Assembly (NCBI GenBank): GCA_036867785.1 | Contig: CP145423.1 | Coordinates: 620,001-684,000, forward strand | Length of the DNA stretch: 64,000 nucleotides | Direction of reading: 5' to 3' | Source of the DNA: Plasmodiophora brassicae | Taxonomy: Eukaryota | Shown: positions 1 to 64,000 of the stretch, one piece after another | Layout of the letters: the number at the start of each line of letters is the position of its first letter | Numbering within the stretch: the first letter of the stretch is position 1 | The notes under the pieces: model-generated | What the model was told of the DNA's origin: nothing | The model's input: only the letters and a program-made list of their open reading frames with translations | Databases searched by the model: none | Position numbers and translations under genes: made by a program

Positions 1-3
1 ACG

Positions 4-445
4 ATGAGGGCGACGACGGTGGTGCAGGCCGCCCATGAGTGGTTCTTCGACGACTACGGCACATGCATCGTATACGCCATCGTTCGGTTCTCCCTGCTGA
101 TCGCGTTCCCGCTCGCCACCTGCTACATCATTGCGTACGTCGTCACGCTGGGCAACGTCTTCCCGCGTCCGCGGCGAAAGGAACCAGGACCATCCGGCCG
201 GTGCTGACGCGCCTCGTTGCCGCCATCTTCCTCGTCCTGTACACGTCGTACAATCTCGGCGGGTACGGCCTGCTGATCGTGTCGGTCAACTTCAGGCACG
301 CGTTCTGGGCGTCGCCCTGGGACACCCTGAACCCAACCTTCGCAACGCTCGTGATGCCCGGGCCGCTGACGTTGGTGGTTGCCACCTGGTTCCACATGAT
401 CAAGTGTGCAACCGATGCCGGGCGAAGACCAGGTGCTGAAGGCTA
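4..445 (+). pseudogene. 5' fragment of a chitin-synthase-like GT2 paralog (frameshifted, truncated)
   Basis: Translations (YGTCIVYAIVRFSLL; PVLTRLVAAIFLVLYTSYNLGGYGLLIVSVNFRHAFWASPWDTL) align with the N-terminus of the ORF at 1817-3640. Frameshift near 160-200; no catalytic domain. Confidence 0.85.
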
Positions 446-489
446 TCGCCTCCAGGTCGTTGCGGCCGAGGCCTTCGGACCTCGCGCGA

Positions 490-830
490 GGCGATCGCGA
501 TCGCCTTTAGGACCTGGTCGTCGGTCGGTGCCCGTCGCCCGGCATCGATCGCACACTTGATGCGGAACCAGGTGGCCACCACCAACGTCAGCGGCTCGAG
601 CATCACGAGTGTTGCGAAGGTTGGGTCCAGGGTGTCTCAGGGCGACGCCCAGCTGCAGAAGGCGTGCCCGAAGTTGAGCGACACGAACAGCAGGCCGTAC
701 ACGCCGAAGTTGTACGACGTGTACAGGACCAGGAAGATGGCTGCAACGAGACGCGTCAGGACCGGATGGTCCTGGTTCTCCTCGCCGTGGAAGACGACGT
801 TGCCCAGCGTGACGACGTACGTGATGATGT
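490..830 (-). pseudogene. Second, inverted 5' fragment of a chitin-synthase-like GT2 paralog
   Basis: Minus strand reads ITYVVTLGNVVFHGEENQDHPVLTRLVAAIFLVLYTSYNFGVYGLL...stop...MLEPLTLVVATWFRIKCAIDAGRRAPTDDQVLKAIA, matching the start of 1817-3640, with TGA in place of a Trp codon. Confidence 0.85.
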
Positions 831-1816
831 GAGGAGGTCTGGACTTGAGATGCAGACGACCTCGTGGGACCCCCTTCCGAGTTCCGCCACAACCACTCTT
901 TCCCAAGCTGTTGCCGATCAGCGGCTGGCCGATCGTGTTCAAGTAGAGCCGTGAGCAGTGTGTACTAGCCACGTTTCCAACACTCGCAACCGGAGCCCAT
1001 GTTGCGGCCCGGACACACATGGACGCTCTTGTCGTACACCCGTTCGCCACTTACGACGCCTTCGCCATATCCCTGAGAAAACGCTTCTGGACAGGCAGTT
1101 CATTCAATGCAGTTGACATGGCATCCCTACCTACGAATGTTTGCATGGCCTGTTCCCGTAGTATTTGCTGGTTACCTGGAAACAGTCTGGACGAGCGGGA
1201 GGCACCCTGTTGAGCGTCTTGGGAACGGTAGCCCCTGGGCAGTAGGCGAGCTAGTCGCTGTCGGAAGTTCACGGGCAGACCTCGACCAGTACGGCTGACA
1301 GTTGATTGTGGTCGGTGCCTGGGCAGGGACACGCTGACCTAGCTTACTGATCTACGGCAGCCACAGGTTGGCGTGATGCCAGGAACGCCTCACTCCCAGT
1401 GACTGACCGGCCGGTGGCCGGGTAGAGCGAGCCGGCGCCCCCCATGGCACCCGCCGCGTTCTGTGCAGGCAGACGCCGCGTTGCGTTTGCATGTTGTCGC
1501 GCCAAGTTCCGACGTCGTAATGCGGAACCGCAGTGGCCGTTGCACGTTGCCCATGCTCGGTCGACGGCGTGCCTTAACGGTGCTGGCGTGCGCGCGCCGC
1601 GTCACTGTCGCTTGTATTTCTCCGAAGGTTCAGTGCGCGCGCGCGCCCCGTCAGTGTCGGTTCTATTTCTCCGACGGTTCAGTGCGCGCCCCCGCTACGC
1701 TCCGATGCAGTCCCAGACTGTGAACCCCCAAACTGGCGCGAATCTTCAGCCTCCGAAACGAACGGTGATCGTGTCACGTTCGGTCGTCTTCTCATTGTGA
1801 TTGAAGACGGATTGCG

Positions 1817-3640
1817 ATGACGACGACGGCGACCTCGATCGTGCAGGCCGCCCAGCAGCTCTTGAACGTTTATGGCACGTCTATCGTGTTCGCCCTCGTG
1901 TGGGGTTCCCTCCTGATGGCGTTCCTGCACGCCATCGCGTACATTGTCACCTACATTGTCACCCTGGGCAACGTGGTCGTTTACGGGGAGAAGGACCAGG
2001 AGCACCCGGTGCTGACGCGCCTGGTTGCGGCCACGTTCCTGGTCCTGTACACGTCGTACAACATCGGCGTGTACGGCCTACTGATCGCGTCGGTCAACTT
2101 CCGTCACGCGTTCAGGGCGTCTCCCTGGGACAGGCTGGACGCAACCTTCGCCATGCTGGTGATGCTGGAACCGCTGGCGTTGGTTGTGGCCACCTGGTTC
2201 CGCGTCAAGTGTGCGATTGACGCCGGGCGACGGGCTCCGACGGACGCCCAGGTCCTGAAGGCGATCGCCACGCGGGCGACGAAGAAGCGGGTGCGCAACC
2301 AGAACCCGTACGTCACGGTCGTCATGCCGATCTACAACGAGCCGATCGAGACGCTCATGACGGCGATCAACTCGGTGGCGCAGGCCGAGTACCCGACGCA
2401 TCGTCTGCACCTCGTGCTGGCGTTCGACTCGGACGAGGTGTCGACGCTGTACCGGACGGTCATCTACTGCCTGGTGGCGGGCAAGACCTGTATCGACAGC
2501 AGCATGCTGACGACGGGCAACGTGCTGGACGAGATCGGGGTCAGCGGCGACGGCCTGCCTGCCGTCGGCGTCGACATCATGTTCCGGGGCCTGAAGGTCA
2601 CGCCCTGCCGGTTCGTGCATGGCGGCAAGCGGCACGCGCAGATGTGCGCCTTCCGCTACCTGTCCGACCTGTACGCCGCCCTGGCGACGAAGCCGCTGCT
2701 CCTGTTCATCGATTCCGACATTGAGCTGGACGCGCTGGCCATCGCGCACTTCACCTACGAGATGATGGGGCAGACGGGCGTCTACCGCGACGCGCTGACC
2801 GGGCTGATCACGTGCAAGACGGCCGGCACGTACAGCTTCCTGAAGGTGCTGCAGGACGCCGAGTACGTCGAGTCGCAGATGCTCCAGCGCAACGCTGAGG
2901 ACTACCTCGGGTCGGTGTCCTGCCTGCCCGGCGCCCTCACCATGGTCCGGTTCGAGTCGCTGGCCAGGGTGGCGCCCACCTACTTCGGCAACATGGACGC
3001 CGTCGACAGCTTCGACTTCAACCGGACGCACCTGGGCGAGGACCGCTACCTGACGCACCTGCTGATGGAGCGGTGCGCCGACCGGTACCGGATCGGGTTC
3101 TGCCCGTCGGCCCGCTGCAAGACGGAGGGATGCGCCACGTTCCGCTCGCTGATGAAGCAGCGCCGACGCTGGTACCTGGGCACGCTGCTCAACGAGGTCT
3201 ACCAGCTGACGTCGCCGACGCTCTGGCGGCAATTCCCCGGCCTGAACACGCTCCTGGCCCTGTCCGCCCTGCGCAACGGCCCCTTGTTCGTGTATGCCCT
3301 GTGCCTGCAGCTGATGCAGGGCCAGGGCACCTGGTACACGGTCGGGTACGCCGTTGCCGTCTTCGGCGTCATCTGGCTGTACCTGATCGTGGTGGCGGTC
3401 AGGATCGGGCGGATCAAGATCACCTGGGTCTATCCCGCCGTGGTCTTGGTCCTCCCCATCCTGGCCGCCGGATTCCAGCTGTATGGAATCCTGACGTTCA
3501 GGGTGCGGACCTGGGGCGGCCCCCGCACCGCCGTCGTCGACGTCGAGGCGCCCCCGGCCGTCGACGCTGAGGCGCCCCCGGCCGTCGACGCTGCCGGTCA
3601 CGACCAGGACCTCCTCCAGGAAGTCGTTGTCGTGCCGTAG
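1817..3640 (+). CDS. Chitin synthase-like GT2 glycosyltransferase (607 aa, intronless)
   Basis: Motifs VVMPIYNE, GGKRHAQ, LLFIDSD, CLPGALTM, LGEDRYLT and QRRRW; N- and C-terminal hydrophobic helices; RTWGGPR end motif. Confidence 0.9.
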   Translation: MTTTATSIVQAAQQLLNVYGTSIVFALVWGSLLMAFLHAIAYIVTYIVTLGNVVVYGEKDQEHPVLTRLVAATFLVLYTSYNIGVYGLLIASVNFRHAFRASPWDRLDATFAMLVMLEPLALVVATWFRVKCAIDAGRRAPTDAQVLKAIATRATKKRVRNQNPYVTVVMPIYNEPIETLMTAINSVAQAEYPTHRLHLVLAFDSDEVSTLYRTVIYCLVAGKTCIDSSMLTTGNVLDEIGVSGDGLPAVGVDIMFRGLKVTPCRFVHGGKRHAQMCAFRYLSDLYAALATKPLLLFIDSDIELDALAIAHFTYEMMGQTGVYRDALTGLITCKTAGTYSFLKVLQDAEYVESQMLQRNAEDYLGSVSCLPGALTMVRFESLARVAPTYFGNMDAVDSFDFNRTHLGEDRYLTHLLMERCADRYRIGFCPSARCKTEGCATFRSLMKQRRRWYLGTLLNEVYQLTSPTLWRQFPGLNTLLALSALRNGPLFVYALCLQLMQGQGTWYTVGYAVAVFGVIWLYLIVVAVRIGRIKITWVYPAVVLVLPILAAGFQLYGILTFRVRTWGGPRTAVVDVEAPPAVDAEAPPAVDAAGHDQDLLQEVVVVP

Positions 3641-4013
3641 CTGCCGATATCACCATGATACACATGATCAGTTTAGCCGCATCTCGAATTGTCACAGGCC
3701 CATGGCGGCCGGGTAGAACCCATGCAGGTGATCACGGTCATCAGGCGGCCGATCCCCTGACCCTCGGTATGGCGATGACGAGTAGCGGGAATGGCCGTGA
3801 ACATTACGATGGCGTACGTGTACCCAGGTACACTGGCGCCCCTGCAGAAGCGGCCTGTAAGGAGAGGAACGTAGGCGAAGGGCGGGCCGTGGCGCCGGGC
3901 TTAGGCTCGCCTTCCGTCATGAGTACAGCTGGCGGTGGCATGCCCTCCCGGCCGGTGACTGGGTCCACGACCGCGGGTGGCCGTTGCCCGTCGTTCCGCC
4001 GCGTCCTGCTGCC

Positions 4014-6986
4014 ATGGGCACCACCTGGGCGTTCTGGGCGACGACTCGACAGCCGCGATGCATAACGTCGCGTTGTGCGACGATTTGTATTGGACACCTG
4101 CCCCGAGAACGGCTCTCGTGGCCTATATTAGTTGGGCGGTCCGCGATGGGCTGTTGGGCGTGTCGGCCGCCATCGCTGCGCTGTGGCGTCCAGCGCGCTC
4201 GCCGTCGACTGCTGGGTACTGTGGTGCGATCGTCGACGTCGCCCGACGCCTCCGATGCGGGGTCGGGCACGTCGATGATCGACCTGTTCCTGCAGCAGCC
4301 GTCGGTCGGCCTGGGGCTGACGGCGGTGCGCCACGAGCCGGATCCGGACCGCGCCTTCACGATGTTTCGCATGATGCTGATGTCGCGCGACATCGACATG
4401 CGCGTGTTCCAGACGATGATGACGTATTGCAAGCAGCGTGCGCCGGCGAAGGCCCCGGCCGTGTTCGACCGCGCCCTGATGCACGGCGTCGACCTGCCGC
4501 TGAGCGACGGGTTCTTCTGCACCTACCTGGGCGCCTGCCAGCGCGCCACGCCGATCCCGCTCGACAACGTCCTGCAGCGGTACCGCAGGGTGGGCCCTCG
4601 CACCCACAACGTCATCTTCGGGATGGCCAACATCTGCAGGGTGGCGAGGAAGCCCGAGGCGGCGCTGTTCCTCGTCTGGGACGCCGTCAGCAACAAACTC
4701 GTCTTCACCGAGAAGCTCCTGTCCTTGTTCGCGGCCTGCTGTGCGGAATCGCACTCGAAAGACGGCGCCGACACCGCCAAGTATCTGCTGTCGATGCTCT
4801 GCTCGAAGCGCATCGCCACGTTCCCGAACGTGCAGCTGTTCGCCAACCTCGTCAAGGCCGTTCTGGACCAGGACCGGATCGACAGCGCTCTGAAGGCGCT
4901 GGCGCTGATGGATATCCTGGAGGTGCCTCCGTCCGAGCACATCTTCACCATGGTCCTGTCCTCGCTCGTCAGGGCCGCCCGCCTTCAGCAATCCCTCGCC
5001 GTCTACCGCACGATGGCGCAGCGCGGCATTCCAGTGTTCCACGCGCTGCTCCCGTCGCTCATCGCCCTGTGTGGACGCCACTCCGATCTGGCCGCCGTCC
5101 AGGACCTGCATCGGTATGCGGACGCGCGCTCCCTGCTCAGCAACGACTACGTCGCCTGCGCGTTGATTTCCGCATACGATAAGTGCCAGCGCCCGGACGC
5201 GGCCGAGCAAGTCTTCCTGGCCCGGTTCGCCGTATCGACGCCGGACGAAGCCCTGTTCACGGCCATCGTGTCGTCGTACTGCCACCATGGCATGCTGGAC
5301 AGTGCCGCCGGCATGTTCGCCAAGCTGAAGGCGTCAGGGCAGGTGCCGACGCAGGCGGCCTACACGGTCCTGCTGTGGGGCCTGTGCCGAGGAAAGTCGA
5401 GCGATCAGGCGCTGGCGTTGTTCCGCGACATGCTGGACCAGAAGGTTCCTGTCAGCCCCGCCGTGTTCAGCCTTCTGGTCGGCGCCTGCGCCAACGCCGC
5501 CGACGTCGACAACCTCTATCAGTATGCGCGGGCGACGCCGTTACTCGACAACGACCGTGTGGTCGGTGCGTTCATCGCCGCCTACGCCCGGCTGCACAAA
5601 GCGGACGTCGCCGGCGACGTTTTCCATTCGGTTGCCTCCCCCGGTACAGACGCGTTCAGTGCGATTATCGACGTCTCTGTCGCCCAGCGACGGTTGCCGG
5701 ACGTCTTCGACTTGGTGGGTCAGGCTGCCGACGCCGGCGTGCCCCTGCAGAAGCCGACAATGGCCGCCATTGTCGACCTGCTTGCTGAGCTGCCTCATTG
5801 CGACCATCCTGTCAAGGTTGTTACCTCCGTTGAAGGGCACAAGTCTGCCGTCAGGCCCGGCCACCTCGCTCGCCTGTCGACCGGATGCGGACGTCGCGGG
5901 GAGCGCTCGTCCCTGATCGTCCTGCATCAGCTGGCGCGGGACAGGGCGCTTCTCGGCAACGACGACGTGACCCGAGCCCTGGTGTCGGCGTTCAGTGCGG
6001 CCGGCGATCTCGACTCCGCCAAGGCGGTCTTCGGCGAGCGTTCCGCGATCTCGACGCCCGACGTGGCGACGTGGGACGCGATGCTGGCCGCGCTCAGCCT
6101 CCACGGGACCCTACCGGAAACGGCAACCGCGTTCGACGACATGACGTCGGCCGGCATGCGACCGTCGACCAGGACCCTGACGTCACTGTTACGCGCCTGC
6201 GCCCGGGCCAGGGACCCGGCCCGGGCGGATGCCTTGCTGAGGGAGTTCGCCGACGTCTGGGACGTGCCGTTGTCGGGCGAACACGTCCGGTGCATCGTCG
6301 ACCTGCATGGCAGGATCGGCAACGTGGGCGACGCCGAGCGCATCGCCTCTGCCCAGCTGCCACGTGATGCCGGCGCCTGGCTGACCGTCCTGCGGGCCTG
6401 CCGTAAGCACAAGGACGTGGCGCGTGCCGAGCGCGCCCTGTCCGCGCTGACCGCGCTACCAGGGGTCACATCCAGGCAACGGCAGTCCGCTTTCAGCCTC
6501 GTGGTCGACGTGTACAGGGCAGCCGGCCGGACCGACGATGCTGAGCGTCTGCGAGGCGAATGCCGTTCCTGTAATTTGCCACCAGGGGACCATCAGCCGA
6601 CGACGACGTTGCATCTGCAGGATCGGTGCGTCCAGGTCTCCGATGCGTTGTACGAATCCGATCCCGGCCTTCGTGAGTGCCATCGCGCGATGGTGGCCCG
6701 TCTGGTCGAGAACGGGCACCCGCCGAACCTGCCCGCTGCGCCAGATCACGACGCGTGTCAGCGCGTACGACCGCACAGTGCAGAGCTGGCGTTGGCCTGC
6801 GGGTTGATATCGAACGACGATAGCCGCTGCACCATCCGGCTGACCCAGGACGCGATTCTGTGCACCGACTGCCACCAGGTCGCGAAGACCGTGTCGCAGG
6901 TCTACGTGACCGATGCCTACATCCGGGACGACGTCGTCCATCACCATTTCAGCCAAGGGCACTGCTCTTGCGATGATTACTGGTAA
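4014..6986 (+). CDS. Pentatricopeptide-repeat protein with C-terminal DYW-like domain (start Met 4014 or 4146)
   Basis: Repeated PPR-like 35-aa motifs (e.g. FTAIVSSYCHHGMLDSAAGMFAKLKASGQVPT, WDAMLAALSLHGTLPETATAFDDMTSAGMRPS); C-terminus HSAELALACGLI...CTDCH...HHFSQGHCSCDDYW. Arg-rich, acid-poor N-terminus from Met 4146 resembles a mitochondrial presequence. Confidence 0.9.
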   Translation: MGTTWAFWATTRQPRCITSRCATICIGHLPRERLSWPILVGRSAMGCWACRPPSLRCGVQRARRRLLGTVVRSSTSPDASDAGSGTSMIDLFLQQPSVGLGLTAVRHEPDPDRAFTMFRMMLMSRDIDMRVFQTMMTYCKQRAPAKAPAVFDRALMHGVDLPLSDGFFCTYLGACQRATPIPLDNVLQRYRRVGPRTHNVIFGMANICRVARKPEAALFLVWDAVSNKLVFTEKLLSLFAACCAESHSKDGADTAKYLLSMLCSKRIATFPNVQLFANLVKAVLDQDRIDSALKALALMDILEVPPSEHIFTMVLSSLVRAARLQQSLAVYRTMAQRGIPVFHALLPSLIALCGRHSDLAAVQDLHRYADARSLLSNDYVACALISAYDKCQRPDAAEQVFLARFAVSTPDEALFTAIVSSYCHHGMLDSAAGMFAKLKASGQVPTQAAYTVLLWGLCRGKSSDQALALFRDMLDQKVPVSPAVFSLLVGACANAADVDNLYQYARATPLLDNDRVVGAFIAAYARLHKADVAGDVFHSVASPGTDAFSAIIDVSVAQRRLPDVFDLVGQAADAGVPLQKPTMAAIVDLLAELPHCDHPVKVVTSVEGHKSAVRPGHLARLSTGCGRRGERSSLIVLHQLARDRALLGNDDVTRALVSAFSAAGDLDSAKAVFGERSAISTPDVATWDAMLAALSLHGTLPETATAFDDMTSAGMRPSTRTLTSLLRACARARDPARADALLREFADVWDVPLSGEHVRCIVDLHGRIGNVGDAERIASAQLPRDAGAWLTVLRACRKHKDVARAERALSALTALPGVTSRQRQSAFSLVVDVYRAAGRTDDAERLRGECRSCNLPPGDHQPTTTLHLQDRCVQVSDALYESDPGLRECHRAMVARLVENGHPPNLPAAPDHDACQRVRPHSAELALACGLISNDDSRCTIRLTQDAILCTDCHQVAKTVSQVYVTDAYIRDDVVHHHFSQGHCSCDDYW

Positions 6987-7152
6987 TACTGGGTGGGGGC
7001 GCGGTTTCCCCCTGTCATGCACGATATGGATCCATGGCGTCGGCCCAATGTCGACGCCAGGTAGCGGGTCGCGTGTCACGAAACAATCGACGTGCACACA
7101 TCTAACAGCAAATAAATAGTATACATCTATATACATTCTACAGGGGCGAGCG

Positions 7153-8306
7153 TCACGTGGACTTTGGCCGCAGGATCTGATCGCACACGTCTTTGGAGTA
7201 CGTGTGCGATTCGATGTCTCTGTAGAGCGCGGGCTCCAGGCGGCGGATCAGGTCGAGCGTGAACGCAATCGTCAGGCGAGCATTGAGCGCCGGCCACTTG
7301 CGGTAGTTGAGGATCTCATTCGGGCTGCACAGCAATGAACGGCCACGCGTCCGTTAGCCAGAATCCCACCCAGGTACATCATTATTAGGCGCGTCGTACT
7401 TGCCAACGCTGAACAGGCCGTCGCGGACCAGCACGACCTGGGCGACGATCGCAACGATATTGTTGTGGACGCCGAACCCGAGAAGAAAGTCCCAGAGTTT
7501 CAGCACCTCGGAGAACGGCTGCAGGACACACGATATGCTCGACACGACTGCACAGGGACACACAGGAAACACATTGAGCAACGCCGACGGTTAGGCCGTT
7601 TGGCAGGCGGCCGTACGGGCGAACGCGTAGACGGTGGCTTCCAGGCGCCTCGATCGCAGGTGATGGAACAGGTCCGGGTCGGCCGCCTGCAGGCACCGGT
7701 CGACGAGGACGCAGCCGGCCCTGGCGCCCGCCATGTTCGCCAGCCAGTACGTCGGGCAGTACACCTTGATGAACCGGGAGAAGGCCGCCTGCGCCTCCAG
7801 CTCGCTCATGCAGTACAGGAACGGGGCCGCCACCGCGTTCATCCCCTGCAGGTACGAGAAGACGCCGTCGGCGGCGTTCTCGTGGACGAACGAGTTCAGC
7901 AGCCGGATCAGGGAGTTCTCGGTGACGCGCGCCTGGAACGATTTCTCCTACAACAACGGCCCGGGTTGGTCAGCGGACCCTGCCGGCCTGGAGCAACAGC
8001 AGCATCGTTCCGTTTTACATTTGGGAACGTCCGGAACGAATCGCTCCGTATCTTCTGGTACTGCTTGCACGGCCCCAGGCGTATCAGGCTGCCGTAGCGT
8101 TCGGCGCTGACGCTCGGGACGGCGAGCAGCGTCATCCAGACGAGGCCGCGGACCGGGACGCCCCGGTCGTCGGCGGCGGCGCCGTGCAGGAGCAGGTGCC
8201 GGCGCAGCTGGAACAGCATCTCGACGGCATTGTCGTCCTCGTCGCCGGCGGCGCACGCGTCCAGGAACCGGCGCAGGCAGGCGGCCAGGGCCTGATCGGA
8301 CGCCAT
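7153..8306 (-). CDS. BUB2: Bub2/Cdc16-like TBC-domain (Rab-GAP) protein, 4 exons
   Basis: RGLVWMTLL, KIRSDSFRTF, LIRLLNSF, YLQGMNAVAAPFLY and EVLKLWDFLLGFGVHNNI motifs; three GT-AG introns (~7950-8020, ~7550-7615, ~7325-7400) join the ORF pieces in frame. Confidence 0.85.
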
Positions 8307-8809
8307 CGCCGTTGTCGTTGTTGTTGGGAGACCGCGGCGCCGCCCGCCCCAAAAAAAGGCCGGGCGAGGAGGGGGCGCCGGCGCGGCCCCGCCACAAACC
8401 GCCTGTCGCGCATTTTGATTTTTGCGCGGCGCCGCTCCTCGTTTTCAGTCTGCGCCGCTCCGATGCATTCGGAGACCGGGGCACTGCTCCCGGATTGATG
8501 GCGGCCCGCCACCACGTGGGTAAAGTGAGCGGGTCACGGTCAAGGTGGTGGGGAGGAGGGGTGACGTCGACCCACTCGTCAGCGGGTGAGTCAACTGCGT
8601 TGCGATGCCCCGACGCCCACCCGGGTCAACGCTGGACGGTCGGTGCGGTCCAACGCCCCATTCTGTAATTCTACGTCTATCGGGGTGCGAGCGTGCCTGC
8701 CTGCCAGCGTTTCTGTGCGCGCGCCTCGCTCTGTGTGTGGCACCCCCCAAACTTTGTACCTCGCCGCTGCAACAGTGCCCAAACCCTGGCGACGCCCTCG
8801 TCCTCGCCA

Positions 8810-10789
8810 ATGTGGCAGCAGGCAGCGCCCACTTCTGCTGCTGCTGCTGAGGCGGCCCGATGGGCGCTCGTTCTCTGCCTTTTATGTACGACGGCCGGTG
8901 TCGCCCAGGCGCAGCAGCAGCAGCCTGCTCAGCGCCAGGCGTTCAACTGCCGCAGCCAGAACGGCCTGAAGGTGTCCGAGTCGGTCCAGGCGCAAGCGGG
9001 GACGCTGTCGGACGGCCCGGGCGGCATCCGGTCCAACACGTGGTGCGAATGGGCGGTCAGCGTGCCGCCTGCCGCGCCGGGCGGTGCGCCGGCCGGCCCG
9101 CGTCGCGTCCGCCTGACGTTCCGCACGGTCCAGCTGATGCCCGGCGAGGACTTCATCTGGGTGTTCGACGACGCCGTCAGCAAGACGGTGCCGGTGCAGC
9201 GCCTGACGGGGACGAACACGCCCGGCGTGATCTACTCGGCCAGCGAGGCCGGCCTGCGCGTCGAGTACCGGTCGAGCGAGTTCGGCAACGGCGTGGCCGT
9301 CGCCGAGGAGCAGGGCTTCGACGCCGACTTTGACATTGTCGGCGTGAAGGGCGTGTGCAACCCGTCGCCGTGCGCCGAGCAGAGCGTCTGCATCGAGGAC
9401 GACGCCGGCGGGCACCGGTGCACGCGCTGCCCGATCGGGTACACGGGCGACGGGTCGCAGCGGGGCGGCTGCCGCAAGGTGACGCCCTGCCCGACGCCGA
9501 TCGTGCGCCGCGACCTGCGCCTGATCAGCGCCGGCGAACGCGACCTGTACGTCGGCGCCCTGCAGGCGATGCGGCGCAGCGGCCTGTACGACGAGATCAT
9601 GTGGGTGCACGCCGACAAGTTCAACTTCAACTACGCGCACCTGACCGACGGGTTCCTGCCCTGGCACCGCGAGTACCTGCTGATGATGGAGGACGCCCTG
9701 CGGTCCGTCTCGCCCGAGACGAACTGCCTGGCGATCCCCTTCTGGGACTGGACGGTCGACGCCGCCAACCCGATGGCCTCCATCGTGTGGCGCGACGACT
9801 ACTTTGGGGGCAACGGCGTCGACGTCGGCAACGGGAAGAAGTGCGTTCGCAGCGGGCCGTTCGCCTGGTCGGTCCTCGGCAACGACTGCCTGCAGCGCGA
9901 CCTGAACGGCGCCGGGTTCTTCGCGACGCGCGAGGAGATCCTCAACACGATCGCCAGCAACGACAACTACCGCGACTTCAGCCGCGCCCTGGAGCTGTTC
10001 CACGACACGGTGCACCGGTTCATCGGCGGCACCATGGTGCTGGACAACTCGGCCGACGAGCCCCTCTTCTTCCTGCACCACTCCTTCATCGACATGCTCT
10101 GGTCCGTCTGGCAGGACTGCCACGACTACGACCTGGTGCCGGCGGCCAGCGTCCGCCCCGGCTCCAACGTCTTCATGGGCGGCTACGAGACGGGCGCCCT
10201 GGGCACCGTCGTCAACACCGACTACAACAGCGTCATGCCGTACCGCCTGTCGCATTACAACCCGCAGGTGACGCCGGCCGGCGTCCACGACATCCGCAAG
10301 CTCGGCTACTCGTACGACAACATGCACATCCTGAGCCGCCCGATGACCATCGAGTGGTTCGACCCGCGCTGGACGACCTGCACGATCGAGAACCTGGAGG
10401 CGTTCAAGGCCGCCCCGGACAAGTTCGCGTCGGCGGCAACCAACAGCAAGAGCTTCCAGGTGCTGCGCCAGGACGACGCCGACGCCGCCGTTGCCGTCGT
10501 CGTCCCCGGGCGCAAGGGGTCGCCGGCGACGACGATGCCGCCACGGGCGCTGTACAACGGGCCGACCATGTTCCCCGACCTGATCTGCGCCGGCTCGTAC
10601 ATCAACTTTGCCGACATGTGCGCCTGCATGCACAGCATGTGGAGCGGGGCCGACCTGCGCCACGTCGCCCAGACGCTGCCGTCCTGCCAGCGCGACGACG
10701 TCCTGTCGTGCGTGCCGGGGCGGCCCGCCAACCGCACCCACATGGTCCGGGTGCGCTCGGGCGCCGTCCAGGTCGGCGACGGCCTCTGA
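8810..10789 (+). CDS. Secreted tyrosinase (type-3 copper) with N-terminal CUB and EGF-like domains
   Basis: Signal-like ALVLCLLCTTAGVAQA; CUB pattern (CEWAVSVP, RVRLTF, DFIWVFD, GFDADF); EGF pattern (CNPSPCAEQSVC...CPIGYTGDG); CuA H...YAH...FLPWHREYL and CuB FHDTVHRFIGGTM...PLFFLHHSFIDMLW. Confidence 0.9.
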   Translation: MWQQAAPTSAAAAEAARWALVLCLLCTTAGVAQAQQQQPAQRQAFNCRSQNGLKVSESVQAQAGTLSDGPGGIRSNTWCEWAVSVPPAAPGGAPAGPRRVRLTFRTVQLMPGEDFIWVFDDAVSKTVPVQRLTGTNTPGVIYSASEAGLRVEYRSSEFGNGVAVAEEQGFDADFDIVGVKGVCNPSPCAEQSVCIEDDAGGHRCTRCPIGYTGDGSQRGGCRKVTPCPTPIVRRDLRLISAGERDLYVGALQAMRRSGLYDEIMWVHADKFNFNYAHLTDGFLPWHREYLLMMEDALRSVSPETNCLAIPFWDWTVDAANPMASIVWRDDYFGGNGVDVGNGKKCVRSGPFAWSVLGNDCLQRDLNGAGFFATREEILNTIASNDNYRDFSRALELFHDTVHRFIGGTMVLDNSADEPLFFLHHSFIDMLWSVWQDCHDYDLVPAASVRPGSNVFMGGYETGALGTVVNTDYNSVMPYRLSHYNPQVTPAGVHDIRKLGYSYDNMHILSRPMTIEWFDPRWTTCTIENLEAFKAAPDKFASAATNSKSFQVLRQDDADAAVAVVVPGRKGSPATTMPPRALYNGPTMFPDLICAGSYINFADMCACMHSMWSGADLRHVAQTLPSCQRDDVLSCVPGRPANRTHMVRVRSGAVQVGDGL

Positions 10790-10967
10790 TGATGCCCTGG
10801 CTCGCTCATAACGTCCCGATCCCCAGACATCACCCCGGTCGTATAAACGGTTAAACTAAGCGTGCTCCATGCGGATCGATCGATCCGGGCGGTACGCCTG
10901 CAACACCCGCATTGCTGTTGTTGCTGCTGCTGCTGTTGCTGGTCGCAGGTCGTCGTCGTAGTCGCTG

Positions 10968-11238
10968 ATGGTTCCCCGTGCGCGACTAGTCGTCGTCGTC
11001 GTCGTCGTCGCGGGTACGTCAGCGCGCCGCAGGGGTGCTGAGACGATCTGTGATGGGGCGACGTTCAGTGCTGGCCGGCAGCGTCCTGGTGCCGAGGGCG
11101 GACGCGCGCCCATCGACCGGGCGCATCTGGCAGCACCTGAACGAGCGGATGCAGAAGAACGGGACGCTGGACAGCGTGTACGAGGCCACCGGGAACGTGC
11201 ACCTGCCCGCCCCGGACCTGCCGACGCTCAAGCCCTGA
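10968..11238 (+). CDS. Small (~70 aa) secreted protein, 2 exons
   Basis: A 55-nt GT-AG intron (11014-11068) joins MVPRARLVVVVVVVA to VLAGSVLVPRADARPSTGRIWQHLNERMQKNGTLDSVYEATGNVHLPAPDLPTLKP-stop, giving a signal peptide with an ADA|R cleavage site. Confidence 0.65.
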
Positions 11239-11502
11239 ACGGGCGCCGACATCGATCGGGCCCGCGCCTCGCCCCGCACGCGCCCCCCCCCCCCCCCCCC
11301 CCCACCTGGTCGAACGAGAGTAAACGGGTGCCCATGCGCGACGCCAGCATGCGATACTTGGGGGCGGCAGGTACACCCACGTTGTACGTCGGCGTGCCCG
11401 GCAGATACCGTTGGCGCGCAGGGTACACCGCCGGCCGATCGCAGGCAGGGTGCCCGTCCTCGTTTGGGTTGGCCCTACCGCTAGTAGTGGTATAGACAAA
11501 CG

Positions 11503-14056
11503 ATGCGTCCGAGTGGGCCGCTCGTGCCAGGCAGCCGCCTGGCAGCGACGGTCGCCCTGGTCGTCGTCTTCGTCGTGGTTCCCAGGGGCGGTGCCCTGGT
11601 CTGCGGCAACGGCTGCGTCTGCGACTGGTACCCGAACTCGTGCCTGCCTCCAAACATGTACGTGGCCGCCCAGGTGTGCCATCGTCGTCTGCGTCGGTGG
11701 TGAATCGCAGCGCGTTAGCATGCTGGCGGCCCGGGCGCTCACTGGACGAATCACGTCGACGTGGTTCGCTGCCGTACCATCGGTCGCGTCCTACACCTCA
11801 TTGTGCGTTGCCGGGCGCCCGGTTCGCTCGCCGGTGTCGGGGGCGCTGAACGCGACACGCGCGCCCTGCAGGTACCTGTCGGTGAATCTCATCATTAGCA
11901 TCGATCCGGCGGCCCTCGGCGCGCTCACGTCGCTGCGCTACATCGACCTGAGCACCAACCAGGTGGCCGGTCTGGAGGCGGGCACATTCCAGGCCAATAC
12001 GCGCCTAACGACCCTGTGCGTCATCGTCGTGGAACGGGCGACGCAAGCCTACCGTACACTGATGAGGAAGGTCGTCCCGTGTAGGAACCTAGCCGTGAAC
12101 CGGATCGCGAGTCTCCCTGCCGGCGTCTTCTCGTCGCTCTCCCAGCTGCAGGCGCTGTACGTCCCGTTCGGCAGCGTGTGCAATCACACGCGTACGGGTC
12201 CCTGAACGGGGTCTTTGTTGCGACGACGCCGTATAGGATGATCGGGGCCAACGCGCTCACGTCGATACCCGCCAACGCCTTCGCGGGCCTGACGAGCTTG
12301 CTGTCTCTGTCCGTACCGCTCAGCGAGCCCCGTCGACGCTTTGACCGATACGCCCGGTGTCTAGGAACATGGCAGCCAACGCGATCGGGGCGATGGACGC
12401 AGGCGCGCTGCTGCCGCTGACGTCGATGCAGTCCCTGTACCTGAACGCGAACCCGTTGACGACGATGCCATTGTTGTCCCGGATGTCCCAGCTACAGTTG
12501 CTGTATGGCGCCGGCTGCGTTCCACTGCCGTCCCGTTCAATAGATATACTCACATCGGGGTTGCTGCCCAGAGACGTCACCGATAACAAGTTGCAGAGGA
12601 TCTCGGCGGCCACGTTCCTGTACAACACGCGCCTGACCTGGCTGTACGAAATCACCGCGTGTCGTCCGCGAATGCAGTACTAACGGGTCCTGTCGGCGTC
12701 CGTCCCAGGAGCGTATCGGCGAGCACGATCACGACCATCGACGCCGGGGCGTTCTCGATGCTGTCCGCCCTGGCGTACCTGCAGATGAACACGCTGCAGG
12801 TCACATCGATCCCGGCAACGCTGTTCTCTGCGCTGACCTGTTTGACGTACCTGTACGTCGCATCCTGCCTATTCAGCGTGCCGTGCGGCGCCAATTCCTA
12901 CCTGCTTGTGTCCAGGACCATGTACAGCCTCCCGTCTGTCACCACCCTGGACCGCTACCTGTTCCAGCCGTTAACGTCGTACTCGTCCAATCTGTCAGGC
13001 GGCGGCCCACCGTTTTACGTGTGCGATTCTGTACGTGACTGACCAGCGTGCCTGCCTAGCGATCTGTTCACGGGCATGGTGCGACTGAGATGTGTGCCGT
13101 TACCGCCGCCTGGCAACACCACCGGGCAGTACCTCACGGGAGGGAAGCCCATCTGCGCCGCCGTCAGTACTGTCGGCACCACGGCGCCATCTGCCGCCAC
13201 ACCGTCACCTGCTCCATCACCGACACCGGCACCCAGTCCTCTACCCGCTCTTGGGGTCACTGTGCTCCCCAGTCCAGCGCCTACGTCGATCCCCAAGCCC
13301 GCACCATCTCCATTGCTCACCCGTACGGCCGTACGACCTCCGCTGACGTCCAGCGGTCGGCCTGCTCCTGTGTTCGGCCCTGCGTCCCTGCCTGGTCGTT
13401 CGCCTCCTACTACTCCAGCTACGCCAAACCCGACCACTCGCACGGTTGTGCCCAGTCGAACGTCCACCCGCCCGCTCGTGCTGGCAGGCGCATTGCCTAA
13501 TCGCGCCATAACGGCGCTGTCGCCGTCGGGCACGCGTGCCCCGCTGACAACGGTGCCTCGAACCGCCGCTACTCTTGGGCCAGCCACCCTACCAGGAGCA
13601 GATGCACGTGGTACAGCAATGGGCGCGACAGACTCGGCGCCTGCTCCCGCGCCGACCAGTCAGACGACGTCAGCGCTGGCCGCAATCGGGATCGGGGCCG
13701 CGTTCGCAATCGTTACCATCCTGATGTTTATGATCGGGTTCGCCATACGTGGCCACAGTATTTGGAGCAGGAGTCGGCCGCCTGATCATGCTGCCCTGGT
13801 GGGCAATGCCGGCCCAGCGATGATGATGCGTCCGGCAATGCCGAGGCCGCCCGTGCCGCCGTCCTACGAAACCAGCGTGGTGAACCCGTGGGCCACAGAC
13901 CCGGTACCGAGTCGTGACGTGGACGTCGCTTCTAGCGACACAGGTTTCATGGGCGACCGGACGGGGACGTCAAGCGGGAACGCGGACAGCTTCATGACGG
14001 TACCCATTGAACGCCGGGAACCTGTGCTCCAGGCTGCAAGCCGTCGACCGGCGTGA
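11503..14056 (+). CDS. LRR type-I membrane (receptor-like) protein: signal peptide, Cys cap, LRRs, Pro/Thr stalk, TM helix, cytoplasmic PPSY motif; multi-exon
   Basis: LVCGNGCVCD cap; LRR exons (YLSVNLIISIDPAALGALTSLRYI, NLAVNRIASLPAGVFSSLSQLQAL, etc.) separated by short GT-AG introns; last exon has a PT-rich stalk, ALAAIGIGAAFAIVTILMFMIGFAI and PPSYE. Confidence 0.8.
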
Positions 14057-14394
14057 ACAATGACCCGTGTAGAGCGCGCACGTCAATACATACCGCAACG
14101 TAGAACGGGACGGACGGCGTGTGCGCAGACGAGCCAGATGTCTGTTGCGGAACGCGCCCGTGTCGCTGCGTCCATCCAGGGCCGTGCGCATTGCACGGCG
14201 GGGGCCAGTGCCTGGCGAACTTCCTTGTGAGAGAAGTGCGCCCGGGGTGCGCCCGCTGCCCCGCTCCACGAGGTGGGGGGCCCATTTCCGGGCGGACCGC
14301 CACGTGTGGCTGCAACTGTCGGCGGTGTCCGCGATCTCGCACGTCACTGATCATTTCGCTGCAGGCGCCAACTTGATCCCCAATTCTTTGCCGG

Positions 14395-16191
14395 ATGTCG
14401 CTGCTTCTTCCTATCGTTCTCATCCTGCTGTGGTCATCAGCACCACCCAGCGCTGGCCATGACGGTGACGCCGGCGGGTCTGCAGTACCTAACGAACTGT
14501 ACGATGGCGCTCCATCTGGCCGAGTCTCGCTCGATGCACTGAGGAACGACCTCCGTTCAGGGTGCTGCGCAAGGGTATTAGATTCGTTACGCGCGAGATG
14601 TTCGCCGAATTCGCGAACGTGACCGTCGTGTGCGTATCACTCAATGCCAAGTGCCATAGAGGTCGACGCGATCAAATGAATTTGCATAGGGCGTTGGATA
14701 GCAATCAGATCGAGTCGATAAGGCCGGGCTCGTTCGACGATCTGTCACAGCTGTCCAAACTGTAAATGTCAATGTAGTCCGAGGCGCCCGGCAAGCTCAA
14801 CAAGCGAGCTCTGGACAGATCGTTGACGTTCAACAGTATCGAGTCGATCCAGCTCGGCGTATTCAACGGGGTGTCATCGCTGCGCTCACTGTATGCCTGT
14901 TCGCAGGCACATAATCGAATCGTGACTCACGTTTCTGGCCAGTGACCTGGGCAGGAATCTGATCGTCGATATTGAAGAAGGGGCATTCAGTGGAATGGCA
15001 TCGCTGGCGGACTTGTACGTGCTTCGTTTACGCTTGTCATGCGAGTCTTAAGTGCTCATTTGGCATGGGTAATGGACATAACCTTATCAGTCAATCGCAT
15101 CGGACTGATTAGGCGAGGCACGTTCACCGGGATACCATCGCTAATCACGCTGTCGGCGTTACTGCCAGATACCTGAGTACCAGTGCGCTTAACTGAACTG
15201 CAAACAGAGGGTTGGCTTTTAACCGCATCGAGATTATTGAACCCGGAGCGTTCGATGGGATGTCGAAGCTGAGGTCCCTGTAAGCAATTGTGTCGCCTGC
15301 GGCAACCGAAAATGGCATGCTGAACTTCCGGACAGTACTTTGGAGGGCAATTGGATCCAGCGCATTGAGACCTGTGTGTTCAATGCCCTAACTTCGTTGG
15401 ACGTATTGTACGCGTCGTCTGTCGAGTTGCTAGCGTGTCTTACGTTGCCTATTGCAGGGTGCTGGACCGGAACCAGATTTACGAGGTTAACAAAGGCATG
15501 TTCTGTGGTCTTACGTTGCTGACGACCCTGTATGCATACGTTCTCGATGTGTATGTGTGTGCCGATCAACACTGGTCAACTGAACTGCGGACAGGGGCTT
15601 GCAAGGTAATCAGATCGAGACCATTCAGACAGGCTCGTTCGACGGGGCGCCGTCGCTGATCCGTCTGTATGTATTATTCGCGTTAGACATCAGGCCAGCG
15701 TGTCCACCCTGAATCCAGCGGGCAGCTTTTTGGGGAGCAACCGGGTCGGGGTCATTGAGGACGGGGCGTTCGATGGGCTGTCCATGCTGACCGAACTGTA
15801 GGCACTACGCTAGTGAAACTCGACTGCGAGTCTGTGACCGTTGGACAGGGATTTGGGAAGGAACCACATCACGTCAATAAGCGAGAACACATTCTCTGGG
15901 GCGACGTCGTTAGCCTCCCTGTCTGCTTCAGGGAATACATGCAAACAGGGGCAGTCTACTGAATTGTGAGCAGGACCCTGTCGAACAACCGCATCGAGGC
16001 GATCGCACCTGGGGCTTTCGCAGCGATGCCTTCGTTGACCTATCTGTATGTACCGCAGTGTTCCTCATCGTGCAACGACTATTGACTACGGGTGTGCCAG
16101 GGTGCTCACTGGGAACCCGATCTGTTGGACGGCGCAGGAGGAGACTGTGCGTTCGTGGGGACTGCCGGACCACGCGGGGATCGAATGCTGA
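14395..16191 (+). CDS. Secreted LRR protein, 14 exons of which 11 are 72-nt single-LRR exons
   Basis: Signal MSLLLPIVLILLWSSAPPSAG; exons such as ALDSNQIESIRPGSFDDLSQLSKL, GLAFNRIEIIEPGAFDGMSKLRSL and TLSNNRIEAIAPGAFAAMPSLTYL; final exon VLTGNPIC...IEC-stop. Largely missed by the ORF track. Confidence 0.85.
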
Positions 16192-16808
16192 TTGAGCCGC
16201 GATGGCTGGACACGTCCTGTCTCGTTGGCGAGTATTCTGGTGTTGAAATACATTTTCATGTGTGACCTGTCGTTGGGACCTGCCCAGTCGTTCTTCATTG
16301 CCAGCGATCAGCGAAACCGGATGACTCATTTTGATGTGGAAATCCAAGTCGACCCATTCCGCGTCTTCGCCTCGTGTCGCGGCGTCGACGATCGCGAGGA
16401 CGTCGTCGAATGTGAGAGGACAACGTCCGTCTGCTTTCGATGGGAACTGGCCGACTCGCCTTGTACCGCCGCGTCCACGTCGACGAAGACGTCCTCGATC
16501 GTGAGACGACGGTCTGCTTCTGATCAACCTGGTCGATGCTGCGACCAGCACCCGCGAGTTCCTGCGTGTTTCCATCAACACCATTCAGCAAGGTCATGTG
16601 CGTGCATGTGAGGCTGCCCCCTGAGTCTCCCGTCACTGCTGCCGGCTGCCGCGTCTAAATCTGCGCGGTCAGCCTAAAAATAGGCCTGACTGGACGAGTG
16701 GCAACGGGGCCGCGCCGCCGTCGTCGTCGCACGAAGCCGTCCGCGTCGTCATTTGGGAAACCTGCTGGTTGCGCCCCGTGTGCTACGTACTGTACGAATC
16801 CGGTTACG

Positions 16809-17213
16809 ATGAAGGCGGTCTTGGTCTGTTTCATTGTCGCGTGCGCCGTGCTGGCGGCCGGCGTTGTGGGTGATCGGCAGCCGCAACTGACCGAGGAGGA
16901 TATCAACGCGCTCCTGGCGCAGTACGCGCAGGCGGCGCATGATCCGTCTGGCAAGTTGGGCGCGGCCGCGCACCTCCCGACGAACGTCATGGCCGGCCGG
17001 GTCCCTGGGCCGTCGCAGCAAGTCACGGTTGGCGGCGACGCCTCCGCCGACCATCCCCTGATGTCCATCCTGGGCCAGGCCAAGGCCGTCGCAGGCAAGG
17101 CCGTCGCCACGGCCGCCATCGGCGCGCTGAAACTCGGCACCGAGGGCCTGAACCGCCTGCACAAGTACAACGTGGCCCGGAAGGCGACGTCCGCCTCCGC
17201 CAGCGCCCAGTGA
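16809..17213 (+). CDS. Small secreted protein (134 aa), candidate effector or wall protein
   Basis: Signal MKAVLVCFIVACAVLAAG; GC3-rich codon usage; no recognised domain. Confidence 0.7.
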   Translation: MKAVLVCFIVACAVLAAGVVGDRQPQLTEEDINALLAQYAQAAHDPSGKLGAAAHLPTNVMAGRVPGPSQQVTVGGDASADHPLMSILGQAKAVAGKAVATAAIGALKLGTEGLNRLHKYNVARKATSASASAQ

Positions 17214-17302
17214 GGTGCATCACTGGCGTACGCCCCGTCAGGCACGCCACATCAATACACTATTGGCCTCGTTCTGCGTCCGCAACGTCGTCTGCGCTGG
17301 TG

Positions 17303-19782
17303 CTATCGCCTCTGCTCCTGTATCTGCGATCGTATCTCGTCGATGGCTCGCGTCATGTCGGCCAGCGTCGCAATCAGGGCCGCGTTCGACATGGACACGT
17401 CCTGGCAAACGCGTCAGTCTCAGGCTGGCGGAGACGTGTGGGCGCGCCTGCCGCCGTACCATGCTGGGCGTGGGCGCGTTCATTGGCGATGGCGCCCGGG
17501 ACTTGGGCCCCGACCGGCTGCACAGCGGCTGCACCAGCCATTCGTCGTTCTGCCGACAGTCGATGTGTCACCCAGCGGTCGCCCAGTGCAGTCGACAGCA
17601 ACAACAACAACAACAACAACAGCAGCAGACCTGTGCCAGATCGGGGATCGCCTCGATGCGCGTGTGAAGCTCTTCGGTGAGGCGCAGGTATCGGTCGTGC
17701 AGCGACTCCTCGCCGTCGGCAACGTCCAGATGGAGGGCGTCGTCGTCGGCCGGTTCCCGCGCGGCATCCTCGCCGCCGCCACCGCCGTCGTCGTCGTCCT
17801 CGTCGACGCCGCGCAGCGTGATGAAGTGCTGGGCGCGCCGGTCCAGCCGGTTCTCGTTCAGCACGGCCGCGTACAGGGCGGCGAACCGGTCCAGGGCCGC
17901 CTGGCGGAACTCGTGCTGGAACTCGACCTGGTTGCGAAGCAATTCGATGACGGCGGGGCGCGGTACGGCCCAGACGGTGACGGGTCCACAGGCCCGCGCG
18001 TCCGATGTCCACTCGTCTGCGAAGCGGGCGGCTCAGACCACGGGCGTGCACAGGGCTCCGTTTCTGGCAGGCACCGCCCTACCGGACAGGACGATGCCGA
18101 TCTCGCCGAGCGTGGTGCCCTCCTCGCAGACCATGATCTCAAAGGTGCTGTCCGGGGGCGTCATGGCCACCTGACCGGACGAGATGACCATCCACTCGGC
18201 AACCTTGTCGCCGAACCGCCCAATGTACTCGCCGTCGTTGAACTCGATGGCGTTACCGGCCATGATCAGCTCGGTGATGAACGACTTCGGCTTGCCCTGC
18301 AGGCGGGGCGTGCGCGACGTGATGTCCCTGAAGATGTACATGGACGCCGTGTTGCGCAGCGCCGTCGGCATCGCCCGCAGGAACTCCTTCGTGTCCACGC
18401 GGCGGCCCGCGTGCGACCGCTCGTTGCACTGTGCCCCGACGGACGCGCCCCGGTCAGGTGCACGCAGGCCAAACGGCGACCGGCGAATGCAGGACTGACG
18501 TAGACAGTGTTGAAGTAGCGGAAGATGTCGACGCGCAGCTGCTTCGGGAAGTGGTTCGTCCTACACAGCGACGGGGGGCGGCCCCCGGGTCAGACCTGGG
18601 CACGACGCCATTCGCATCGGGCGACGACGACGCACTCGATGAAGGTCGACAGGGCAGCCATCTTGTCGACGTACGACATGCCGTCGGCGTCGATCTGCTG
18701 GACGATCGAGCTGAACATGCCGGTCACTGTGCGGCACGTGCCTCGGTCAGTCTGGGGGGTGGTGGGGCGGCCATCGGGGCAGGGGCCGCACCGTAGGAGA
18801 AGGAGATGGCGGACATCAGGACGATGACGATGGCGAACGACATCTCGAGCGGGTTCTGCGGGCTGATGTCGCCGTACCCGATGGTGCAGAGCGTGACGAG
18901 GACCCAGTAGCCGGCGACGGTGTACTCGTGGAGCCACCTGGGGATGCCGTCCGCCCGGCTGTCGAAATCGTACTGGTTCAGCCAGGTCGGCCTCGGGTGC
19001 TCCCGGAAGTATCGCTGCTGGATGACGGCGACATAGATCCAGGCGGGGGCGACCAGGTTCGTCAGCATGATGACGAGGACGAACAGGCGCATGAGGCGCC
19101 ACTGGGTGACCGTGCGCCGGTCGACGCGCCTGTACCGGGGCGCCTGCCGCTCCTGCATGTCGCCCGTGAGGCGCGCCAGGCGGAACAGGCGCAGGTACTT
19201 GCACAGGCGCAGCATCTGGAGGAACTCGGCCAGGGCGTACAGGCGCGGCGGTAGCAGCAGGGCGATGAAGTACCAGGGGACCAGCGACAGGACCAGCACG
19301 ACCAGGATGACATTGTTCAGGCGGCGTTGCGCGCGCCCGACGATAACGTCGATCAGGAAGATGACGTCGACGGCCAGGTCGAGCCAGTTGGACCAGTTCG
19401 GCGTCGTGTCGTCGACGTAGGCCAGGATGAAGGGCAGCGCCAGCCACGTGTAGACCAGGCAGGTGCCGATGACGCCGTCCCAGACTACGGCCAGGCGCTC
19501 GAGCCTGTCCTCCGACAGCAGCTCCGGGGCGTCGCCGCCGGCGATCAGCTCGGGCGACACGGCCGCGTACGACGTCAGGTCGCCGACGGCCGCCGACACC
19601 TTCCCGGCCAGCGTCATCGTCGCCCGGGACATGGTCCCCGTGTTCGACAGGAACGACGACGTTTTCGACGCGCCGCGAACGTGCCGGCTGCGCCCGGGGC
19701 CGACGTCGTCGTCGTGACCGACAACCTCAACGCCATCGTCGTCGTCGTCGTCGTTGTCCCTGTTGGGCGTGGCCGGCATCAT
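17303..19782 (-). CDS. Cyclic-nucleotide-binding-domain K+ channel (EAG/HCN/CNG-like), multi-exon
   Basis: S4-like LRLCKYLRLFRL, pore YWVLVTLCTIGYGDISP, C-linker, CNBD (GEYIGRFGD...GEIGIV); several short introns. Exact 3' exon structure approximate. Confidence 0.85.
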
Positions 19783-20126
19783 GATGACGGCTTCTGTCTG
19801 ACGTGTGTGTGTGTCTGTGTGTCTGTCTGTGTGTGTGTGACGGGAGCATCGATGATAGGACCGAACGCGTACCGCTTTATGCAGACAGACCGACGGTGGA
19901 CGGCTAAGGTGCCCAGCGGGGTCCAGCGCACCCCCTCCCTTCCCCCAGCCATGTGCGCCTAGACGACTCGTCAGATGGCGGTGCCGTTCAGGTGCGGGCG
20001 ATGACGTCACCGGTGGCGTTGACGTCACGCGCGCGTGTACGCTCGCCTTGTTCCGGTTCCGGCATCGGGGGGTGACGACAGGGCGGCGACAAACCAAAAT
20101 TCGTGGTCGGATTCGCAGCACAGGCC

Positions 20127-21086
20127 ATGCTGGCGATCGTTGCCGCTGCTGCTGTTGCCGTCCTGCTGGGCGTGTCGTGCGGCGAGCTGTCGGCGGCCGA
20201 TAAGCGCGAACTGGTGGCCTGGCACAATTACTACCGGTCGCGGAGCCAGGAGGTCGTCGCCCAGGGCGGCCAGGGCGCCACGGCCATGATGGCCGTCCAA
20301 TGGGACGACGCGCTGGCGGCCGACGCGCAGCAATGGGCGAACCTGTGCCTCGAGGAGCACGCCCGCGGCATCCACAACGGCGAGAACATTGCGTTCGCGA
20401 CGCCGACGAACTCGTTCGTGTTCATGAAGCTGGTCGATTTCTGGTTCACCGCCGAGGGCTCCCGGTACAACTTCCAGACGACGCAGTGCCAGGCGAACTA
20501 TGAGTGCAGTCACTGGCGCCAGCTGATGTGGGCGCAGGTCACCCGGATCGGGTGTGCCATGCGCACCTGCTCGGGCCTCAAGGTGCTCAACACGTTCCAG
20601 GGCGACGAGCTCGTCTGCCGGTACGACGTGGCGCCCGTCCGCGCCATGCGACCGTTCGAGGCCGGCCCGGTCTGCAGCAGGTGCCCCGCTGGGCACCAGT
20701 GCACGTCGAACCTGTGCACGCCGGCCGGCACCCAGGTCGTCCTGCCCGACGCCATCCCCGACTACATCAAGCAGCCCGTCGTCATGAACTCGAACGTCAC
20801 CGACCGGGGGCCGCAGACCGGCTTCTCCTCCTCCCCGGTCGTCCAGGCACAGGAACGGTCGCCGACGGCGCCTCCGCCAAGCGCGCCTACCTCTCCGACG
20901 TCCTCCATCGGCCCTGTCCAGGCGGCGCCCCTGGCAACGTCGTCGTCGCCGCCGCCGCCGGCTAACGGCACGTCACCAGCGCCACCGCTTGCCAATGCAA
21001 CGACGCCAGCTGTTCCAGCTGCAGCAGGTGTGGCGTCCCCGACGCCAGCTGCGAAGCCTACCAGCGTCGCGACTGTCCGACAATGA
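20127..21086 (+). CDS. Secreted CAP/SCP (PR-1-like) protein with Pro/Ser/Thr-rich tail
   Basis: Signal peptide; HNYYRS, WDDALAADAQQWA, GENIA, HWRQLMWAQVTRIGCA and LVCRY CAP motifs. Confidence 0.9.
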   Translation: MLAIVAAAAVAVLLGVSCGELSAADKRELVAWHNYYRSRSQEVVAQGGQGATAMMAVQWDDALAADAQQWANLCLEEHARGIHNGENIAFATPTNSFVFMKLVDFWFTAEGSRYNFQTTQCQANYECSHWRQLMWAQVTRIGCAMRTCSGLKVLNTFQGDELVCRYDVAPVRAMRPFEAGPVCSRCPAGHQCTSNLCTPAGTQVVLPDAIPDYIKQPVVMNSNVTDRGPQTGFSSSPVVQAQERSPTAPPPSAPTSPTSSIGPVQAAPLATSSSPPPPANGTSPAPPLANATTPAVPAAAGVASPTPAAKPTSVATVRQ

Positions 21087-21169
21087 CGATTTCGCAATAC
21101 AGTGCGGGTGCGAACACACAAACACGTTGCTCATGTGTCAGTGTACCGTGTCGTCGCCGCCGACCTTGT

Positions 21170-22222
21170 TCAGGCTTCGCCGAGACGCAGGGTCATGGCG
21201 CCCGTGCTGACCAGGGCGGGACGCTCGTCGAAGCGGAACGCGTCGAGCAGGTTGCGTCGAATGCCTTCCACGCTGACGGCGACAGCCGACGCCCGGCTCC
21301 TGGCCGCCGGGTCCACTTCGCCCTGCGGCGGCGCGCCCCGGTTCAGGCGACCGATCGCTGCCGACATGGCCGACGACACGGCCGCCGGCGACCTTGCGGG
21401 CGTCACGGTCCGGTACGGGTTCAGGTTCAGGTTCAGGTCCAGGCTGGCGGTCAGCGCATCGCAGAACGCGTCCGGTCGGGGGGAAGGCGCGCGCTGGAGC
21501 GTCGGGCGACGCGACGACGGCGACCAGTCGAGGAAGGCACCGGATCGGTGGGCCGGGTCGCTTGGCAACGACGTGGGCAGGGCGGCGGCGTGCGTCGTGC
21601 CTGACGTCGCCGAACTGGACGGCAACGCAGCTGGCGCAGGTGGCAACAACGACGATGGGCGATACGGGACGATGGCCGTTGTCACCACCGGCGTCGTCTG
21701 GCAGTGCGCGTCTGGTTCACCCTCATCGACGTTGACGTACTCGTCGATGTCGTCGTCGTCGTACGCCAGGTCGTCCACGTACGACGCCAGGTCGTCATCG
21801 TAATCGGTGCCGTGGACGACGTCGCCACTGGTGCTGTCCTCATCGTCATCGTCGTCGTCGTCCTCGACGACGTCGTCGCCGTCCACGACGCTCTTCTCGT
21901 CGTCGTCGTCGTCGTCATCCTCGTCGTGACCTTGCGGTTGCCGGGCGACCGGCGTCGTCGATGTGCCCACGAGGATGCTCTGCATGGTGCCGGTGGTCCA
22001 CTGCGAGGGCCACTGCGGCCAGCGATGCGCCAGCGGCACGACACGGTTCAGCACGGACGCAACGACGTTCTCGACGTCGCTGTCGTACGACGGGATCTCG
22101 CCAACTACCGCACTCTGGCCGCTGTCGGCGGCACCGTCCCTGTCGCCATCGTCGTCGTTACGGGACGGTGGGGCGACAGGCGCCGGCCTGGTCGTCCTGC
22201 TGACCGGGCGAATGCAGGTCAT
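21170..22222 (-). CDS. Hypothetical low-complexity acidic protein
   Basis: Long GC3-rich ORF with Asp tracts; no recognisable domain; start uncertain. Confidence 0.5.
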   Translation of the reverse strand: MTCIRPVSRTTRPAPVAPPSRNDDDGDRDGAADSGQSAVVGEIPSYDSDVENVVASVLNRVVPLAHRWPQWPSQWTTGTMQSILVGTSTTPVARQPQGHDEDDDDDDDEKSVVDGDDVVEDDDDDDDEDSTSGDVVHGTDYDDDLASYVDDLAYDDDDIDEYVNVDEGEPDAHCQTTPVVTTAIVPYRPSSLLPPAPAALPSSSATSGTTHAAALPTSLPSDPAHRSGAFLDWSPSSRRPTLQRAPSPRPDAFCDALTASLDLNLNLNPYRTVTPARSPAAVSSAMSAAIGRLNRGAPPQGEVDPAARSRASAVAVSVEGIRRNLLDAFRFDERPALVSTGAMTLRLGEA

Positions 22223-22425
22223 AGCGGACGAATGACCGAATGGTACGTGCGTACTTAGGACAGCGAGTAAGTCCCACAGGGCAGGCGCGTGCCAGGACTG
22301 CGTCACGTAGCGACCGATGATAACGAAGACAGCGCGGCCGACCCGATCGTCTGCCTACGGAAGTGGACCCGTACTGCTTTACTGTAGGTTGCCAGTGGAT
22401 ATACGTAAGGGGGGCGGGGGAATGA

Positions 22426-22992
22426 TCATTCGTCGGTGGCCAGGCCCGATTGGGACACGTAAATCCCATCGAGGAACTTGCGGATGTCCTTGTTCTTGAC
22501 CAGGCATGACTGGTGGATGCGGGCGGCGCTCTGCCCGACGGCATCAATGTTGTTGCCCGTCAGGACCAGCTGGTCCTTAATGTCCGTGCTACGTACGCAG
22601 GAGACGCCCTCCTCGAGCGGCACCGTACGGACGACCTTCTCGCCCAGGAAGTTGCGGATGCTCAGCTCCTTGCCACCATCCTCGAGCGACACGTTGATCG
22701 GGAAATGCGAGTACACGAGACGCATCTTGTACTGGAAGCCCTTGGTGACGCCCGTGATCATGTTCTCGATGTGCGATGTCACCGAGCGGATCGTGGCGAT
22801 CTGTTTGCGGTTGCCGAACCACATCTCCGCCAGCAGCTTCTTCGACGAGATACGGCGCAGCGACAGGTTCACATGCTGGAACGATCGGGAGAGTTTGCCG
22901 CGCGGGCCCTGCACCGACACGGTGCGCGACTTGACCGTGACGGTCACGCCGTCGGGGATCTCGACCGTCCGCGTCGTCCGAATGGTTTTCAT
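22426..22992 (-). CDS. RPL9: 60S ribosomal protein L9 (uL6)
   Basis: MKTI...GPRGKL...GVTKGFQYKMRLVYSHFPIN...RNFLGEK...KNKDIRKFLDGIYVS. Confidence 0.97.
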   Translation of the reverse strand: MKTIRTTRTVEIPDGVTVTVKSRTVSVQGPRGKLSRSFQHVNLSLRRISSKKLLAEMWFGNRKQIATIRSVTSHIENMITGVTKGFQYKMRLVYSHFPINVSLEDGGKELSIRNFLGEKVVRTVPLEEGVSCVRSTDIKDQLVLTGNNIDAVGQSAARIHQSCLVKNKDIRKFLDGIYVSQSGLATDE

Positions 22993-23153
22993 GGCGGTGC
23001 CGGCGACGTCGCAAACAATGGATTGGGTAGCGGGCGCAGACGGCGGAGTCCGTGGCGGCCTGGCCAATATATGGCAGAGCCCTAAAAACGACGCGGGCCA
23101 CGGAGTCCGCACCCGTCGGCGCAGTCGCTGTCGCTCCACAATTGTCGTCCACG

Positions 23154-23390
23154 ATGGCCGTCGACCCCGCCAAGTACACGCCGCGCAAGTGCTCGGCCAC
23201 CAACCGGGTCATCACGGCCAAGGACCACGCCAGCGTCCAGATCAACGTCGGCGAGGTTGACGAGAACGGCCTGCACACGGGCGCGTACACGACGTTCGCC
23301 TTCAGCGGCTACATTCGGCAGAAGGCCGAGTCCGACGCCTGGCTCACCAAGCTGGCGGCCCAGAACGGCATCATCAACAACATCTTCTAA
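23154..23390 (+). CDS. RPS21: 40S ribosomal protein S21 (eS21)
   Basis: YTPRKCSATNRVITAKDHASVQINVGEVDENG...SGYIRQKAESD. Confidence 0.95.
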   Translation: MAVDPAKYTPRKCSATNRVITAKDHASVQINVGEVDENGLHTGAYTTFAFSGYIRQKAESDAWLTKLAAQNGIINNIF

Positions 23391-23635
23391 AACGCAAACC
23401 CTGTCCTTGCCGTACGACATTTCGTGTTATGTAAAACCGCCAAGTGTCCCCGAACGGCAGTACGTACGATATGCTGCGGCTACCGCGCCGACTCACACAC
23501 CCTGCGACACGCGTGCCGCCGTCGAAGCGTGAGTAGTGATCGTTGCCACCGGCTCTGTCGGGAAGGTATTTGCTGGACTTGGCGGGAGACGTTGCCACCC
23601 GTAGTAGTGGGTCACTGGGCATCAGTTGGGTCTCC

Positions 23636-24387
23636 ATGGTTTCCGCCGTTCCGACCGTCAGCGCCGAAGCCAGGTCATACTCCATCATGCAGGACAGGTG
23701 CCGGTGCGAGTACCGGGTCGACCGCCATATCCTGCGTCATCTGCACGGCCAATGCCGTCCCTGTTCGTGTTCAGCCAGGTCGTCGTTGTTATCGGTCTGC
23801 ATGCGGCCTGCGCCCGTTCTGTCCGGGATGAATTATCCTGGCTTCGACAGCAGACCGCCGATGGTGAGTTGCACGAGGTCCATCGTCAATCGGGATGTCC
23901 TGGCGGTGCACGATGCTATGACGCCATCCTGGTGCCGCCGGGAGGCAACCTGAAGATGCCCGGTGATCGCAGTGGCGTGCGGCACGTGCTGAAGGCGAGG
24001 CTGTCTGCCAAGCTGCACGCCATGAGCAGGACACGACAGCAGTACCCGATCGAGGTCGTCCTGCGCATTGCCATCTTCAAGGGATACCCGCACGAACACC
24101 CGCCGTCGATCGCCATCGCCGACCGCAACGGCCTGCGACGGGCCGACCTGGAACGACTGGAACGCGTCCTGCAGGGCATCGTCGCCGACCGGCAATGCAA
24201 CGAGAAGATCGTCGCTGCTGGACAGCGCGTGATGACGTTCCTGTCCAGCCCGAACGACAAATGCAGGAAGCAGGTCGTCAAGTACTACATCGAGGACGTT
24301 ATCGTCGTCGTCATTGTCCTGTTCTTCCTGTACCAGTATATGCTGTACAGCATGCACCGTCCTGTCGTCCATGTGGCTCGCCGGTAA
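23636..24387 (+). CDS. RWD-domain protein with C-terminal TM helix (5' exon structure uncertain)
   Basis: LRIAIFKGYPHEHPPSIAI matches the RWD YPxxxP motif; VIVVVIVLFFLYQYMLY hydrophobic helix. Confidence 0.6.
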
Positions 24388-24462
24388 CCGCATAATGAAC
24401 GGGCCACGACGCGTTATACGTACTGCTATGCGTTATATTGGAGCACAAGGGCGACGATACGA

Positions 24463-25995
24463 TCAGGTCCCCATCGGTTTGATATCGCCCAGCCAGACCT
24501 TGTTCTGCCAGTCGTATCGTTGGCCGCAGCGTCCTGTGGACCCGCCCGCCAGGTTGATGCCAGCGAACTCCAGGTACGCCTCGTAGGACCGTTCGGAGCC
24601 CATGCCGAGGTCGTCGATCTCGCTGAGATCCACGGCCAGGGCCGCGTCCGAAGGCAACGTTGTGCCGAGTAGGTACCGCGCACGCGCCTGCGACAACTCG
24701 CAGGTGCCCGCCCAGCTATTCGATTCGGCGTATACGTTCTTGGCCCTGCCGCCGTACTTGTGGTCCACAATGTTCTTCGTCGGCGTGAAGATGTCCCAGC
24801 CGGACGTCCACAGGCGCGCTGAGATCCTAAACAAAGCAGCAGTCAGATCAAGATCCGTTCGGATGCGTTGTTGCTGTTGTTCTTGTTGAGCCACATACAA
24901 GAGCTCCTCGCCATGGAACAGGTACGGGACGTACTTGTCGAATGGGACATCGACGACCCATTGGCCCCGTCCGACGATCATGCCGCCGCCAATGAACGGG
25001 GTCACACAGGTCGTCGGTGCCTGACCCGGGACCTGGGCGATGCCCGGCGAGCGATTCTCGCCCGTGCACCAGTCGCTGAGCGTGATGAACAGGCCGGGTG
25101 GCGCGTCGGCGTGCTGTTTCACACAGCAGATCCTGTTCGACACCAGTCAGCTGTGATGCAGTCGGAGGGCAACAATGGGGGTTACCAGTCGATGCTGTCG
25201 GCATTGTTCATGTCGGTGTCGTCGGGCGGCGGGTAATGCGACAGGATGCCACGGTGCGGATCCGGCAGGCGGTCAATCTGTGCCATGAGCGACGTGTCCC
25301 AGTTGGGAGCGAAATGGCTGTGCGAGTCGATCTGCAGGTAGAACTCCTCGCCCTCATACAGCTTGCTGGCTGGGAATGACCCGCACGTCAGAACACTCGC
25401 ATTACAGGGCCAGGCAGGCGACTTGACCAATGTATCGGGCATGGGTCGGCCCAGCGCCCGCCGACGCCGGCACGCGTACGTGCCGTACCTGGCCGTGATA
25501 TTTCGGGTCCAGCATTGATTCGCACGGCACATCGTCGCTATCATCGGACAGCTTCACCTGATCCACCAACCCGACATAGACGTTCATCGGGTATTGGGCC
25601 TTGTCGAATAGATCGGCTAACGTCGATGGACACAGGTCATCACGGAACGACGCCAGTGACACGAACACAGTGCGTTGTCGACTGTCTCGAATCAGGCTGG
25701 AAACACGCTCCCTGAAGCCTTGTACAGACTCGTCGAAGTATGGCAAGTCGTGTTCCGTGTACGTGTGCTCGTCCATTGTCATCAGTTTCGAATACAGGGG
25801 GGACGGTTGAACAGCGATACGAGCCGGTGTCAAGGCGACGCGCAGCGCGATACCACAGATGAAGGTGACAACTGCCAGCGATAAGATAGCTGCCAGGCGA
25901 CGAGTCAGAAACGCCCTGTCACCAAGAGCCTTGTCCCAATCAGATTTGGCTTCAGTGCCGATCGGCCGCGATCGTGTCGACGTCAGCGGGAGCAT
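24463..25995 (-). CDS. GT60-family polypeptide alpha-GlcNAc transferase (type II membrane), with introns
   Basis: VFVSLASFRDDLC, GPTHARY, YLQIDSHSHF, ILSHYPP, VPFD...YLFHGEE and SARLWTSGWDIFTP motifs of the Gnt1/Gnt2-like family; N-terminal TM helix. Confidence 0.85.
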
Positions 25996-26711
25996 CTAGA
26001 GGTAGAGAGGCGGCGGCCAGAGCGGGCCGCGATCGACGGGACAGATCCGCTGTCGGTATTCGACAGTGGGACTGGCACTCGACACAGCAAGTGAGCCGAT
26101 CGACTGCGGCCTTCAATCCTGGACCGCATGCATGGCCGCCAGTGGCGGGGACACATGACCAAGGGCTCATATTATCCGAGGTGATCCATAATCCGGGGAA
26201 TGCTCGCGCTTCGTACCCAGATGTTTGCACAAGGCCTTCGTTATAAAAGAGTAGTAAACAGCCCGTATCCGGCGCCATCCATACCAATAACGTCGCACAC
26301 CGGTGACCTGACGTGACTTGTAGACAGACTTGGCCGCCCAGCCCTACCCAACCATAGGGTGCGTCCGATTGACATTACAGTTCGCAGTACCCCTACAGTA
26401 ACCCCTTCTATTCAGTCCCAGCGAATATCAACCAGGTTCCAGGCTGTCGAACTCCACGAGCTCCTGCAGTGCTCGACGGGCAGCATTACGCGCGGCGCGA
26501 CATGCCCGCCCGGATATCCCCGCAGTCCGAGGAGTGCAACACTTAGGGGTGGCAAGTCGTCTATGGCTCTGTATAATACACCCGAGGTCCTGTATAATAC
26601 GAAAAAGTGTACAATACCTGTATAATACTGGTGAATAATACAGGTATTTAATACAGCCTATTGGAAATGCATTCAAAGATGTGTGTATTCATTCCGAGAT
26701 GGATCAGGGCC

Positions 26712-29700
26712 TCAGACGCTCAGGGACGTTGCGTCCACATCTTGAAAACCTTGCCAGTGGACAAGAAGTTCAAGATCGCCGGTGACAGGGTCCGATCGCA
26801 TGTCGGAGATACGATCAACGATGTAGGTGTTACCAGTCAAAGCAATATTGTGCAACATGTCCGAGGTGACATTCAATGACGAATCATGATAAAACATCAA
26901 TCGTTGGGCATGGATCTCAGTAACATCGTCGGTTAGAAGATTACGAACAGAGTAGACATGCTGGTTAACAGGCGAGATGATCTCACACGGCCCAGTCCAA
27001 TTGTACGAAGTTTTACGTCCCGAACGTTTCGCAACGAACGTAGTCTCCAGGGGCGAAATTAATCGGTTGGACATTGCGGCGATTCAAACGCGACTTGTGT
27101 TGTTGAGCGCGTTGTTTGGTGATACGATGCGACGCATCAGAATGAATATTCTCCAGGGCGTCAATGAGTTCGGACGTTAACTCAACGATGCGAGCAGGTG
27201 TAAGCGGAACATCAACGACAGAATCCAATCGTGAAATGAAGATCGAAGATAGAAGAGTCGATGGTTCCAGACCAGTAAATATTGCGACAGGTGCATAACC
27301 AATGCGAGGTCGAACTGTATGATTGATTGCCATATTGACAAGTGGTAGCACAGACGGCCAATCCTGAAAAATCAATCCGAATTCAGATAAAAGTGTTTTC
27401 AGTAGGAAGAGAATTCTTCGATTAACAATCTCGACGGTGTCATTAGCCCATGGCGTATAGGCCGTTGTGAAATGATGTGCGATGTGCAAGCGCGACAGAA
27501 GTTCATCAATCACTTTATTCATGAAATGTGAACCTTGATCAGATACGTGCTGGCGAACGATGCCAAATCGTTTAAACCAATCCATCATTGATTCAGCAAC
27601 GGATATGTGATCCGCAGATTCAACTGGGACTAATTCGACGAAGCCAGAGAAATCGTCTTTCAGAACCAAGACATATTGATACATGTGGTGGAAACCCGCA
27701 CGGGGCTTCTCGATAAACAGGAAATCGTAGTGTAAGAACTTGTTTGGTAGTGACGCATGCATCGCGTAGCCAAACGGACGTGGGATAACCACACCGTTGC
27801 GATTGCGCAAGCAATGTAAAAAGTGGTGTACGTCGAACAGAATCATCGATATCCTCCCACAAGAAATGTTGGCGGATCAAAGTGAGTGTGTTATCAGAGG
27901 TCAGATGGCCTGACAAACCCATATGAGCGATAACCATAATACGAAGTTGAAGTGGACCAGTAGGAATCCAGATAGGACCATCAAGAACCGCCCAGGCGCC
28001 AGATTCATTGCGACGCAAAGCGACAGGAAAACCTTCAAGTTCCAAATCTCCTTCAGTGGGCAACGAAATGCCAGAAGAACGAAAGAATGCAAGCTGCGAC
28101 TCAACAATGTCTGTAATAGTCGGCCATACAAATTCATCGTGAATGCAATAGTCGCGAAAGCGAACTGCTTTCATGGAAAGACGTAGGGAACATGTAGACA
28201 AACAGTACCTGACACTTCCGGAGTAACAGGAGCCCCCCCCAAAGTGTGCCAAGATCAGCCCAGATATTCTCATCACCTGGAATATGCTCGATTTCAAAGT
28301 TCAAGAATTCAAGCTGCAAACGCCATCGCTCCAAACGATCACCAGTGGTACGACTGGGAGATGTCATATACCGATAGGGATCCAGAATAAACGCGAGGTT
28401 TCGATGGTCAGTGAAGATTCGAAAAGGCAATGAAGTATACAGGAAATGCTTCAAACGGAAACAACCTTCAACAATTGCAAACGCTTCCTTCTCAATAGTA
28501 GCCCAGCGTAACTGGTTGTCTTTAAACGAACCAGAAATGAACGCCAGTGGTTCGTGCTGCTGTTCATCATAAGACTTAACAAGATCGCTGTACGGGATCT
28601 GAGTCAAGAATACAGACCAAAACTGGTTCGATGCATCGGGAAACATACAAACTATCCAACCGTCTTTGGGATGAGCGGTCGTCATCAGGTTAGCCAGAAT
28701 TTCCTTCAAAGCTTCAAAACTTCGAGAATGTTGATCTCCCCAACCGATATGGTCGAGTCGAATACGACGAAGCTGACGCTTCTTCAGAGAACCAATCGAA
28801 CGCGAAGCTTCCAACAATAACTGCTGCAGTGGATGTACACGTTCAGCGAAACGCGGAATAGCAGACCGCATCCAGTTCAGTCCACATATAAACTGCTGCA
28901 GATCAGCGGCAGTCTGCGGGATCGACATCGCCTTCAGAGCGCAAATCATGTCAGGATCGTACGAAACACCTTCAGACGAAATGATGCGTCCACACCACTT
29001 CACCCTCTTCAAAAACAGATGACAGCGATTTGGGTTGCACTTAACACCAAATGATGCAAACTTCTTCAGAATCCGCTTCAAAACAGTGAAGTACTCCTTG
29101 AAGTCGGAGACGTAGCCAAGAACATCATCAATCCAAAGGAGAACACATAAATACAAGAGCTCGCCCAAAACTTCCTGCATCCCAGATTGGAAAGCAAAGA
29201 CAGCATCGCAGATGCCTTGCATGATGCGTTTGGGTGTGAAATTTCCCTCATGCGTCATAAACGAACAAATTTCCTGCGAATCGACATGCAGGGGAAACTG
29301 CCAATAGCCTTTGAAGGCGTCGAATAACATGAATATCGTTGCCGTCCGTAGATACATAAGAACGACATCCAAATGCGGCATAGGCCAAGCCACACGTTCA
29401 ATCTGCCGATTGACGGGGCGATAATCAGCGGTCATGCGATAACCACGATTACTAAAGTCCTTCTTCTCGTGAACGTCGGTTCTGGAAGCATATCGGGACT
29501 GAGGGTTCCGATATATAAAATCGTTCTCCAGTAGACTCGCACAATGTTCATGCAAGAATTGCTGGTGAGGTATGGGGTACTTCCCGGCTCCACATGCTAC
29601 AGGTTGAGCGTCATGTTTCAAATGCAATTTCATGGGAGTCACCTTCACTGGCGGTATTCGATCCAGTTTAACTCGCCATACATCATGATGATCATACACG

Positions 29701-32532
29701 ATACGACGTAACTCATTCTTGTGTTCAGGTGGTAGTCCTTCCTCAACGGCGCGATCCACCATGTTATCAAAGGCCTTGTCAACTTCCGATTTGTCGAAGT
29801 CGCCTACATCAACGAAATAATCAGCGCCAGTCCTCTTCGTTTAAAGTCCCAACACGAAAACGCTTCGTTGTCAAACTCTGGAGTCGGTCTTCATAGCTAC
29901 ATACAAGTTCCACACTGTCAGTACTGTTGGAGTACTTATCCTCGAAAATATCATCGGGGTTAATGCCGAGAATGTCGAGCTCGCGTCGGCCAATAAGGAT
30001 GACGTTATCGCTCAATTCATCTCTGGAGACTAGACATTCCACTCGGCGTAGGGTGACTTGAGTACCCTGTTGAGATGTAAACGTCAGATCTAAAATCGCC
30101 ATTCCAATCATGGTTGCAATCTCATCGGCTTTAGCGAGTTTGCTGATTACAGGCTTTTCGAATTTCCTATACGACACAAACGATTTGCTTTGGATGATAT
30201 CCAACTGGGTCAGAGACAGCGTTGTCGCCGTACAGCCACTGTCGAATTCATACTGGAATGATATGCAATCCTGTACACGTACCGAGCCCAACGAGGCATT
30301 TCCGGATGTCGCTCGTTTGTGCTCTGGGGAACTGACGGAACTTGATCTTTCTGTTGATTCTGCTGATTCTTCTCTTTGATCTGGGTCAGCAATTCCTTAC
30401 GCTTCTCAGGTGTGACTTTCGTGCATAAGGGCAACCAATGATCGCCTTTGCAGAAGGCACATCCACCTTCCGGCGGTTTCTTCCTCTCATACTTTTCCCT
30501 AACATGATCAGGGATCTTAGCAGCGGGCTGTTTACCTGAATGTTCAGTCTTCTTCGTAGACTGGTTCGTGCCGCTGTCTTGTTGCTGCCGGTGTTGCGTC
30601 CGCCGCCGCCACCGTTTCCACCGCCACCATTGCCGTGGTTGTTTTTCTTTTCGGCTCGGTGTCCACCGTTGACCAGACGCCTTTCTTTGCGAATTCGGCT
30701 AATGTGGTTGCGTTGTTGTTCGTCGGCTAGCTTGTCTACGAGGTCAAAGAATTTAATCTCGTCATACCAAGCATCCTCATGATCACCGAATTCGATTTCC
30801 TCGAAGATCGCGCCCGCTGAGCCGATACCACGTCAACCGGTGCATCGGCGCGATGGACCGGCTCGAGTCGATCGTCGACTGGCGCGTTCGTGCCGCCCAC
30901 TACGACAAGGCCGATCCGGGCGCCGCCCTGGACATGATTGCCGTTCAGCTCAACGATCCCGCTCGCCTGTTCCCGCAGGCGCCGCCGATCCCGCCTGAAC
31001 GTCGACTCGTCCCGCGTCGCATGCCGAATCCAAGGGCGCCGACCTTCCGGCTGTCAGAGCAGCAGCAGCGCTGGATGTTTGCGACGGGCGTCGTCATCGA
31101 GGCCGCCAAGGCGTGGTGCCTGCACGGCGAGCCGATCGCGATCTCGGCGCAAGGGCTGGCATCGTTCGGCGGCCGCGCCGCGCTCGACAACGACCCGTTG
31201 GTGGTCGACCCTGACAATCAGGCGGCAAGAACGGCCGTGTTGGCGGCCGAGCAGGCCATGCGCGAAGAGTTTAGTGGCGAGGCCGGCCCGCAGCAGGTCG
31301 ATGACGACGACGAGCACGACAACGGCGCCGGCATCGTTCGGGATGGCGGCCGGGGCGTGCGCGACAACGGCCCGGAGGTTCGCGAGCAGCACCAGCAGCA
31401 ACTGGAGGTCATGGACGCGATCGGCATCGATCGGGATGGCGGCCGGGATGCGCGCGCCAACGCTCAGGACGGCGCGCGAGACGCGCAAGCGGCCCGACCG
31501 GTCGGATCCGGCAGGGATCTAGCGGGCACGCGCCCCAGTCGATCGACGCAGTCACCCGGCATCCTGTACCAAGGCCGCTGTCAGCAAGCAAGGCAAGACG
31601 AGGCACGTGGCGCGACATACCTGCTGGCAAGGGCGATCGCACTGGATGTCGTCGCCAGATGCGTCGCCGCGGCGGGATCGACGTACGCGCCTGGCGATAC
31701 CGTCACAGAGCCGGCTGCACCGACGGTACCCGGCAATGACGAGGCGGCATCGCCGGCGCGCTGCATCATCGACGTGCGCAAGCTCACAGCGCCGTCGTCG
31801 TCGAGATGGCATCCGCCCTGAAATAGCGGCCGCCACGGAGCGCGTCCGTGATCGCGCACCGCCCCTCATCTTCGTCGCCTGCGCTGGATCACTGATCCAG
31901 CTGCAGCCGCAACGCCTCGTCGTTGCATTCTCGTCGCTTTAGCGTGTGAATACACAGACAAGTCCCCCCTTTAACTCCTGCGGTCGAATACCTTCATACA
32001 GGATCTTGATTTTCTTCTTCACCTTCTTTTCCGTTCCTTTCTACTTGTCGTCCAGATGACGGTCACGTACGAATCTGTTGAATTTGCCGAACAAATCGTC
32101 CACTCGCTCGTGGCTCGACTGAATCGACATGTCCATGATAACGGTCTTCTTCAGCAACTCTTTCAGGTTGTGTTCTTTGTTTCCTTTCGCGTTCCTTTTC
32201 TGTACTGCTTGTAGGTACGCTAAAAGATCATCGTCAGTGACTTCATCGAGAGGTTTTCGAATACGATACTGTGCGATGTCATCCAGTTCGTCGTCATCGA
32301 TACACTCTCGCAGTGCCTGCCGGTGTATGTCCTCACCGTGGAATTTCCTGCGTTGTTCAATACGGTTACAATACTTCTTGTACCGCTTCAGAAATGTCGT
32401 TATCTCCTCGAAGTTCTTTGACTTCAACGTCGGAGCAACAATCGGCATGAAGAGAGGCCTACCTCCCCACTGCGCGGTCTCATCATCACTCGACTGGCCG
32501 ATGCCATACTCGACCAACCGTCCCTTTGACAT
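26712..32532 (-). mobile_element. Degenerate Ty3/Gypsy chromovirus-like retrotransposon (gag, protease, RT, RNase H, integrase, chromodomain); gag split by an insertion
   Basis: Zn knuckle CAFCKGDHWLPLC, protease FDSG, RT WIDD, RNase H DAS...EKEA...TDHRNL, integrase LKDDFS...SDQG...VE, chromodomain LLVHWQGF; several frameshifts; no paired LTRs found. Confidence 0.92.
30853..31821 (+). CDS. Hypothetical GC-rich intronless ORF (322 aa) in a 1.15-kb insert within gag
   Basis: Long ORF with host-like composition, unlike the flanking AT-richer retroelement. Confidence 0.5.
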   Translation: MDRLESIVDWRVRAAHYDKADPGAALDMIAVQLNDPARLFPQAPPIPPERRLVPRRMPNPRAPTFRLSEQQQRWMFATGVVIEAAKAWCLHGEPIAISAQGLASFGGRAALDNDPLVVDPDNQAARTAVLAAEQAMREEFSGEAGPQQVDDDDEHDNGAGIVRDGGRGVRDNGPEVREQHQQQLEVMDAIGIDRDGGRDARANAQDGARDAQAARPVGSGRDLAGTRPSRSTQSPGILYQGRCQQARQDEARGATYLLARAIALDVVARCVAAAGSTYAPGDTVTEPAAPTVPGNDEAASPARCIIDVRKLTAPSSSRWHPP

Positions 32533-32774
32533 GGGAGAGTCTCGATAGCGCCAAAGTTGTCGCTAGAAACGTTTCTGTACTTGGCGTGTCGTCACGAGCC
32601 CGACGCTCTCAAGGACGCCGACAACAGCTCACGACGACTCAGCAAACAATAGGAGACTGCCTTTATTCCTGGGTACAATGTGACGATCAGTAGTCGATCT
32701 ACTACCTTTGTAGTACACAGAAGCCGGAGACGTTCTGTCTGGTAGACAGAGAAACGAAACGCACAGCCTACCAC

Positions 32775-33271
32775 GTGATGATACTGGATCTGGGACTGAC
32801 GACGACGGCAGTTGAACTGATCACTCGCCGGCGCCGATGCCTTGTATGGGATATTCCTGAAAAGGAAATCATCCTAGGGGAGAGGCTGTTAGACGATTTG
32901 GGTATCCACCCAAAAAAGGCCCTGGACGTACGCACGCCGAAGAAGGGGAATGACGTCATGGATGAAGTGCAAAATATGGCAAACGAGGTGCCACCTCTCT
33001 GGGAAGGGGAGGAAGAGGAAACAGAGGATGTGAGGATCGGAACCGATTCCACAGACTCCCTGGAAAGGGAGATGGACGGGATGGTCGAGCGCGCATTGAG
33101 GAATGGCCTACCGCAAGCGATGGTGAAATCGCTTCGGAAACTCGTCAGACGATATAGGGACGTTTGGCGTATGAGCATCGGACCTGATGGTCCAGCCAGG
33201 GTTACACCATTTGTCACGGAGCTGAAACCGGATGCGGAACCTTACAGGTGCCGAGCCAGAAAATACAGTAT
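32775..33271 (+). mobile_element. Gypsy pol fragment (end of protease to start of RT), truncated by an LTR
   Basis: CLVWDIPEKEIILGERLLDDLGIHP...DVWRMSIGPDGPARVTPF...PYRCRARKYS, homologous to the ORF at 36226-38007. Confidence 0.85.
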
Positions 33272-33535
33272 TGTGACATCTCTCAATCTAGCATTGAGAC
33301 GTTGTCATCGAAACGCACTTCGAATTCTGATTTATTCCTGGCCCTCTGGTCTGCCAACCTCCAGTGTGCCTCCGGAGTCCGCCACGGTCTCCGGAGTCCG
33401 TGGTCTATTCTTGGAACACACGACGGGCCTTCAGGACTGTTGACTGAGCTTGCCCGGAGTTTCCGGTAGTGATGGTCTTGCAGGGTGTGACCGTGATCAA
33501 CATCATAGGTGCAGCTAGGCTGGACATATGATACA
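33272..33535 (-). repeat. 3' LTR of the minus-strand Gypsy element
   Basis: TG...CA termini, minus-strand AATAAA, and polypurine tract GAGGGGAG immediately upstream on the minus strand (33536-33543). Confidence 0.75.
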
Positions 33536-36500
33536 CTCCCCTCGACAAGCTAAAGTCCCTCCGTTATGCTTTTACCCTGTTGTTGGCGCTGCAGACGTCT
33601 TGTTGCACAGAATAAATCTTGTCTTGCACTTACAGTAGTTGAGCATGCTGGGAAAAATTATGTGGGAATCATTCTTCCGTAGGTTATGTTTTTCCTAGTC
33701 CGCCGCAAAGTCGTTTTGCGTCGGACCTCGATGACACGACGTCATCGATCGGCCCTGAGACCATGAAGTCCATTTCAAGGTACTGCTGGGCTTGCATCGT
33801 GCTCACCCGCTAAACCCACTAAAAACCAGTCTGCCCAGTGGCTACAACTGTGCGGTGTTCAGTTGCGGTGCCGTCGACGCTTGGCGTTGGCTGCTGCCTG
33901 GCCCGTTGACTTCCGCTTGGTCTTCACCTGTTTCGGTTGTGATGACCTTCGATTCACGACATTGGATTGTTGCGGCATCATGTCCTGCAACGCTGTTGCC
34001 AATGCATGACTTTTGTGTTCATCGATGAATTCCTGCACCATTCGTGGTTGGTCTTCAATGATGATTTGGGCTGGCTCCCATGATGATTCGTCATTGCTGA
34101 AACCTCGCCATTTGATGAGTAATTCCAAGGTATGTTCACGATTCATGCGTGCATCAGATATCGTGTCAATTTCCCATTTGGCGTTGTCATAGGCGATTTG
34201 CTCCCTGAGCTCTTTGAGGTTTCTATCACAGTAGAATTGAAGTCGACTACCATGAACCACATGTTTGTCCCCGCTGATTATGTCTTCGACCTCGAAGACA
34301 TATCCCGAGTGGACGTTTGTGACACGGTATGGACTTCTCCATTTGAGAAATAATTTCTCACCAGCTCTGAGCGTTTCTGCTTGAAGGACGAAATCTCCCG
34401 GGTATACATTCGGCGGGATTCGATTTTCCGAAACCTTCTGCCGTCGTTGCGCTCTCTGGCGCTCACTGACATCAGCGACTTCCTTGTGCATCTGATTCAG
34501 TGCGGCTATCAGCTCATCAGTGAGCTTCACAATTTCATCAGAAGTCATTTCTGTGACATTGACTTGTGTTTCCCTGATAGGGTTGACGCAGATGCCATCC
34601 AGAGGGCTGTCAGGTTCCAGACCACTGTGAACCTGCACAGGCGCTCGGCCCCCAAGTCGTTGCTGTGGCCTATGGTTGAGCACATGCTCTACCACCTTCA
34701 GCAGCCATGGCCATTCTTCCTTCTGCCATCTCAAGTCTGAGCACAATGTGCGGAATAATGCCAGTACATGTCTGTTGACGATTTCCACCGTTCCGTTCGG
34801 GTAATGAATGTAAGCCGTCGTCCAATGCTGTTTGACATTACACAGCTTGTTGTACTCCCTAGTTACCTCTGACATGAAATATGATGCCTGGTCTGACACA
34901 ATTGTTTTAGGTGTGCCGTTCTTGGACCTCCATTCCATTAGTGCCTGTACCGTGACCAAGCTGTCAGGTACTATCGTTGGCACCAGGTGTACGAGTCCCG
35001 AGAAGTCGTCTCTCAATACCAGTATCCATTTGAAATCATGCCCCGCCTCTTCTTGTGACGGCATCATGTATAGGTAATCCATGTGAAGTACCTCTCCCCG
35101 TCTTTTTTGCATGGCATGCTGGACCCAATGGTCGTGGACGCACCTCACCACCTCGTGTGGGTCGACAGTGTAAGCAATTCTTCGCGATTTGCTTGATGTC
35201 CGCTGATATGCCATTCCAGAGGAATTTGCTTCGCAGGAGAAGCGTCATTTGGTTGATGCTACGATGTGCAAATCCTGCAGCATGTGCAATGACCGTCAAC
35301 CTGACTCTCATCTCCACATCTTCCGATGGGATTACAACCTGTCCTCGCTGGTTTACCCATAACCCAGCCTCGTTCTTCCTCAGGTTGCTTAGCTTATCCT
35401 TTGTGAAGAATTTCATTTGCCGTTCACTGATTTCAGTTTCCGTGGGCCAGATAAGCTTCTCGTCCAGTTTGGGTTGGACTCTGAATTTCTCAGCGAGTTG
35501 CCCCCAACGATTTTGGATTTCCGGATGTATCTCCTGATTCTCATTCTCCCCAACCGTGTTATTGAGTACACCGCGGTCATGGGTTTCCAGATGTATCTCC
35601 TGATCCTCATTCCCCACGCCCCCATTCGAAGCTTCCGGATAACTTTTCCGATCCTCATCACTTCGAATTCGGAGTATTCGGAAGACATTTGTGGTGTCCC
35701 CGTACTTTACTCGTCCGGTGTCGATTTGGTGTTCCAAATCAGCATCTCTTCCGAGACCAGTGTCCGCACCCCATCTCGTTTGCAGGTCAGCCCACACGTT
35801 CTTATCCCCAGGAATATGCTCAATGATGAAGTTGTACTTCCGCAACTTCATACCCCAGCGCTCCAGCCGTTCCGCTGCTGGCTGCGTGCACTTCTGTGGG
35901 TCATATATGTGCATCAAATTCCTGTGATCCGTGTACAGTCTGAATGGTTTTCCCGTCTGTAGGAGATATTCCAGTTTCTCCAGTACATCCACCAATGCGC
36001 TAGCTTCCTTATCTGGAGTCGCCCAGTTAAGTTCTGAACCCGCGAATTTGTGGCCTGAGAAGCCCAGTGGTTGATGATGAGCCTCCCAAATTGGACGATC
36101 TCTGTCTTCCATGGGAATTTGTGTTACCATTCCTGCCCTGTGGTACTTGCTTGCATCTGCAAACACACACTGGATCATATCCTTCCGTGGATATGCTAGT
36201 TGAGTGTTCCTCCCAATCAATTCCTTCAGCTTCTCAAAAGCTTTGTCATGAGTTCACTCCAGCCGTGCCGTCTCAGTCGTACTCCCCCGGCGACCGATCT
36301 GGTTCGCTTCGGCTGATCCTTCATGGATTTCTCATAGATTTCCTGCAGTGGTAGGGCAATACGGCTGTTCTCCGGTATTGACTTGCTCATCCACTGTACT
36401 GCATATAGGAATTGCTGCAAGTCTCTTGCAGTCCTGAGAGTCTGCATTTCTTGCAGCGCTCGAATTCGCTCTGGATCATGGGAGGTTCCCTCTGGCGTGA

Positions 36501-38080
36501 AGATACGCCCTGCGAATTTCACCTTCCTCAAGAAGAAGTCGCACTTTTCCAGATTGAATTTCAGGTTATGCTTTTCAGCCAACCGCAGTGTCATGTCTAA
36601 CACTCTGAACCATTCTTGTTCAGTTTTTGCATGCCCCAGAATGTCGTCAATCCAGATGATGAGTGCCTTCATCAGTAATTCGGAGAATATTTCTGCCATC
36701 CGTGCCTGGAACTGTGGCGACGAATTCAACCCTCCCTGAATTGTTCTGGTTGGAGTGTATATTCCCCTGTCCGTTGCGAACGAGAATATTTCCTGACATT
36801 CCTTTGCCAGAGGCATTAACCAAAAGCCCTTGAATGCGTCCAAAGAAAACCAGTTCTTGGATCCTGCCAAGTGTTGCACAATGGCTTCTAGGAACGGCAT
36901 CGGCCATGCAGTTGCTTCGCATAATTTGTTGACCTCTCTTAGATCAACACACATTCGCCATCCCCTGTTTCCGGGTTTCCGTACTACAACCACCGGTGAG
37001 GCCCACTCACTGTTGTAGTTTTCATAGACCAACCCATATTTCTTCAACAGGGATACGAACTGTTCCAGGAACTCACTTTGTTCCTTGCTGTACCTCCGCG
37101 CCTTACAACGGTACGGTCGCGCTCCCTGCCTTAACCGCGTTCGGCAAGGTGTGACCTTGGCTGCCGGATCTGGTCCCAGCTTCGTTCTCCAGACATTCCA
37201 TCGTTTGAAGGCTAGCCTTCGGAGCCTCCGCTTCCACTTCCGTGGTAGCCCCTGGTCCATGGCTCGAGCGATCGCATTATCAATGCCTTCCCGAATGTCC
37301 TGCGGGACATTGTCGCCAATTGCGACGTCGTCGTCCCCATCCTGATCCCATTTGTATTCATCGCCGTCATCGTATGACTCGTCGCAGTTCATACTGGCAA
37401 TCAGGTATTCCAGAGCCGTTCGTGGGTCTATGCCCAGCTCTTTGAGTAAATCTTGACCCAGGTAGATTTCCTTCACATACTCCACGTCCCATACAAGACA
37501 TGTGTGTCTGCGGATCTGCAGCTCCCCAGCACGCGTATGCAAGAGGATGTCCACTTGAATCTCGTGGGTGGCCTGTCCCACTGCCTCCTCGCTATCCGCC
37601 AGAATCAGCTTGACTGGTTCATCCAGTCTCGTTAATTTGGTGTTTGGATCCATACCACATACCGCCTTGGCAACTGCCATGGGTATTAATGTTCTGTCAG
37701 CCCCACTGTCTAGTATGGCTGGCCGCGGCTCATCCAGCGCTGATAGCGTGACATTGATCTGGTTGGTGGCGCCAGCTGGTATTCCAGCCTCAATGTCCAT
37801 CGCAAGTTGTCGTAACTTGCACACCGCCGCGTGTGTGTTGCGAGTACCATTATCTGAGTCATCAGTGTACTTGCCACGCTTGGCCGGTTTATTCGTCTTT
37901 TTTGACTTAGCGTCCTCTCGTACTTTCTCGTACGCCGGCTTCTTGTCGTCAGCGGATGCTGTGGGACACTTCCGCAACGGATGTGGGCCTCGACAATGCC
38001 AGCACACTGGCTTTTTGTCTTCCGTTTCGGACGTTGGCTTCTTGCCTCCGGCGGCCGGGGTTCCGCCGTTCTCGTCGTCC
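33536..38080 (-). mobile_element. Ty3/Gypsy chromovirus-like retrotransposon body (Zn knuckle, protease, RT, RNase H, integrase, chromodomain), frameshifted and 5'-truncated
   Basis: CWHCRGPHPLRKC, ILDSGAD, WIDD, DAS...TDHRNL, LRDDFS...SDQ...VE and LLIKWRGFSNDESSWEP. Confidence 0.93.
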
Positions 38081-39780
38081 TGACGTGGCGTGCCTCTTCA
38101 GCATCAGACGGAGACGCTCTAATCCTGCGCGTGACATGCCGTTCTGCCGGGCTTCGTGCACGAGTTTGTTCAGCTCGATCTCGATCTCTCGCACGTTAAT
38201 CGGTCCGATATCGACGTCCGCTGTTGCCGGTTCATAGTCGTTCGTCGGGTGCTGATTGTGCGACTGGTCTCCCGTCAACGTTGCCATGCGCGTAACGATG
38301 TACTCCACGTTCTGAATAGAATCCACATCGACGAGTGCACATCCGGACTGGACCACCCTCGATAGCTGCTGAGCAGGACTAATGCCCAGAGCTGCCAACA
38401 GGTCGTTGCCGATGAGAGTGACTGTGACCGCGTCCGAGATGTAGAACTCCACGTTGAACAAGGTGATCTTGCCCACCGTCGTCTCGAGTGTCACTGGGAC
38501 TTTCACCATTTGATCGCATGATCCGATCGCGTGATCATCTGCTGCTAGGATCTCCCTCGCCGTCACGGGCTGGAAGATAACCTCACGGAGCTGGCTGGCA
38601 ACAGCGCTTGGCATGATGTTGCCGCCCCGGCAGCCGGAATCGAGTTCATATGGTACACGAACGTCTCCAATGACTAGCCACTGTTGGCCCCCCTCCAATT
38701 CAGGATAGCGTTGCACCTTCTTCACCTTTATTGGAGGAGGGCCCGCCCGGGCGTTCGCCTTCACCAACGCCCTGCACTCGTCCTCGCTGGGCTTGGTCGG
38801 ACAGTCGCGCAGCGTGTGGCGACCTTTACAGTGCCAACACGTGGGTGCGCGACTGAGCTTGGAGGCGTCAGCTGCGGGTGGAGCCGCCGCTGATATCGGC
38901 TTGCTAGGCTTCGGCGGAGGAGCGACTTTTGCTGGTGCAGGTTCGGATCGGTGGCGCTTGAATCGGTCCACTCGTGCTGCTGGGATAGCGCGCCCGGTAT
39001 CGGGACGGCCTCCACCTGCGGCGTGTTGCTTGTCATGCTGGCGAAGCTCGGCGACCGTGCGCTTAGGCGTGTTGCCTAGCGCATTGGCCTCGTTCTTGTG
39101 AGCCAGCAGGAACGCATCCGCCCAACGCTTCGCCTCCGCCTTCACCGCGACGATGTTGCCTTCGCGTGCAGGCTTATCATCCGTTACCCATCGTCGAAGG
39201 TGCTGGCGCAAGCGGAATGGCTGCATCGCGTCGACGAACAGGCTGACGCGCGCCTTCCTGCCCCCCACGCTGGACCGCAGATCATAACCCAGACGGTGCT
39301 CGTGCTCGTTGAGCGACTCCAGCACCGACTGGATCATGTCCCGCAAGGTGGCCAGGTTGACATTCATGTAAACATGATTCGCCAACCTGTCAGCCATCTC
39401 ATACGGCTGCAGTCCATGGCCGTCTCGCAAGTCGTTGATCGTGTCGACCATCCACTGCTTCAGAGTGGTCTCCGTCAGGTCGTCTACGGAGACCAACTCT
39501 AGTTCGTCCAGCGCGATCAGCTTCAATTGCGCGGCCGTGAAGCAGTGGACGACCGACTGCGGCTTGACCCTCTGGCTCGCAGGACGCTGCCGTTCCCGAT
39601 CGGTAACGACAGCACAGTACTTGTCGTACTGTTCCTGCAGCCGCTGATCGACGGCGCATCTAGCTTCTTCGTGCTCGGCAGCAAGAACGCGTCGCTTACT
39701 TGTGCGTTGTTGGTCATGCCGATGCTGGCTTATGTGCAGCGTGAGTAGAAGTCTAGTAGTGATGCTAAGTAGGTCGAGAA
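38081..39780 (-). mobile_element. Gag-protease fragment of a different Gypsy element
   Basis: CWHCKGRHTLRDC knuckle, LDSG protease, LIGNDLLAALGI; breaks off before RT and joins the next element, producing a chimeric ORF. Confidence 0.85.
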
Positions 39781-40420
39781 CCACTAAAGCTAGCTTTGAG
39801 GTCTTTTCCCAGAATAGTGAACCCTAGAACTAGCTGGATCACAGGCCATACTGGGCCTGTGTGGTATCATGCTAGTAGCCCATGACAGTGTCAACAGAGA
39901 TGCCAGTGGGGAACAGCGGGTGATGTCATGCAGTGACGTCACCAGAGCCAGGCTGATGTAGGGAATGAGACATAAATAGCCGGCCCATTTCTACACGCTC
40001 CATGTCCTGGACGGACACGATCTCACGGGTGGCCACCATGGAGGGCTGGTCGGAGGGGTCGGCGGCGGGTGGCGAACCGGCAGCAGCATGCGGCGTCGGC
40101 AACGATCGGCAGCGGATTCATCCGTGCCGCTGCGCGCGGTGGGCCAGAAGATGGGTGCGCCCAGCCAGCATCAGAGGCCCGTCAGGGTCAACGGTGGTCA
40201 GCGTCGCCGATATTGAGGGCCGCGCACCCTACAGTTGCAACATTCTCGTGACAGAGCCCCAGTCGGCGTGCAACAGACTGCCCACTGGAGTACGCCGGGT
40301 TGGGGGTTCGATTGCGATTTGCGCCACTGGCGTCGTCAGTCGCGCACCTCCCCTCGGCGACCCTGATCTGGGCCGCTGAGCACACGCTGCGCACCCATCT
40401 GGCTCGCCGCAGCGTCACAA

Positions 40421-41065
40421 ATGAATCCGGCGCCGTTTGTAGCGGACGCCGGCGTCAACGCTGTTCTGCCGGCGGTACCCATGGGGCCGTCGAGCGCGCG
40501 TGTCGGCGCCGCGCATCTGCGCATGCGGCTCGCAGAGGCGCACAACGCCTCGTCCGGCGGGCTCGCCGTCACGGCAAGTGAACTCGGCGATCACGTCCAA
40601 TTCATGGTCGCTTGCGCAAACGAGAACCTGCCCGGCGCCGTCGTCGCCGGTCCTGGACCGCCAGCCTGGGCAGCGCCTCTGCTGAACCTTCCGGTCCAGC
40701 TAGCGGCCCTGCAAGAGCACGTCGGGAACATGCAAGAGCAGCTCGGGAACATGCAAGAGCAGCTCGGGAACATGCAAGAGCAGGTCGCGGCCCTGCAAAG
40801 GTCGATGGTCGTTCTGGACGCGAAGATGGTGAATGGAATGATCGAGGAACCGGACGATGCCGTCGTTCCCGTGCCGAACGCAGCGGGCGAGGCCATACCG
40901 GCGGCATTCCCGGCCACCCGACGGCAGTTGACAGCGATGACCGGCGCCAATTGCAATACTCTACTGAACTACTACGGCCTTCCAACGGCCGGCACCGTCA
41001 CGGCGCGCCGTCGGCGTCTGGCGCGCCACCTCAGCGTGCACAACGTCGGCGTAATTGATCAGTAG
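40421..41065 (+). CDS. Protein with heptad coiled coil and Mug135-like C-terminal domain
   Basis: 21-bp tandem repeat encoding GNMQEQ(L/V) x3; C-terminus FPATRRQLTAMTGANCNTLLNYYGLP...RRRRLARHL resembles Mug135_C. Confidence 0.65.
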   Translation: MNPAPFVADAGVNAVLPAVPMGPSSARVGAAHLRMRLAEAHNASSGGLAVTASELGDHVQFMVACANENLPGAVVAGPGPPAWAAPLLNLPVQLAALQEHVGNMQEQLGNMQEQLGNMQEQVAALQRSMVVLDAKMVNGMIEEPDDAVVPVPNAAGEAIPAAFPATRRQLTAMTGANCNTLLNYYGLPTAGTVTARRRRLARHLSVHNVGVIDQ

Positions 41066-41131
41066 CACGGCTGTGATCCCGCTCGCGGTTCCTTCTTCTG
41101 CAGGGAGCTGGGACGGTCATACATTCAATTA

Positions 41132-41693
41132 CTAGCGGTTGCTTCGCCAATACATTCCACAAATCGTCTCATATCGGCTGATAGTGGGCCAGCCCCGCTG
41201 ATATGGCGACGATTTGAGGAATGCGCAGCGCAGAATAGATTCTATGGGCTGGGGGACGTCACTGTTTGGCACAGTGTGAATGAGCCCCAAACATGCAGTT
41301 CCAGAGGACTTAACTCCTGCCCGTATCTATCCATGCACTGTCGATGGTTCAATCGAAGACTTCGCGGAAGACGACAATCTTCATCTTGGCGAACGGTTTG
41401 CCGGTGCCGTCGGCGACCCTGATCTTCTCTGGGTGACGGCACGGGACAGGGCCACGTACAGCTGACCGTGGCTGAACACTTCGTGGCCAAGCCAGACGCC
41501 AACACGACCGAAGGACTGACCCTGAGCCTTGTTGGTCGTCATGGTGAAAGCCCCCGTGATGGGGATCTGCCTCCTTGCATAAGGTAAACGGGAGTCGCGG
41601 GTCGGATGAACGCATGGTGATCCGAGGGATGAGGACATCTTGGCCATCGAATCGACCGCCAACAATAGTGGCGGCCAGAACGGACCTGTGCAC
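41132..41693 (-). mobile_element. Helitron 3' fragment (Pif1-like helicase C-terminus, frameshifted)
   Basis: VLIPRIT...RRQIPITGAFTMTTNKAQGQSFGRVGVWLGHEVFSHGQLYVALSR...VVFREVF; possible CTAG|T end near 41132. Confidence 0.8.
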
Positions 41694-41829
41694 TTAGGGG
41701 TTTAAACGTGTCCAGACGTTGGCCGTCTCCGATCTGTCCAAATCGGGTCTGGAGCGGAGGATCGTGCTTATGATCTTCCATTCGCGCACGCTTGGTGCCT
41801 TGACTTATTTTGGTCAGGACAGGGACTCT

Positions 41830-43391
41830 AGCGCGCGGCACGTCGACGAGCTCGTCATCGACGTAGTGGCGCTCCTCAAGTCCCCCTGTACGTCGGCGTC
41901 ATCGAATGAAAGCTTCGCTCTCGAACTTTGCCTGATCGGCGCTGACGGTGGGCCGGGCAATTTCAGCGAGGCCTGTCCGGTTCGCGAACAAGCACCCCTT
42001 CGATGTCCTTCTTACGATATTCGCTATCGTCGTTCTCAGGTCGAGGTGTCAGGAGAACGCCGTCGACGACCGGATCGCGTCGATCATCCGACGCGTGCTG
42101 ATGATGTACCAAGACGCATTGGCGAAGCGCAGAAGTCCCATCGATCGATCTGGCCGGTGATGGCATGGCGTCCGATGATGTCGATGATGACGCCGTTGAT
42201 CAGGCCCGCAACGCCCCCGCCCGTCGAGCCGCTTCCTTGCTGCAGAACCGGGCGGCAACGAGCTCCTGGCGAACTGTACGTGTACTGTTGGCATGCACAC
42301 GGATTAGTAACCACTGTGGGCCTGAACAGAGTAGAAGGATCTGGATCCCATGTCGAGCGACGTTGACAAATTAAAAGAAGAGCGGTCCGAGGACACCAGC
42401 GACGTCTGCGAGTCGTCATCACGGTCGTGGGTCATTGGCTAGAAGGTATTGCGACCGGAGCGTGGACTGAAATTGGTGTGAGCAGATGCCCAAGCTGCAA
42501 AAGAGGCGATGGGCTGATGCCGCTGCACAAGTAAACCGCCCTGCTAAGAAGCCCAGAGAGGTACGAATTTGCCAATGCCGGTACTGAGGCGATCGAGACA
42601 TCTAACACGCCGCAGGATTCGCAGGTACACGAACATACTGCTGTCGGACGCGCGAGACGAGCGGGACGGTGATGACCACGTCGTCGACATATTGGCGGCG
42701 GTCCTCAGGTCGCTGGACGCAGGCGCGGTTTGTAGACCGGACCGCCCAACTAGGCCACGAGAGCAGCTGCTCTCGTGGCCTAGTTGGGCGGTCTGGTCTA
42801 CAGGTTGAGTGGGACGATTTCGCCCACGAACTCTTGCTGATCGGCGCTGTCGACGCCAAGCTCAGCGAGGTCTGGTGCGCGACGAAGCACACCTACGACC
42901 TCTTGCTGGTGGCGATCGAACTCATCGTCCTGACGTCGAGGCGCCAGTACGATGTCGTTGTTGAGCGGATCGCGTCTCTCGTTGCCCGGCTTGTGCCGAT
43001 GTACCTGGACGCTGTCCGAAGGCGGCGAAGCGGCATCGACGTTGCCGGTGCGAATGGATCTGAGGACGGCGGTGCAGGAGACGACGCCGGTGACGATAGC
43101 CGCCCCGTACGCAGGACAGCAACCAGTCGGCGGGCAGCAGTACTGCAGAACCGGTGGGCAATCAGGTCCCGACGAACTGTACGTGTACTGACGACATTCG
43201 CCTTGATTTGTGCAATCCTGCTGATCCACTGTGGGCCTGAACAGAGTACGATGGATGTGGACCCGATGTCGAGCGACGACGACAGCGACGCAGCGTCCCA
43301 GGACACGAGCGACGTTTGCGAGTCGTCCTCCATGTCGTCGGAGTACAGGGTGATTTGGGTTAGAAGGTATTGCGAGCGGGGTGTAGACTGA
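41830..43391 (+). pseudogene. Two tandem diverged copies of an unknown gene, both disrupted
   Basis: FALELCLIGA vs FAHELLLIGA, and DNA similarity 42240-42470 vs 43145-43390 (gcagaaccgg...cgaactgtacgtgtactg...ccactgtgggcctgaacagagta). Confidence 0.55.
42731..42802. mobile_element. 72-bp palindromic mini-element (TGT...ACA) with 4-bp TSD GGTT
   Basis: Near-perfect palindrome flanked by GGTT on both sides; its removal restores the frame LDAGAV-EWDDFAHELL. Confidence 0.85.
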
Positions 43392-43661
43392 ACCCCCGTG
43401 ACATTGCAGGCACCCAAGCTTACTTGCAAGCAAAAGAGGGTTCAAGTGGCTCTCCTCGCGAAACGCCCAGCGAAGAAGCGCAGACAGGTTTGCCAATTGC
43501 CAACGCCGGTACTATGGCGAGGGAGACAGCTGACATGCGTGCAATAACTGCAGGTTCACGAACGACCTGCTGTCGACCGTTCGAGCCGCCCCGAACGAAA
43601 CGTCCACAGCGATCCCGCCCAAGGGTCGGAACGTCCTGCGCAGGTACGAAACACTATCCAA

Positions 43662-44513
43662 TTGTCATCGACGCTGCTGAAGTTGACATTTAGGAGTGTG
43701 GTGCTGAGAGGCTATTCAATACTTCCAGCGGGCATATCGAACGTGGATGCGGCCGGCGTCTGCCGGCAGATTTGCCTCGCCATTGCACCGGTCCATATCC
43801 TGCGTCGTTTGCCAGGATGGAACCGCGTGCCGGGCGAGGCGCCCTGGGTGGGCCTGTTCAGCCGGGTGATGGACCCCCAACTGGATCCGAACGTGGCGTC
43901 GTACGCGCTTGTTGATCAGCTCATCAGCCGCCTGGGCAACGCCGACCGGGCGACACGGTCGTTTCCTGCCGGACATCAGCACGACGCAGACGACTTCGTC
44001 CTGGAACTGCTATCGCAGATGGACGCTTACCGTATGGTCGGTTCTGATGGACAACCGGTTGTTCGCAGTCTCGTCGAATTCGTCGAACACGTAATTGATA
44101 CGTGTGCGACAAGCGGCCACGCCTCGTCCCGCCCGCCTTGTCAGCAGCCCGTCGTCATATGCATGCTGCAGGGTTGCCACCGGCGAGTCAAACAGTCAAC
44201 GGTTCTGGTCGGGGAGCAGTCGGGGACGATAACCAGGAGGTGCACCTCCAACATTCCTTGCCAACCTGGTCACGATGTCGAGCACCGGTCGACAACGTTC
44301 CGCCACATGGCCAGGATGCCAACGCCGGGGTCACTGTTGAGTGTTCGGCAGGATCCGATGGAGATCGTCCAGCAACCCGGCCCTGACGGAGCGCAGATCA
44401 GCATGGCGCGTCGTAGGACCACGGTGGTAGGTGCAGGACATCAAGCGATGATGATGGGTGGATCTCTTGGATATCTGCCCGTTTTGAGCGGTATAAACGA
44501 CAACTTCATGTGA
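43662..44513 (+). CDS. Divergent ubiquitin-specific protease (peptidase C19)-like ORF, possibly partial
   Basis: GISNVDAAGVC resembles the Cys box and QHDADDFVLELL the QxD box; no clear His box. Confidence 0.35.
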   Translation: MSSTLLKLTFRSVVLRGYSILPAGISNVDAAGVCRQICLAIAPVHILRRLPGWNRVPGEAPWVGLFSRVMDPQLDPNVASYALVDQLISRLGNADRATRSFPAGHQHDADDFVLELLSQMDAYRMVGSDGQPVVRSLVEFVEHVIDTCATSGHASSRPPCQQPVVICMLQGCHRRVKQSTVLVGEQSGTITRRCTSNIPCQPGHDVEHRSTTFRHMARMPTPGSLLSVRQDPMEIVQQPGPDGAQISMARRRTTVVGAGHQAMMMGGSLGYLPVLSGINDNFM

Positions 44514-44550
44514 GTACTGTACATTAATCGGAGATACACACACGTCTGTG

Positions 44551-45900
44551 TCATCCAGTACCACTCTTCTTGCCTGCGCGCGGTGCCGCATTATCGTCCG
44601 ATGCGGTACGGTTGGCTTTCTTGGCGGGGTTCCTCTGCATTGATGTAGGGCGGGATGAGCCAGCGACAGAGGATGCGGCCGGAGCCCGAGGCTGACGTGC
44701 TGCAGAGGACTGGCTGCTAGACGCAACACGCGATGGACACCGCCTTAAAGTGATTGCTGTTGCACTACCCGGCCGAGCTTTCGCAGCAGCGACCGTCGGG
44801 CGCCATGTAGGAGCCGTAATCGCTGAATCTTGACAGCCGTAGTAAAGAGCGTTCTGCATAACGCGTTTAGCCTCGTCGTCTTGTCGCGACAAGGACACAA
44901 TGCGAAATTTTCGACGACCAGTTCTTACAAACTTGTAGCCAATTACGGGTAAAATACGACGTTCCCCACAGGTCAGCACGTGCAGCTGACGTGCCGCTGC
45001 AGAACTTGCCGGCGGTTGATGCACGCTAGTAATTTGACTACTGGCAGGTGCGTTTGCACTGGCGACCGAGGTCAACCTTGAATGTGGAGCTTGGGGGCGC
45101 TGCCCAGCGGCGCCCAAGGCTGGGGTGCGGGGTGCATTCATCGCTCGGTGCACATTCGAGACGATTCGTAAGGTGCTCGATACGGTAGTCACGTGGTCTC
45201 TGTTGGCAATGGCGGGCAAGGTCGGTGGGTGACGTTGACTGGACGCCGAGGCATCACCCCTCACCGATGAAACCCCATGCGCCGCCGAACAGTCCACAAT
45301 CAAACAGATGTGCTTGACGACGCGCTCGAGCTGCATGTTTCGGAAGCAAGGTCCGTTGGAGTCGAAGGTCGACAGAATCATCCCTCTCTCGTGTACCGTG
45401 TATGGAGGTGCGAATAACGTAAGGAAACGTGACCGCCCGTCCTTGCAGACCCAGATCGTCTCCAGCACCTTAACCTGGACCCACCGGCGGATCAGCTCAG
45501 GCACCCGGCCCTGCCGAATGCTGTCCACGACTGCGTCGGCATTCGTGATAATTTCCATCAGATCGAGGTTCGAGATTGCATGCGCGAAATTATCAGGAAT
45601 TGGCCATGCACGTCCCACCCGCGGCGACTCGAGGGCTGCCTTGTTCCAACAGGATGCATACACGTGCTGCAAATCGTAGGTAGCACCATCAGCCAGGTTA
45701 ACCATCATGTTTGTCACTCGTCTCGCAAGTGGGCACATGAAGATCGTCATGTTGGCAGCGTTCAGAACGTCGTTGGCATGCAAGGCTTGTCCATGCGTCA
45801 TCACAGGCGAGGTCAGGGCGCTCATCGGAAACACTGGAGGGTACACGGCCAGCGCACAGTGCGAGATGCTTACTGCGAGCATGATGGCAGCTAGTGCTCT
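44551..45900 (-). CDS. Hypothetical protein with signal-peptide-like N-terminus (exon structure unknown)
   Basis: ORF of ~450 aa beginning MRALAAIMLAVSISHCALA. Confidence 0.4.
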   Translation of the reverse strand, partial: RALAAIMLAVSISHCALAVYPPVFPMSALTSPVMTHGQALHANDVLNAANMTIFMCPLARRVTNMMVNLADGATYDLQHVYASCWNKAALESPRVGRAWPIPDNFAHAISNLDLMEIITNADAVVDSIRQGRVPELIRRWVQVKVLETIWVCKDGRSRFLTLFAPPYTVHERGMILSTFDSNGPCFRNMQLERVVKHICLIVDCSAAHGVSSVRGDASASSQRHPPTLPAIANRDHVTTVSSTLRIVSNVHRAMNAPRTPALGAAGQRPQAPHSRLTSVASANAPASSQITSVHQPPASSAAARQLHVLTCGERRILPVIGYKFVRTGRRKFRIVSLSRQDDEAKRVMQNALYYGCQDSAITAPTWRPTVAAAKARPGSATAITLRRCPSRVASSSQSSAARQPRAPAASSVAGSSRPTSMQRNPAKKANRTASDDNAAPRAGKKSGTG

Positions 45901-46371
45901 CATCGCTGACGAACAAGGTTCCAGTCGGGAGCCGCCTGCGTCTGACAACGATGTCGCCTGTGGAGGTGGTCCGCGGCTGCAGTCGCGCAGTTTCGCGTTC
46001 GAAAACGGGAGGTCCGCGATTTACCAGGATAACCCTGATCCTGGGAGAGTACAATAATTGTACATACGTTCGCACATTTTTGCGCGATCACGGATCTGAG
46101 CCCAAATGGGTCGAACGTACAATAATTGTACGTTCGCAGGCTAAATTCTGCTATTTTCAAAGCTGGATCGTGAAGAAACGGCAACGTTGTGAGCACTGCA
46201 AATCAGATCGCTCGCCAGCTTGAACGTTATATTTAGCGCCTGCAGAAAACAGCAGGTTGAATCGTACCGGGCGAGTGCCATTGTATCGGTGGTTGTCGAG
46301 GCGGTGTGAGCGGTGTTGCTAGACTGTGGATTGCTGTTTAGTGGTAGGAGAACGTGTCTAGTACGAGTCTA

Positions 46372-49300
46372 ATGGGCGACCTAGCGTCATTCTTCGAGGA
46401 TGACTGCCTTACCTCGAGTGACGAGAAGCAGCCCGGTGGCGACTCCGATCTGAACGAATCCGTTTGGCACCACAAGAAGCTGAATACTTCCAACATCACC
46501 TTCTCTACCACCAGTGTCGACGAGGAGCTGATGGCGGTCGCCAAAGAAGAAGTCGCTGCGGTGACGGCGAAGGTTCGTCGCGCGATTGGGAAAGAACACC
46601 CAGATCTCAGCGATTGCGTGAACTATTTCCTGAACGGCATCATCAACGAGCTCTTCGACGCACTGGGAGAAGGCGTTCCGACTTCTGAGACCATCACGGG
46701 AGAAGAGTTCACCCACTTCGTGAGGGTCCTGGCTTGCTTGTCGGTCTACAAGACGACTCCATCCGTCTTTTTCGACCCCGATCGTGCACACCTGTATCCG
46801 GCAGCAGCGAACTTTTCTCAGGATAGGTTCCGGGTGATCATGTCGGCGTTTAAAACGAAGCGTGGTTGTGATTCTTCAACGGTGACGACTTGGGATCGGC
46901 CGTTCTCAACCGACATCTTGATCCGACGAACCGAGGTCGCGTTTACGCGAACGTCCTGTGCGGTTGCGTTCGTGCAACCGAAGTCGATCCTGTCTGTTGA
47001 CGATGATCAGTACCGACTCACTTCTGCGTTGTCCGAAGAACTGCTCGGGATGACACGGGTCAGCAACGAGAAGAAGGCGTTCGGTATTGTTTCCACAAAC
47101 GCCGTTTCCTTGACGTCCGGCATTCTCCTGGGAGTGCGCCTTCTCGGGAAAGGCGAAGGCTACGGCGACGTGGTGCGAATCTTGTTGATGAACCTACATT
47201 CCGTACAGCTACCCGAGAACGTGCGAGGCACCAACCTCATCTGTTAAGAACGACAATAACGAAGTGATTTATTCCACCGACATCGGCGCGAGACGATGGC
47301 GACGTAACGCAGTGTAACAGGGCTTGCCAAAGCCGTTACCGGCAACGGCGACGGTGGCGGAGCCTCTGTTGTGGACGTGACACAGTCGCGCACCCACACA
47401 ATGTCATCGTGTGCCGGTGGTAGGACATGGTCCTCGACATCTGTCTCGATCGTGGGTATTTACAGCCAAACTTGATTAAGTACCTTATGTCATGCGGGTT
47501 CGAGATCCTTGGCACCCACAAACGGATGAAGACGTTTCCGTTTTTATTCCGTCAGGGTGCGTCGCAAGGCTTGATTGGAAACCAACTGTAAGCGCATTTT
47601 GAATTCCACAACATCGACCGGTTAAGGATGTCGACTTTGATAGGGTGGTCGCGGAAGCTGGCGCGAAATCCCTCTACGTCGCCAAATGCAAGTACGGCGA
47701 ACGAGCATTGTATGCTGTGGCGTTCCGTTCAGGAAGGGGACGGGTCGCCACCATGGTCACCAGCAATGCGAACTTTACATCGTGGGTGTGTAAGACGCAA
47801 GATGGTCGGAAGTGGAACCAGTCCCTTCCAGGGTCGCAGTTGATCCAAGACGCCATCGACGACCATGTCATTCCACTGACTGACGCTCAGAGCGGGCATG
47901 ATTGGCACATTGTTCGCACTGGCTGCTCTAAGTTCACATCGACTTTAGCAGCAGCTGCCGTTCGCGCATTCGCTCGTTCCCTCACTGACGACGATACTCA
48001 ACTTTTGCAAAGTCTCGGGATACGCTCTGCTGACGACGTCGACGAATCGCCGGTGGTTGAGTTTACTCGTGACGAGCTTAACGGAAAGACGGTGCTTGAA
48101 CTGAAAGAATTAGCGGCGTCTCTGAATCTGACGCGGGTCTCATCCGCTTCTAAGCCTACTCTGGTCGAGCGCATCTACGAATGTATGTCCAGTGTCAAGC
48201 TCGTGACGAAGCTGTTGCAACTGTGGTTCATGAAACCGGCACGAACACCAGCCATTAAAATGGGATCCGCCAACGAGGTTAACATAGCGATGGCTCTTGC
48301 TTCGTGGATGAACATCTACGGCAGCGGTTGGTCTGTTGCGAACGGCGAAATCGTTCATCGCGGTCTGCTCCAGAATCGCGAAGTTCCTGTGTTAGCGACG
48401 TCCATTGATGGGGCTGCTGTTCTGGAGAAAACCATCGATGACATCGTTGTATCGTCGTTGGTATGTGTAATCGAGTTCAAGTCGGCGACGGAGAACTCGA
48501 CGGAACGAGAGGCGCCCAGGTCACGATTACAAAGAGTTAGGGACATCGTTGGCGACAGCAACCGTCGAATGTTCGAATTCGACGCTCGTTCTCCACTGTT
48601 CAAAGCGACCGTCTGGACGGCCGAGTACCGTGGGCAATTGCTACACCACTGCGCGACGACAAAGTGCAACTCAGCGCTGTTCGTCAATGCATCAGGCCAA
48701 ACGGTCGTCTACGCGGCGCTTGTATCGTTCAGCCCAGAAAGCCTGCAACAGTACCAAGCAATGATCGCCCGCCTAGATGCCGGCAGCCCTTGCTGACGGA
48801 AAGAGCACTTGAAAGCTATCCGCCGCACGTCTTCGGTCATGCGGTTGACGCGTCAACGTTCACGCTTTGGCGCGACCTCGCATGTGCAATATTGAAACGA
48901 AGGGACGAAGGTCGACCGCTTCCGCCTCTCCATGACGTTGTTCCCCACGTTGTGTCGATGCGGAACCACTGCAAAGGCGGCCAGGATGTCGTTTCCCGTC
49001 AGCTCAAGAACGTGAAGGTGGACTTCCGGTCTCTGACGCCGAGAGGTTTCATATATGTCCGATTTATCATGTCAGCGCTGCTGAACGCGCACATGCTGCA
49101 TCGACTGCTGATGAATTCGGACACGATCTGCAGTTTCGGTAGCTATGGAAGACGTTCCTCAATCACCAGAAGTCATTCAGCGACTTTCTTTGTGACGTCA
49201 TCACACACTGGGTACCATCGCAGAGAATGGTGTCAGGGGAACTTGTCGTTGGGCAAGCCAGCATCGCCACGAGCGCTCTTGGTTCTCCTCGCGTACCGCG

Positions 49301-49521
49301 ATACAATAAGCTGGAGTACTTCAACCGGCCGGACATGGCAACGTATCGCCTGACCATCAGCAACGACATTACTCACTGGTCGGGGAGCGGTCGATCTCGT
49401 TCCTGCGTCGTCTGCAGTGGCCGGACGACAACCTATTGCCAGTCCTGTACGGTCAACTTGTGCGCGACTAAGCACAGTCGCCACCACAAGAGCTGGTACG
49501 AGCTGTTTCACTCCTCGAGGG
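46372..49521 (+). pseudogene. piggyBac-like DDD transposase with inserted YqaJ-like nuclease and SAP-like domains and C-terminal Cys-rich domain (last codons resume at 53560-53638)
   Basis: ILSVDDD / ICLDRGY / KGGQDVVS catalytic motifs; CVVCSGRTTTYCQSCTVNLC; YqaJ-like QSGHDWHIVR, GSANE, LATSIDG, IEFKS, YRGQL; interrupted by insertions and frameshifts. Confidence 0.8.
47245..47439 (-). mobile_element. 195-bp solo-LTR-like insertion with 5-bp TSD TCTGT
   Basis: Removal restores NLIC-LDRGY; minus strand begins TGTCGAGGACCATGTC and contains AATAAA near its end. Confidence 0.75.
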
Positions 49522-49918
49522 TGTCAAGGACCATGTCGTACCACCGGCACACGGTGACGCCGTGTCAGTGCGCGACATGGTCCTTGACACGCCCCCTCCA
49601 ACGGCACGCGGTTGCATGAGGAAGACGGTCGAACGGACGTGTCCCGGCTGGGCCTTTGACTCCGGATCATGAACAACACGGCCTTGCACGCGCGTTTATG
49701 CCTTTTCTCGTTGGCGCGGCACGAGACGGATCGTGGCGTAGCTAGAGGAGACGTGAACGGCGCGGTTTGCTGAGGCAGGGTCGACGATGACGACGCAGAG
49801 AGGAAGACCTGGCTCGGGACGACACCGACGCCGATGGCGCTGGAGGACGACGTTATTTCGAGAAGCGGTTGAGGCAAGCGATTGAGGCCCGTACGACCGG
49901 CGTACGCCTGGCGCTTAC

Positions 49919-52860
49919 CACTGGAAAAATAGGAGTGCCAAATTGGTGCCCCTACCTTCCCCGAGTGCCGAGGAAAGTGCCGATTCCAGGAGCCAACAAT
50001 AGGGAAGTGCCGATGTGGTGCAGGTGCATATCCTGGAGTGCCGAAATAGTGCCAACAGGTCCAACGCGCCAAAAAAGATTGTGACGTCAGGCCGCCGGAA
50101 TGCCCCATTTTTTGCGCCAGTCGTTGACTTCCGATCGTCGTGTTCGATCTGTGGACGATCGTTGTACCTGTGTGTGAGACGCGACAACGGCACCAAAATC
50201 TAGCTCACCTCGCTTCGACGGCTTCGTCTGGATCTGGCTATCGTCCATCCGGTTGGATACCATGGAGGATGCTAACCCCATCATTCGTGCATTTCCACGA
50301 GAAGGCTTTCTTGCCGCCGATGCAAGAAACGACCCTATTGTGAACCCGCGCCATGGTGTCGGCATCCCTGACGAAATGGATCGTCCGATCAGACAAACAA
50401 TGGCTGTATCCTGGCTTCATGATGGTCCGCCGTTAATCGATTTCGACTTCACGGCCGGCTTATCAGACGACGTTGCTGGGATGTCTGCCGACCACATCCG
50501 GTCGGCGGAATTCCTTCGGAAGTACCGGAATGAGGTCGTCCTATCCGAGTTCCTCAAAGTCGAGATTCCGAAGCGCCTGGTTTCGTTGCAGGTGGATCCG
50601 TCCTCCATACGTGCGCTGGAGTGCTTGGATGAGTTTGCCCGCGGGCAGCATACGCAGGCGTCCCTGTGTCGCTCATTAGAACGACTAAGCAAGGATGACG
50701 TAAGGCGCCAGGCCGAGTATACGAAATTCGTAAGCACCGTGTCTGACGAACGTTAGCTGTGTCTCTAATTCTGGTAGTTTAAGGAATACGCTGCCAGCAA
50801 GGGCTGTCCTGTGGACGACCTTGAAGAATGTTTAAACGCCGATCCTGTTCTTTCGCTGCAACGTTCTGGGGGCATCACCACTCTTGCCCAGCTACGCTCC
50901 TATCTGTCGGAGTCGGGCGTTTCGATACCGTCCCTCGAGTATCGCGTTTGCTGCAACGGTCACATGTGGCCAGCCTGCGACTCTCCACCGGACCAGGAGT
51001 GCTGCTCGAAGGCATCCGAACGTTTCTTCTACTTTTCCCGCATCCTATTTCTCCAATCGTTGTTTCGGTCGGCACACATGTCTGGCATCATTCGGTCGGA
51101 AATCGACCGACATCGAAATATTCTCTTGGGAGTTCGTTCTTCCGACACCATTCGCGACTGGACAGACGGCCAGTATTTCAAAGATACGTATGGTCCTTTC
51201 ATGCTGGAGGCGCTGCGCTTCAACGAATACCCTCTTGCGGTGACGTCTGGCATTGACGGCGCCGACGTCTTGAGATGGGGATCGGAATCGGTTACTCCGC
51301 TCATTCAGATACTCTTGAGTCTGCCTCCTGAGGTCCGGTGTAACCTCGGCCTTATCCATGCAGTCGGTTTAATACCGCACATCGCGCGAGGTCATCGTGC
51401 AGCGTTTCTTCGCCTCGACACGTTCGAATTAAACCTGATGTTCCAACTCGGGTTCCCTGTGTTCGATGCGACAACTGGGACGGCAACTGCAAGGGCAGTT
51501 CTATCGTGTGCTGTACGTACTCCCTTCTCCATCTGCTCGTGTCATTTCTGCTTACATATATCCAATTTGTGACAGACATTAGATTACAAAGAGTTCAGCC
51601 TCACAACTCGTTGCTCCCAAGGCGGAAAGCTGGACGCCTGCAACCGGTGTCACGTTCAAGGCTATCATTTCGCGGCGAGCCACGCTACTGTGTTTCCAGG
51701 TCTTTGGCGATGGTCTTCTGAAGACGTCCGAGAGGCTGTAAGCCGCTATAATATTCACGATTTGCACGGCCGTCTAAGACTTTGTACTCAGATGAGCAGA
51801 TCGTTTTTCACGTCGATGACCGAACTGGGAAGAAGTAAGTTCCCGGAAAGTCCAGACGACCGAGATCGCGATCGAACTAGACGGCAGGAATGCCAGTTTC
51901 TCAAGGATGCTCAACCGAAACTGGATTCCGAGATGCGTCTGCGAATGACATCTGGTGATACCGGTGGGCATCGAGTCCCTGGCCATGACATTTATTCAGT
52001 CGGATTATTGAGCGGGTTCGGCCATGCTTCGCAGTACGTGCATGATCCCATGCATGCATTCTGTATGCGTGTTATCCCGCGTCTGGTCAAGTGCTTCGAT
52101 TGGCATGGGAATGGCAAAGAATTGCTTTCTCCAGAGGTTTGATCGCAATTTGTTGTACTTCATCGTCAAACTCATTTGCGGATTAGATCGATCGTGCGTT
52201 TGGTCGCGTTGCTCCCGACGTTCCCGTGTTGACGATTCCCAACAATCGCCGTTTTCCAGCGACGACTTTGGCTTCGTCTGCTGCAAGGCAGATTGGTAGT
52301 GCGATAGAGTCGTTGGAGTGGCCCACCGGAAACTGTGACCGCCCGAAGAACCCGTACCAGTCTTCGATGAAATCTCACGATTGGCTGATTTGGGCAAGTG
52401 ATGTCGGAATCGCCATCTTTGCGGGTTTGATTGGCACGGCCCTGTTCAACAGTTCCGATTCTGCCCTATCCTGGGGAACTGTTTTCGCTTTCATGCACTC
52501 ATCGATGATGATTCTGTCGAAGTCCTTCGACCGGTCGTCGTTCGACACTGTGGCGCAAACGTTCCTCGATGCGTGTGCCCGGCTGGAAACTGTAATTCCT
52601 GGCAAGCTGTTGACGATATCGGTACGTGCCCCGATTATCAATGTCGTATCTGTACATTCATCGCCGCACTGTTGCCGTTCAGATGCATTCGATGATCCAC
52701 CTTCCGGAAGTCATTCGCCAATGGGGCCCTCTTTCTGGTTTCGTATGGACCTATCCAATGGAACGGTGGATCAAGAGGATGAAGTCGATCCTGACAGCCA
52801 CGCAAGGCTTCACAATGAACATCGCCGGCAACGTTCAGCTGATCTCCGCGGCAGCGTATA
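49919..52860 (+). mobile_element. CACTA/EnSpm-type element, 3'-truncated (left end plus spliced transposase)
   Basis: Starts CACTGG followed by GTGCC subterminal repeats; IRDWTDG, LSLPPEVR, HDPMH, MKSHDWLIW and MHSMIHLPEVIRQWGPL..WTYPMERWI motifs. Confidence 0.85.
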
Positions 52861-53231
52861 CGTCCCGGTACTGGTTCTGGATTCCCGTAATGACGGCCTG
52901 CCTTGCTTGCGCGATCTGCCTCGGCTCACTGGCGCGTGACGCGACTGGAGTGGGCGTTCGTGGCGCGTTGTGCAGAAGCAGGGTCAGGGCAGAGACGCGG
53001 TGACGCGGGACAGGCTCTGGATGGCACCGGCGCGCAGGGCGCCGGCGGGCTCGCCGCCTCGAAGCGCGTGCAAGGCCGTGTTGTTCATGATCCGGAGTCA
53101 AAGGCCCAGCCGGGACATGGCGCCAATGGGCCCTCTTCCGTAGTGAATCCCAGGACAGACACCATCGTCGCACCTGGGTGCGGATTGAGGGGGCGTGCCA
53201 GGAATCCAATCCTCACGCCAGTCGGACTTTA

Positions 53232-53303
53232 GGCGCCGTAGCTGAGTGGTACAGCAGCGGTACGTTCCACCGTTGGCCCTGGGTTCGATTCCCAGCGGCG
53301 CCC
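53232..53303 (+). tRNA. tRNA-like gene, copy 1 (nominal GTT anticodon, non-canonical loop)
   Basis: Cloverleaf: acceptor GGCGCCG/CGGCGCC, D arm GCTG/CAGC, anticodon stem GCGGT/ACCGT, T arm CTGGG-TTCGATT-CCCAG; A and B boxes; T5 terminator. Loop ACGTTCC lacks U33 and purine 37. Confidence 0.75.
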
Positions 53304-53472
53304 GCGTTTTTCAGATTAACAGTCGTATGCGCTATACATAGCCATACAGAAATGCGTGGCGCCAATGGGCCCTCTTCCGTAGTGAATCCCAGGACAGACA
53401 CCATCGTCACACCTCTGGCTGCGGATTGAGGAGGCGTGTCAGGAATCCAATCCTCACGCCAGTCGGACTTTA

Positions 53473-53544
53473 GGCGCCGTAGCTGAGTGGTACAGCAGCG
53501 GTACGTTCAACCGTAGGCCCTGGGTTCGATTCCCAGCGGCGCCC
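53473..53544 (+). tRNA. tRNA-like gene, copy 2
   Basis: Same cloverleaf, loop ACGTTCA, followed by TTTTT. Confidence 0.75.
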
Positions 53545-54826
53545 GCATTTTTCAGAGGGCGATCCGCAGGCGTGAAGAGCCGCCACAGCCAAGTCGCCGG
53601 GGTCGTAAGCGATCAATTGGATCTATTAATGTTCAATGAACTCTTTCCAATCCACTCATTTGTCAGCGCATTCCCAACGTACAATAATTGTACGTTCCCC
53701 GTTTGACCGTACAATAGTTGTACTTCGGCTATAAAAAGCTGCCCCGGGGGTGACCTGATTTGGCCAATTTTCGAAGTCAAGTTCCTTCACTACCGGTGAC
53801 GTTATTTCTTCGTTCTTTCAAATGGACACCCTCTGGGCTATTATCTATCTCGACGAGAAACAACGGCGCTTTTCGTCAGGAAACAAAAAATATTCGACGG
53901 GTCAAAGTTGAAAGTACAATAATTGTACGTTCGCGGGGTCCGATCAGGGGTTAGGGCCCGCGCTGGTCCTGGGTATACCGGGGTCAGCCGAAAATAATCA
54001 AACGACGTGAAGAAATCAAACGCCGAGCGAAGCGAGGCGTCCCCCACCGCAGCAACAAAGGCAATGCATGCTCGATCGAGGTACGGAGCACAACTATCCA
54101 TCCCGGATTAACGAATCAAAACACGATGCACGCTAGCGCTCATTGTTGTGCCTGCGCTTCCGGACGCTGGATCGAGTCACGAACGACGATGGAGAAGTCG
54201 GACATTTGGTCTTGTCCTTAATGCCGGGACACTTTTCTTTGCCGCACAGGAAATATATGCCGTCGATCGAATGGCCGTTTCTGCACGTTGGCGATTCTCG
54301 CCTGCGCTTGCTGCTTTCTACTGACAAAAATTGGTCATGGCCCGGCTTCAACTTCAGCCAAGTCGGCTGCGTACCAATACGAGGTTGAGAGGATGATGTT
54401 GAGAAGGACAATATTGCGATTGCCGTCCGAAATGCAATCGCCCCAACTATCAACCGTCGCCACGAATTTTTTCGCGATTGTTGGTGCCCAACTATCGCGA
54501 GCACGCTTGCTCGGCTGGTTTGACTTGAAACCTGTAGCTTCCAGAAGATATAGGGACGGGATGTGGCAATCTTTCAGCCAAGCAGGTAGAGGAGATACGT
54601 AGTGGCGATGCTGATCAATAAAACGGAGCTCGAGATACAACCGTCTTCGCAATCGTGTCCTGTTCGGTAGTGGTTGACCTGAGACTAGTTGTTATCCTGA
54701 TTTGGATTGCACAAGTGCGAGCAGACCGATGTAACGCCCGTTCAGGGTTGTAGATGTGATCTGTGGCGTCGTGCTCCCTCTTTTTCAGCTTCAAAATTGC
54801 AAAGCGCGTAGGTGCCCGCGTTGGAG

Positions 54827-56010
54827 ATGGCGGTCGCTCATGGTGTACACGTGTCCGAAGCAATTGAAAGCCAACATGCTGCAAAAAACACCAAACTGCA
54901 TGCGCTGTACGCCTACTATTTCATCGGCCTCAAGCAGAATCAGATAGCCCTTTTGTATCGCAAGGCGCCATCGACGATCGGCAGATGGATCGACCGGTAC
55001 GAGCGCACCGGTGCCGTATCCAGCAAGGCAGCAGAGTCGCAGCGGAAGTACACGCCTGAACACCGCGAATGGATAAGGGACTACTTCCTCGCCAACCCTT
55101 TGTCTTTTCTTGACGAAGCCAAGCTGGCATTCGAAATCAACTGGAAGAACGACATCAGTTTGAGCACGATCTGGCGCATACTTCGCGAATACGACTTTAC
55201 TCGAAAGGCACGACTCGAACAGCAATGGGTTATCAGTTTCGCTCTTACTGTTGAATAGCTCATTGTCCGTCGAGCCATCCAGATCAAGGAAGCAGACATC
55301 GTCCGATTCTTCGAGGAACTCAACGCTATCGACTGGACCCACTCCAGCCTGTGCTTTCTTGACGAGTTCGGCCTCGACAACCGGGACATGCTACGTCGCA
55401 AGGGTTATGCGCTTAAGGTCCGTCGACGAGTTTCCCAACGTTATCTGTATACAGGACCCCAACATGCGTTATGCAGGGCCAGGAACTGCTCTTCAGAGGC
55501 GAATTCGTCAGAAGGCCGCGTAGCTCGTTGTTGTGCTTCATCGGATGTGATGGGTTGGAAGGCACATTTCTCACAGAGGGCACGTTCGATCGGCAGAAAT
55601 TTGTCGAATGCGTCCGTGAGCATGCTCTGTCCGGCCGAGTTCAGAAGCATCCTGGGCGGCAATCGGTTTGGATCATGGATGGAGCCAGGATACATTGCCA
55701 TCATACGATAGACGAGTACCTACGGGATTTCGGCATCATTCCCATCTTCCTGCCAGCCTACTGTCCGATGTTCAACCCGATTGAGATTGTGTTCGGTCTT
55801 GTCAAGAAAAGCCTTAGGCGTTGGTATGCTGAAGGCAATATCAAACCGAAGGACCTCCCTGTTGTCATCTTATCGGAACTCAAGAAGTTTCGGAGATATG
55901 ACATGAGACGTCTGTTCAAGAAATGTGGGTTTGGCGCAAACGGAAAGTTCAATCCAGGCGTCGCCTACAAGGACATCACGAATCGCATGACGGAGGTCGG
56001 ATTCGAATAA
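54827..56010 (+). CDS. Tc1/IS630-family DD34E transposase, 3 exons, apparently intact
   Basis: N-terminal HTH; CFLDEFG, WIMDGARIH, PAYCPMFNPIE with 34 residues between D and E; introns 55208-55258 (GC-AG) and 55418-55476 (GT-AG) give one frame. Confidence 0.88.
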
Positions 56011-56012
56011 AT

Positions 56013-56930
56013 TTATTGATCCTCATGATCTATATCACTCTGATTGGGCGCCCTCTGCAGCCTGTTCAGATTATCAGGAAGTTCCTCGGGATGAAGACTA
56101 GCCCTAAGCGCCTCAGCAACTCGTCGATGTCGGCGCACTGTGTCGCGCATCTGCCGCATCTGGCACCCAACGCTGTCGCGAAACGCCTCGATCTGGCGAT
56201 GGATAAAGTCCTGAAACTCTTGCAAGTGATCGTCCATCGTGTCCAGAATCGCTAGCGTTGTGGAATTGTCTTCCCGGAGGGTCGTGAGCAACGGTCCATT
56301 TTGTAGTGGCGAGTGCTCGAAGAGGTGGACGATTTCGTAAGGAGGCGGGTCCTCGATCAAAGCAGCTCGACGTGTGACCGGCTCGCGCGCGATGTGACTG
56401 GCCCAAATCCGCCAGTTGGCTGACTGGGATTGATATACCGTTCCCCAGTGATCCTTCAGTTGGCGTTCGATCGCTCTCACTTGTTCATCGGCAGCGGCGC
56501 GAGCACGGTCCAACTGCGCAGCCGAGAACACAGACGCTTGAAACTTCTTGAAGTCCGATGCGTTTCGCAGCTCTTTCCCGTACTGATAAATGAATAGACT
56601 CGGGACGTCCTTACTCCAGCGGATAAGCGTGTCCTTGGTTATGCCTGTATGCAAAGAACAACATTCAGTGACTAACTTCAATTTGAACGTTAGCACTACA
56701 GTTGGGGTACGCATTGGATCTCGGTGATCATCGCCATGTGGACGGTGGAAGGCGTAGAAGTGATTGTTGTGTTTGATGGCAACAAACTGATCCAGTGACG
56801 TTAACGTTACGGTCTCCTTAGCAAGTATATACGTCGAGTCGTTGTCAGATGACTTGCGAGCCAGGCCGTCTACGTTTTTCTTGAACGAGACCATGTACGG
56901 CGTCTGTAAAGTCGCCAACGGTGACCACTT
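56013..56930 (-). pseudogene. Unknown ORF convergent with the Tc1 transposase; its 5' part lies at 63800-63960, split by the CACTA insertion
   Basis: Removing 56931-63799 and one TSD joins ...HVLGQFDVE to VVTVGDFTDAVHGLVQ, then a one-base shift in an A run enters the long ORF. Confidence 0.65.
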
Positions 56931-56942
56931 CACTGGCGTCAC

Positions 56943-57280
56943 ATCGGATGCGAAATGACTGCAGACCGGCTGCAGGTAGGATGCAGGTGGACGTTTCTGC
57001 AGCCAGTCTGCATCCCCTTCAGGATGCAGATAGGCTGCAGAAACGCCATCCGCATCCAGTCTGCATCACCCTGAAGATGCAAAATGACTGCAGACGACGT
57101 TTCTGCAGCCGCTCTGCATCTACAAGGAGATGCAAAATGACTGCAGACGACGTTTCTGCAGCCACTCTGCATCAACAAGGAGATGCAGAGCGAATGCGAA
57201 CGACGATCTGCAGCCAGTCTGCAACCACAAGGCGATGCAATATGACTGCAGACGACGTTTCTGCAGCCACTGTGCATATC
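56943..57280. repeat. Left subterminal TGCAG-core repeats of the CACTA element
   Basis: Many direct and inverted (GA)TGCAG / CTGCA units at roughly 11-bp spacing. Confidence 0.85.
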
Positions 57281-60200
57281 ACATTCTGGTAATCACGAAC
57301 TAACGCCGAGTGATGAGAGAGTCGCTGGTAGATGGTGACAGTGGGACATCCACGGTTCCGATGCCTTGCTCTCGAAACATAATTGTGCTTTAATCGAATA
57401 AACTTGTCGAAATTAATGAGCCGGGAACCATGTTGGACCGGCCAAGCACACAGACGAACTGGACGTCAACGTCGCTTACACGTCGACGTTTGCGACTGGC
57501 TGTATCGTGAGGCATCAGATTCAGGACGCTGGGAACCAGGATGACGTTGTTCGGTACGGCTTGTTCAACGGGGAACCAAGGGCTGAACAAGGAGGTCGAC
57601 TGAAGAATAACGTATCCTGGAAGCGTCCGGCCACAGGGTCCCCCGGCTTCCGTGTCAGGGTCAGCGTTGCAAATCTCCCACCATCTTCAAGCTCAAATAA
57701 GACTTCCGAGTCGAATGTATGCACACAAGTGCCTTACTTGTAGCAATAAAAACATTCCAGTTCGAACGTTGAGCCGTTCACAACCGGTTCTGGGCAACGA
57801 AGGGAAACGCGCGCCAGCCGGCGAATGGCACCCAAATATCGCCAGCCTTCACCGACCGTCATGACCAAGTGGTTATTTGTCTTTGGCTCGTCGCCATTCT
57901 CCGCCAGGTTTGCCTTCCAAAGGCAGTTCCCTGTAACACGTTGGTTAGTAATTCAATAAATGATTACACTACATGCTTGTGAAATTACCAAAGGATGCTT
58001 CGTTGAAAACCTCACACGTTGATGGCAGCAAACGCATTCCGGCAACGCGTTCGCAGAATGCGTCGAATGAGGCGATGTAAATTCGCATCTCGCTGAAGCG
58101 CTCGATTTGCGTGCCTACTTCTTTTCGAAACAATCGGCACACTTTGCGGTAGTGCTGAACGGCAGGTGAGTCGTGGTAATGCTGCCAGTCATCGGTGCAT
58201 AAGTGCTGATGCAAGTGGCATCTATCGTCATCAGATAATGTCATGGTTCTTTCCTTGAATGGGCGAACTCTAGAAAGTTGCAACTGCATTGTTCCAGTGC
58301 AAGGGTCCATGCAGGAAAGTTTGCGACTGGAGGGAGTGGATTGCTTGAAGCGATCAGGATAGGCAAACCTGGAAGCAGGGTCAGTCCCGTGATCTCGCAT
58401 GCGCATGATGAAAATACCTCAGCTTGATGGTTGCCGAGCATAGCTGATAATTCTTCACGATATTCGCCGAATATCCAATAGTAGATGTGACGAAATTCTT
58501 CATCCGCAGCATGAACCGTTCCGTCAGCAAGGCCCACACAAACCCTGCGATGGGGCCAAAGAGTTCGATTATTTCAGGTAGATGGACAACCGAGTGTACC
58601 TACAAAGACAGGGGTCAGCATGAATTTGCAACAGCATAGTATAACATGTACTGAGATTGTCTTCAATGTAGACGGCGCGACGCGCTCGAATTCGTTGAAA
58701 GCTTGGAAAAGTCGATCTTTAAGCTTTGGTAAGTCATCTTTCAGAATGCACTTCGAAAGCAGGCGATTGCATGTGTCAACAAATGAGAAATACGCATACC
58801 AAAATTCTCGATATTTCTGCGATCCTGATTTCCTCAAACATTCGTTCGCCAGGTTGTGAAACATCGCCAAACCGAAGTCGCTGGTCCACAGAAGCGAATC
58901 ATGCGCCTTCCAACTTTGCGGGAAGAGACAGTTTCCAGGCTTCACACCGTTTCCTTTAAAACAATATACTGTCAATTAATATTGGCGTAATTTTAACGTT
59001 CTAACTTACCTGTGCACCAGCGAATCGAATGGAGAAGCTCATCCATTTTAACGGCGAGAGCGCTTTTGCCGGTGCGAGAATTTGATCGATATTTGCCAGC
59101 AGGAACCGCCCATCCTGGCTCCCTGTCGAACGTCTTACCCAGAGCTTCTTCGATCTGTGTGCATCTCATCAGTATCTCATCGTGTTCCGTCAATGCCACA
59201 TCCACCAGCAACCTTCTGATCATAGAGAGGACGCTTCTTAGACTTCGGACCAGTCCTCGGGCTAATGATTGACCACAGCCGGGGCAGTGTGTTGAGGAGC
59301 AAACTGTGCATAACACACAGGACGAACTGCGTTGCGTTCCCGAATGGATAAACCAATCCGGTGGAGTACATGTCCGCTTCAAGCGCGGATACGCCTGCAT
59401 TGGAGGAACTGTCCCGCCTCGATTCCATGCGTCGCATGGTGTCCGAATCCGTTTTTAAACGAGCCTCTAAATGGTACACGCAGGTCGTAGTTAGAGGCGA
59501 CACCTACATGCAACAACACCATTCGTGCAACATTTCTATAACATACCTGTACTCTTCAGGTATATCGTCTGACGTCCGACAGTCTGCCCTTGGACATGGC
59601 ACCGGTTGCAAGCATCGCGCTTGCCTCGGAAAACACATTTGGCGTGTTTCGGGAGTTCGGCGTAATCATGGGTCTATCGAAACAGCAAATTTACCACTGA
59701 ATACAAATCCAATTCCATTTCACGATTGGCCGTCCGCACCTGGTGCAGGTGCATAACGCGAAAGTGCCGAATTTCCTGCAGATCCCCATCCCAGTATGGA
59801 ACACCGTACAAGTAGCCAAGATTCAACTCGAATACGTCAAGGCTGTACCATGTAGCGGCTGATAAGCAGAGTTCAAAAGTTCAATCTATGAAGACATACC
59901 ATTGGATGGCTTGTCGAACACGACCTGCTTGAGGACCCCGTATCTCAGGCATTAAACCATACATCATTAAAAGGCTTGAGTTGCAGCGAAGCTCCTCAGA
60001 CAAGCAGAGATTTACGGAGAGCATGGGCGTTCGGGATTTGGTAATCCATTTGGTCACGCGGGCGGCGTCGACGCCTGTAGATGTCGCAATTGGGATACAA
60101 TTGTTTCTAAGACATTGAATTACGTCGACAATCAGTGCAAGGTACGCAGACCAATACGATCATGTATACTGTTTGCATCGCCTTGCAAAGGGAACGAAAA

Positions 60201-63200
60201 CGTCGCGGAATATGCTTCCGTCATACCAATCGCCATAGACATCTCTTGGCTTTTCGGCAATTTCTTCCATATGTGAGATTTCGGCACGTATCGCCTTCGC
60301 CAGTATCGTCACGCTCAACATCTGTTGAATCTACATTATAGTTAGCCAACAATAGCCGTCAGCATAGCACGTTATGCTACCTGTAACAGTCGCGGTAGAT
60401 AATAAAACCGTTCGGTCTTGCCCCGGCAGCAAGACAACCTTTCTCCAGCGCCTTTCTTATCAGCAGGAAACATATGTCCATTTGAACAGACAGCGAACTG
60501 TAGCGCAGGGCATGCAAGGCCCATACGTGTCAACGTCCGAAGCAGCTTTCGGACACAGTCCCGTACTTCCGCATCAGGGTTCAGCTCATCGACCTTCCTT
60601 AAATACTTATCGATCACAGGACGAATGACATTGTCTGGGTCAGGCAATGTTTCAAGCTGAAGTACATTTTCAGATAATCAGTCGTGCAACGGAGGACCAA
60701 CATGAACGGCCTTACGTCTTGGATAAATTCATTCAATTGTTCGCGCGTGGATTGCGCGACCCTGGTCAGCATATTTGCCAACAGACTATCAAACGAACGC
60801 GACGTGAGGGTGGATCTTGAAAATTCCTCCAGGATTGGTAGAGCTTCGGCAACGTCGTCGGGCAGTTCACCGGTAAGATCAAAATGACGAGTAATATGAC
60901 GCTGAAGAAATTGGACAAGGGCCTGTCGCAATTGATGCTTAGAAAAATCACAATAAAATTGAACACCAATACCCACCTCTTCATTCTCGTCAAGGTCATC
61001 CCCAGATAGGTGCCGAGGACGGGCAGGCATCGCATCACGCGAAGCGTTTGATAGAGGCAGTGTGCCCAGAAATGCAGGCAATTGACGGGTAGACTCCCCA
61101 GATGACGGCGGCGACACAGAAGGAGAAGAAGACCGTTGGCGCTGCGATACGAGATCCGGAGAGCCACGAGCATCGATTTCCAAGCATGTTATGTCATTGT
61201 CAAACACTGAACAGTGAAGATGGAAAATTATCGGACCGAAAACAGGTACTCAGAGGACGGGAGAAATACCTGGAGCAGACGGCGACATCGTCGGAACTTC
61301 AGCCAAGCGAGACGATACATCTGGCACATGTGGCATTGGACGTCCAGGTACACAATGTGGCTCTGCAGGCAGCGGGAAGCGGTCCAGTTCAGCAGGCTGC
61401 GGTACGCGATCTAGTTCAGGCAGGGGATCCAGTTCTGCAGATGGCGGCAGGCAGTCCAACTCGGCAGGACGCGGCAGGGCATCCAGTTCGGAACGCACCG
61501 GCTGGCAATCCAATTGGGCACCCATCGCCTGGGAATCCAGAGCGCCAGCCACCGACTGGCAGTCTAGTTCGGCAGACACCGGCTGGCAGCCCAGTTCGGC
61601 AACCAGCGGCTGGCTCCGCGAAGGTAAAGAAGAACTACTGGCCGCTGGATCGCGACGATTGCCTTCTGTCTCCGTCCGTGGCACATCGTTCCACCGACCT
61701 TCCTGGCTTCGCGAAGTCATCTCAGTCGGTTTGAGTATCGACGACGGCGACCGCGGCGGCAAAAACAGCGTCGATCGATCGATGGAGAGCATTGTACTTC
61801 TACGTCGACATGGGCAGCTGCCCAGTGGGTCTAACAAAGCGTCGCGGTTTCTTAAGTTTGAGCCAGTGATTGTTTGTGTAAGAAGATGACAATGCTTCGT
61901 GTGTCAAGTGCATCTGATGAGCTCTGCCAACGAACACGAAACCTGGATGCCCATAATGGAACCCGATCCGTGTCGTTCTGCATCCCGAGCCGAAAATGGG
62001 GGCCTAAATGTCCGCTGAAGTGACCTCCCCACCAGTCATGAGAGCACCCATCATCGGTCATTTGGACATTGGTCGACGCTGTAGAGTATGCCTGGCACCC
62101 GGTCGCGCGGGCGTCACATCGTTATGTCAGACGACGAACCCCCTTCCTCCTCAAGCGAGCGAACGGTCTCACCAGAGTCGACGACCAGCAGGGGCGCTGT
62201 CGAGTCGACGACCAGGAAGGTCTCTGCGGTGTTGGCGGCGAAGAAGGGCAGCGCCGCATCGACTTCGAAGAAGCGCGTCGTATCGAAGAAGACCGGTGCC
62301 GTGGTGTTGAAGACAAAGAAGGGCGCCGCCGCATCGGCAGCATCGAAGCGCGCTGCATCGAGCAAGGAGGGTGTCGCTTCGGTCCCGGAGAAACCGAACG
62401 GCCAAACTGACCCGATCGTCGAAAGTGGCTCCGATGACGAGCAAAGTGAGCAAGAAACCGATGATTTACGGTGGTGACGCTTGAGGTCGTATTTTCCAGC
62501 ATTTGTTTTAACTTGGCGTGGCATAGGTCACCCTCGATAGGGCATCCTAATCATGTGGGAGTTCGCAAGGACAACACGTCTTATACGCAGTACCAGCGCG
62601 CGTGTCCTATGCCTGAACTCCCGTCTGCCCTACAGGCGTATCTACCCACGACCTGGCACCGGGCACATGAAAAACAACAAAGAAAAGATCTCGTGGAGAA
62701 GACGAAAGAGCTGTTTCATGGGTACGTCGCAGCGTCTTCACGCCAATGTCACTCTGAAGTCAGACCTGATTTGTATCTGATGCAGGCAATATAGCACGAA
62801 TCAGGCTCTCCAGGCTGGCTCTGACAAAGCGAGGAATGTCGCGATTTACCAAGGGGTTTTAAACTTCTTCCGCAGTCAGGGCATTGCCGACAGTGACGCC
62901 GTGCAATGGCCCTTCGACGAGACGAAGCGGAGTAAGTGCATGTACTGTCAGATCAACGACGTGTGCTTAATATGTGGTAATGTACCTGTAGTGATTAAGA
63001 ATTTTCTGGCCAACGCGAAGGCTGCCGCTGGCTTCAGCAGTAAGGAGCCAGGGGCAAAGCCTCGTTTTAAACGAGCGCCCAGCGGTATGATCACAGGAGA
63101 CGGGCCCGAATTCCGGTTCTTGGAGCGCTTGTGGTCCCGAATGGCAGACATTCCGGACTCCCATCCGGGATTGCAAAGCCAGGAAATGCTCGATCGGGCG

Positions 63201-63269
63201 ATTACAACGTTTCGAAATACGTTTCGGAATGCTTGATCGATATAAAGCCGGCCACATTCTACGAGTACG

Positions 63270-63787
63270 GATGCATGCAAACGGATGCAGGTAGCGCTGC
63301 AGGCGGATGCAGATAGGGCTGCAGGCGGATGCAGGTAGCGCTGCAGATGGATGCAGTTAGCGCTGCAGATGGATGCAGTTAGCGATGCAGACGGATGCAG
63401 GCTGTTGATGCAGACAGGATGCAGGTTGTTGATGCAGGCGGGATGCAGGTGGCGATGCAGGCGGGATGCAGGTGGCGATGCAGACGGCTGCAGGTGGTGA
63501 TGCAGACGGATGCAGGTGGTGATGCAGACGGATGCAGGTGGTGATGCAGACGGATGCAGGTGGCGATGCAGACGGCTGCAGGTGGAGATGCAGACGGCTG
63601 CAGGTGGCGATGCAGACGGCTGCAGGTGGCGATGCAGACGGCTGCAGGTGGCGATGCAGACGGCTGCAGGTGGCGATGCAGATGGATGCAGGTGGTGATG
63701 CAGGCGGATGCAGGTGGTGATGCAAAAATGACTGCAGGGGTGCTGCATCCGCCTGCATCACCACCTGCAGTCATTTTTGCATCCGAT
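63270..63787. repeat. Right subterminal 11/22-bp tandem array (GATGCAGGTGG / GATGCAGACGG)
   Basis: About 500 bp of tandem 11-mers ending in an inverted block next to the TIR. Confidence 0.9.
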
Positions 63788-64000
63788 TTGACGCCAGTGC
63801 TTCGACGTCGAATTGGCCTAGAACGTGATACAACGTGTTCCGCGGCTGTATGCTTACATACGGTTTTACAATCACGTCAAGTGTGACATGAACACGATCA
63901 TCTCCTTCGAGGATCTCATTGGCGGTTGTTCCACTATCCCCAGGTCCAGACGACGCCATCGCTGGTCGAACAGCTGGCAACCTGAGCGCGCTGATCGCAG

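Follow-up and report, generated by a model that had tools for sequence, protein, structure and literature searches.

A Plasmodiophora brassicae PPR-DYW protein with alanine at the catalytic glutamate column of its deaminase-fold domain

The window analysed here is a 64,000-nucleotide stretch of the Plasmodiophora brassicae genome (contig CP145423.1, positions 620,001 to 684,000 of the forward strand), and it contains a gene for a PPR protein ending in a DYW-type domain in which the expected H-S-E reads H-S-A-E. A preliminary description, made from the letters alone, took the domain to be catalytically dead or altered and left room for the displaced glutamate to reach the active site. The locus thus raises two questions: whether such a domain can still deaminate, and what it might otherwise be kept for.

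The gene and the authenticity of its sequence

The longest open frame at the locus runs from an upstream ATG at 4014 to 6986 on the forward strand (2973 bases, 990 amino acids; coordinates are those of the window). The public gene model, P0152, starts at the ATG at 4146, and we place the coding sequence at 4146 to 6986 (+), with 946 codons and a stop in a single exon. Contigs from all four runs that we compared begin close to this point (4079, 4119, 4110 and 4136), and the first ATG past 4079 is the one at 4146. None of the contigs in the four runs covers 3902 to 4035, contig ends being a weak hint to where a transcript starts. The part of the frame between 4014 and 4146 probably lies outside the transcript, and residues are numbered here on the 946-residue protein.

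In these four runs, which come from four studies, the contigs span 4136 to 7011 or more, with no differing letters and no gaps. The same runs skip 75 bases of GT..AG type in the neighbouring gene (joint 7324/7400). Given that spliced joint and the missing 5' end, the runs, none of them recorded as RNA, are likely to be RNA, and the PPR-DYW gene is likely to be transcribed, as judged from their contigs. A second joint, from 4681 to 5277, also occurs in all four runs, and we rejected it as an intron: only 21 letters match on each side, in a foreign contig where 1204 letters separate them, and we read it as a short word common to another gene.

The contigs of all four runs are colinear with the DNA, in agreement with the earlier view that the gene is intronless. 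That view had gone on to suggest retroposition or a recent horizontal origin, for which we found no backing. The GC content of the gene (0.65) is like that of its flanks (0.64-0.68), two of its neighbours show long unbroken ORFs as well (chitin-synthase-like, 607 amino acids; tyrosinase-like, 659), and the nearest paralogue is just 38% identical over the full length, with all others no closer.

We asked whether a sequencing or assembly error could be masking a normal HSE. The motif H877-S878-A879-E880 is encoded by CAC AGT GCA GAG at 6774 to 6785 (+), with the GCA of Ala879 at 6780-6782. The contigs of all four runs carry these letters unchanged, and 12 further runs contain 98-100% of the sampled words. 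Additionally, a second allele, P0002, differs at 15 of 903 residues, keeps the frame open and also reads HSAELA. Because the same codons occur in the contigs of all four runs and in this divergent allele, HSAE is not a sequencing error. Dropping the alanine codon would also put the conserved LA.A.G helix downstream of it out of register. Our search for points in favour of an error found none, and we regard this explanation as vanishingly improbable.

Domain architecture and the active-site columns

The protein opens with a presequence-like N-terminus (residues 1-43; 4146 to 4274, +). This stretch is rich in arginine, with seven Arg and no Asp or Glu among its first 33 residues; residues 1-41 are modelled as disordered (pLDDT below 50), and the family-conserved part starts just after it. 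By its composition it is probably a mitochondrial targeting peptide, which would make a mitochondrial location plausible. An N-terminal helical module follows (residues 44-244; 4275 to 4877, +) that is conserved across the Plasmodiophora family, with many conserved columns in the consensus of 36 full-length sequences (C95, P100, F124, C131 and C199, for example) and helices from residue 44 on at pLDDT mostly above 90. Next comes the PPR repeat array (residues 245-757; 4878 to 6416, +), recognised both by Pfam (PPR_2, 1.3e-26; PPR, 8.3e-24; PPR_long, 9.1e-13) and by helix pairs in the AlphaFold2 model, which start at residues 245, 280, 315, 350, 384, 419, 451, 486, 517, 554, 587, 622, 656, 691 and 727. 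Most of the repeats span some 35 residues, and the final three are 35, 36 and 31. The whole model contains about 23 helix pairs and has an overall pLDDT of 87.

Helical motifs resembling E1/E2 occupy residues 758-808 (6417 to 6569, +), as placed by alignment to the synthetic PPR-DYW protein 9kfx. Together with the DYW domain, this stretch aligns with residues 420-612 of 9kfx in HMMER and superposes on it with a TM score of 0.76 over 198 columns in Foldseek; the Pfam E_motif profile gives only an E-value of 0.21. The DYW-type deaminase-fold domain itself (residues 809-946; 6570 to 6983, +) is identified by Pfam, the model and Foldseek. PF14432, the DYW_deaminase profile, matches at E 3.6e-18 and 65.6-65.7 bits against a gathering cut-off of 24, covering residues 918-990 of the 990-residue ORF and profile positions 22-93 of 93. 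Upstream of the match the PG box is degenerate: a Pro-Gly pair at 6582-6587 is followed by two beta-strands in the model, the rest of the consensus is lost, and profile positions 1-21 are unmatched. The domain is modelled at pLDDT 89.9, and Foldseek pairs it with solved DYW proteins (9kfx_A, E 1.4e-11; 7o4f_A, E 7e-8; 7o4e_B, TM 0.86; 7w86, TM 0.71, with TM normalised to the solved chain). By model and Foldseek, the domain keeps the deaminase fold together with the inserted gating region of solved DYW domains. With this match, the PPR array and paralogues named for P. brassicae, a rhizarian, the identification as a protist PPR-DYW protein stands.

Its plan is shared with land-plant PPR-DYW:PG factors (OTP86, 7o4e/7o4f; the synthetic 9kfx; DYW1, 7w86), which likewise have a PPR tract, E1/E2-like helices, the deaminase fold, both zinc sites and a terminal DYW. 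Unlike them, it has a degenerate PG box and repeats mostly of about 35 residues with no regular P-L-S pattern, and its host is a rhizarian parasite without plastids. Further differences concern the glutamate, the residue after it and the K915 and KNLR positions. HMMER aligns the protein to the solved chains without gaps at the motif, where HSAELALACG stands against HSEKLAIAFG in 9kfx (E 1.6e-16), HSERIAIAYG in OTP86 (7o4e; 1.3e-13) and HSERLAIAFG in DYW1 (7w86; 2.2e-13). Since these alignments are ungapped, alanine occupies the column of the catalytic glutamate (OTP86 E894), and a glutamate sits one column on, at OTP86 R895, where the plant factors have Arg or Lys. Both the HMMER and the family alignments place Q901 (6846 to 6848, +) in the column of OTP86 K915, and the plant KNLR reads QDAI here. 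Three active-site residues of OTP86 are thus substituted: E894 by Ala, R895 by Glu and K915 by Gln.

The zinc sites are complete, as the preliminary description had it, with seven ligands present. Zn1 is provided for by H877, C906 and C909 and Zn2 by H910, H933, C940 and C942. The CxxC pair and the adjoining histidine lie in C906-T-D-C909-H910 (6861 to 6875, +), and the remaining Zn2 ligands and the terminal D944-Y945-W946 fall within 6942 to 6983 (+), with D-Y-W at 6975-6983. Across 36 full-length family sequences H910, H933, C940 and C942 are invariant, and C906 and C909 nearly so. Retention of the fold, of the ligands for both zinc ions and of the terminal DYW speaks for a domain still under selection.

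To see how unusual the substitutions are, we compared them with 112 DYW domains from beyond the Plasmodiophora clade, drawn from the best 150 matches. Within this set the catalytic column holds Glu in 111 of 112 domains, the next column holds Lys or Arg in 111 of 112 and Glu in none, and the K915 column holds Lys in 102; the substitution at the motif exceeds what chance would give. Among all 146 DYW domains that could be aligned from the best 150 matches, no second case of Glu at the R895 column was found. Reports on other protists describe conserved residues: PPR-DYW proteins of paradinids (Endomyxa, Rhizaria) are presented with His, Glu and Cys conserved (PMC11946409), and a 2026 survey that counts 31 DYW domains in Rhizaria describes the same three as conserved (PMC13386178). 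Those proteins show that plant-type DYW domains occur outside plants too, with the difference that the glutamate described as kept there is lost here.

What these changes should do to activity can be gauged from OTP86, in which the same columns have been mutated. As reported by Takenaka et al. (2021; PMC7611903), E894A and E894Q proteins are soluble and inactive; R895 forms a hydrogen bond to the zinc ligand C920 and offsets the charge at the zinc site, and its alanine mutant, R895A, is inactive as well. The side chain at 895 is said to point away from the active site and to be occluded from it (PMC11713852), and K915 is given as the lysine partner of the catalytic Glu (PMC7611903, PMC11713852). 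E894A is exactly the substitution found in the P. brassicae protein. The OTP86 variants were made in the laboratory and measured to be inactive, whereas the present one is a natural, likely transcribed allele with additional changes, whose loss of activity we infer. OTP86 is only about 25% identical to this protein in the Foldseek structural alignment.

Judged by the OTP86 mutants, loss of canonical deaminase activity is to be expected, so that the reading of a catalytically dead domain is supported as an expectation, and the gene product is quite probably unable to deaminate by itself. Could the domain nevertheless remain an active deaminase, with E880 or another residue as proton shuttle and perhaps an altered chemistry or substrate? 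In favour of this, E880 adjoins the lost glutamate, and no Zn1 ligand is missing. However, in OTP86 the side chain at this column contacts C920 behind the zinc, occluded from the pocket, and R895A is as inactive as E894A and E894Q (PMC7611903, PMC11713852); K915 and the KNLR stretch are gone too. With both alanine mutants (E894A and R895A) inactive and the side chain at 895 pointing off the pocket, rescue by the shifted glutamate appears unlikely, and the room that the preliminary description left for it finds no support. Nor is HSAE a conserved alternative motif, since it is unique among the 146 domains from the best 150 matches and the one paralogue that shares the alanine, P0088, reads HSAM, with Met next. 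A still active deaminase seems to us very improbable.

A family with frequent loss of the catalytic centre

The preliminary description treated the gene as a single oddity and proposed a survey of HxE among its paralogues; the survey showed that it belongs to a family-wide pattern. Protein databases hold at least 29 DYW copies named for P. brassicae, a census from which the clade rows P0015, P0026, P0033, P0043, P0061 and P0069 are left out. HxE and CxxC are both intact in 15 of the 29 named copies and not intact in the other 14; these 14 retain the fold, and 12 of them keep all zinc ligands. Across the family the glutamate column also holds Ala, Val, Thr, Pro, Cys or Asp. P0088 is the only other paralogue with Ala there, and the present copy alone in the family has Glu at the column after the catalytic one. 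Four intact copies (P0007, P0008, P0010 and P0019) also have KNLRxCxDCH. These paralogues form a lineage-specific family with a common N-terminal module, and the protein studied here shares with them the tendency to lose the catalytic centre.

Our searches turned up no orthologue in other species, and conservation was judged against paralogues only. The family tree is star-like, and its best version requires 12 changes of catalytic state compared with a mean of 11.4 when labels are shuffled (377 of 500 shuffles were as low). Well-supported branches force only one such change. The sister of this copy differs by tree: the domain tree gives P0004 (support 86), the full-length tree P0013 with P0025 (support 94). 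For two family members, P0234 and P0235, the precomputed Pfam list shows no DYW domain.

In another reading, the gene is a relic: a former editing factor that lost its site and is drifting towards a functionless pseudogene. Active-site decay affects half of the family, and DYW profile scores are lower for the 14 non-intact copies (mean 71.9 bits) than for 13 intact ones (mean 88.2 bits). Family scores range from 49.4 to 110.4 bits, and this copy, at 65.7, is in the lower range. The two alleles, moreover, differ at 15 of 903 residues. Yet the 946-codon frame is open in both of them, when at 65% GC a stop would be expected roughly once in 40 codons of a random frame, and the gene is present in the likely RNA contigs of all four runs. 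Against drift, too, the whole protein is confidently modelled, at the pLDDT of 87 given above, and the zinc ligands are invariant or nearly so in the 36 sequences. We consider a decaying relic unlikely.

Possible roles of a pseudo-deaminase

If the domain is inactive and nonetheless retained, the protein may, in the explanation that we prefer, work as follows. It would be encoded in the nucleus, probably act in mitochondria and bind RNA sequence-specifically, its PPR tract attaching to one mitochondrial transcript. Its C-terminal DYW domain would be a pseudo-deaminase, in which the fold and both zinc sites stay while the proton-shuttling Glu and two more active-site residues are gone, and the dead E1/E2-DYW module may have been retained as a surface for docking or positioning. 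Any deamination at that site would be carried out in trans by a paralogue with a complete HxE...CxxC centre, and the 15 named copies with such a centre form a pool of candidate enzymes. Within this scheme the activity loss (from the OTP86 mutants), the mitochondrial location, the RNA binding and the trans partner are all parts that we infer. We hold the full trans-deaminase mechanism tentatively, at somewhat less than an even chance.

Plants provide a parallel, since PPR-E/E+ proteins are reported to recruit DYW1, DYW2 or MEF8/MEF8S as deaminases in trans (PMC9522420). The likeness lies in a PPR protein expected to recognise RNA but to lack deaminase activity of its own, and in intact DYW enzymes encoded in the same genome. 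The plant proteins, however, are described as having lost the DYW domain wholly or in part, whereas the domain here is full to the terminal DYW and disabled by point changes, and its partner is hypothetical. That it is whole, unlike in the plant users of trans deaminases, weighs against the mechanism. So does a search of the accessible literature, which turned up no account of C-to-U editing in P. brassicae mitochondria, as do the replaced substrate-pocket residues, with nothing linking this copy to editing over another RNA task, and the low-range DYW score of 65.7 bits, which fits relaxed constraint.

A second parallel comes from another branch of the deaminase superfamily. ADAT3/Tad3 is the non-catalytic subunit of the established heterodimeric tRNA adenosine deaminase ADAT2-ADAT3; it keeps the zinc ligands, has a residue other than Glu at the HxE position and contributes to substrate binding beside its active paralogue. 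The P. brassicae protein resembles it in retaining zinc ligands while the catalytic Glu is replaced.

The same features can be accommodated by an RNA maturation factor with no role in editing. Here the PPR tract would bind mitochondrial RNA for splicing, end protection or translation, and the dead DYW domain would be a tolerated or reused leftover. In plants, some PPR proteins of the DYW or E class work in splicing or RNA cleavage. The mitochondrial genome of P. brassicae is reported to contain a striking number of introns, 54 compared with 5 in Spongospora (PMC6823432), which implies a large need for RNA-specific helpers. Several pocket residues beyond the Glu are changed, P0234 and P0235 are without a DYW domain according to the precomputed Pfam list, and we found no report of C-to-U editing in P. 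brassicae mitochondria in the searchable literature. On the other hand, seven zinc ligands and the DYW tail have survived although no paralogue is more than 38% identical, which is hard to explain for a domain without a role. The complete catalytic centre in 15 of 29 paralogues also speaks against this reading, and it is the reason to think that editing probably exists in P. brassicae. A maturation factor is possible, but we doubt it.

Extended from this gene to its family, the trans-deaminase mechanism would amount to a two-tier system of mitochondrial editing in P. brassicae that evolved independently of land plants. About half of the roughly 30 PPR-DYW proteins would be full-length pseudo-deaminases that do no more than choose the RNA sites, and a smaller intact set would catalyse in trans, dividing the labour within one gene family much as ADAT2 and ADAT3 do. 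This larger proposal is speculative and, as we see it, rather unlikely to hold in full; as an alternative, the dead copies may have been reused as helpers for the 54 mitochondrial introns.

Non-plant DYW enzymes have usually been reported with a conserved catalytic signature (PMC11946409, PMC13386178), and here the signature is lost in 14 of at least 29 genes of a single crop parasite, the agent of clubroot. For annotation, the protein is a DYW homologue, yet the label 'active cytidine deaminase' is not warranted. The family offers a natural series of catalytic-centre variants, a tool with which to ask what the DYW domain does besides deamination, and it predicts mitochondrial C-to-U editing that is worth looking for. 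If either the two-tier or the intron-helper reading is true, the P. brassicae family would show a deaminase fold kept for a non-catalytic job.

The HSAE motif and its gene

Codons CAC AGT GCA GAG at window positions 6774-6785 of the DYW gene encode His-Ser-Ala-Glu, within one uninterrupted open frame on the forward strand (4014-6986). In printed alignments, the protein's HSAELALACG matches HSEKLAIAFG of the synthetic PPR-DYW chain 9kfx, HSERIAIAYG of OTP86 (7o4e) and HSERLAIAFG of DYW1 (7w86) without gaps near the motif. Therefore, the alanine occupies the catalytic glutamate column and the glutamate the column that follows, as the preliminary description had read it. A sequencing error as the source of the motif is extremely improbable. 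A run search found the gene in 20 sequencing runs, and in each of the four compared with the window, from four studies, one contig is colinear with it (4079-7116, 4119-7060, 4110-7324 and 4136-7011). Discounting one 21-letter match to a foreign contig, none of the four contains other letters, gaps or joints inside the gene. Additionally, a second, divergent allele (P0002, from a database cluster), which differs at 15 of 903 residues, likewise reads HSAELA. The foreign contig (2.7-5.3 kb, at far deeper coverage) is found in all four runs and matches the gene over two segments of 21 bases each, at 4661-4681 and 5277-5297, separated by 1204 letters of its own; it is probably another PPR family member with common short words.

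The same four contigs run colinearly across the gene, which supports its being intronless. Although the run search only guessed whether these runs are RNA or DNA and contig ends are weak evidence, two features suggest RNA: all four runs carry a 75-base skip (7324 to 7400) with CT..AC ends, equivalent to GT..AG on the reverse strand, and in none of them is the start of the 990-codon frame (65-120 bases) represented, although it is covered in the ten runs containing all sampled words of the gene (X1-X10). Read as RNA, the runs suggest that the DYW gene is transcribed and intron-free. The skip (7325-7399) lies inside a convergent RabGAP-TBC gene on the reverse strand (7140-8306), assigned by Pfam PF00566 (3.1e-09) in an exon at 7594-7842; the unspliced form is also present in run X13. 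This gene's 3' end abuts or overlaps that of the DYW gene, and one contig spans both.

The absence of introns had also been taken as a hint of retroposition or horizontal origin. We find that it is no evidence for either, because two neighbors are long uninterrupted ORFs as well, the GC content of the gene is in line with that of its flanks, and the Plasmodiophora brassicae DYW family is an old radiation inside the genome. The neighbors, both on the forward strand, encode a chitin-synthase-like glycosyltransferase (1817-3640; PF03142, 2.1e-21) and a tyrosinase-domain protein (8810-10789; PF00264, 4.2e-34). Plant PPR genes are also typically intron-poor. The 64-kb window holds only this one DYW gene. 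Its GC content is about 0.60-0.68 over the first 24 kb and lower, about 0.50-0.56, over most of 24000-64000, and AT skew drops to -0.17 at 32-40 kb.

A DYW domain with an altered catalytic center

Pfam identifies PPR repeats in the 990-codon frame (PPR_2, 2.1e-26; PPR, 1.5e-23), and the C-terminus does score as DYW_deaminase (PF14432, E 3.6e-18), reaching 65.6 bits where the cut-off is 24 and matching positions 22-93 of the 93 in the profile. By sequence, the matches among solved structures are 9kfx (1.6e-16), the OTP86 DYW domain 7o4e (1.3e-13) and DYW1 7w86 (2.2e-13). A full-length AlphaFold2 model built from 36 aligned sequences (mean pLDDT 87.0) contains about 23 helix pairs between residues 44 and 808, mostly spaced 35 residues; the last three repeats, spaced 35, 36 and 31, are followed by two E1/E2-like pairs, a beta-hairpin downstream of a Pro-Gly pair, and the deaminase fold. 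Modeled alone from 66 aligned sequences, the C-terminal 194 residues reach a pLDDT of 89.9, and Foldseek matches them to 9kfx_A (E 1.4e-11, TM 0.76 over 198 columns), as well as to 7o4f_A, 7o4e_B (target-normalized TM 0.86) and 7w86 (TM 0.71).

The first ATG downstream of 4079 is at 4146, which also starts the public 946-residue model P0152. From there, residues 1-33 include seven arginines and no acidic residue, residues 1-41 are disordered in the AlphaFold2 model, and the paralogue-conserved part begins directly after this stretch. The N-terminus thus appears to resemble a mitochondrial presequence, and the protein is presumably mitochondrial. P. brassicae has no plastid.

The DYW domain retains its fold and both zinc sites but has lost three residues needed in OTP86. 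In the alignment, H877, C906 and C909 correspond to H892, C920 and C923 of OTP86, and the Zn2 ligands H910, H933, C940 and C942 are kept together with the terminal DYW. In contrast, A879 replaces E894, E880 replaces R895, and Q901 replaces K915; where land-plant DYW domains have a KNLR stretch, this protein has QDAI. Passages of the OTP86 study report that K915 pairs with E894 and that the E894A and E894Q variants are soluble and inactive (Takenaka et al. 2021, PMC7611903). Judged from published OTP86 descriptions, E880 would sit at the second-shell position of R895 with its charge reversed, so the idea that the shifted glutamate reaches the active site and rescues catalysis is unlikely to hold. 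That the protein retains residual deaminase activity is accordingly very doubtful, and we infer that it probably cannot deaminate alone.

Catalytic centers across the paralogue family

Searching 1.84 billion representative proteins by HMMER with the last 194 residues (cut-off E 0.001) returned 1213 matches. Apart from the second allele, no match scored better than 1e-30; those ranking next are 34-42% identical. By source name, 28 of the best matches are from Plasmodiophora brassicae, giving at least 29 named paralogues including the DYW gene. In a FastTree phylogeny of 143 of 151 proteins, which left out seven rows with the domain away from the C-terminal end and the near-identical allele, all named P. 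brassicae rows fall into one 35-row clade (support 92), as do P0041 and P0029, which were named later.

We compared individual columns in an alignment of the last 140 residues of the 151 proteins, dropping the second allele and three rows without an alignable motif. Outside the clade, the His of HxE and both Cys of CxxC are present in 112 of 112 rows, compared to 33, 32 and 33 of 35 within it. The Glu of HxE is kept in 111 of 112 rows outside (the remaining row has Gln) and 23 of 35 inside, a Lys or Arg after it in 111 of 112 and 23 of 35 (all Lys), and the Lys at the K915 column in 102 of 112 and 17 of 35. No other clade member has a Glu immediately following the catalytic column, as the DYW gene does.

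Surveying the named paralogues for HxE, we found HxE and CxxC both kept in 15 of 29. Among the other 14, the Glu is missing in 12 (Val in three; Ala, Pro, Asp and Thr in two each; Cys in one), and the His is missing together with one or both Cys in two, P0038 (no His or first Cys) and P0055 (no His, neither Cys). Another clade member, P0061, outside the named set, keeps HSE and lacks both Cys; the tails of all three still read CSC..(D/E)(Y/H)W. Only P0007, P0008, P0010 and P0019 of the 29 combine KNLRxCxDCH with an intact center. All 27 scored copies pass the Pfam DYW cut-off, with mean scores of 88.2 bits for 13 intact copies and 71.9 bits for 14 non-intact ones; the DYW gene scores 65.7 bits.

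Family members share a conserved N-terminal helical module and are at most 38% identical to the DYW gene at full length. A full-length IQ-TREE phylogeny of 37 rows is star-like, and loss of the catalytic center requires 12 changes on it, no fewer than shuffled labels, with supported branches forcing one. Therefore, the tree does not fix the number of independent losses. Two further P. brassicae proteins match the family profile strongly, P0234 (869 aa; E 1.6e-253) and P0235 (658 aa; E 4.3e-216), but the precomputed Pfam list shows no DYW domain for either. P0235 is encoded on a contig equal in length to that of the DYW gene. Both may naturally lack the domain, or their gene models may be truncated. 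Inside or beside the clade are five environmental or metagenome proteins (P0011, P0012, P0026, P0028 and P0033) that are richer in lysine and isoleucine and all keep HSE; other plasmodiophorids or endomyxans are a possible source.

Possible roles of a probable natural pseudo-deaminase

Of the preliminary description, the HSAE motif, the PPR-DYW identity and the lack of introns stand; rescue by the shifted glutamate is unlikely, and a retroposed or horizontal origin is not supported. With the four runs read as RNA, the product is a transcribed, intact and confidently folded PPR protein; that its gene is a decaying relic seems improbable. The protein presumably binds a specific RNA, and we tentatively favor, as a possibility, a split editing system in which it would be the recognition half and an intact paralogue would supply deaminase activity in trans. 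This reading draws on plant precedent, as one article's passages on trans-acting deaminases pair PPR-E proteins with MEF8/MEF8S, PPR-E+ proteins with DYW2, and CRR4 with DYW1 (PMC9522420). The main rival, a role outside editing, is somewhat unlikely; in its favor, part of a published account gives 54 mitochondrial introns in P. brassicae against 5 in Spongospora (PMC6823432). Residual activity, a decaying relic and sequencing error are all less likely than either of these two.

The DYW domain family of P. brassicae is already annotated in databases. In the literature searched on Plasmodiophora and DYW, we found no treatment of its own DYW genes; nor did we find C-to-U editing in Plasmodiophora in the literature searched, the terms occurring in unrelated passages where text was examined. 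The paper on the mitochondrial genome of P. brassicae mentions 'RNA editing' in a reference title only and uses neither 'PPR' nor 'pentatricopeptide'. In the Plasmodiophora pentatricopeptide text examined, the sole mention is of two PPR genes that are differentially expressed. A 2026 survey, in the sections consulted, counts 31 DYW domains in Rhizaria and, judging one representative per lineage, reports that most non-plant DYW domains keep HxE(x)nCxxC (PMC13386178). Paradinid DYW proteins conserve His, Glu and Cys according to the relevant passage (PMC11946409), whereas the DYW gene studied here has lost the Glu. Decay of the DYW catalytic center in P. brassicae is not described in the literature searched. 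We conclude that the DYW gene is a natural pseudo-deaminase variant in a lineage-specific PPR-DYW family, of moderate interest singly and of greater interest as part of a family-wide pattern of catalytic-center loss.

Follow-up and report, generated by a model that had tools for sequence, protein, structure and literature searches.

Layout of the locus

Within the window (the whole 64,000-nt stretch of DNA that was analysed, from the clubroot parasite Plasmodiophora brassicae), positions 46033-53950 very probably (probability about 0.8) hold a copy of a cut-and-paste DNA transposon that has been inactivated and that represents its own, distinct lineage within the piggyBac superfamily. The following features were located (strand in brackets, with a dot where none is assigned):

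46029-46032 (.): left flank ATAA, TTAA-like (3/4), read directly
46033-46040 (+): left terminal inverted repeat CCCTGATC, the reverse complement of 53942-53949
46049-46063 and 46117-46131 (.): two left subterminal palindromes GTACAATAATTGTAC
46372-47244 (+): coding segment 1, frame 1, with the N-terminal region and the first catalytic Asp motif SVDDDQ (46993-47010)
47245-47444 (.): secondary insertion of 200 bp, a small repeat bordered on each side by ATCTGT, splitting the codons immediately before the second Asp
47445-47587 (+): coding segment 2, frame 3, with the second catalytic Asp motif (C)LDRGY (CLDRGY at 47442-47459) and the GTHKR strand
47588-47643 (+): 56-nt GT..AG intron
47644-47875 (+): coding segment 3a, frame 2, the beta-strand 'insertion domain' common to canonical piggyBac, where the piggyBat profile block stops
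47876-47947 (+): nuclease motif I, LTDAQ..W..R..TST (Q..W..R..TST), in a profile region matching LHK-Exo residues 2-45 (E 0.01)
48077-48175 (+): SAP-like motif (helix-extended-helix) lying inside the nuclease
48224-48781 (+): nuclease core, with GSANE (48263-48277), ATSIDG (48395-48412), IEFKS (48470-48484), and YRGQLLHH (48626-48649)
48782-48789 (+): first frameshift, out of frame 2 into frame 1 (tblastn of paralog P0001)
48790-49142 (+): coding segment 4, frame 1, with the third catalytic Asp motif KGGQD (within 48958-49011)
49143-49520 (+): coding segment 5, frame 3, past a second frameshift near 49150, with the C-terminal Cys-rich domain (49404-49511)
49522-53559 (.): 4038-bp nested composite insertion, GAGGG-flanked and foreign to the piggyBac-like element
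53556-53639 (+): C-terminal basic tail of the transposase and stop codon, resumed past the nested insertion
53679-53693, 53709-53723, and 53914-53928 (.): three right subterminal palindromes
53942-53950 (-): right terminal inverted repeat GATCAGGG(G)
53951-53954 (.): right flank TTAG, TTAA-like (3/4), read directly

The first-pass annotation, made from the sequence alone, had described piggyBac-type ends with a degenerate TTAA and an inactivated copy. The CCC..GGG ends were read at 46033-46040 and 53942-53950, and 'degenerate TTAA' is a fair wording because ATAA precedes the element and TTAG follows it. The copy is disrupted by two frameshifts and two insertions, and the coordinates that had been proposed for rebuilding its reading frame (insertions, intron, and frameshifts) proved exact or a few bases off. 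Over the 200-bp insertion, contig depth was far above that of the surroundings in 4/4 runs. The window copy is still spliced, with the exact 47587/47644 joint found in contigs of 3/4 runs, and is apparently transcribed. An NCBI protein of P. brassicae, labelled 'SAP domain-containing protein', is 100% identical to the gene model of this copy; P0002, the model in NCBI, is truncated.

The terminal repeat of the window element is only 8 nt long. The palindrome occurs at five sites, all about 100-270 nt or less from the two element ends and absent elsewhere in the 64 kb (0.03 expected by chance; observed number attained in 0/100 shuffles). One contig of run X17 tracked the window to 53953 and then continued with 201 letters of unlike sequence, the pattern that a second copy or allele ending at this point would give. 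An exact TTAA duplication was not seen at the flanks of the window element (ATAA/TTAG) or of the relatives L007 (TTAT/TTAA), L006 (TAAA/TTAT), L005 (left, CTAT), and L002 (right, TAGG), only one of these eight flanks being exactly TTAA.

The piggyBac-like catalytic core

When the family profile was searched against the PDB, piggyBat (9c0f_C) was matched at E 3.1e-11 in one search and 1e-16 in another, and T. ni piggyBac (6x67_C) at E 1.4e-7 in one and 5.6e-11 in another. The piggyBat match consisted of two blocks (profile 9-350 on chain 45-375 and profile 775-978 on chain 404-574), and about 400 extra profile positions were bracketed by the two piggyBat/piggyBac blocks. The three Asp motifs, previously claimed to stand in piggyBac order, aligned with the catalytic Asp positions of the solved structures: SVDDDQ with LSLDE of piggyBat, (C)LDRGY with MDNYY of piggyBat, and KGGQD with KG(G)VD of piggyBat/piggyBac. 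The C-terminal Cys-rich domain, likewise anticipated, aligned with the corresponding region of both proteins. For the full-length relative P0003, an AlphaFold model (pLDDT 85.3, pTM 0.81) resembled 6x67_C (2.3e-7) and 9c0f_C most closely in fold and also matched lambda exonuclease. Pfam DDE_Tnp_1_7 (cutoff 22.4) was attained by only 1/24 relatives scanned (P0041, 28.3 bits) and matched at E<=0.05 in 7/49 relatives; the protein pieces of the window itself did not reach the cutoffs of DDE_Tnp_1_7 or YqaJ, with nothing for these models at E<=0.1-1. With the canonical superfamily (T. ni piggyBac 6x67; piggyBat 9c0f), the family shares DDD motifs aligning residue for residue, an RNase H-like fold, a beta insertion domain past the second Asp, the Cys-rich domain, termini of the form CCC..GGG, and TTAA-like, AT-rich flanks. 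It differs by the additional profile positions, which separate the insertion domain from the third Asp.

Membership in a different TTAA-associated or IS4-like superfamily (Kolobok, Tn5/IS4-like group), with no more than a resemblance to piggyBac, is decidedly improbable. According to the available text of PMC9587614, KolobokE couples a lambda-exonuclease-like nuclease to a transposase and has TTAA targets; the Tn5 structure 1muh_A was found at 1.9e-4 in the P0003 fold search, and a single relative, P0138, stood at the Pfam DDE_Tnp_1 cutoff (23.0 bits). However, the best sequence-profile and fold matches were to piggyBat/piggyBac, with the C-terminal Cys-rich region included, the third catalytic residue is an Asp in a piggyBac-like KGGxD, and the ends are CCC..GGG as opposed to the RR..YY given for Kolobok in that text.

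The extra segment between the second and third Asp

By fold, motifs, and their order, the extra segment is a complete lambda-exonuclease/YqaJ-type PD-(D/E)xK nuclease split by a SAP motif. The ordered YqaJ motifs claimed between Asp2 and Asp3 were all located (47876-48649). When the 383-aa segment of the window copy itself was modelled with AlphaFold (pLDDT 88.9) and the model was searched against the PDB, the top 7 matches were all lambda exonuclease or LHK-Exo (3slp_A 2.0e-5), followed at lower ranks by Dna2, MGME1, SOX, R354, RecE, and Cas4. Against a viral library, the model gave 33 matches at E<=1e-3, those with names being almost all YqaJ, exonuclease, phage-type endonuclease, Cas4/PD-(D/E)XK, or alkaline exonuclease. 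The family profile matched mimivirus R354 (1.6e-4) and LHK-Exo (0.01). Scores against YqaJ sequence models were weak: Pfam YqaJ matched in 4/49 relatives and its cutoff (22) was not reached among 24 relatives (best score 17.2 bits). PHROG RecE-like exonuclease matched in 6/49. The proposed check by profile and structure prediction thus returned piggyBac/piggyBat by profile and fold, and lambda exonuclease, LHK-Exo, and YqaJ for the nuclease segment.

The SAP motif, also suspected earlier as an embedded helix pair, lies after nuclease motif I and before the remainder of the nuclease. In the family profile, this region was closest to Ku70 SAP (E 1.8e-11), followed by THO1 (about 3e-4), and Pfam SAP was found in 22/49 relatives; the motif of the window copy gave only Rho_N at 16 bits and did not reach the Pfam SAP model. 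The helix-extended-helix motif is common to SAP of Ku70, THO1, and PIAS/SIZ1 (DNA-end and chromatin proteins), but here it forms an insert within the nuclease domain of a transposase. With lambda exonuclease, YqaJ, LHK-Exo, and RecE (PD-(D/E)xK 5'-3' exonucleases; PF09588), the segment shares the fold, the ordered motifs Q..W..R..T[AS][ST], G..NE, S.D, E.K, and R.Q..H, and near-invariant catalytic residues. In contrast to these enzymes, it sits inside the catalytic core of a different enzyme, is interrupted by SAP and linkers between motif I and G..NE, has a D-to-ExK spacing of 21 residues (in P0003), and has no partner annealing protein that was seen.

Both catalytic sets, DDD and D..ExK, were near-invariant among the relatives aligned (P0003 numbering: D258 39/39, D341 44/45, and D833 46/47; D637, E658, K660, and Q711 each 48/49; W470 and R474 46/47). 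Pairwise identity was 0.25-0.26 in the nuclease blocks and 0.23-0.24 in the DDD core (35 full-length rows); by this measure of aligned sequence, the nuclease blocks are conserved to the same degree as the core. These counts weigh against the suggestion that the domain is a non-catalytic scaffold for DNA binding or oligomerisation at the insertion-domain position, as opposed to a working exonuclease. Insertion domains in other transposases have structural roles, the SAP motif within the domain points to DNA binding, and the scores against YqaJ models are weak; nevertheless, a scaffold is unlikely, and a dead enzyme is not expected because the catalytic residues are near-invariant over about 25% pairwise identity.

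Spread of the family and candidate mechanism

An exhaustive search yielded 642 representative relatives, and a wide protist family has this architecture in common. The module order DDE_N-NUC1-(SAP)-NUC2-DDE_C-(CRD) was kept in 41/41 proteins of >=900 aa from unrelated sources, and 0/51 proteins with both DDE halves lacked NUC2, both counts resting on module HMMs built from the same family and on 150 relatives that were the best scorers against a nuclease-containing profile, so that nuclease-free relatives, which would rank lower because of that profile, were possibly missed. Read with module HMMs of the same origin, the colinear order was also present on contigs L002, L006, and L007, in one unbroken frame each; the latter two are metagenome contigs with frames of 1348 and 1296 codons between CCCC..GGGG inverted ends (11/11 nt in L006) and with subterminal palindromes of their own. 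The elements on L006 and L007 are apparently intact, in answer to the call for intact copies with matching ends.

The two unrelated nested insertions at the locus and the truncated P0002 might raise the suspicion that a piece of a nuclease gene had landed in a piggyBac relic, or that the gene model is a chimera. Such a one-off artefact is refuted by the relatives' shared order and the uninterrupted contig frames, and is further at odds with the single confident multi-domain model of P0003; with no exceptions to the conserved architecture among the full-length relatives examined, the fusion is therefore a lineage and not a nested fragment, in line with the distinct piggyBac lineage with a built-in nuclease first put forward.

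P. brassicae also encodes a second full-length, more divergent paralog (P0026/P0152), annotated as an ordinary gene, and a paralog with an internal deletion (P0001). Domesticated piggyBac genes are common, and the first of these paralogs could be taken to indicate a host gene with fortuitous terminal repeats. This is extremely improbable for the window element, as the copy is broken four ways, it is bounded by inverted ends and by five palindromes that recur nowhere else in the 64 kb, analogous ends occur on L006 and L007, and P0001 is internally deleted.

The single transposase gene of this lineage runs from a piggyBac-like N-terminal region through the first two catalytic Asp and the beta insertion domain to the nuclease split by SAP, the third-Asp helix, and the Cys-rich domain. 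In active members, the DDD core would excise and integrate the element in the piggyBac manner, the palindromes being putative transposase binding sites, and the built-in nuclease may act as a SAP-tethered 5'-3' exonuclease resecting DNA ends made during transposition. Our tentative preference is that the donor break would be resected and repaired by homologous recombination from a sister or homologous copy, by which the element would be retained at the donor site. Alternatively, and more doubtfully, 5' overhangs or hairpins might be trimmed on the excised ends, which could also relax a strict TTAA requirement. A nuclease domain built into a transposase dimer does not fit easily with the toroidal trimer of lambda exonuclease, which counts against this reading.

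A literature search, with Repbase and Dfam outside its scope, found no description of this architecture, and the family is apparently undescribed so far. There is precedent for pairing a nuclease with a transposase, because ISL2EU transposons already have a YqaJ nuclease, as a separate ORF (available text of PMC4122938), as had been stated at the outset; in KolobokE, the transposase domain is followed downstream by a lambda-exonuclease-like nuclease (available text of PMC9587614). As described in these texts, both are likewise eukaryotic DDD/E cut-and-paste transposons with a lambda-exonuclease/YqaJ-type nuclease, but of different transposase superfamilies; the novelty is the placement of the nuclease inside the piggyBac catalytic domain, between its second and third Asp.

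Locus identity, inactivation and boundaries of the element

The longest frame (47603-48796) had an NCBI Plasmodiophora brassicae 'SAP domain-containing protein' as its best database match, and the window therefore derives from the clubroot protist. One P. brassicae protein, P0002 (705 aa), is 100% identical to the window and represents the locus's own gene model, and a second one, P0001 (558 aa), is a paralog at 77% identity that is internally deleted with the C-terminal half kept. Apart from the protein of the window itself, word-indexed protein searches returned just one paralog and a few unnamed relatives, and phmmer with a single window segment against the PDB gave chance-level matches only. 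The analysis worked from P0001 and P0002 as they occur naturally, in a joint alignment, and from intact relatives. Database labels for the family proteins were restricted to SAP-domain or 'SAP domain-containing' protein and hypothetical protein.

The paralog and a distant full-length relative were mapped onto the window and, together with the raw sequence, reproduced the defects listed in the first-pass annotation; the protein motifs named there are likewise all present in the window, at the coordinates of our parts list.

Interruptions of the transposase frame in the window copy
47245-47444, no strand: secondary insertion, 200 bp, lying between repeated ATCTGT
47588-47643, + strand: intron, 56 nt, GT..AG (raw sequence; contig joints)
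near 48782 and near 49150, + strand: frame changes (mapping of relatives)
49522-53559, no strand: nested insertion, 4038 bp, between repeated GAGGG
53556-53639, + strand: transposase frame resumes after the nested insertion, then ends (mapping of relatives)

Contigs of three of the four public runs that were compared with the window joined position 47587 exactly to 47644, which fits a spliced intron and therefore transcription of the broken copy, the runs being presumed to be RNA by guess only. A domesticated gene was considered for the window copy and rejected.

The ends of the element were read from the sequence as CCCTGATC at 46033-46040 and GATCAGGG(G) at 53942-53950. Short terminal inverted repeats that open with 5'-CCC and close with GGG-3' are a piggyBac trait and were present in the window as well as in L006 and L007, two metagenome contigs with related elements, where the terminal repeats are CCCCGCTCCAT (L006, 11/11 nt inverted match) and CCCC[C/G]CACCA (L007). 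The right end on a third such contig, L002 (..CATCAGGGG), resembles that of the window. On the outer side, a contig from run X17 agrees with the window up to 53953 and is unlike it over the next 201 letters, which independently marks the right boundary of the element.

Just inside the two ends lie all five sites of the palindrome GTACAATAATTGTAC, with none elsewhere in the 64 kb and a chance expectation of 0.03. Around each open frame in L006 and L007, CCCC..GGGG inverted ends are accompanied by several copies of an own 20-nt palindrome; the palindromes read ATGTGTAGAATTCTACACAT in L006, GTGTGTACATATGTACACAC in L007, and GGTACCTTAGGTAC-like in L002, are repeated two to four times per end, and thus make subterminal palindromes a family trait. 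Across these three contigs the layout is kept and the letters differ, as if binding site and binding domain had co-evolved.

The window element is flanked by ATAA on the left and TTAG on the right. An exact TTAA target-site duplication, a further piggyBac trait, was not seen among the eight flanks read in the window and the related metagenome elements (ATAA, TTAG, TTAT, TTAA, TAAA, TTAT, CTAT, TAGG): one was an exact TTAA, each of the others deviated from it at one, two or three positions, and left and right flank of an element were never identical. The flanks are AT-rich and TTAA-like within GC-rich DNA, and would fit either a TTAA-like target followed by decay or a relaxed specificity.

Transposase core and embedded nuclease across the family

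Relatives were collected by an exhaustive HMMER search with the P0001 and P0002 alignment, which returned 642 representative relatives at E<=1e-3, including 57 at E<=1e-30, many of the relatives being full-length (about 1000-1400 aa) and colinear over profile positions of roughly 10-970. Pfam detected no transposase or nuclease family in the window's pieces, and P0001 and P0002 were likewise without DDE_Tnp_1_7; the cutoff of this family (22.4 bits) was passed by one of 24 relatives (P0041, 28.3 bits), and 7/49 relatives matched at E<=0.05. Searched against the PDB, the 49-row family profile matched piggyBat (9c0f_C, E 3.1e-11) and Trichoplusia ni piggyBac (6x67_C, 1.4e-7), and the 96-row profile matched the same transposases at 1e-16 and 5.6e-11, respectively. 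The piggyBat match consists of two blocks, profile positions 9-350 on chain residues 45-375 (DDD.. on LSLDE, DRGY on MDNYY) and 775-978 on 404-574 (KGGvD on KGVD, plus the Cys-rich C-terminus), and thus about 425 profile positions occupy the place of 28 piggyBat residues.

For the closest intact relative, P0003 (1074 aa), an AlphaFold model from a 150-row alignment (pLDDT 85.3, pTM 0.81) had piggyBac (6x67_C, 2.3e-7) and piggyBat (3.8e-5) as best PDB folds in Foldseek, followed by the Tn5 transposase. The DDD triad lies in an RNase H-like fold that can be aligned to solved piggyBac-type transposases, and the catalytic aspartates are conserved in nearly all rows (P0003 numbering: D258 39/39, D341 44/45, D833 46/47). 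The Cys-rich domain (49404-49511 in the window) aligns to the C-termini of piggyBat and piggyBac, with C978, C981, C989, C992, C997, C1008, and H1013 retained in 40-43 of 41-43 rows; Pfam zf-Tnp_2 reached 19.6 bits in the scanned relatives, under its cutoff of 24. An affiliation of the element with Kolobok was rejected, the best profile and fold matches being piggyBat and piggyBac.

The full-length P0003 model also matched lambda exonuclease (3slp_A, 5.6e-4, target TM 0.57) and LHK-Exo. A second model covered the 383 residues encoded in the window by 47645-48796 and was built from a 96-row alignment (pLDDT 88.9, pTM 0.85); its top seven PDB folds were without exception lambda exonuclease or LHK-Exo (E 2.0e-5 to 4.5e-4, with a target TM of about 0.5), followed by Dna2, MGME1, SOX, R354, RecE, and Cas4. 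Against a viral library, the segment gave 33 matches at E<=1e-3, and the great majority of those with a name were annotated as YqaJ, 'exonuclease', baculovirus alkaline exonuclease, or phage-type endonuclease. At the level of sequence profiles, one half of the module matched LHK-Exo residues 2-45 (E 0.01) and the other mimivirus R354 (1.6e-4). On these models, the insert is predicted to adopt a PD-(D/E)xK fold with lambda-exonuclease topology. Pfam YqaJ (PF09588) was absent from the window copy, its cutoff of 22 bits was reached by none of 24 relatives (best 17.2 bits), and weak matches at E<=0.05 were found in 4/49 (best E 5.4e-4); the module is therefore called lambda-exonuclease-like by fold and motifs, and not a Pfam YqaJ member. 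The PHROG RecE-like exonuclease family was matched by 6/49 relatives.

The nuclease residues are conserved throughout the family (P0003 numbering: D637, E658, K660, and Q711 each 48/49; W470 and R474 46/47; Q465 44/47), and SIDG, IEFKS, and Q..W..R are all present in the window copy; we take the D..ExK and Q/W/R residues to correspond to individual lambda-exonuclease residues. Pairwise identity of the nuclease blocks (0.25-0.26) versus the DDD core (0.23-0.24) indicates that both are equally conserved. A non-catalytic scaffold, as a third reading of the nuclease-like domain, is improbable.

The arrangement was assessed with block HMMs cut from the family's own alignment, on relatives whose ranking came from a profile with the nuclease in it, and in this setting the order DDE_N, NUC1, (SAP), NUC2, DDE_C, (CRD), i.e., transposase halves, nuclease halves, and C-terminal Cys-rich domain, was found in 41/41 proteins of at least 900 aa, 33 of which carried all six blocks, while six had no SAP match and two no Cys-rich block. 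NUC2 was missing from none of the 51 proteins with both DDE halves. A one-off nested fragment was rejected on the grounds of the block order shared by all long relatives. Metagenome contigs were scanned with ten closer alignment rows, and the same block order was found in single open frames of L007 (1296 codons) and L006 (1348 codons), elements that are apparently intact judging from their sequence. Named sources of members were P. brassicae, with two paralog families, and the ichthyosporean Chromosphaera perkinsii; a language-model look-alike cluster labelled mostly Oomycota is a lead only. The second P. brassicae member (P0026/P0152, PBRA_003430), located outside the window, is full-length (1043-1057 aa) with all six blocks, is more divergent (about 25% identical), and could be an active or domesticated copy.

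The SAP motif sits between the two nuclease halves. In the family profile, this region best matched the SAP of Ku70 (1.8e-11) and then THO1; Pfam SAP (PF02037) exceeded 23.9 bits in 9/24 relatives and was found in 22/49 at E<=0.05, and the window copy gave only Rho_N at 16.0-16.4 bits, under the cutoff of 24.9. The long relatives without SAP match were P0037, P0062, P0087, P0140, P0101, and P0141; at the SAP place, P0037, P0062, and P0140 carry an insert of 280-350 residues and P0087 a shorter one of about 150 residues, and one site within the nuclease thus seems to accept different inserts.

Comparison with known systems and proposed mechanism

PiggyBac is among the best-understood eukaryotic transposases and those most used in genome engineering, and is distinguished by excision that is seamless and needs no DNA synthesis. 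The DDD core of piggyBac nicks, forms and opens hairpins, and integrates, and the internal repeats of the transposon are binding sites for its Cys-rich domain. The present lineage, which is natural and widespread, shows that the stretch from the insertion domain to the third Asp tolerates a 400-residue enzyme, and the conserved second active site, that of the nuclease, together with a DNA-end-type SAP suggests a different handling of donor and transposon ends.

In ISL2EU elements, a YqaJ exonuclease is encoded as an additional ORF (PMC4122938). There the nuclease is an extra ORF, whereas in the window's lineage nuclease and SAP lie between the second and third catalytic Asp of the piggyBac transposase. 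With the ISL2EU and KolobokE precedents, two other superfamilies are already known to couple a nuclease to a transposase; apparently new is the placement of nuclease and SAP between these two aspartates, for which no piggyBac precedent was found in literature listings and abstracts (Repbase, Repbase Reports, Dfam, and supplements being outside the scope). The lineage would add a third, independent case to those of KolobokE and ISL2EU in which a DDD/E transposon recruited a lambda-type exonuclease. That such recruitment recurs suggests that resecting ends during transposition has repeatedly been of selective advantage, an idea made testable by this system.

One polypeptide combines two conserved catalytic centres, a SAP motif, and a Cys-rich domain, and the element combines short CCC..GGG ends with multiple palindromes. 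By analogy, the DDD core would carry out nicking, hairpin formation and opening, and integration, the subterminal palindromes would be putative binding sites like the internal repeats recognized by the piggyBac Cys-rich domain, and the PD-(D/E)xK domain, in line with the processive 5'-3' digestion of double-stranded ends that marks the lambda exonuclease/YqaJ family, would digest 5' strands from the ends generated by the reaction. The favoured role of the latter, at somewhat under even odds, would be to resect the donor break, so that repair proceeds by homologous recombination and restores the element; trimming of 5' overhangs or hairpins of the transposon would be a second, rather doubtful role. 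Taken as a whole, we tentatively propose (probability about 0.3) a self-contained 'cut, resect and paste' transposase, in which the ends that the piggyBac core produces would be resected by an embedded lambda-type exonuclease tethered by the Ku70-like SAP, excision would be non-seamless and lead to homologous-recombination repair restoring the donor copy, and 5'-overhang trimming would free integration from strict TTAA pairing. If true, a cut-and-paste element would become effectively replicative.

Nested insertions and surroundings

The element sits in a transposon-rich stretch, and the following features were identified within and around it.

Features of the nested insertion and the surroundings
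27013-29840 and 33859-39823, - strand: two Ty3/gypsy-type retroelement bodies with reverse transcriptase, RNase H, and integrase; one with chromodomain
53232-53303 and 53473-53544: two tRNA-Asn(GTT) genes (ARAGORN)
54812-55258, + strand: HTH_23/HTH_32 homeodomain-like frame, just downstream of the element

At its end, the 200-bp insertion carries 55 nt that match, inverted and at 85% identity, the first 55 nt of the large nested insertion, which places both in one terminus family. In all four runs, contig depth across 47245-47444 was far above the surroundings, as for a high-copy miniature element.

The large nested insertion is a composite, with two 54-nt inverted repeats (49640-49693, 53064-53117) that match perfectly. 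Its + strand frames (50178-52939) were without Pfam match and showed a Transposase_21 (Tnp2/CACTA-type) likeness in a language-model atlas (score 0.94, lead only). Contigs of three runs contained five GT..AG joints (50729/50778, 51512/51576, 51737/51792, 52134/52185, and 52620/52682), as for a spliced multi-intron gene. In contigs of all four runs, 49915 was joined to 52859 at high depth with 2943 bases skipped, which suggests that a non-autonomous derivative, shortened by internal deletion of the nested element, is abundant. At the right edge, both tRNA-Asn genes fall within a 239-241-nt tandem duplication (53118-53315 / 53357-53556, 95.5% identical), and the calls may represent either genuine tRNA genes that the element carries or a SINE of tRNA origin.

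Both Ty3/gypsy-type bodies lie upstream of the element in the lower-GC part of the window. The HTH_23/HTH_32 motifs downstream are of the kind that Tc1/mariner- or pogo-type transposases typically have at the N-terminus. Between the element and this frame, contigs of three runs omit the 340 bases of 54005-54344 and show four different letters at the joint, possibly a further small indel or insertion polymorphism.
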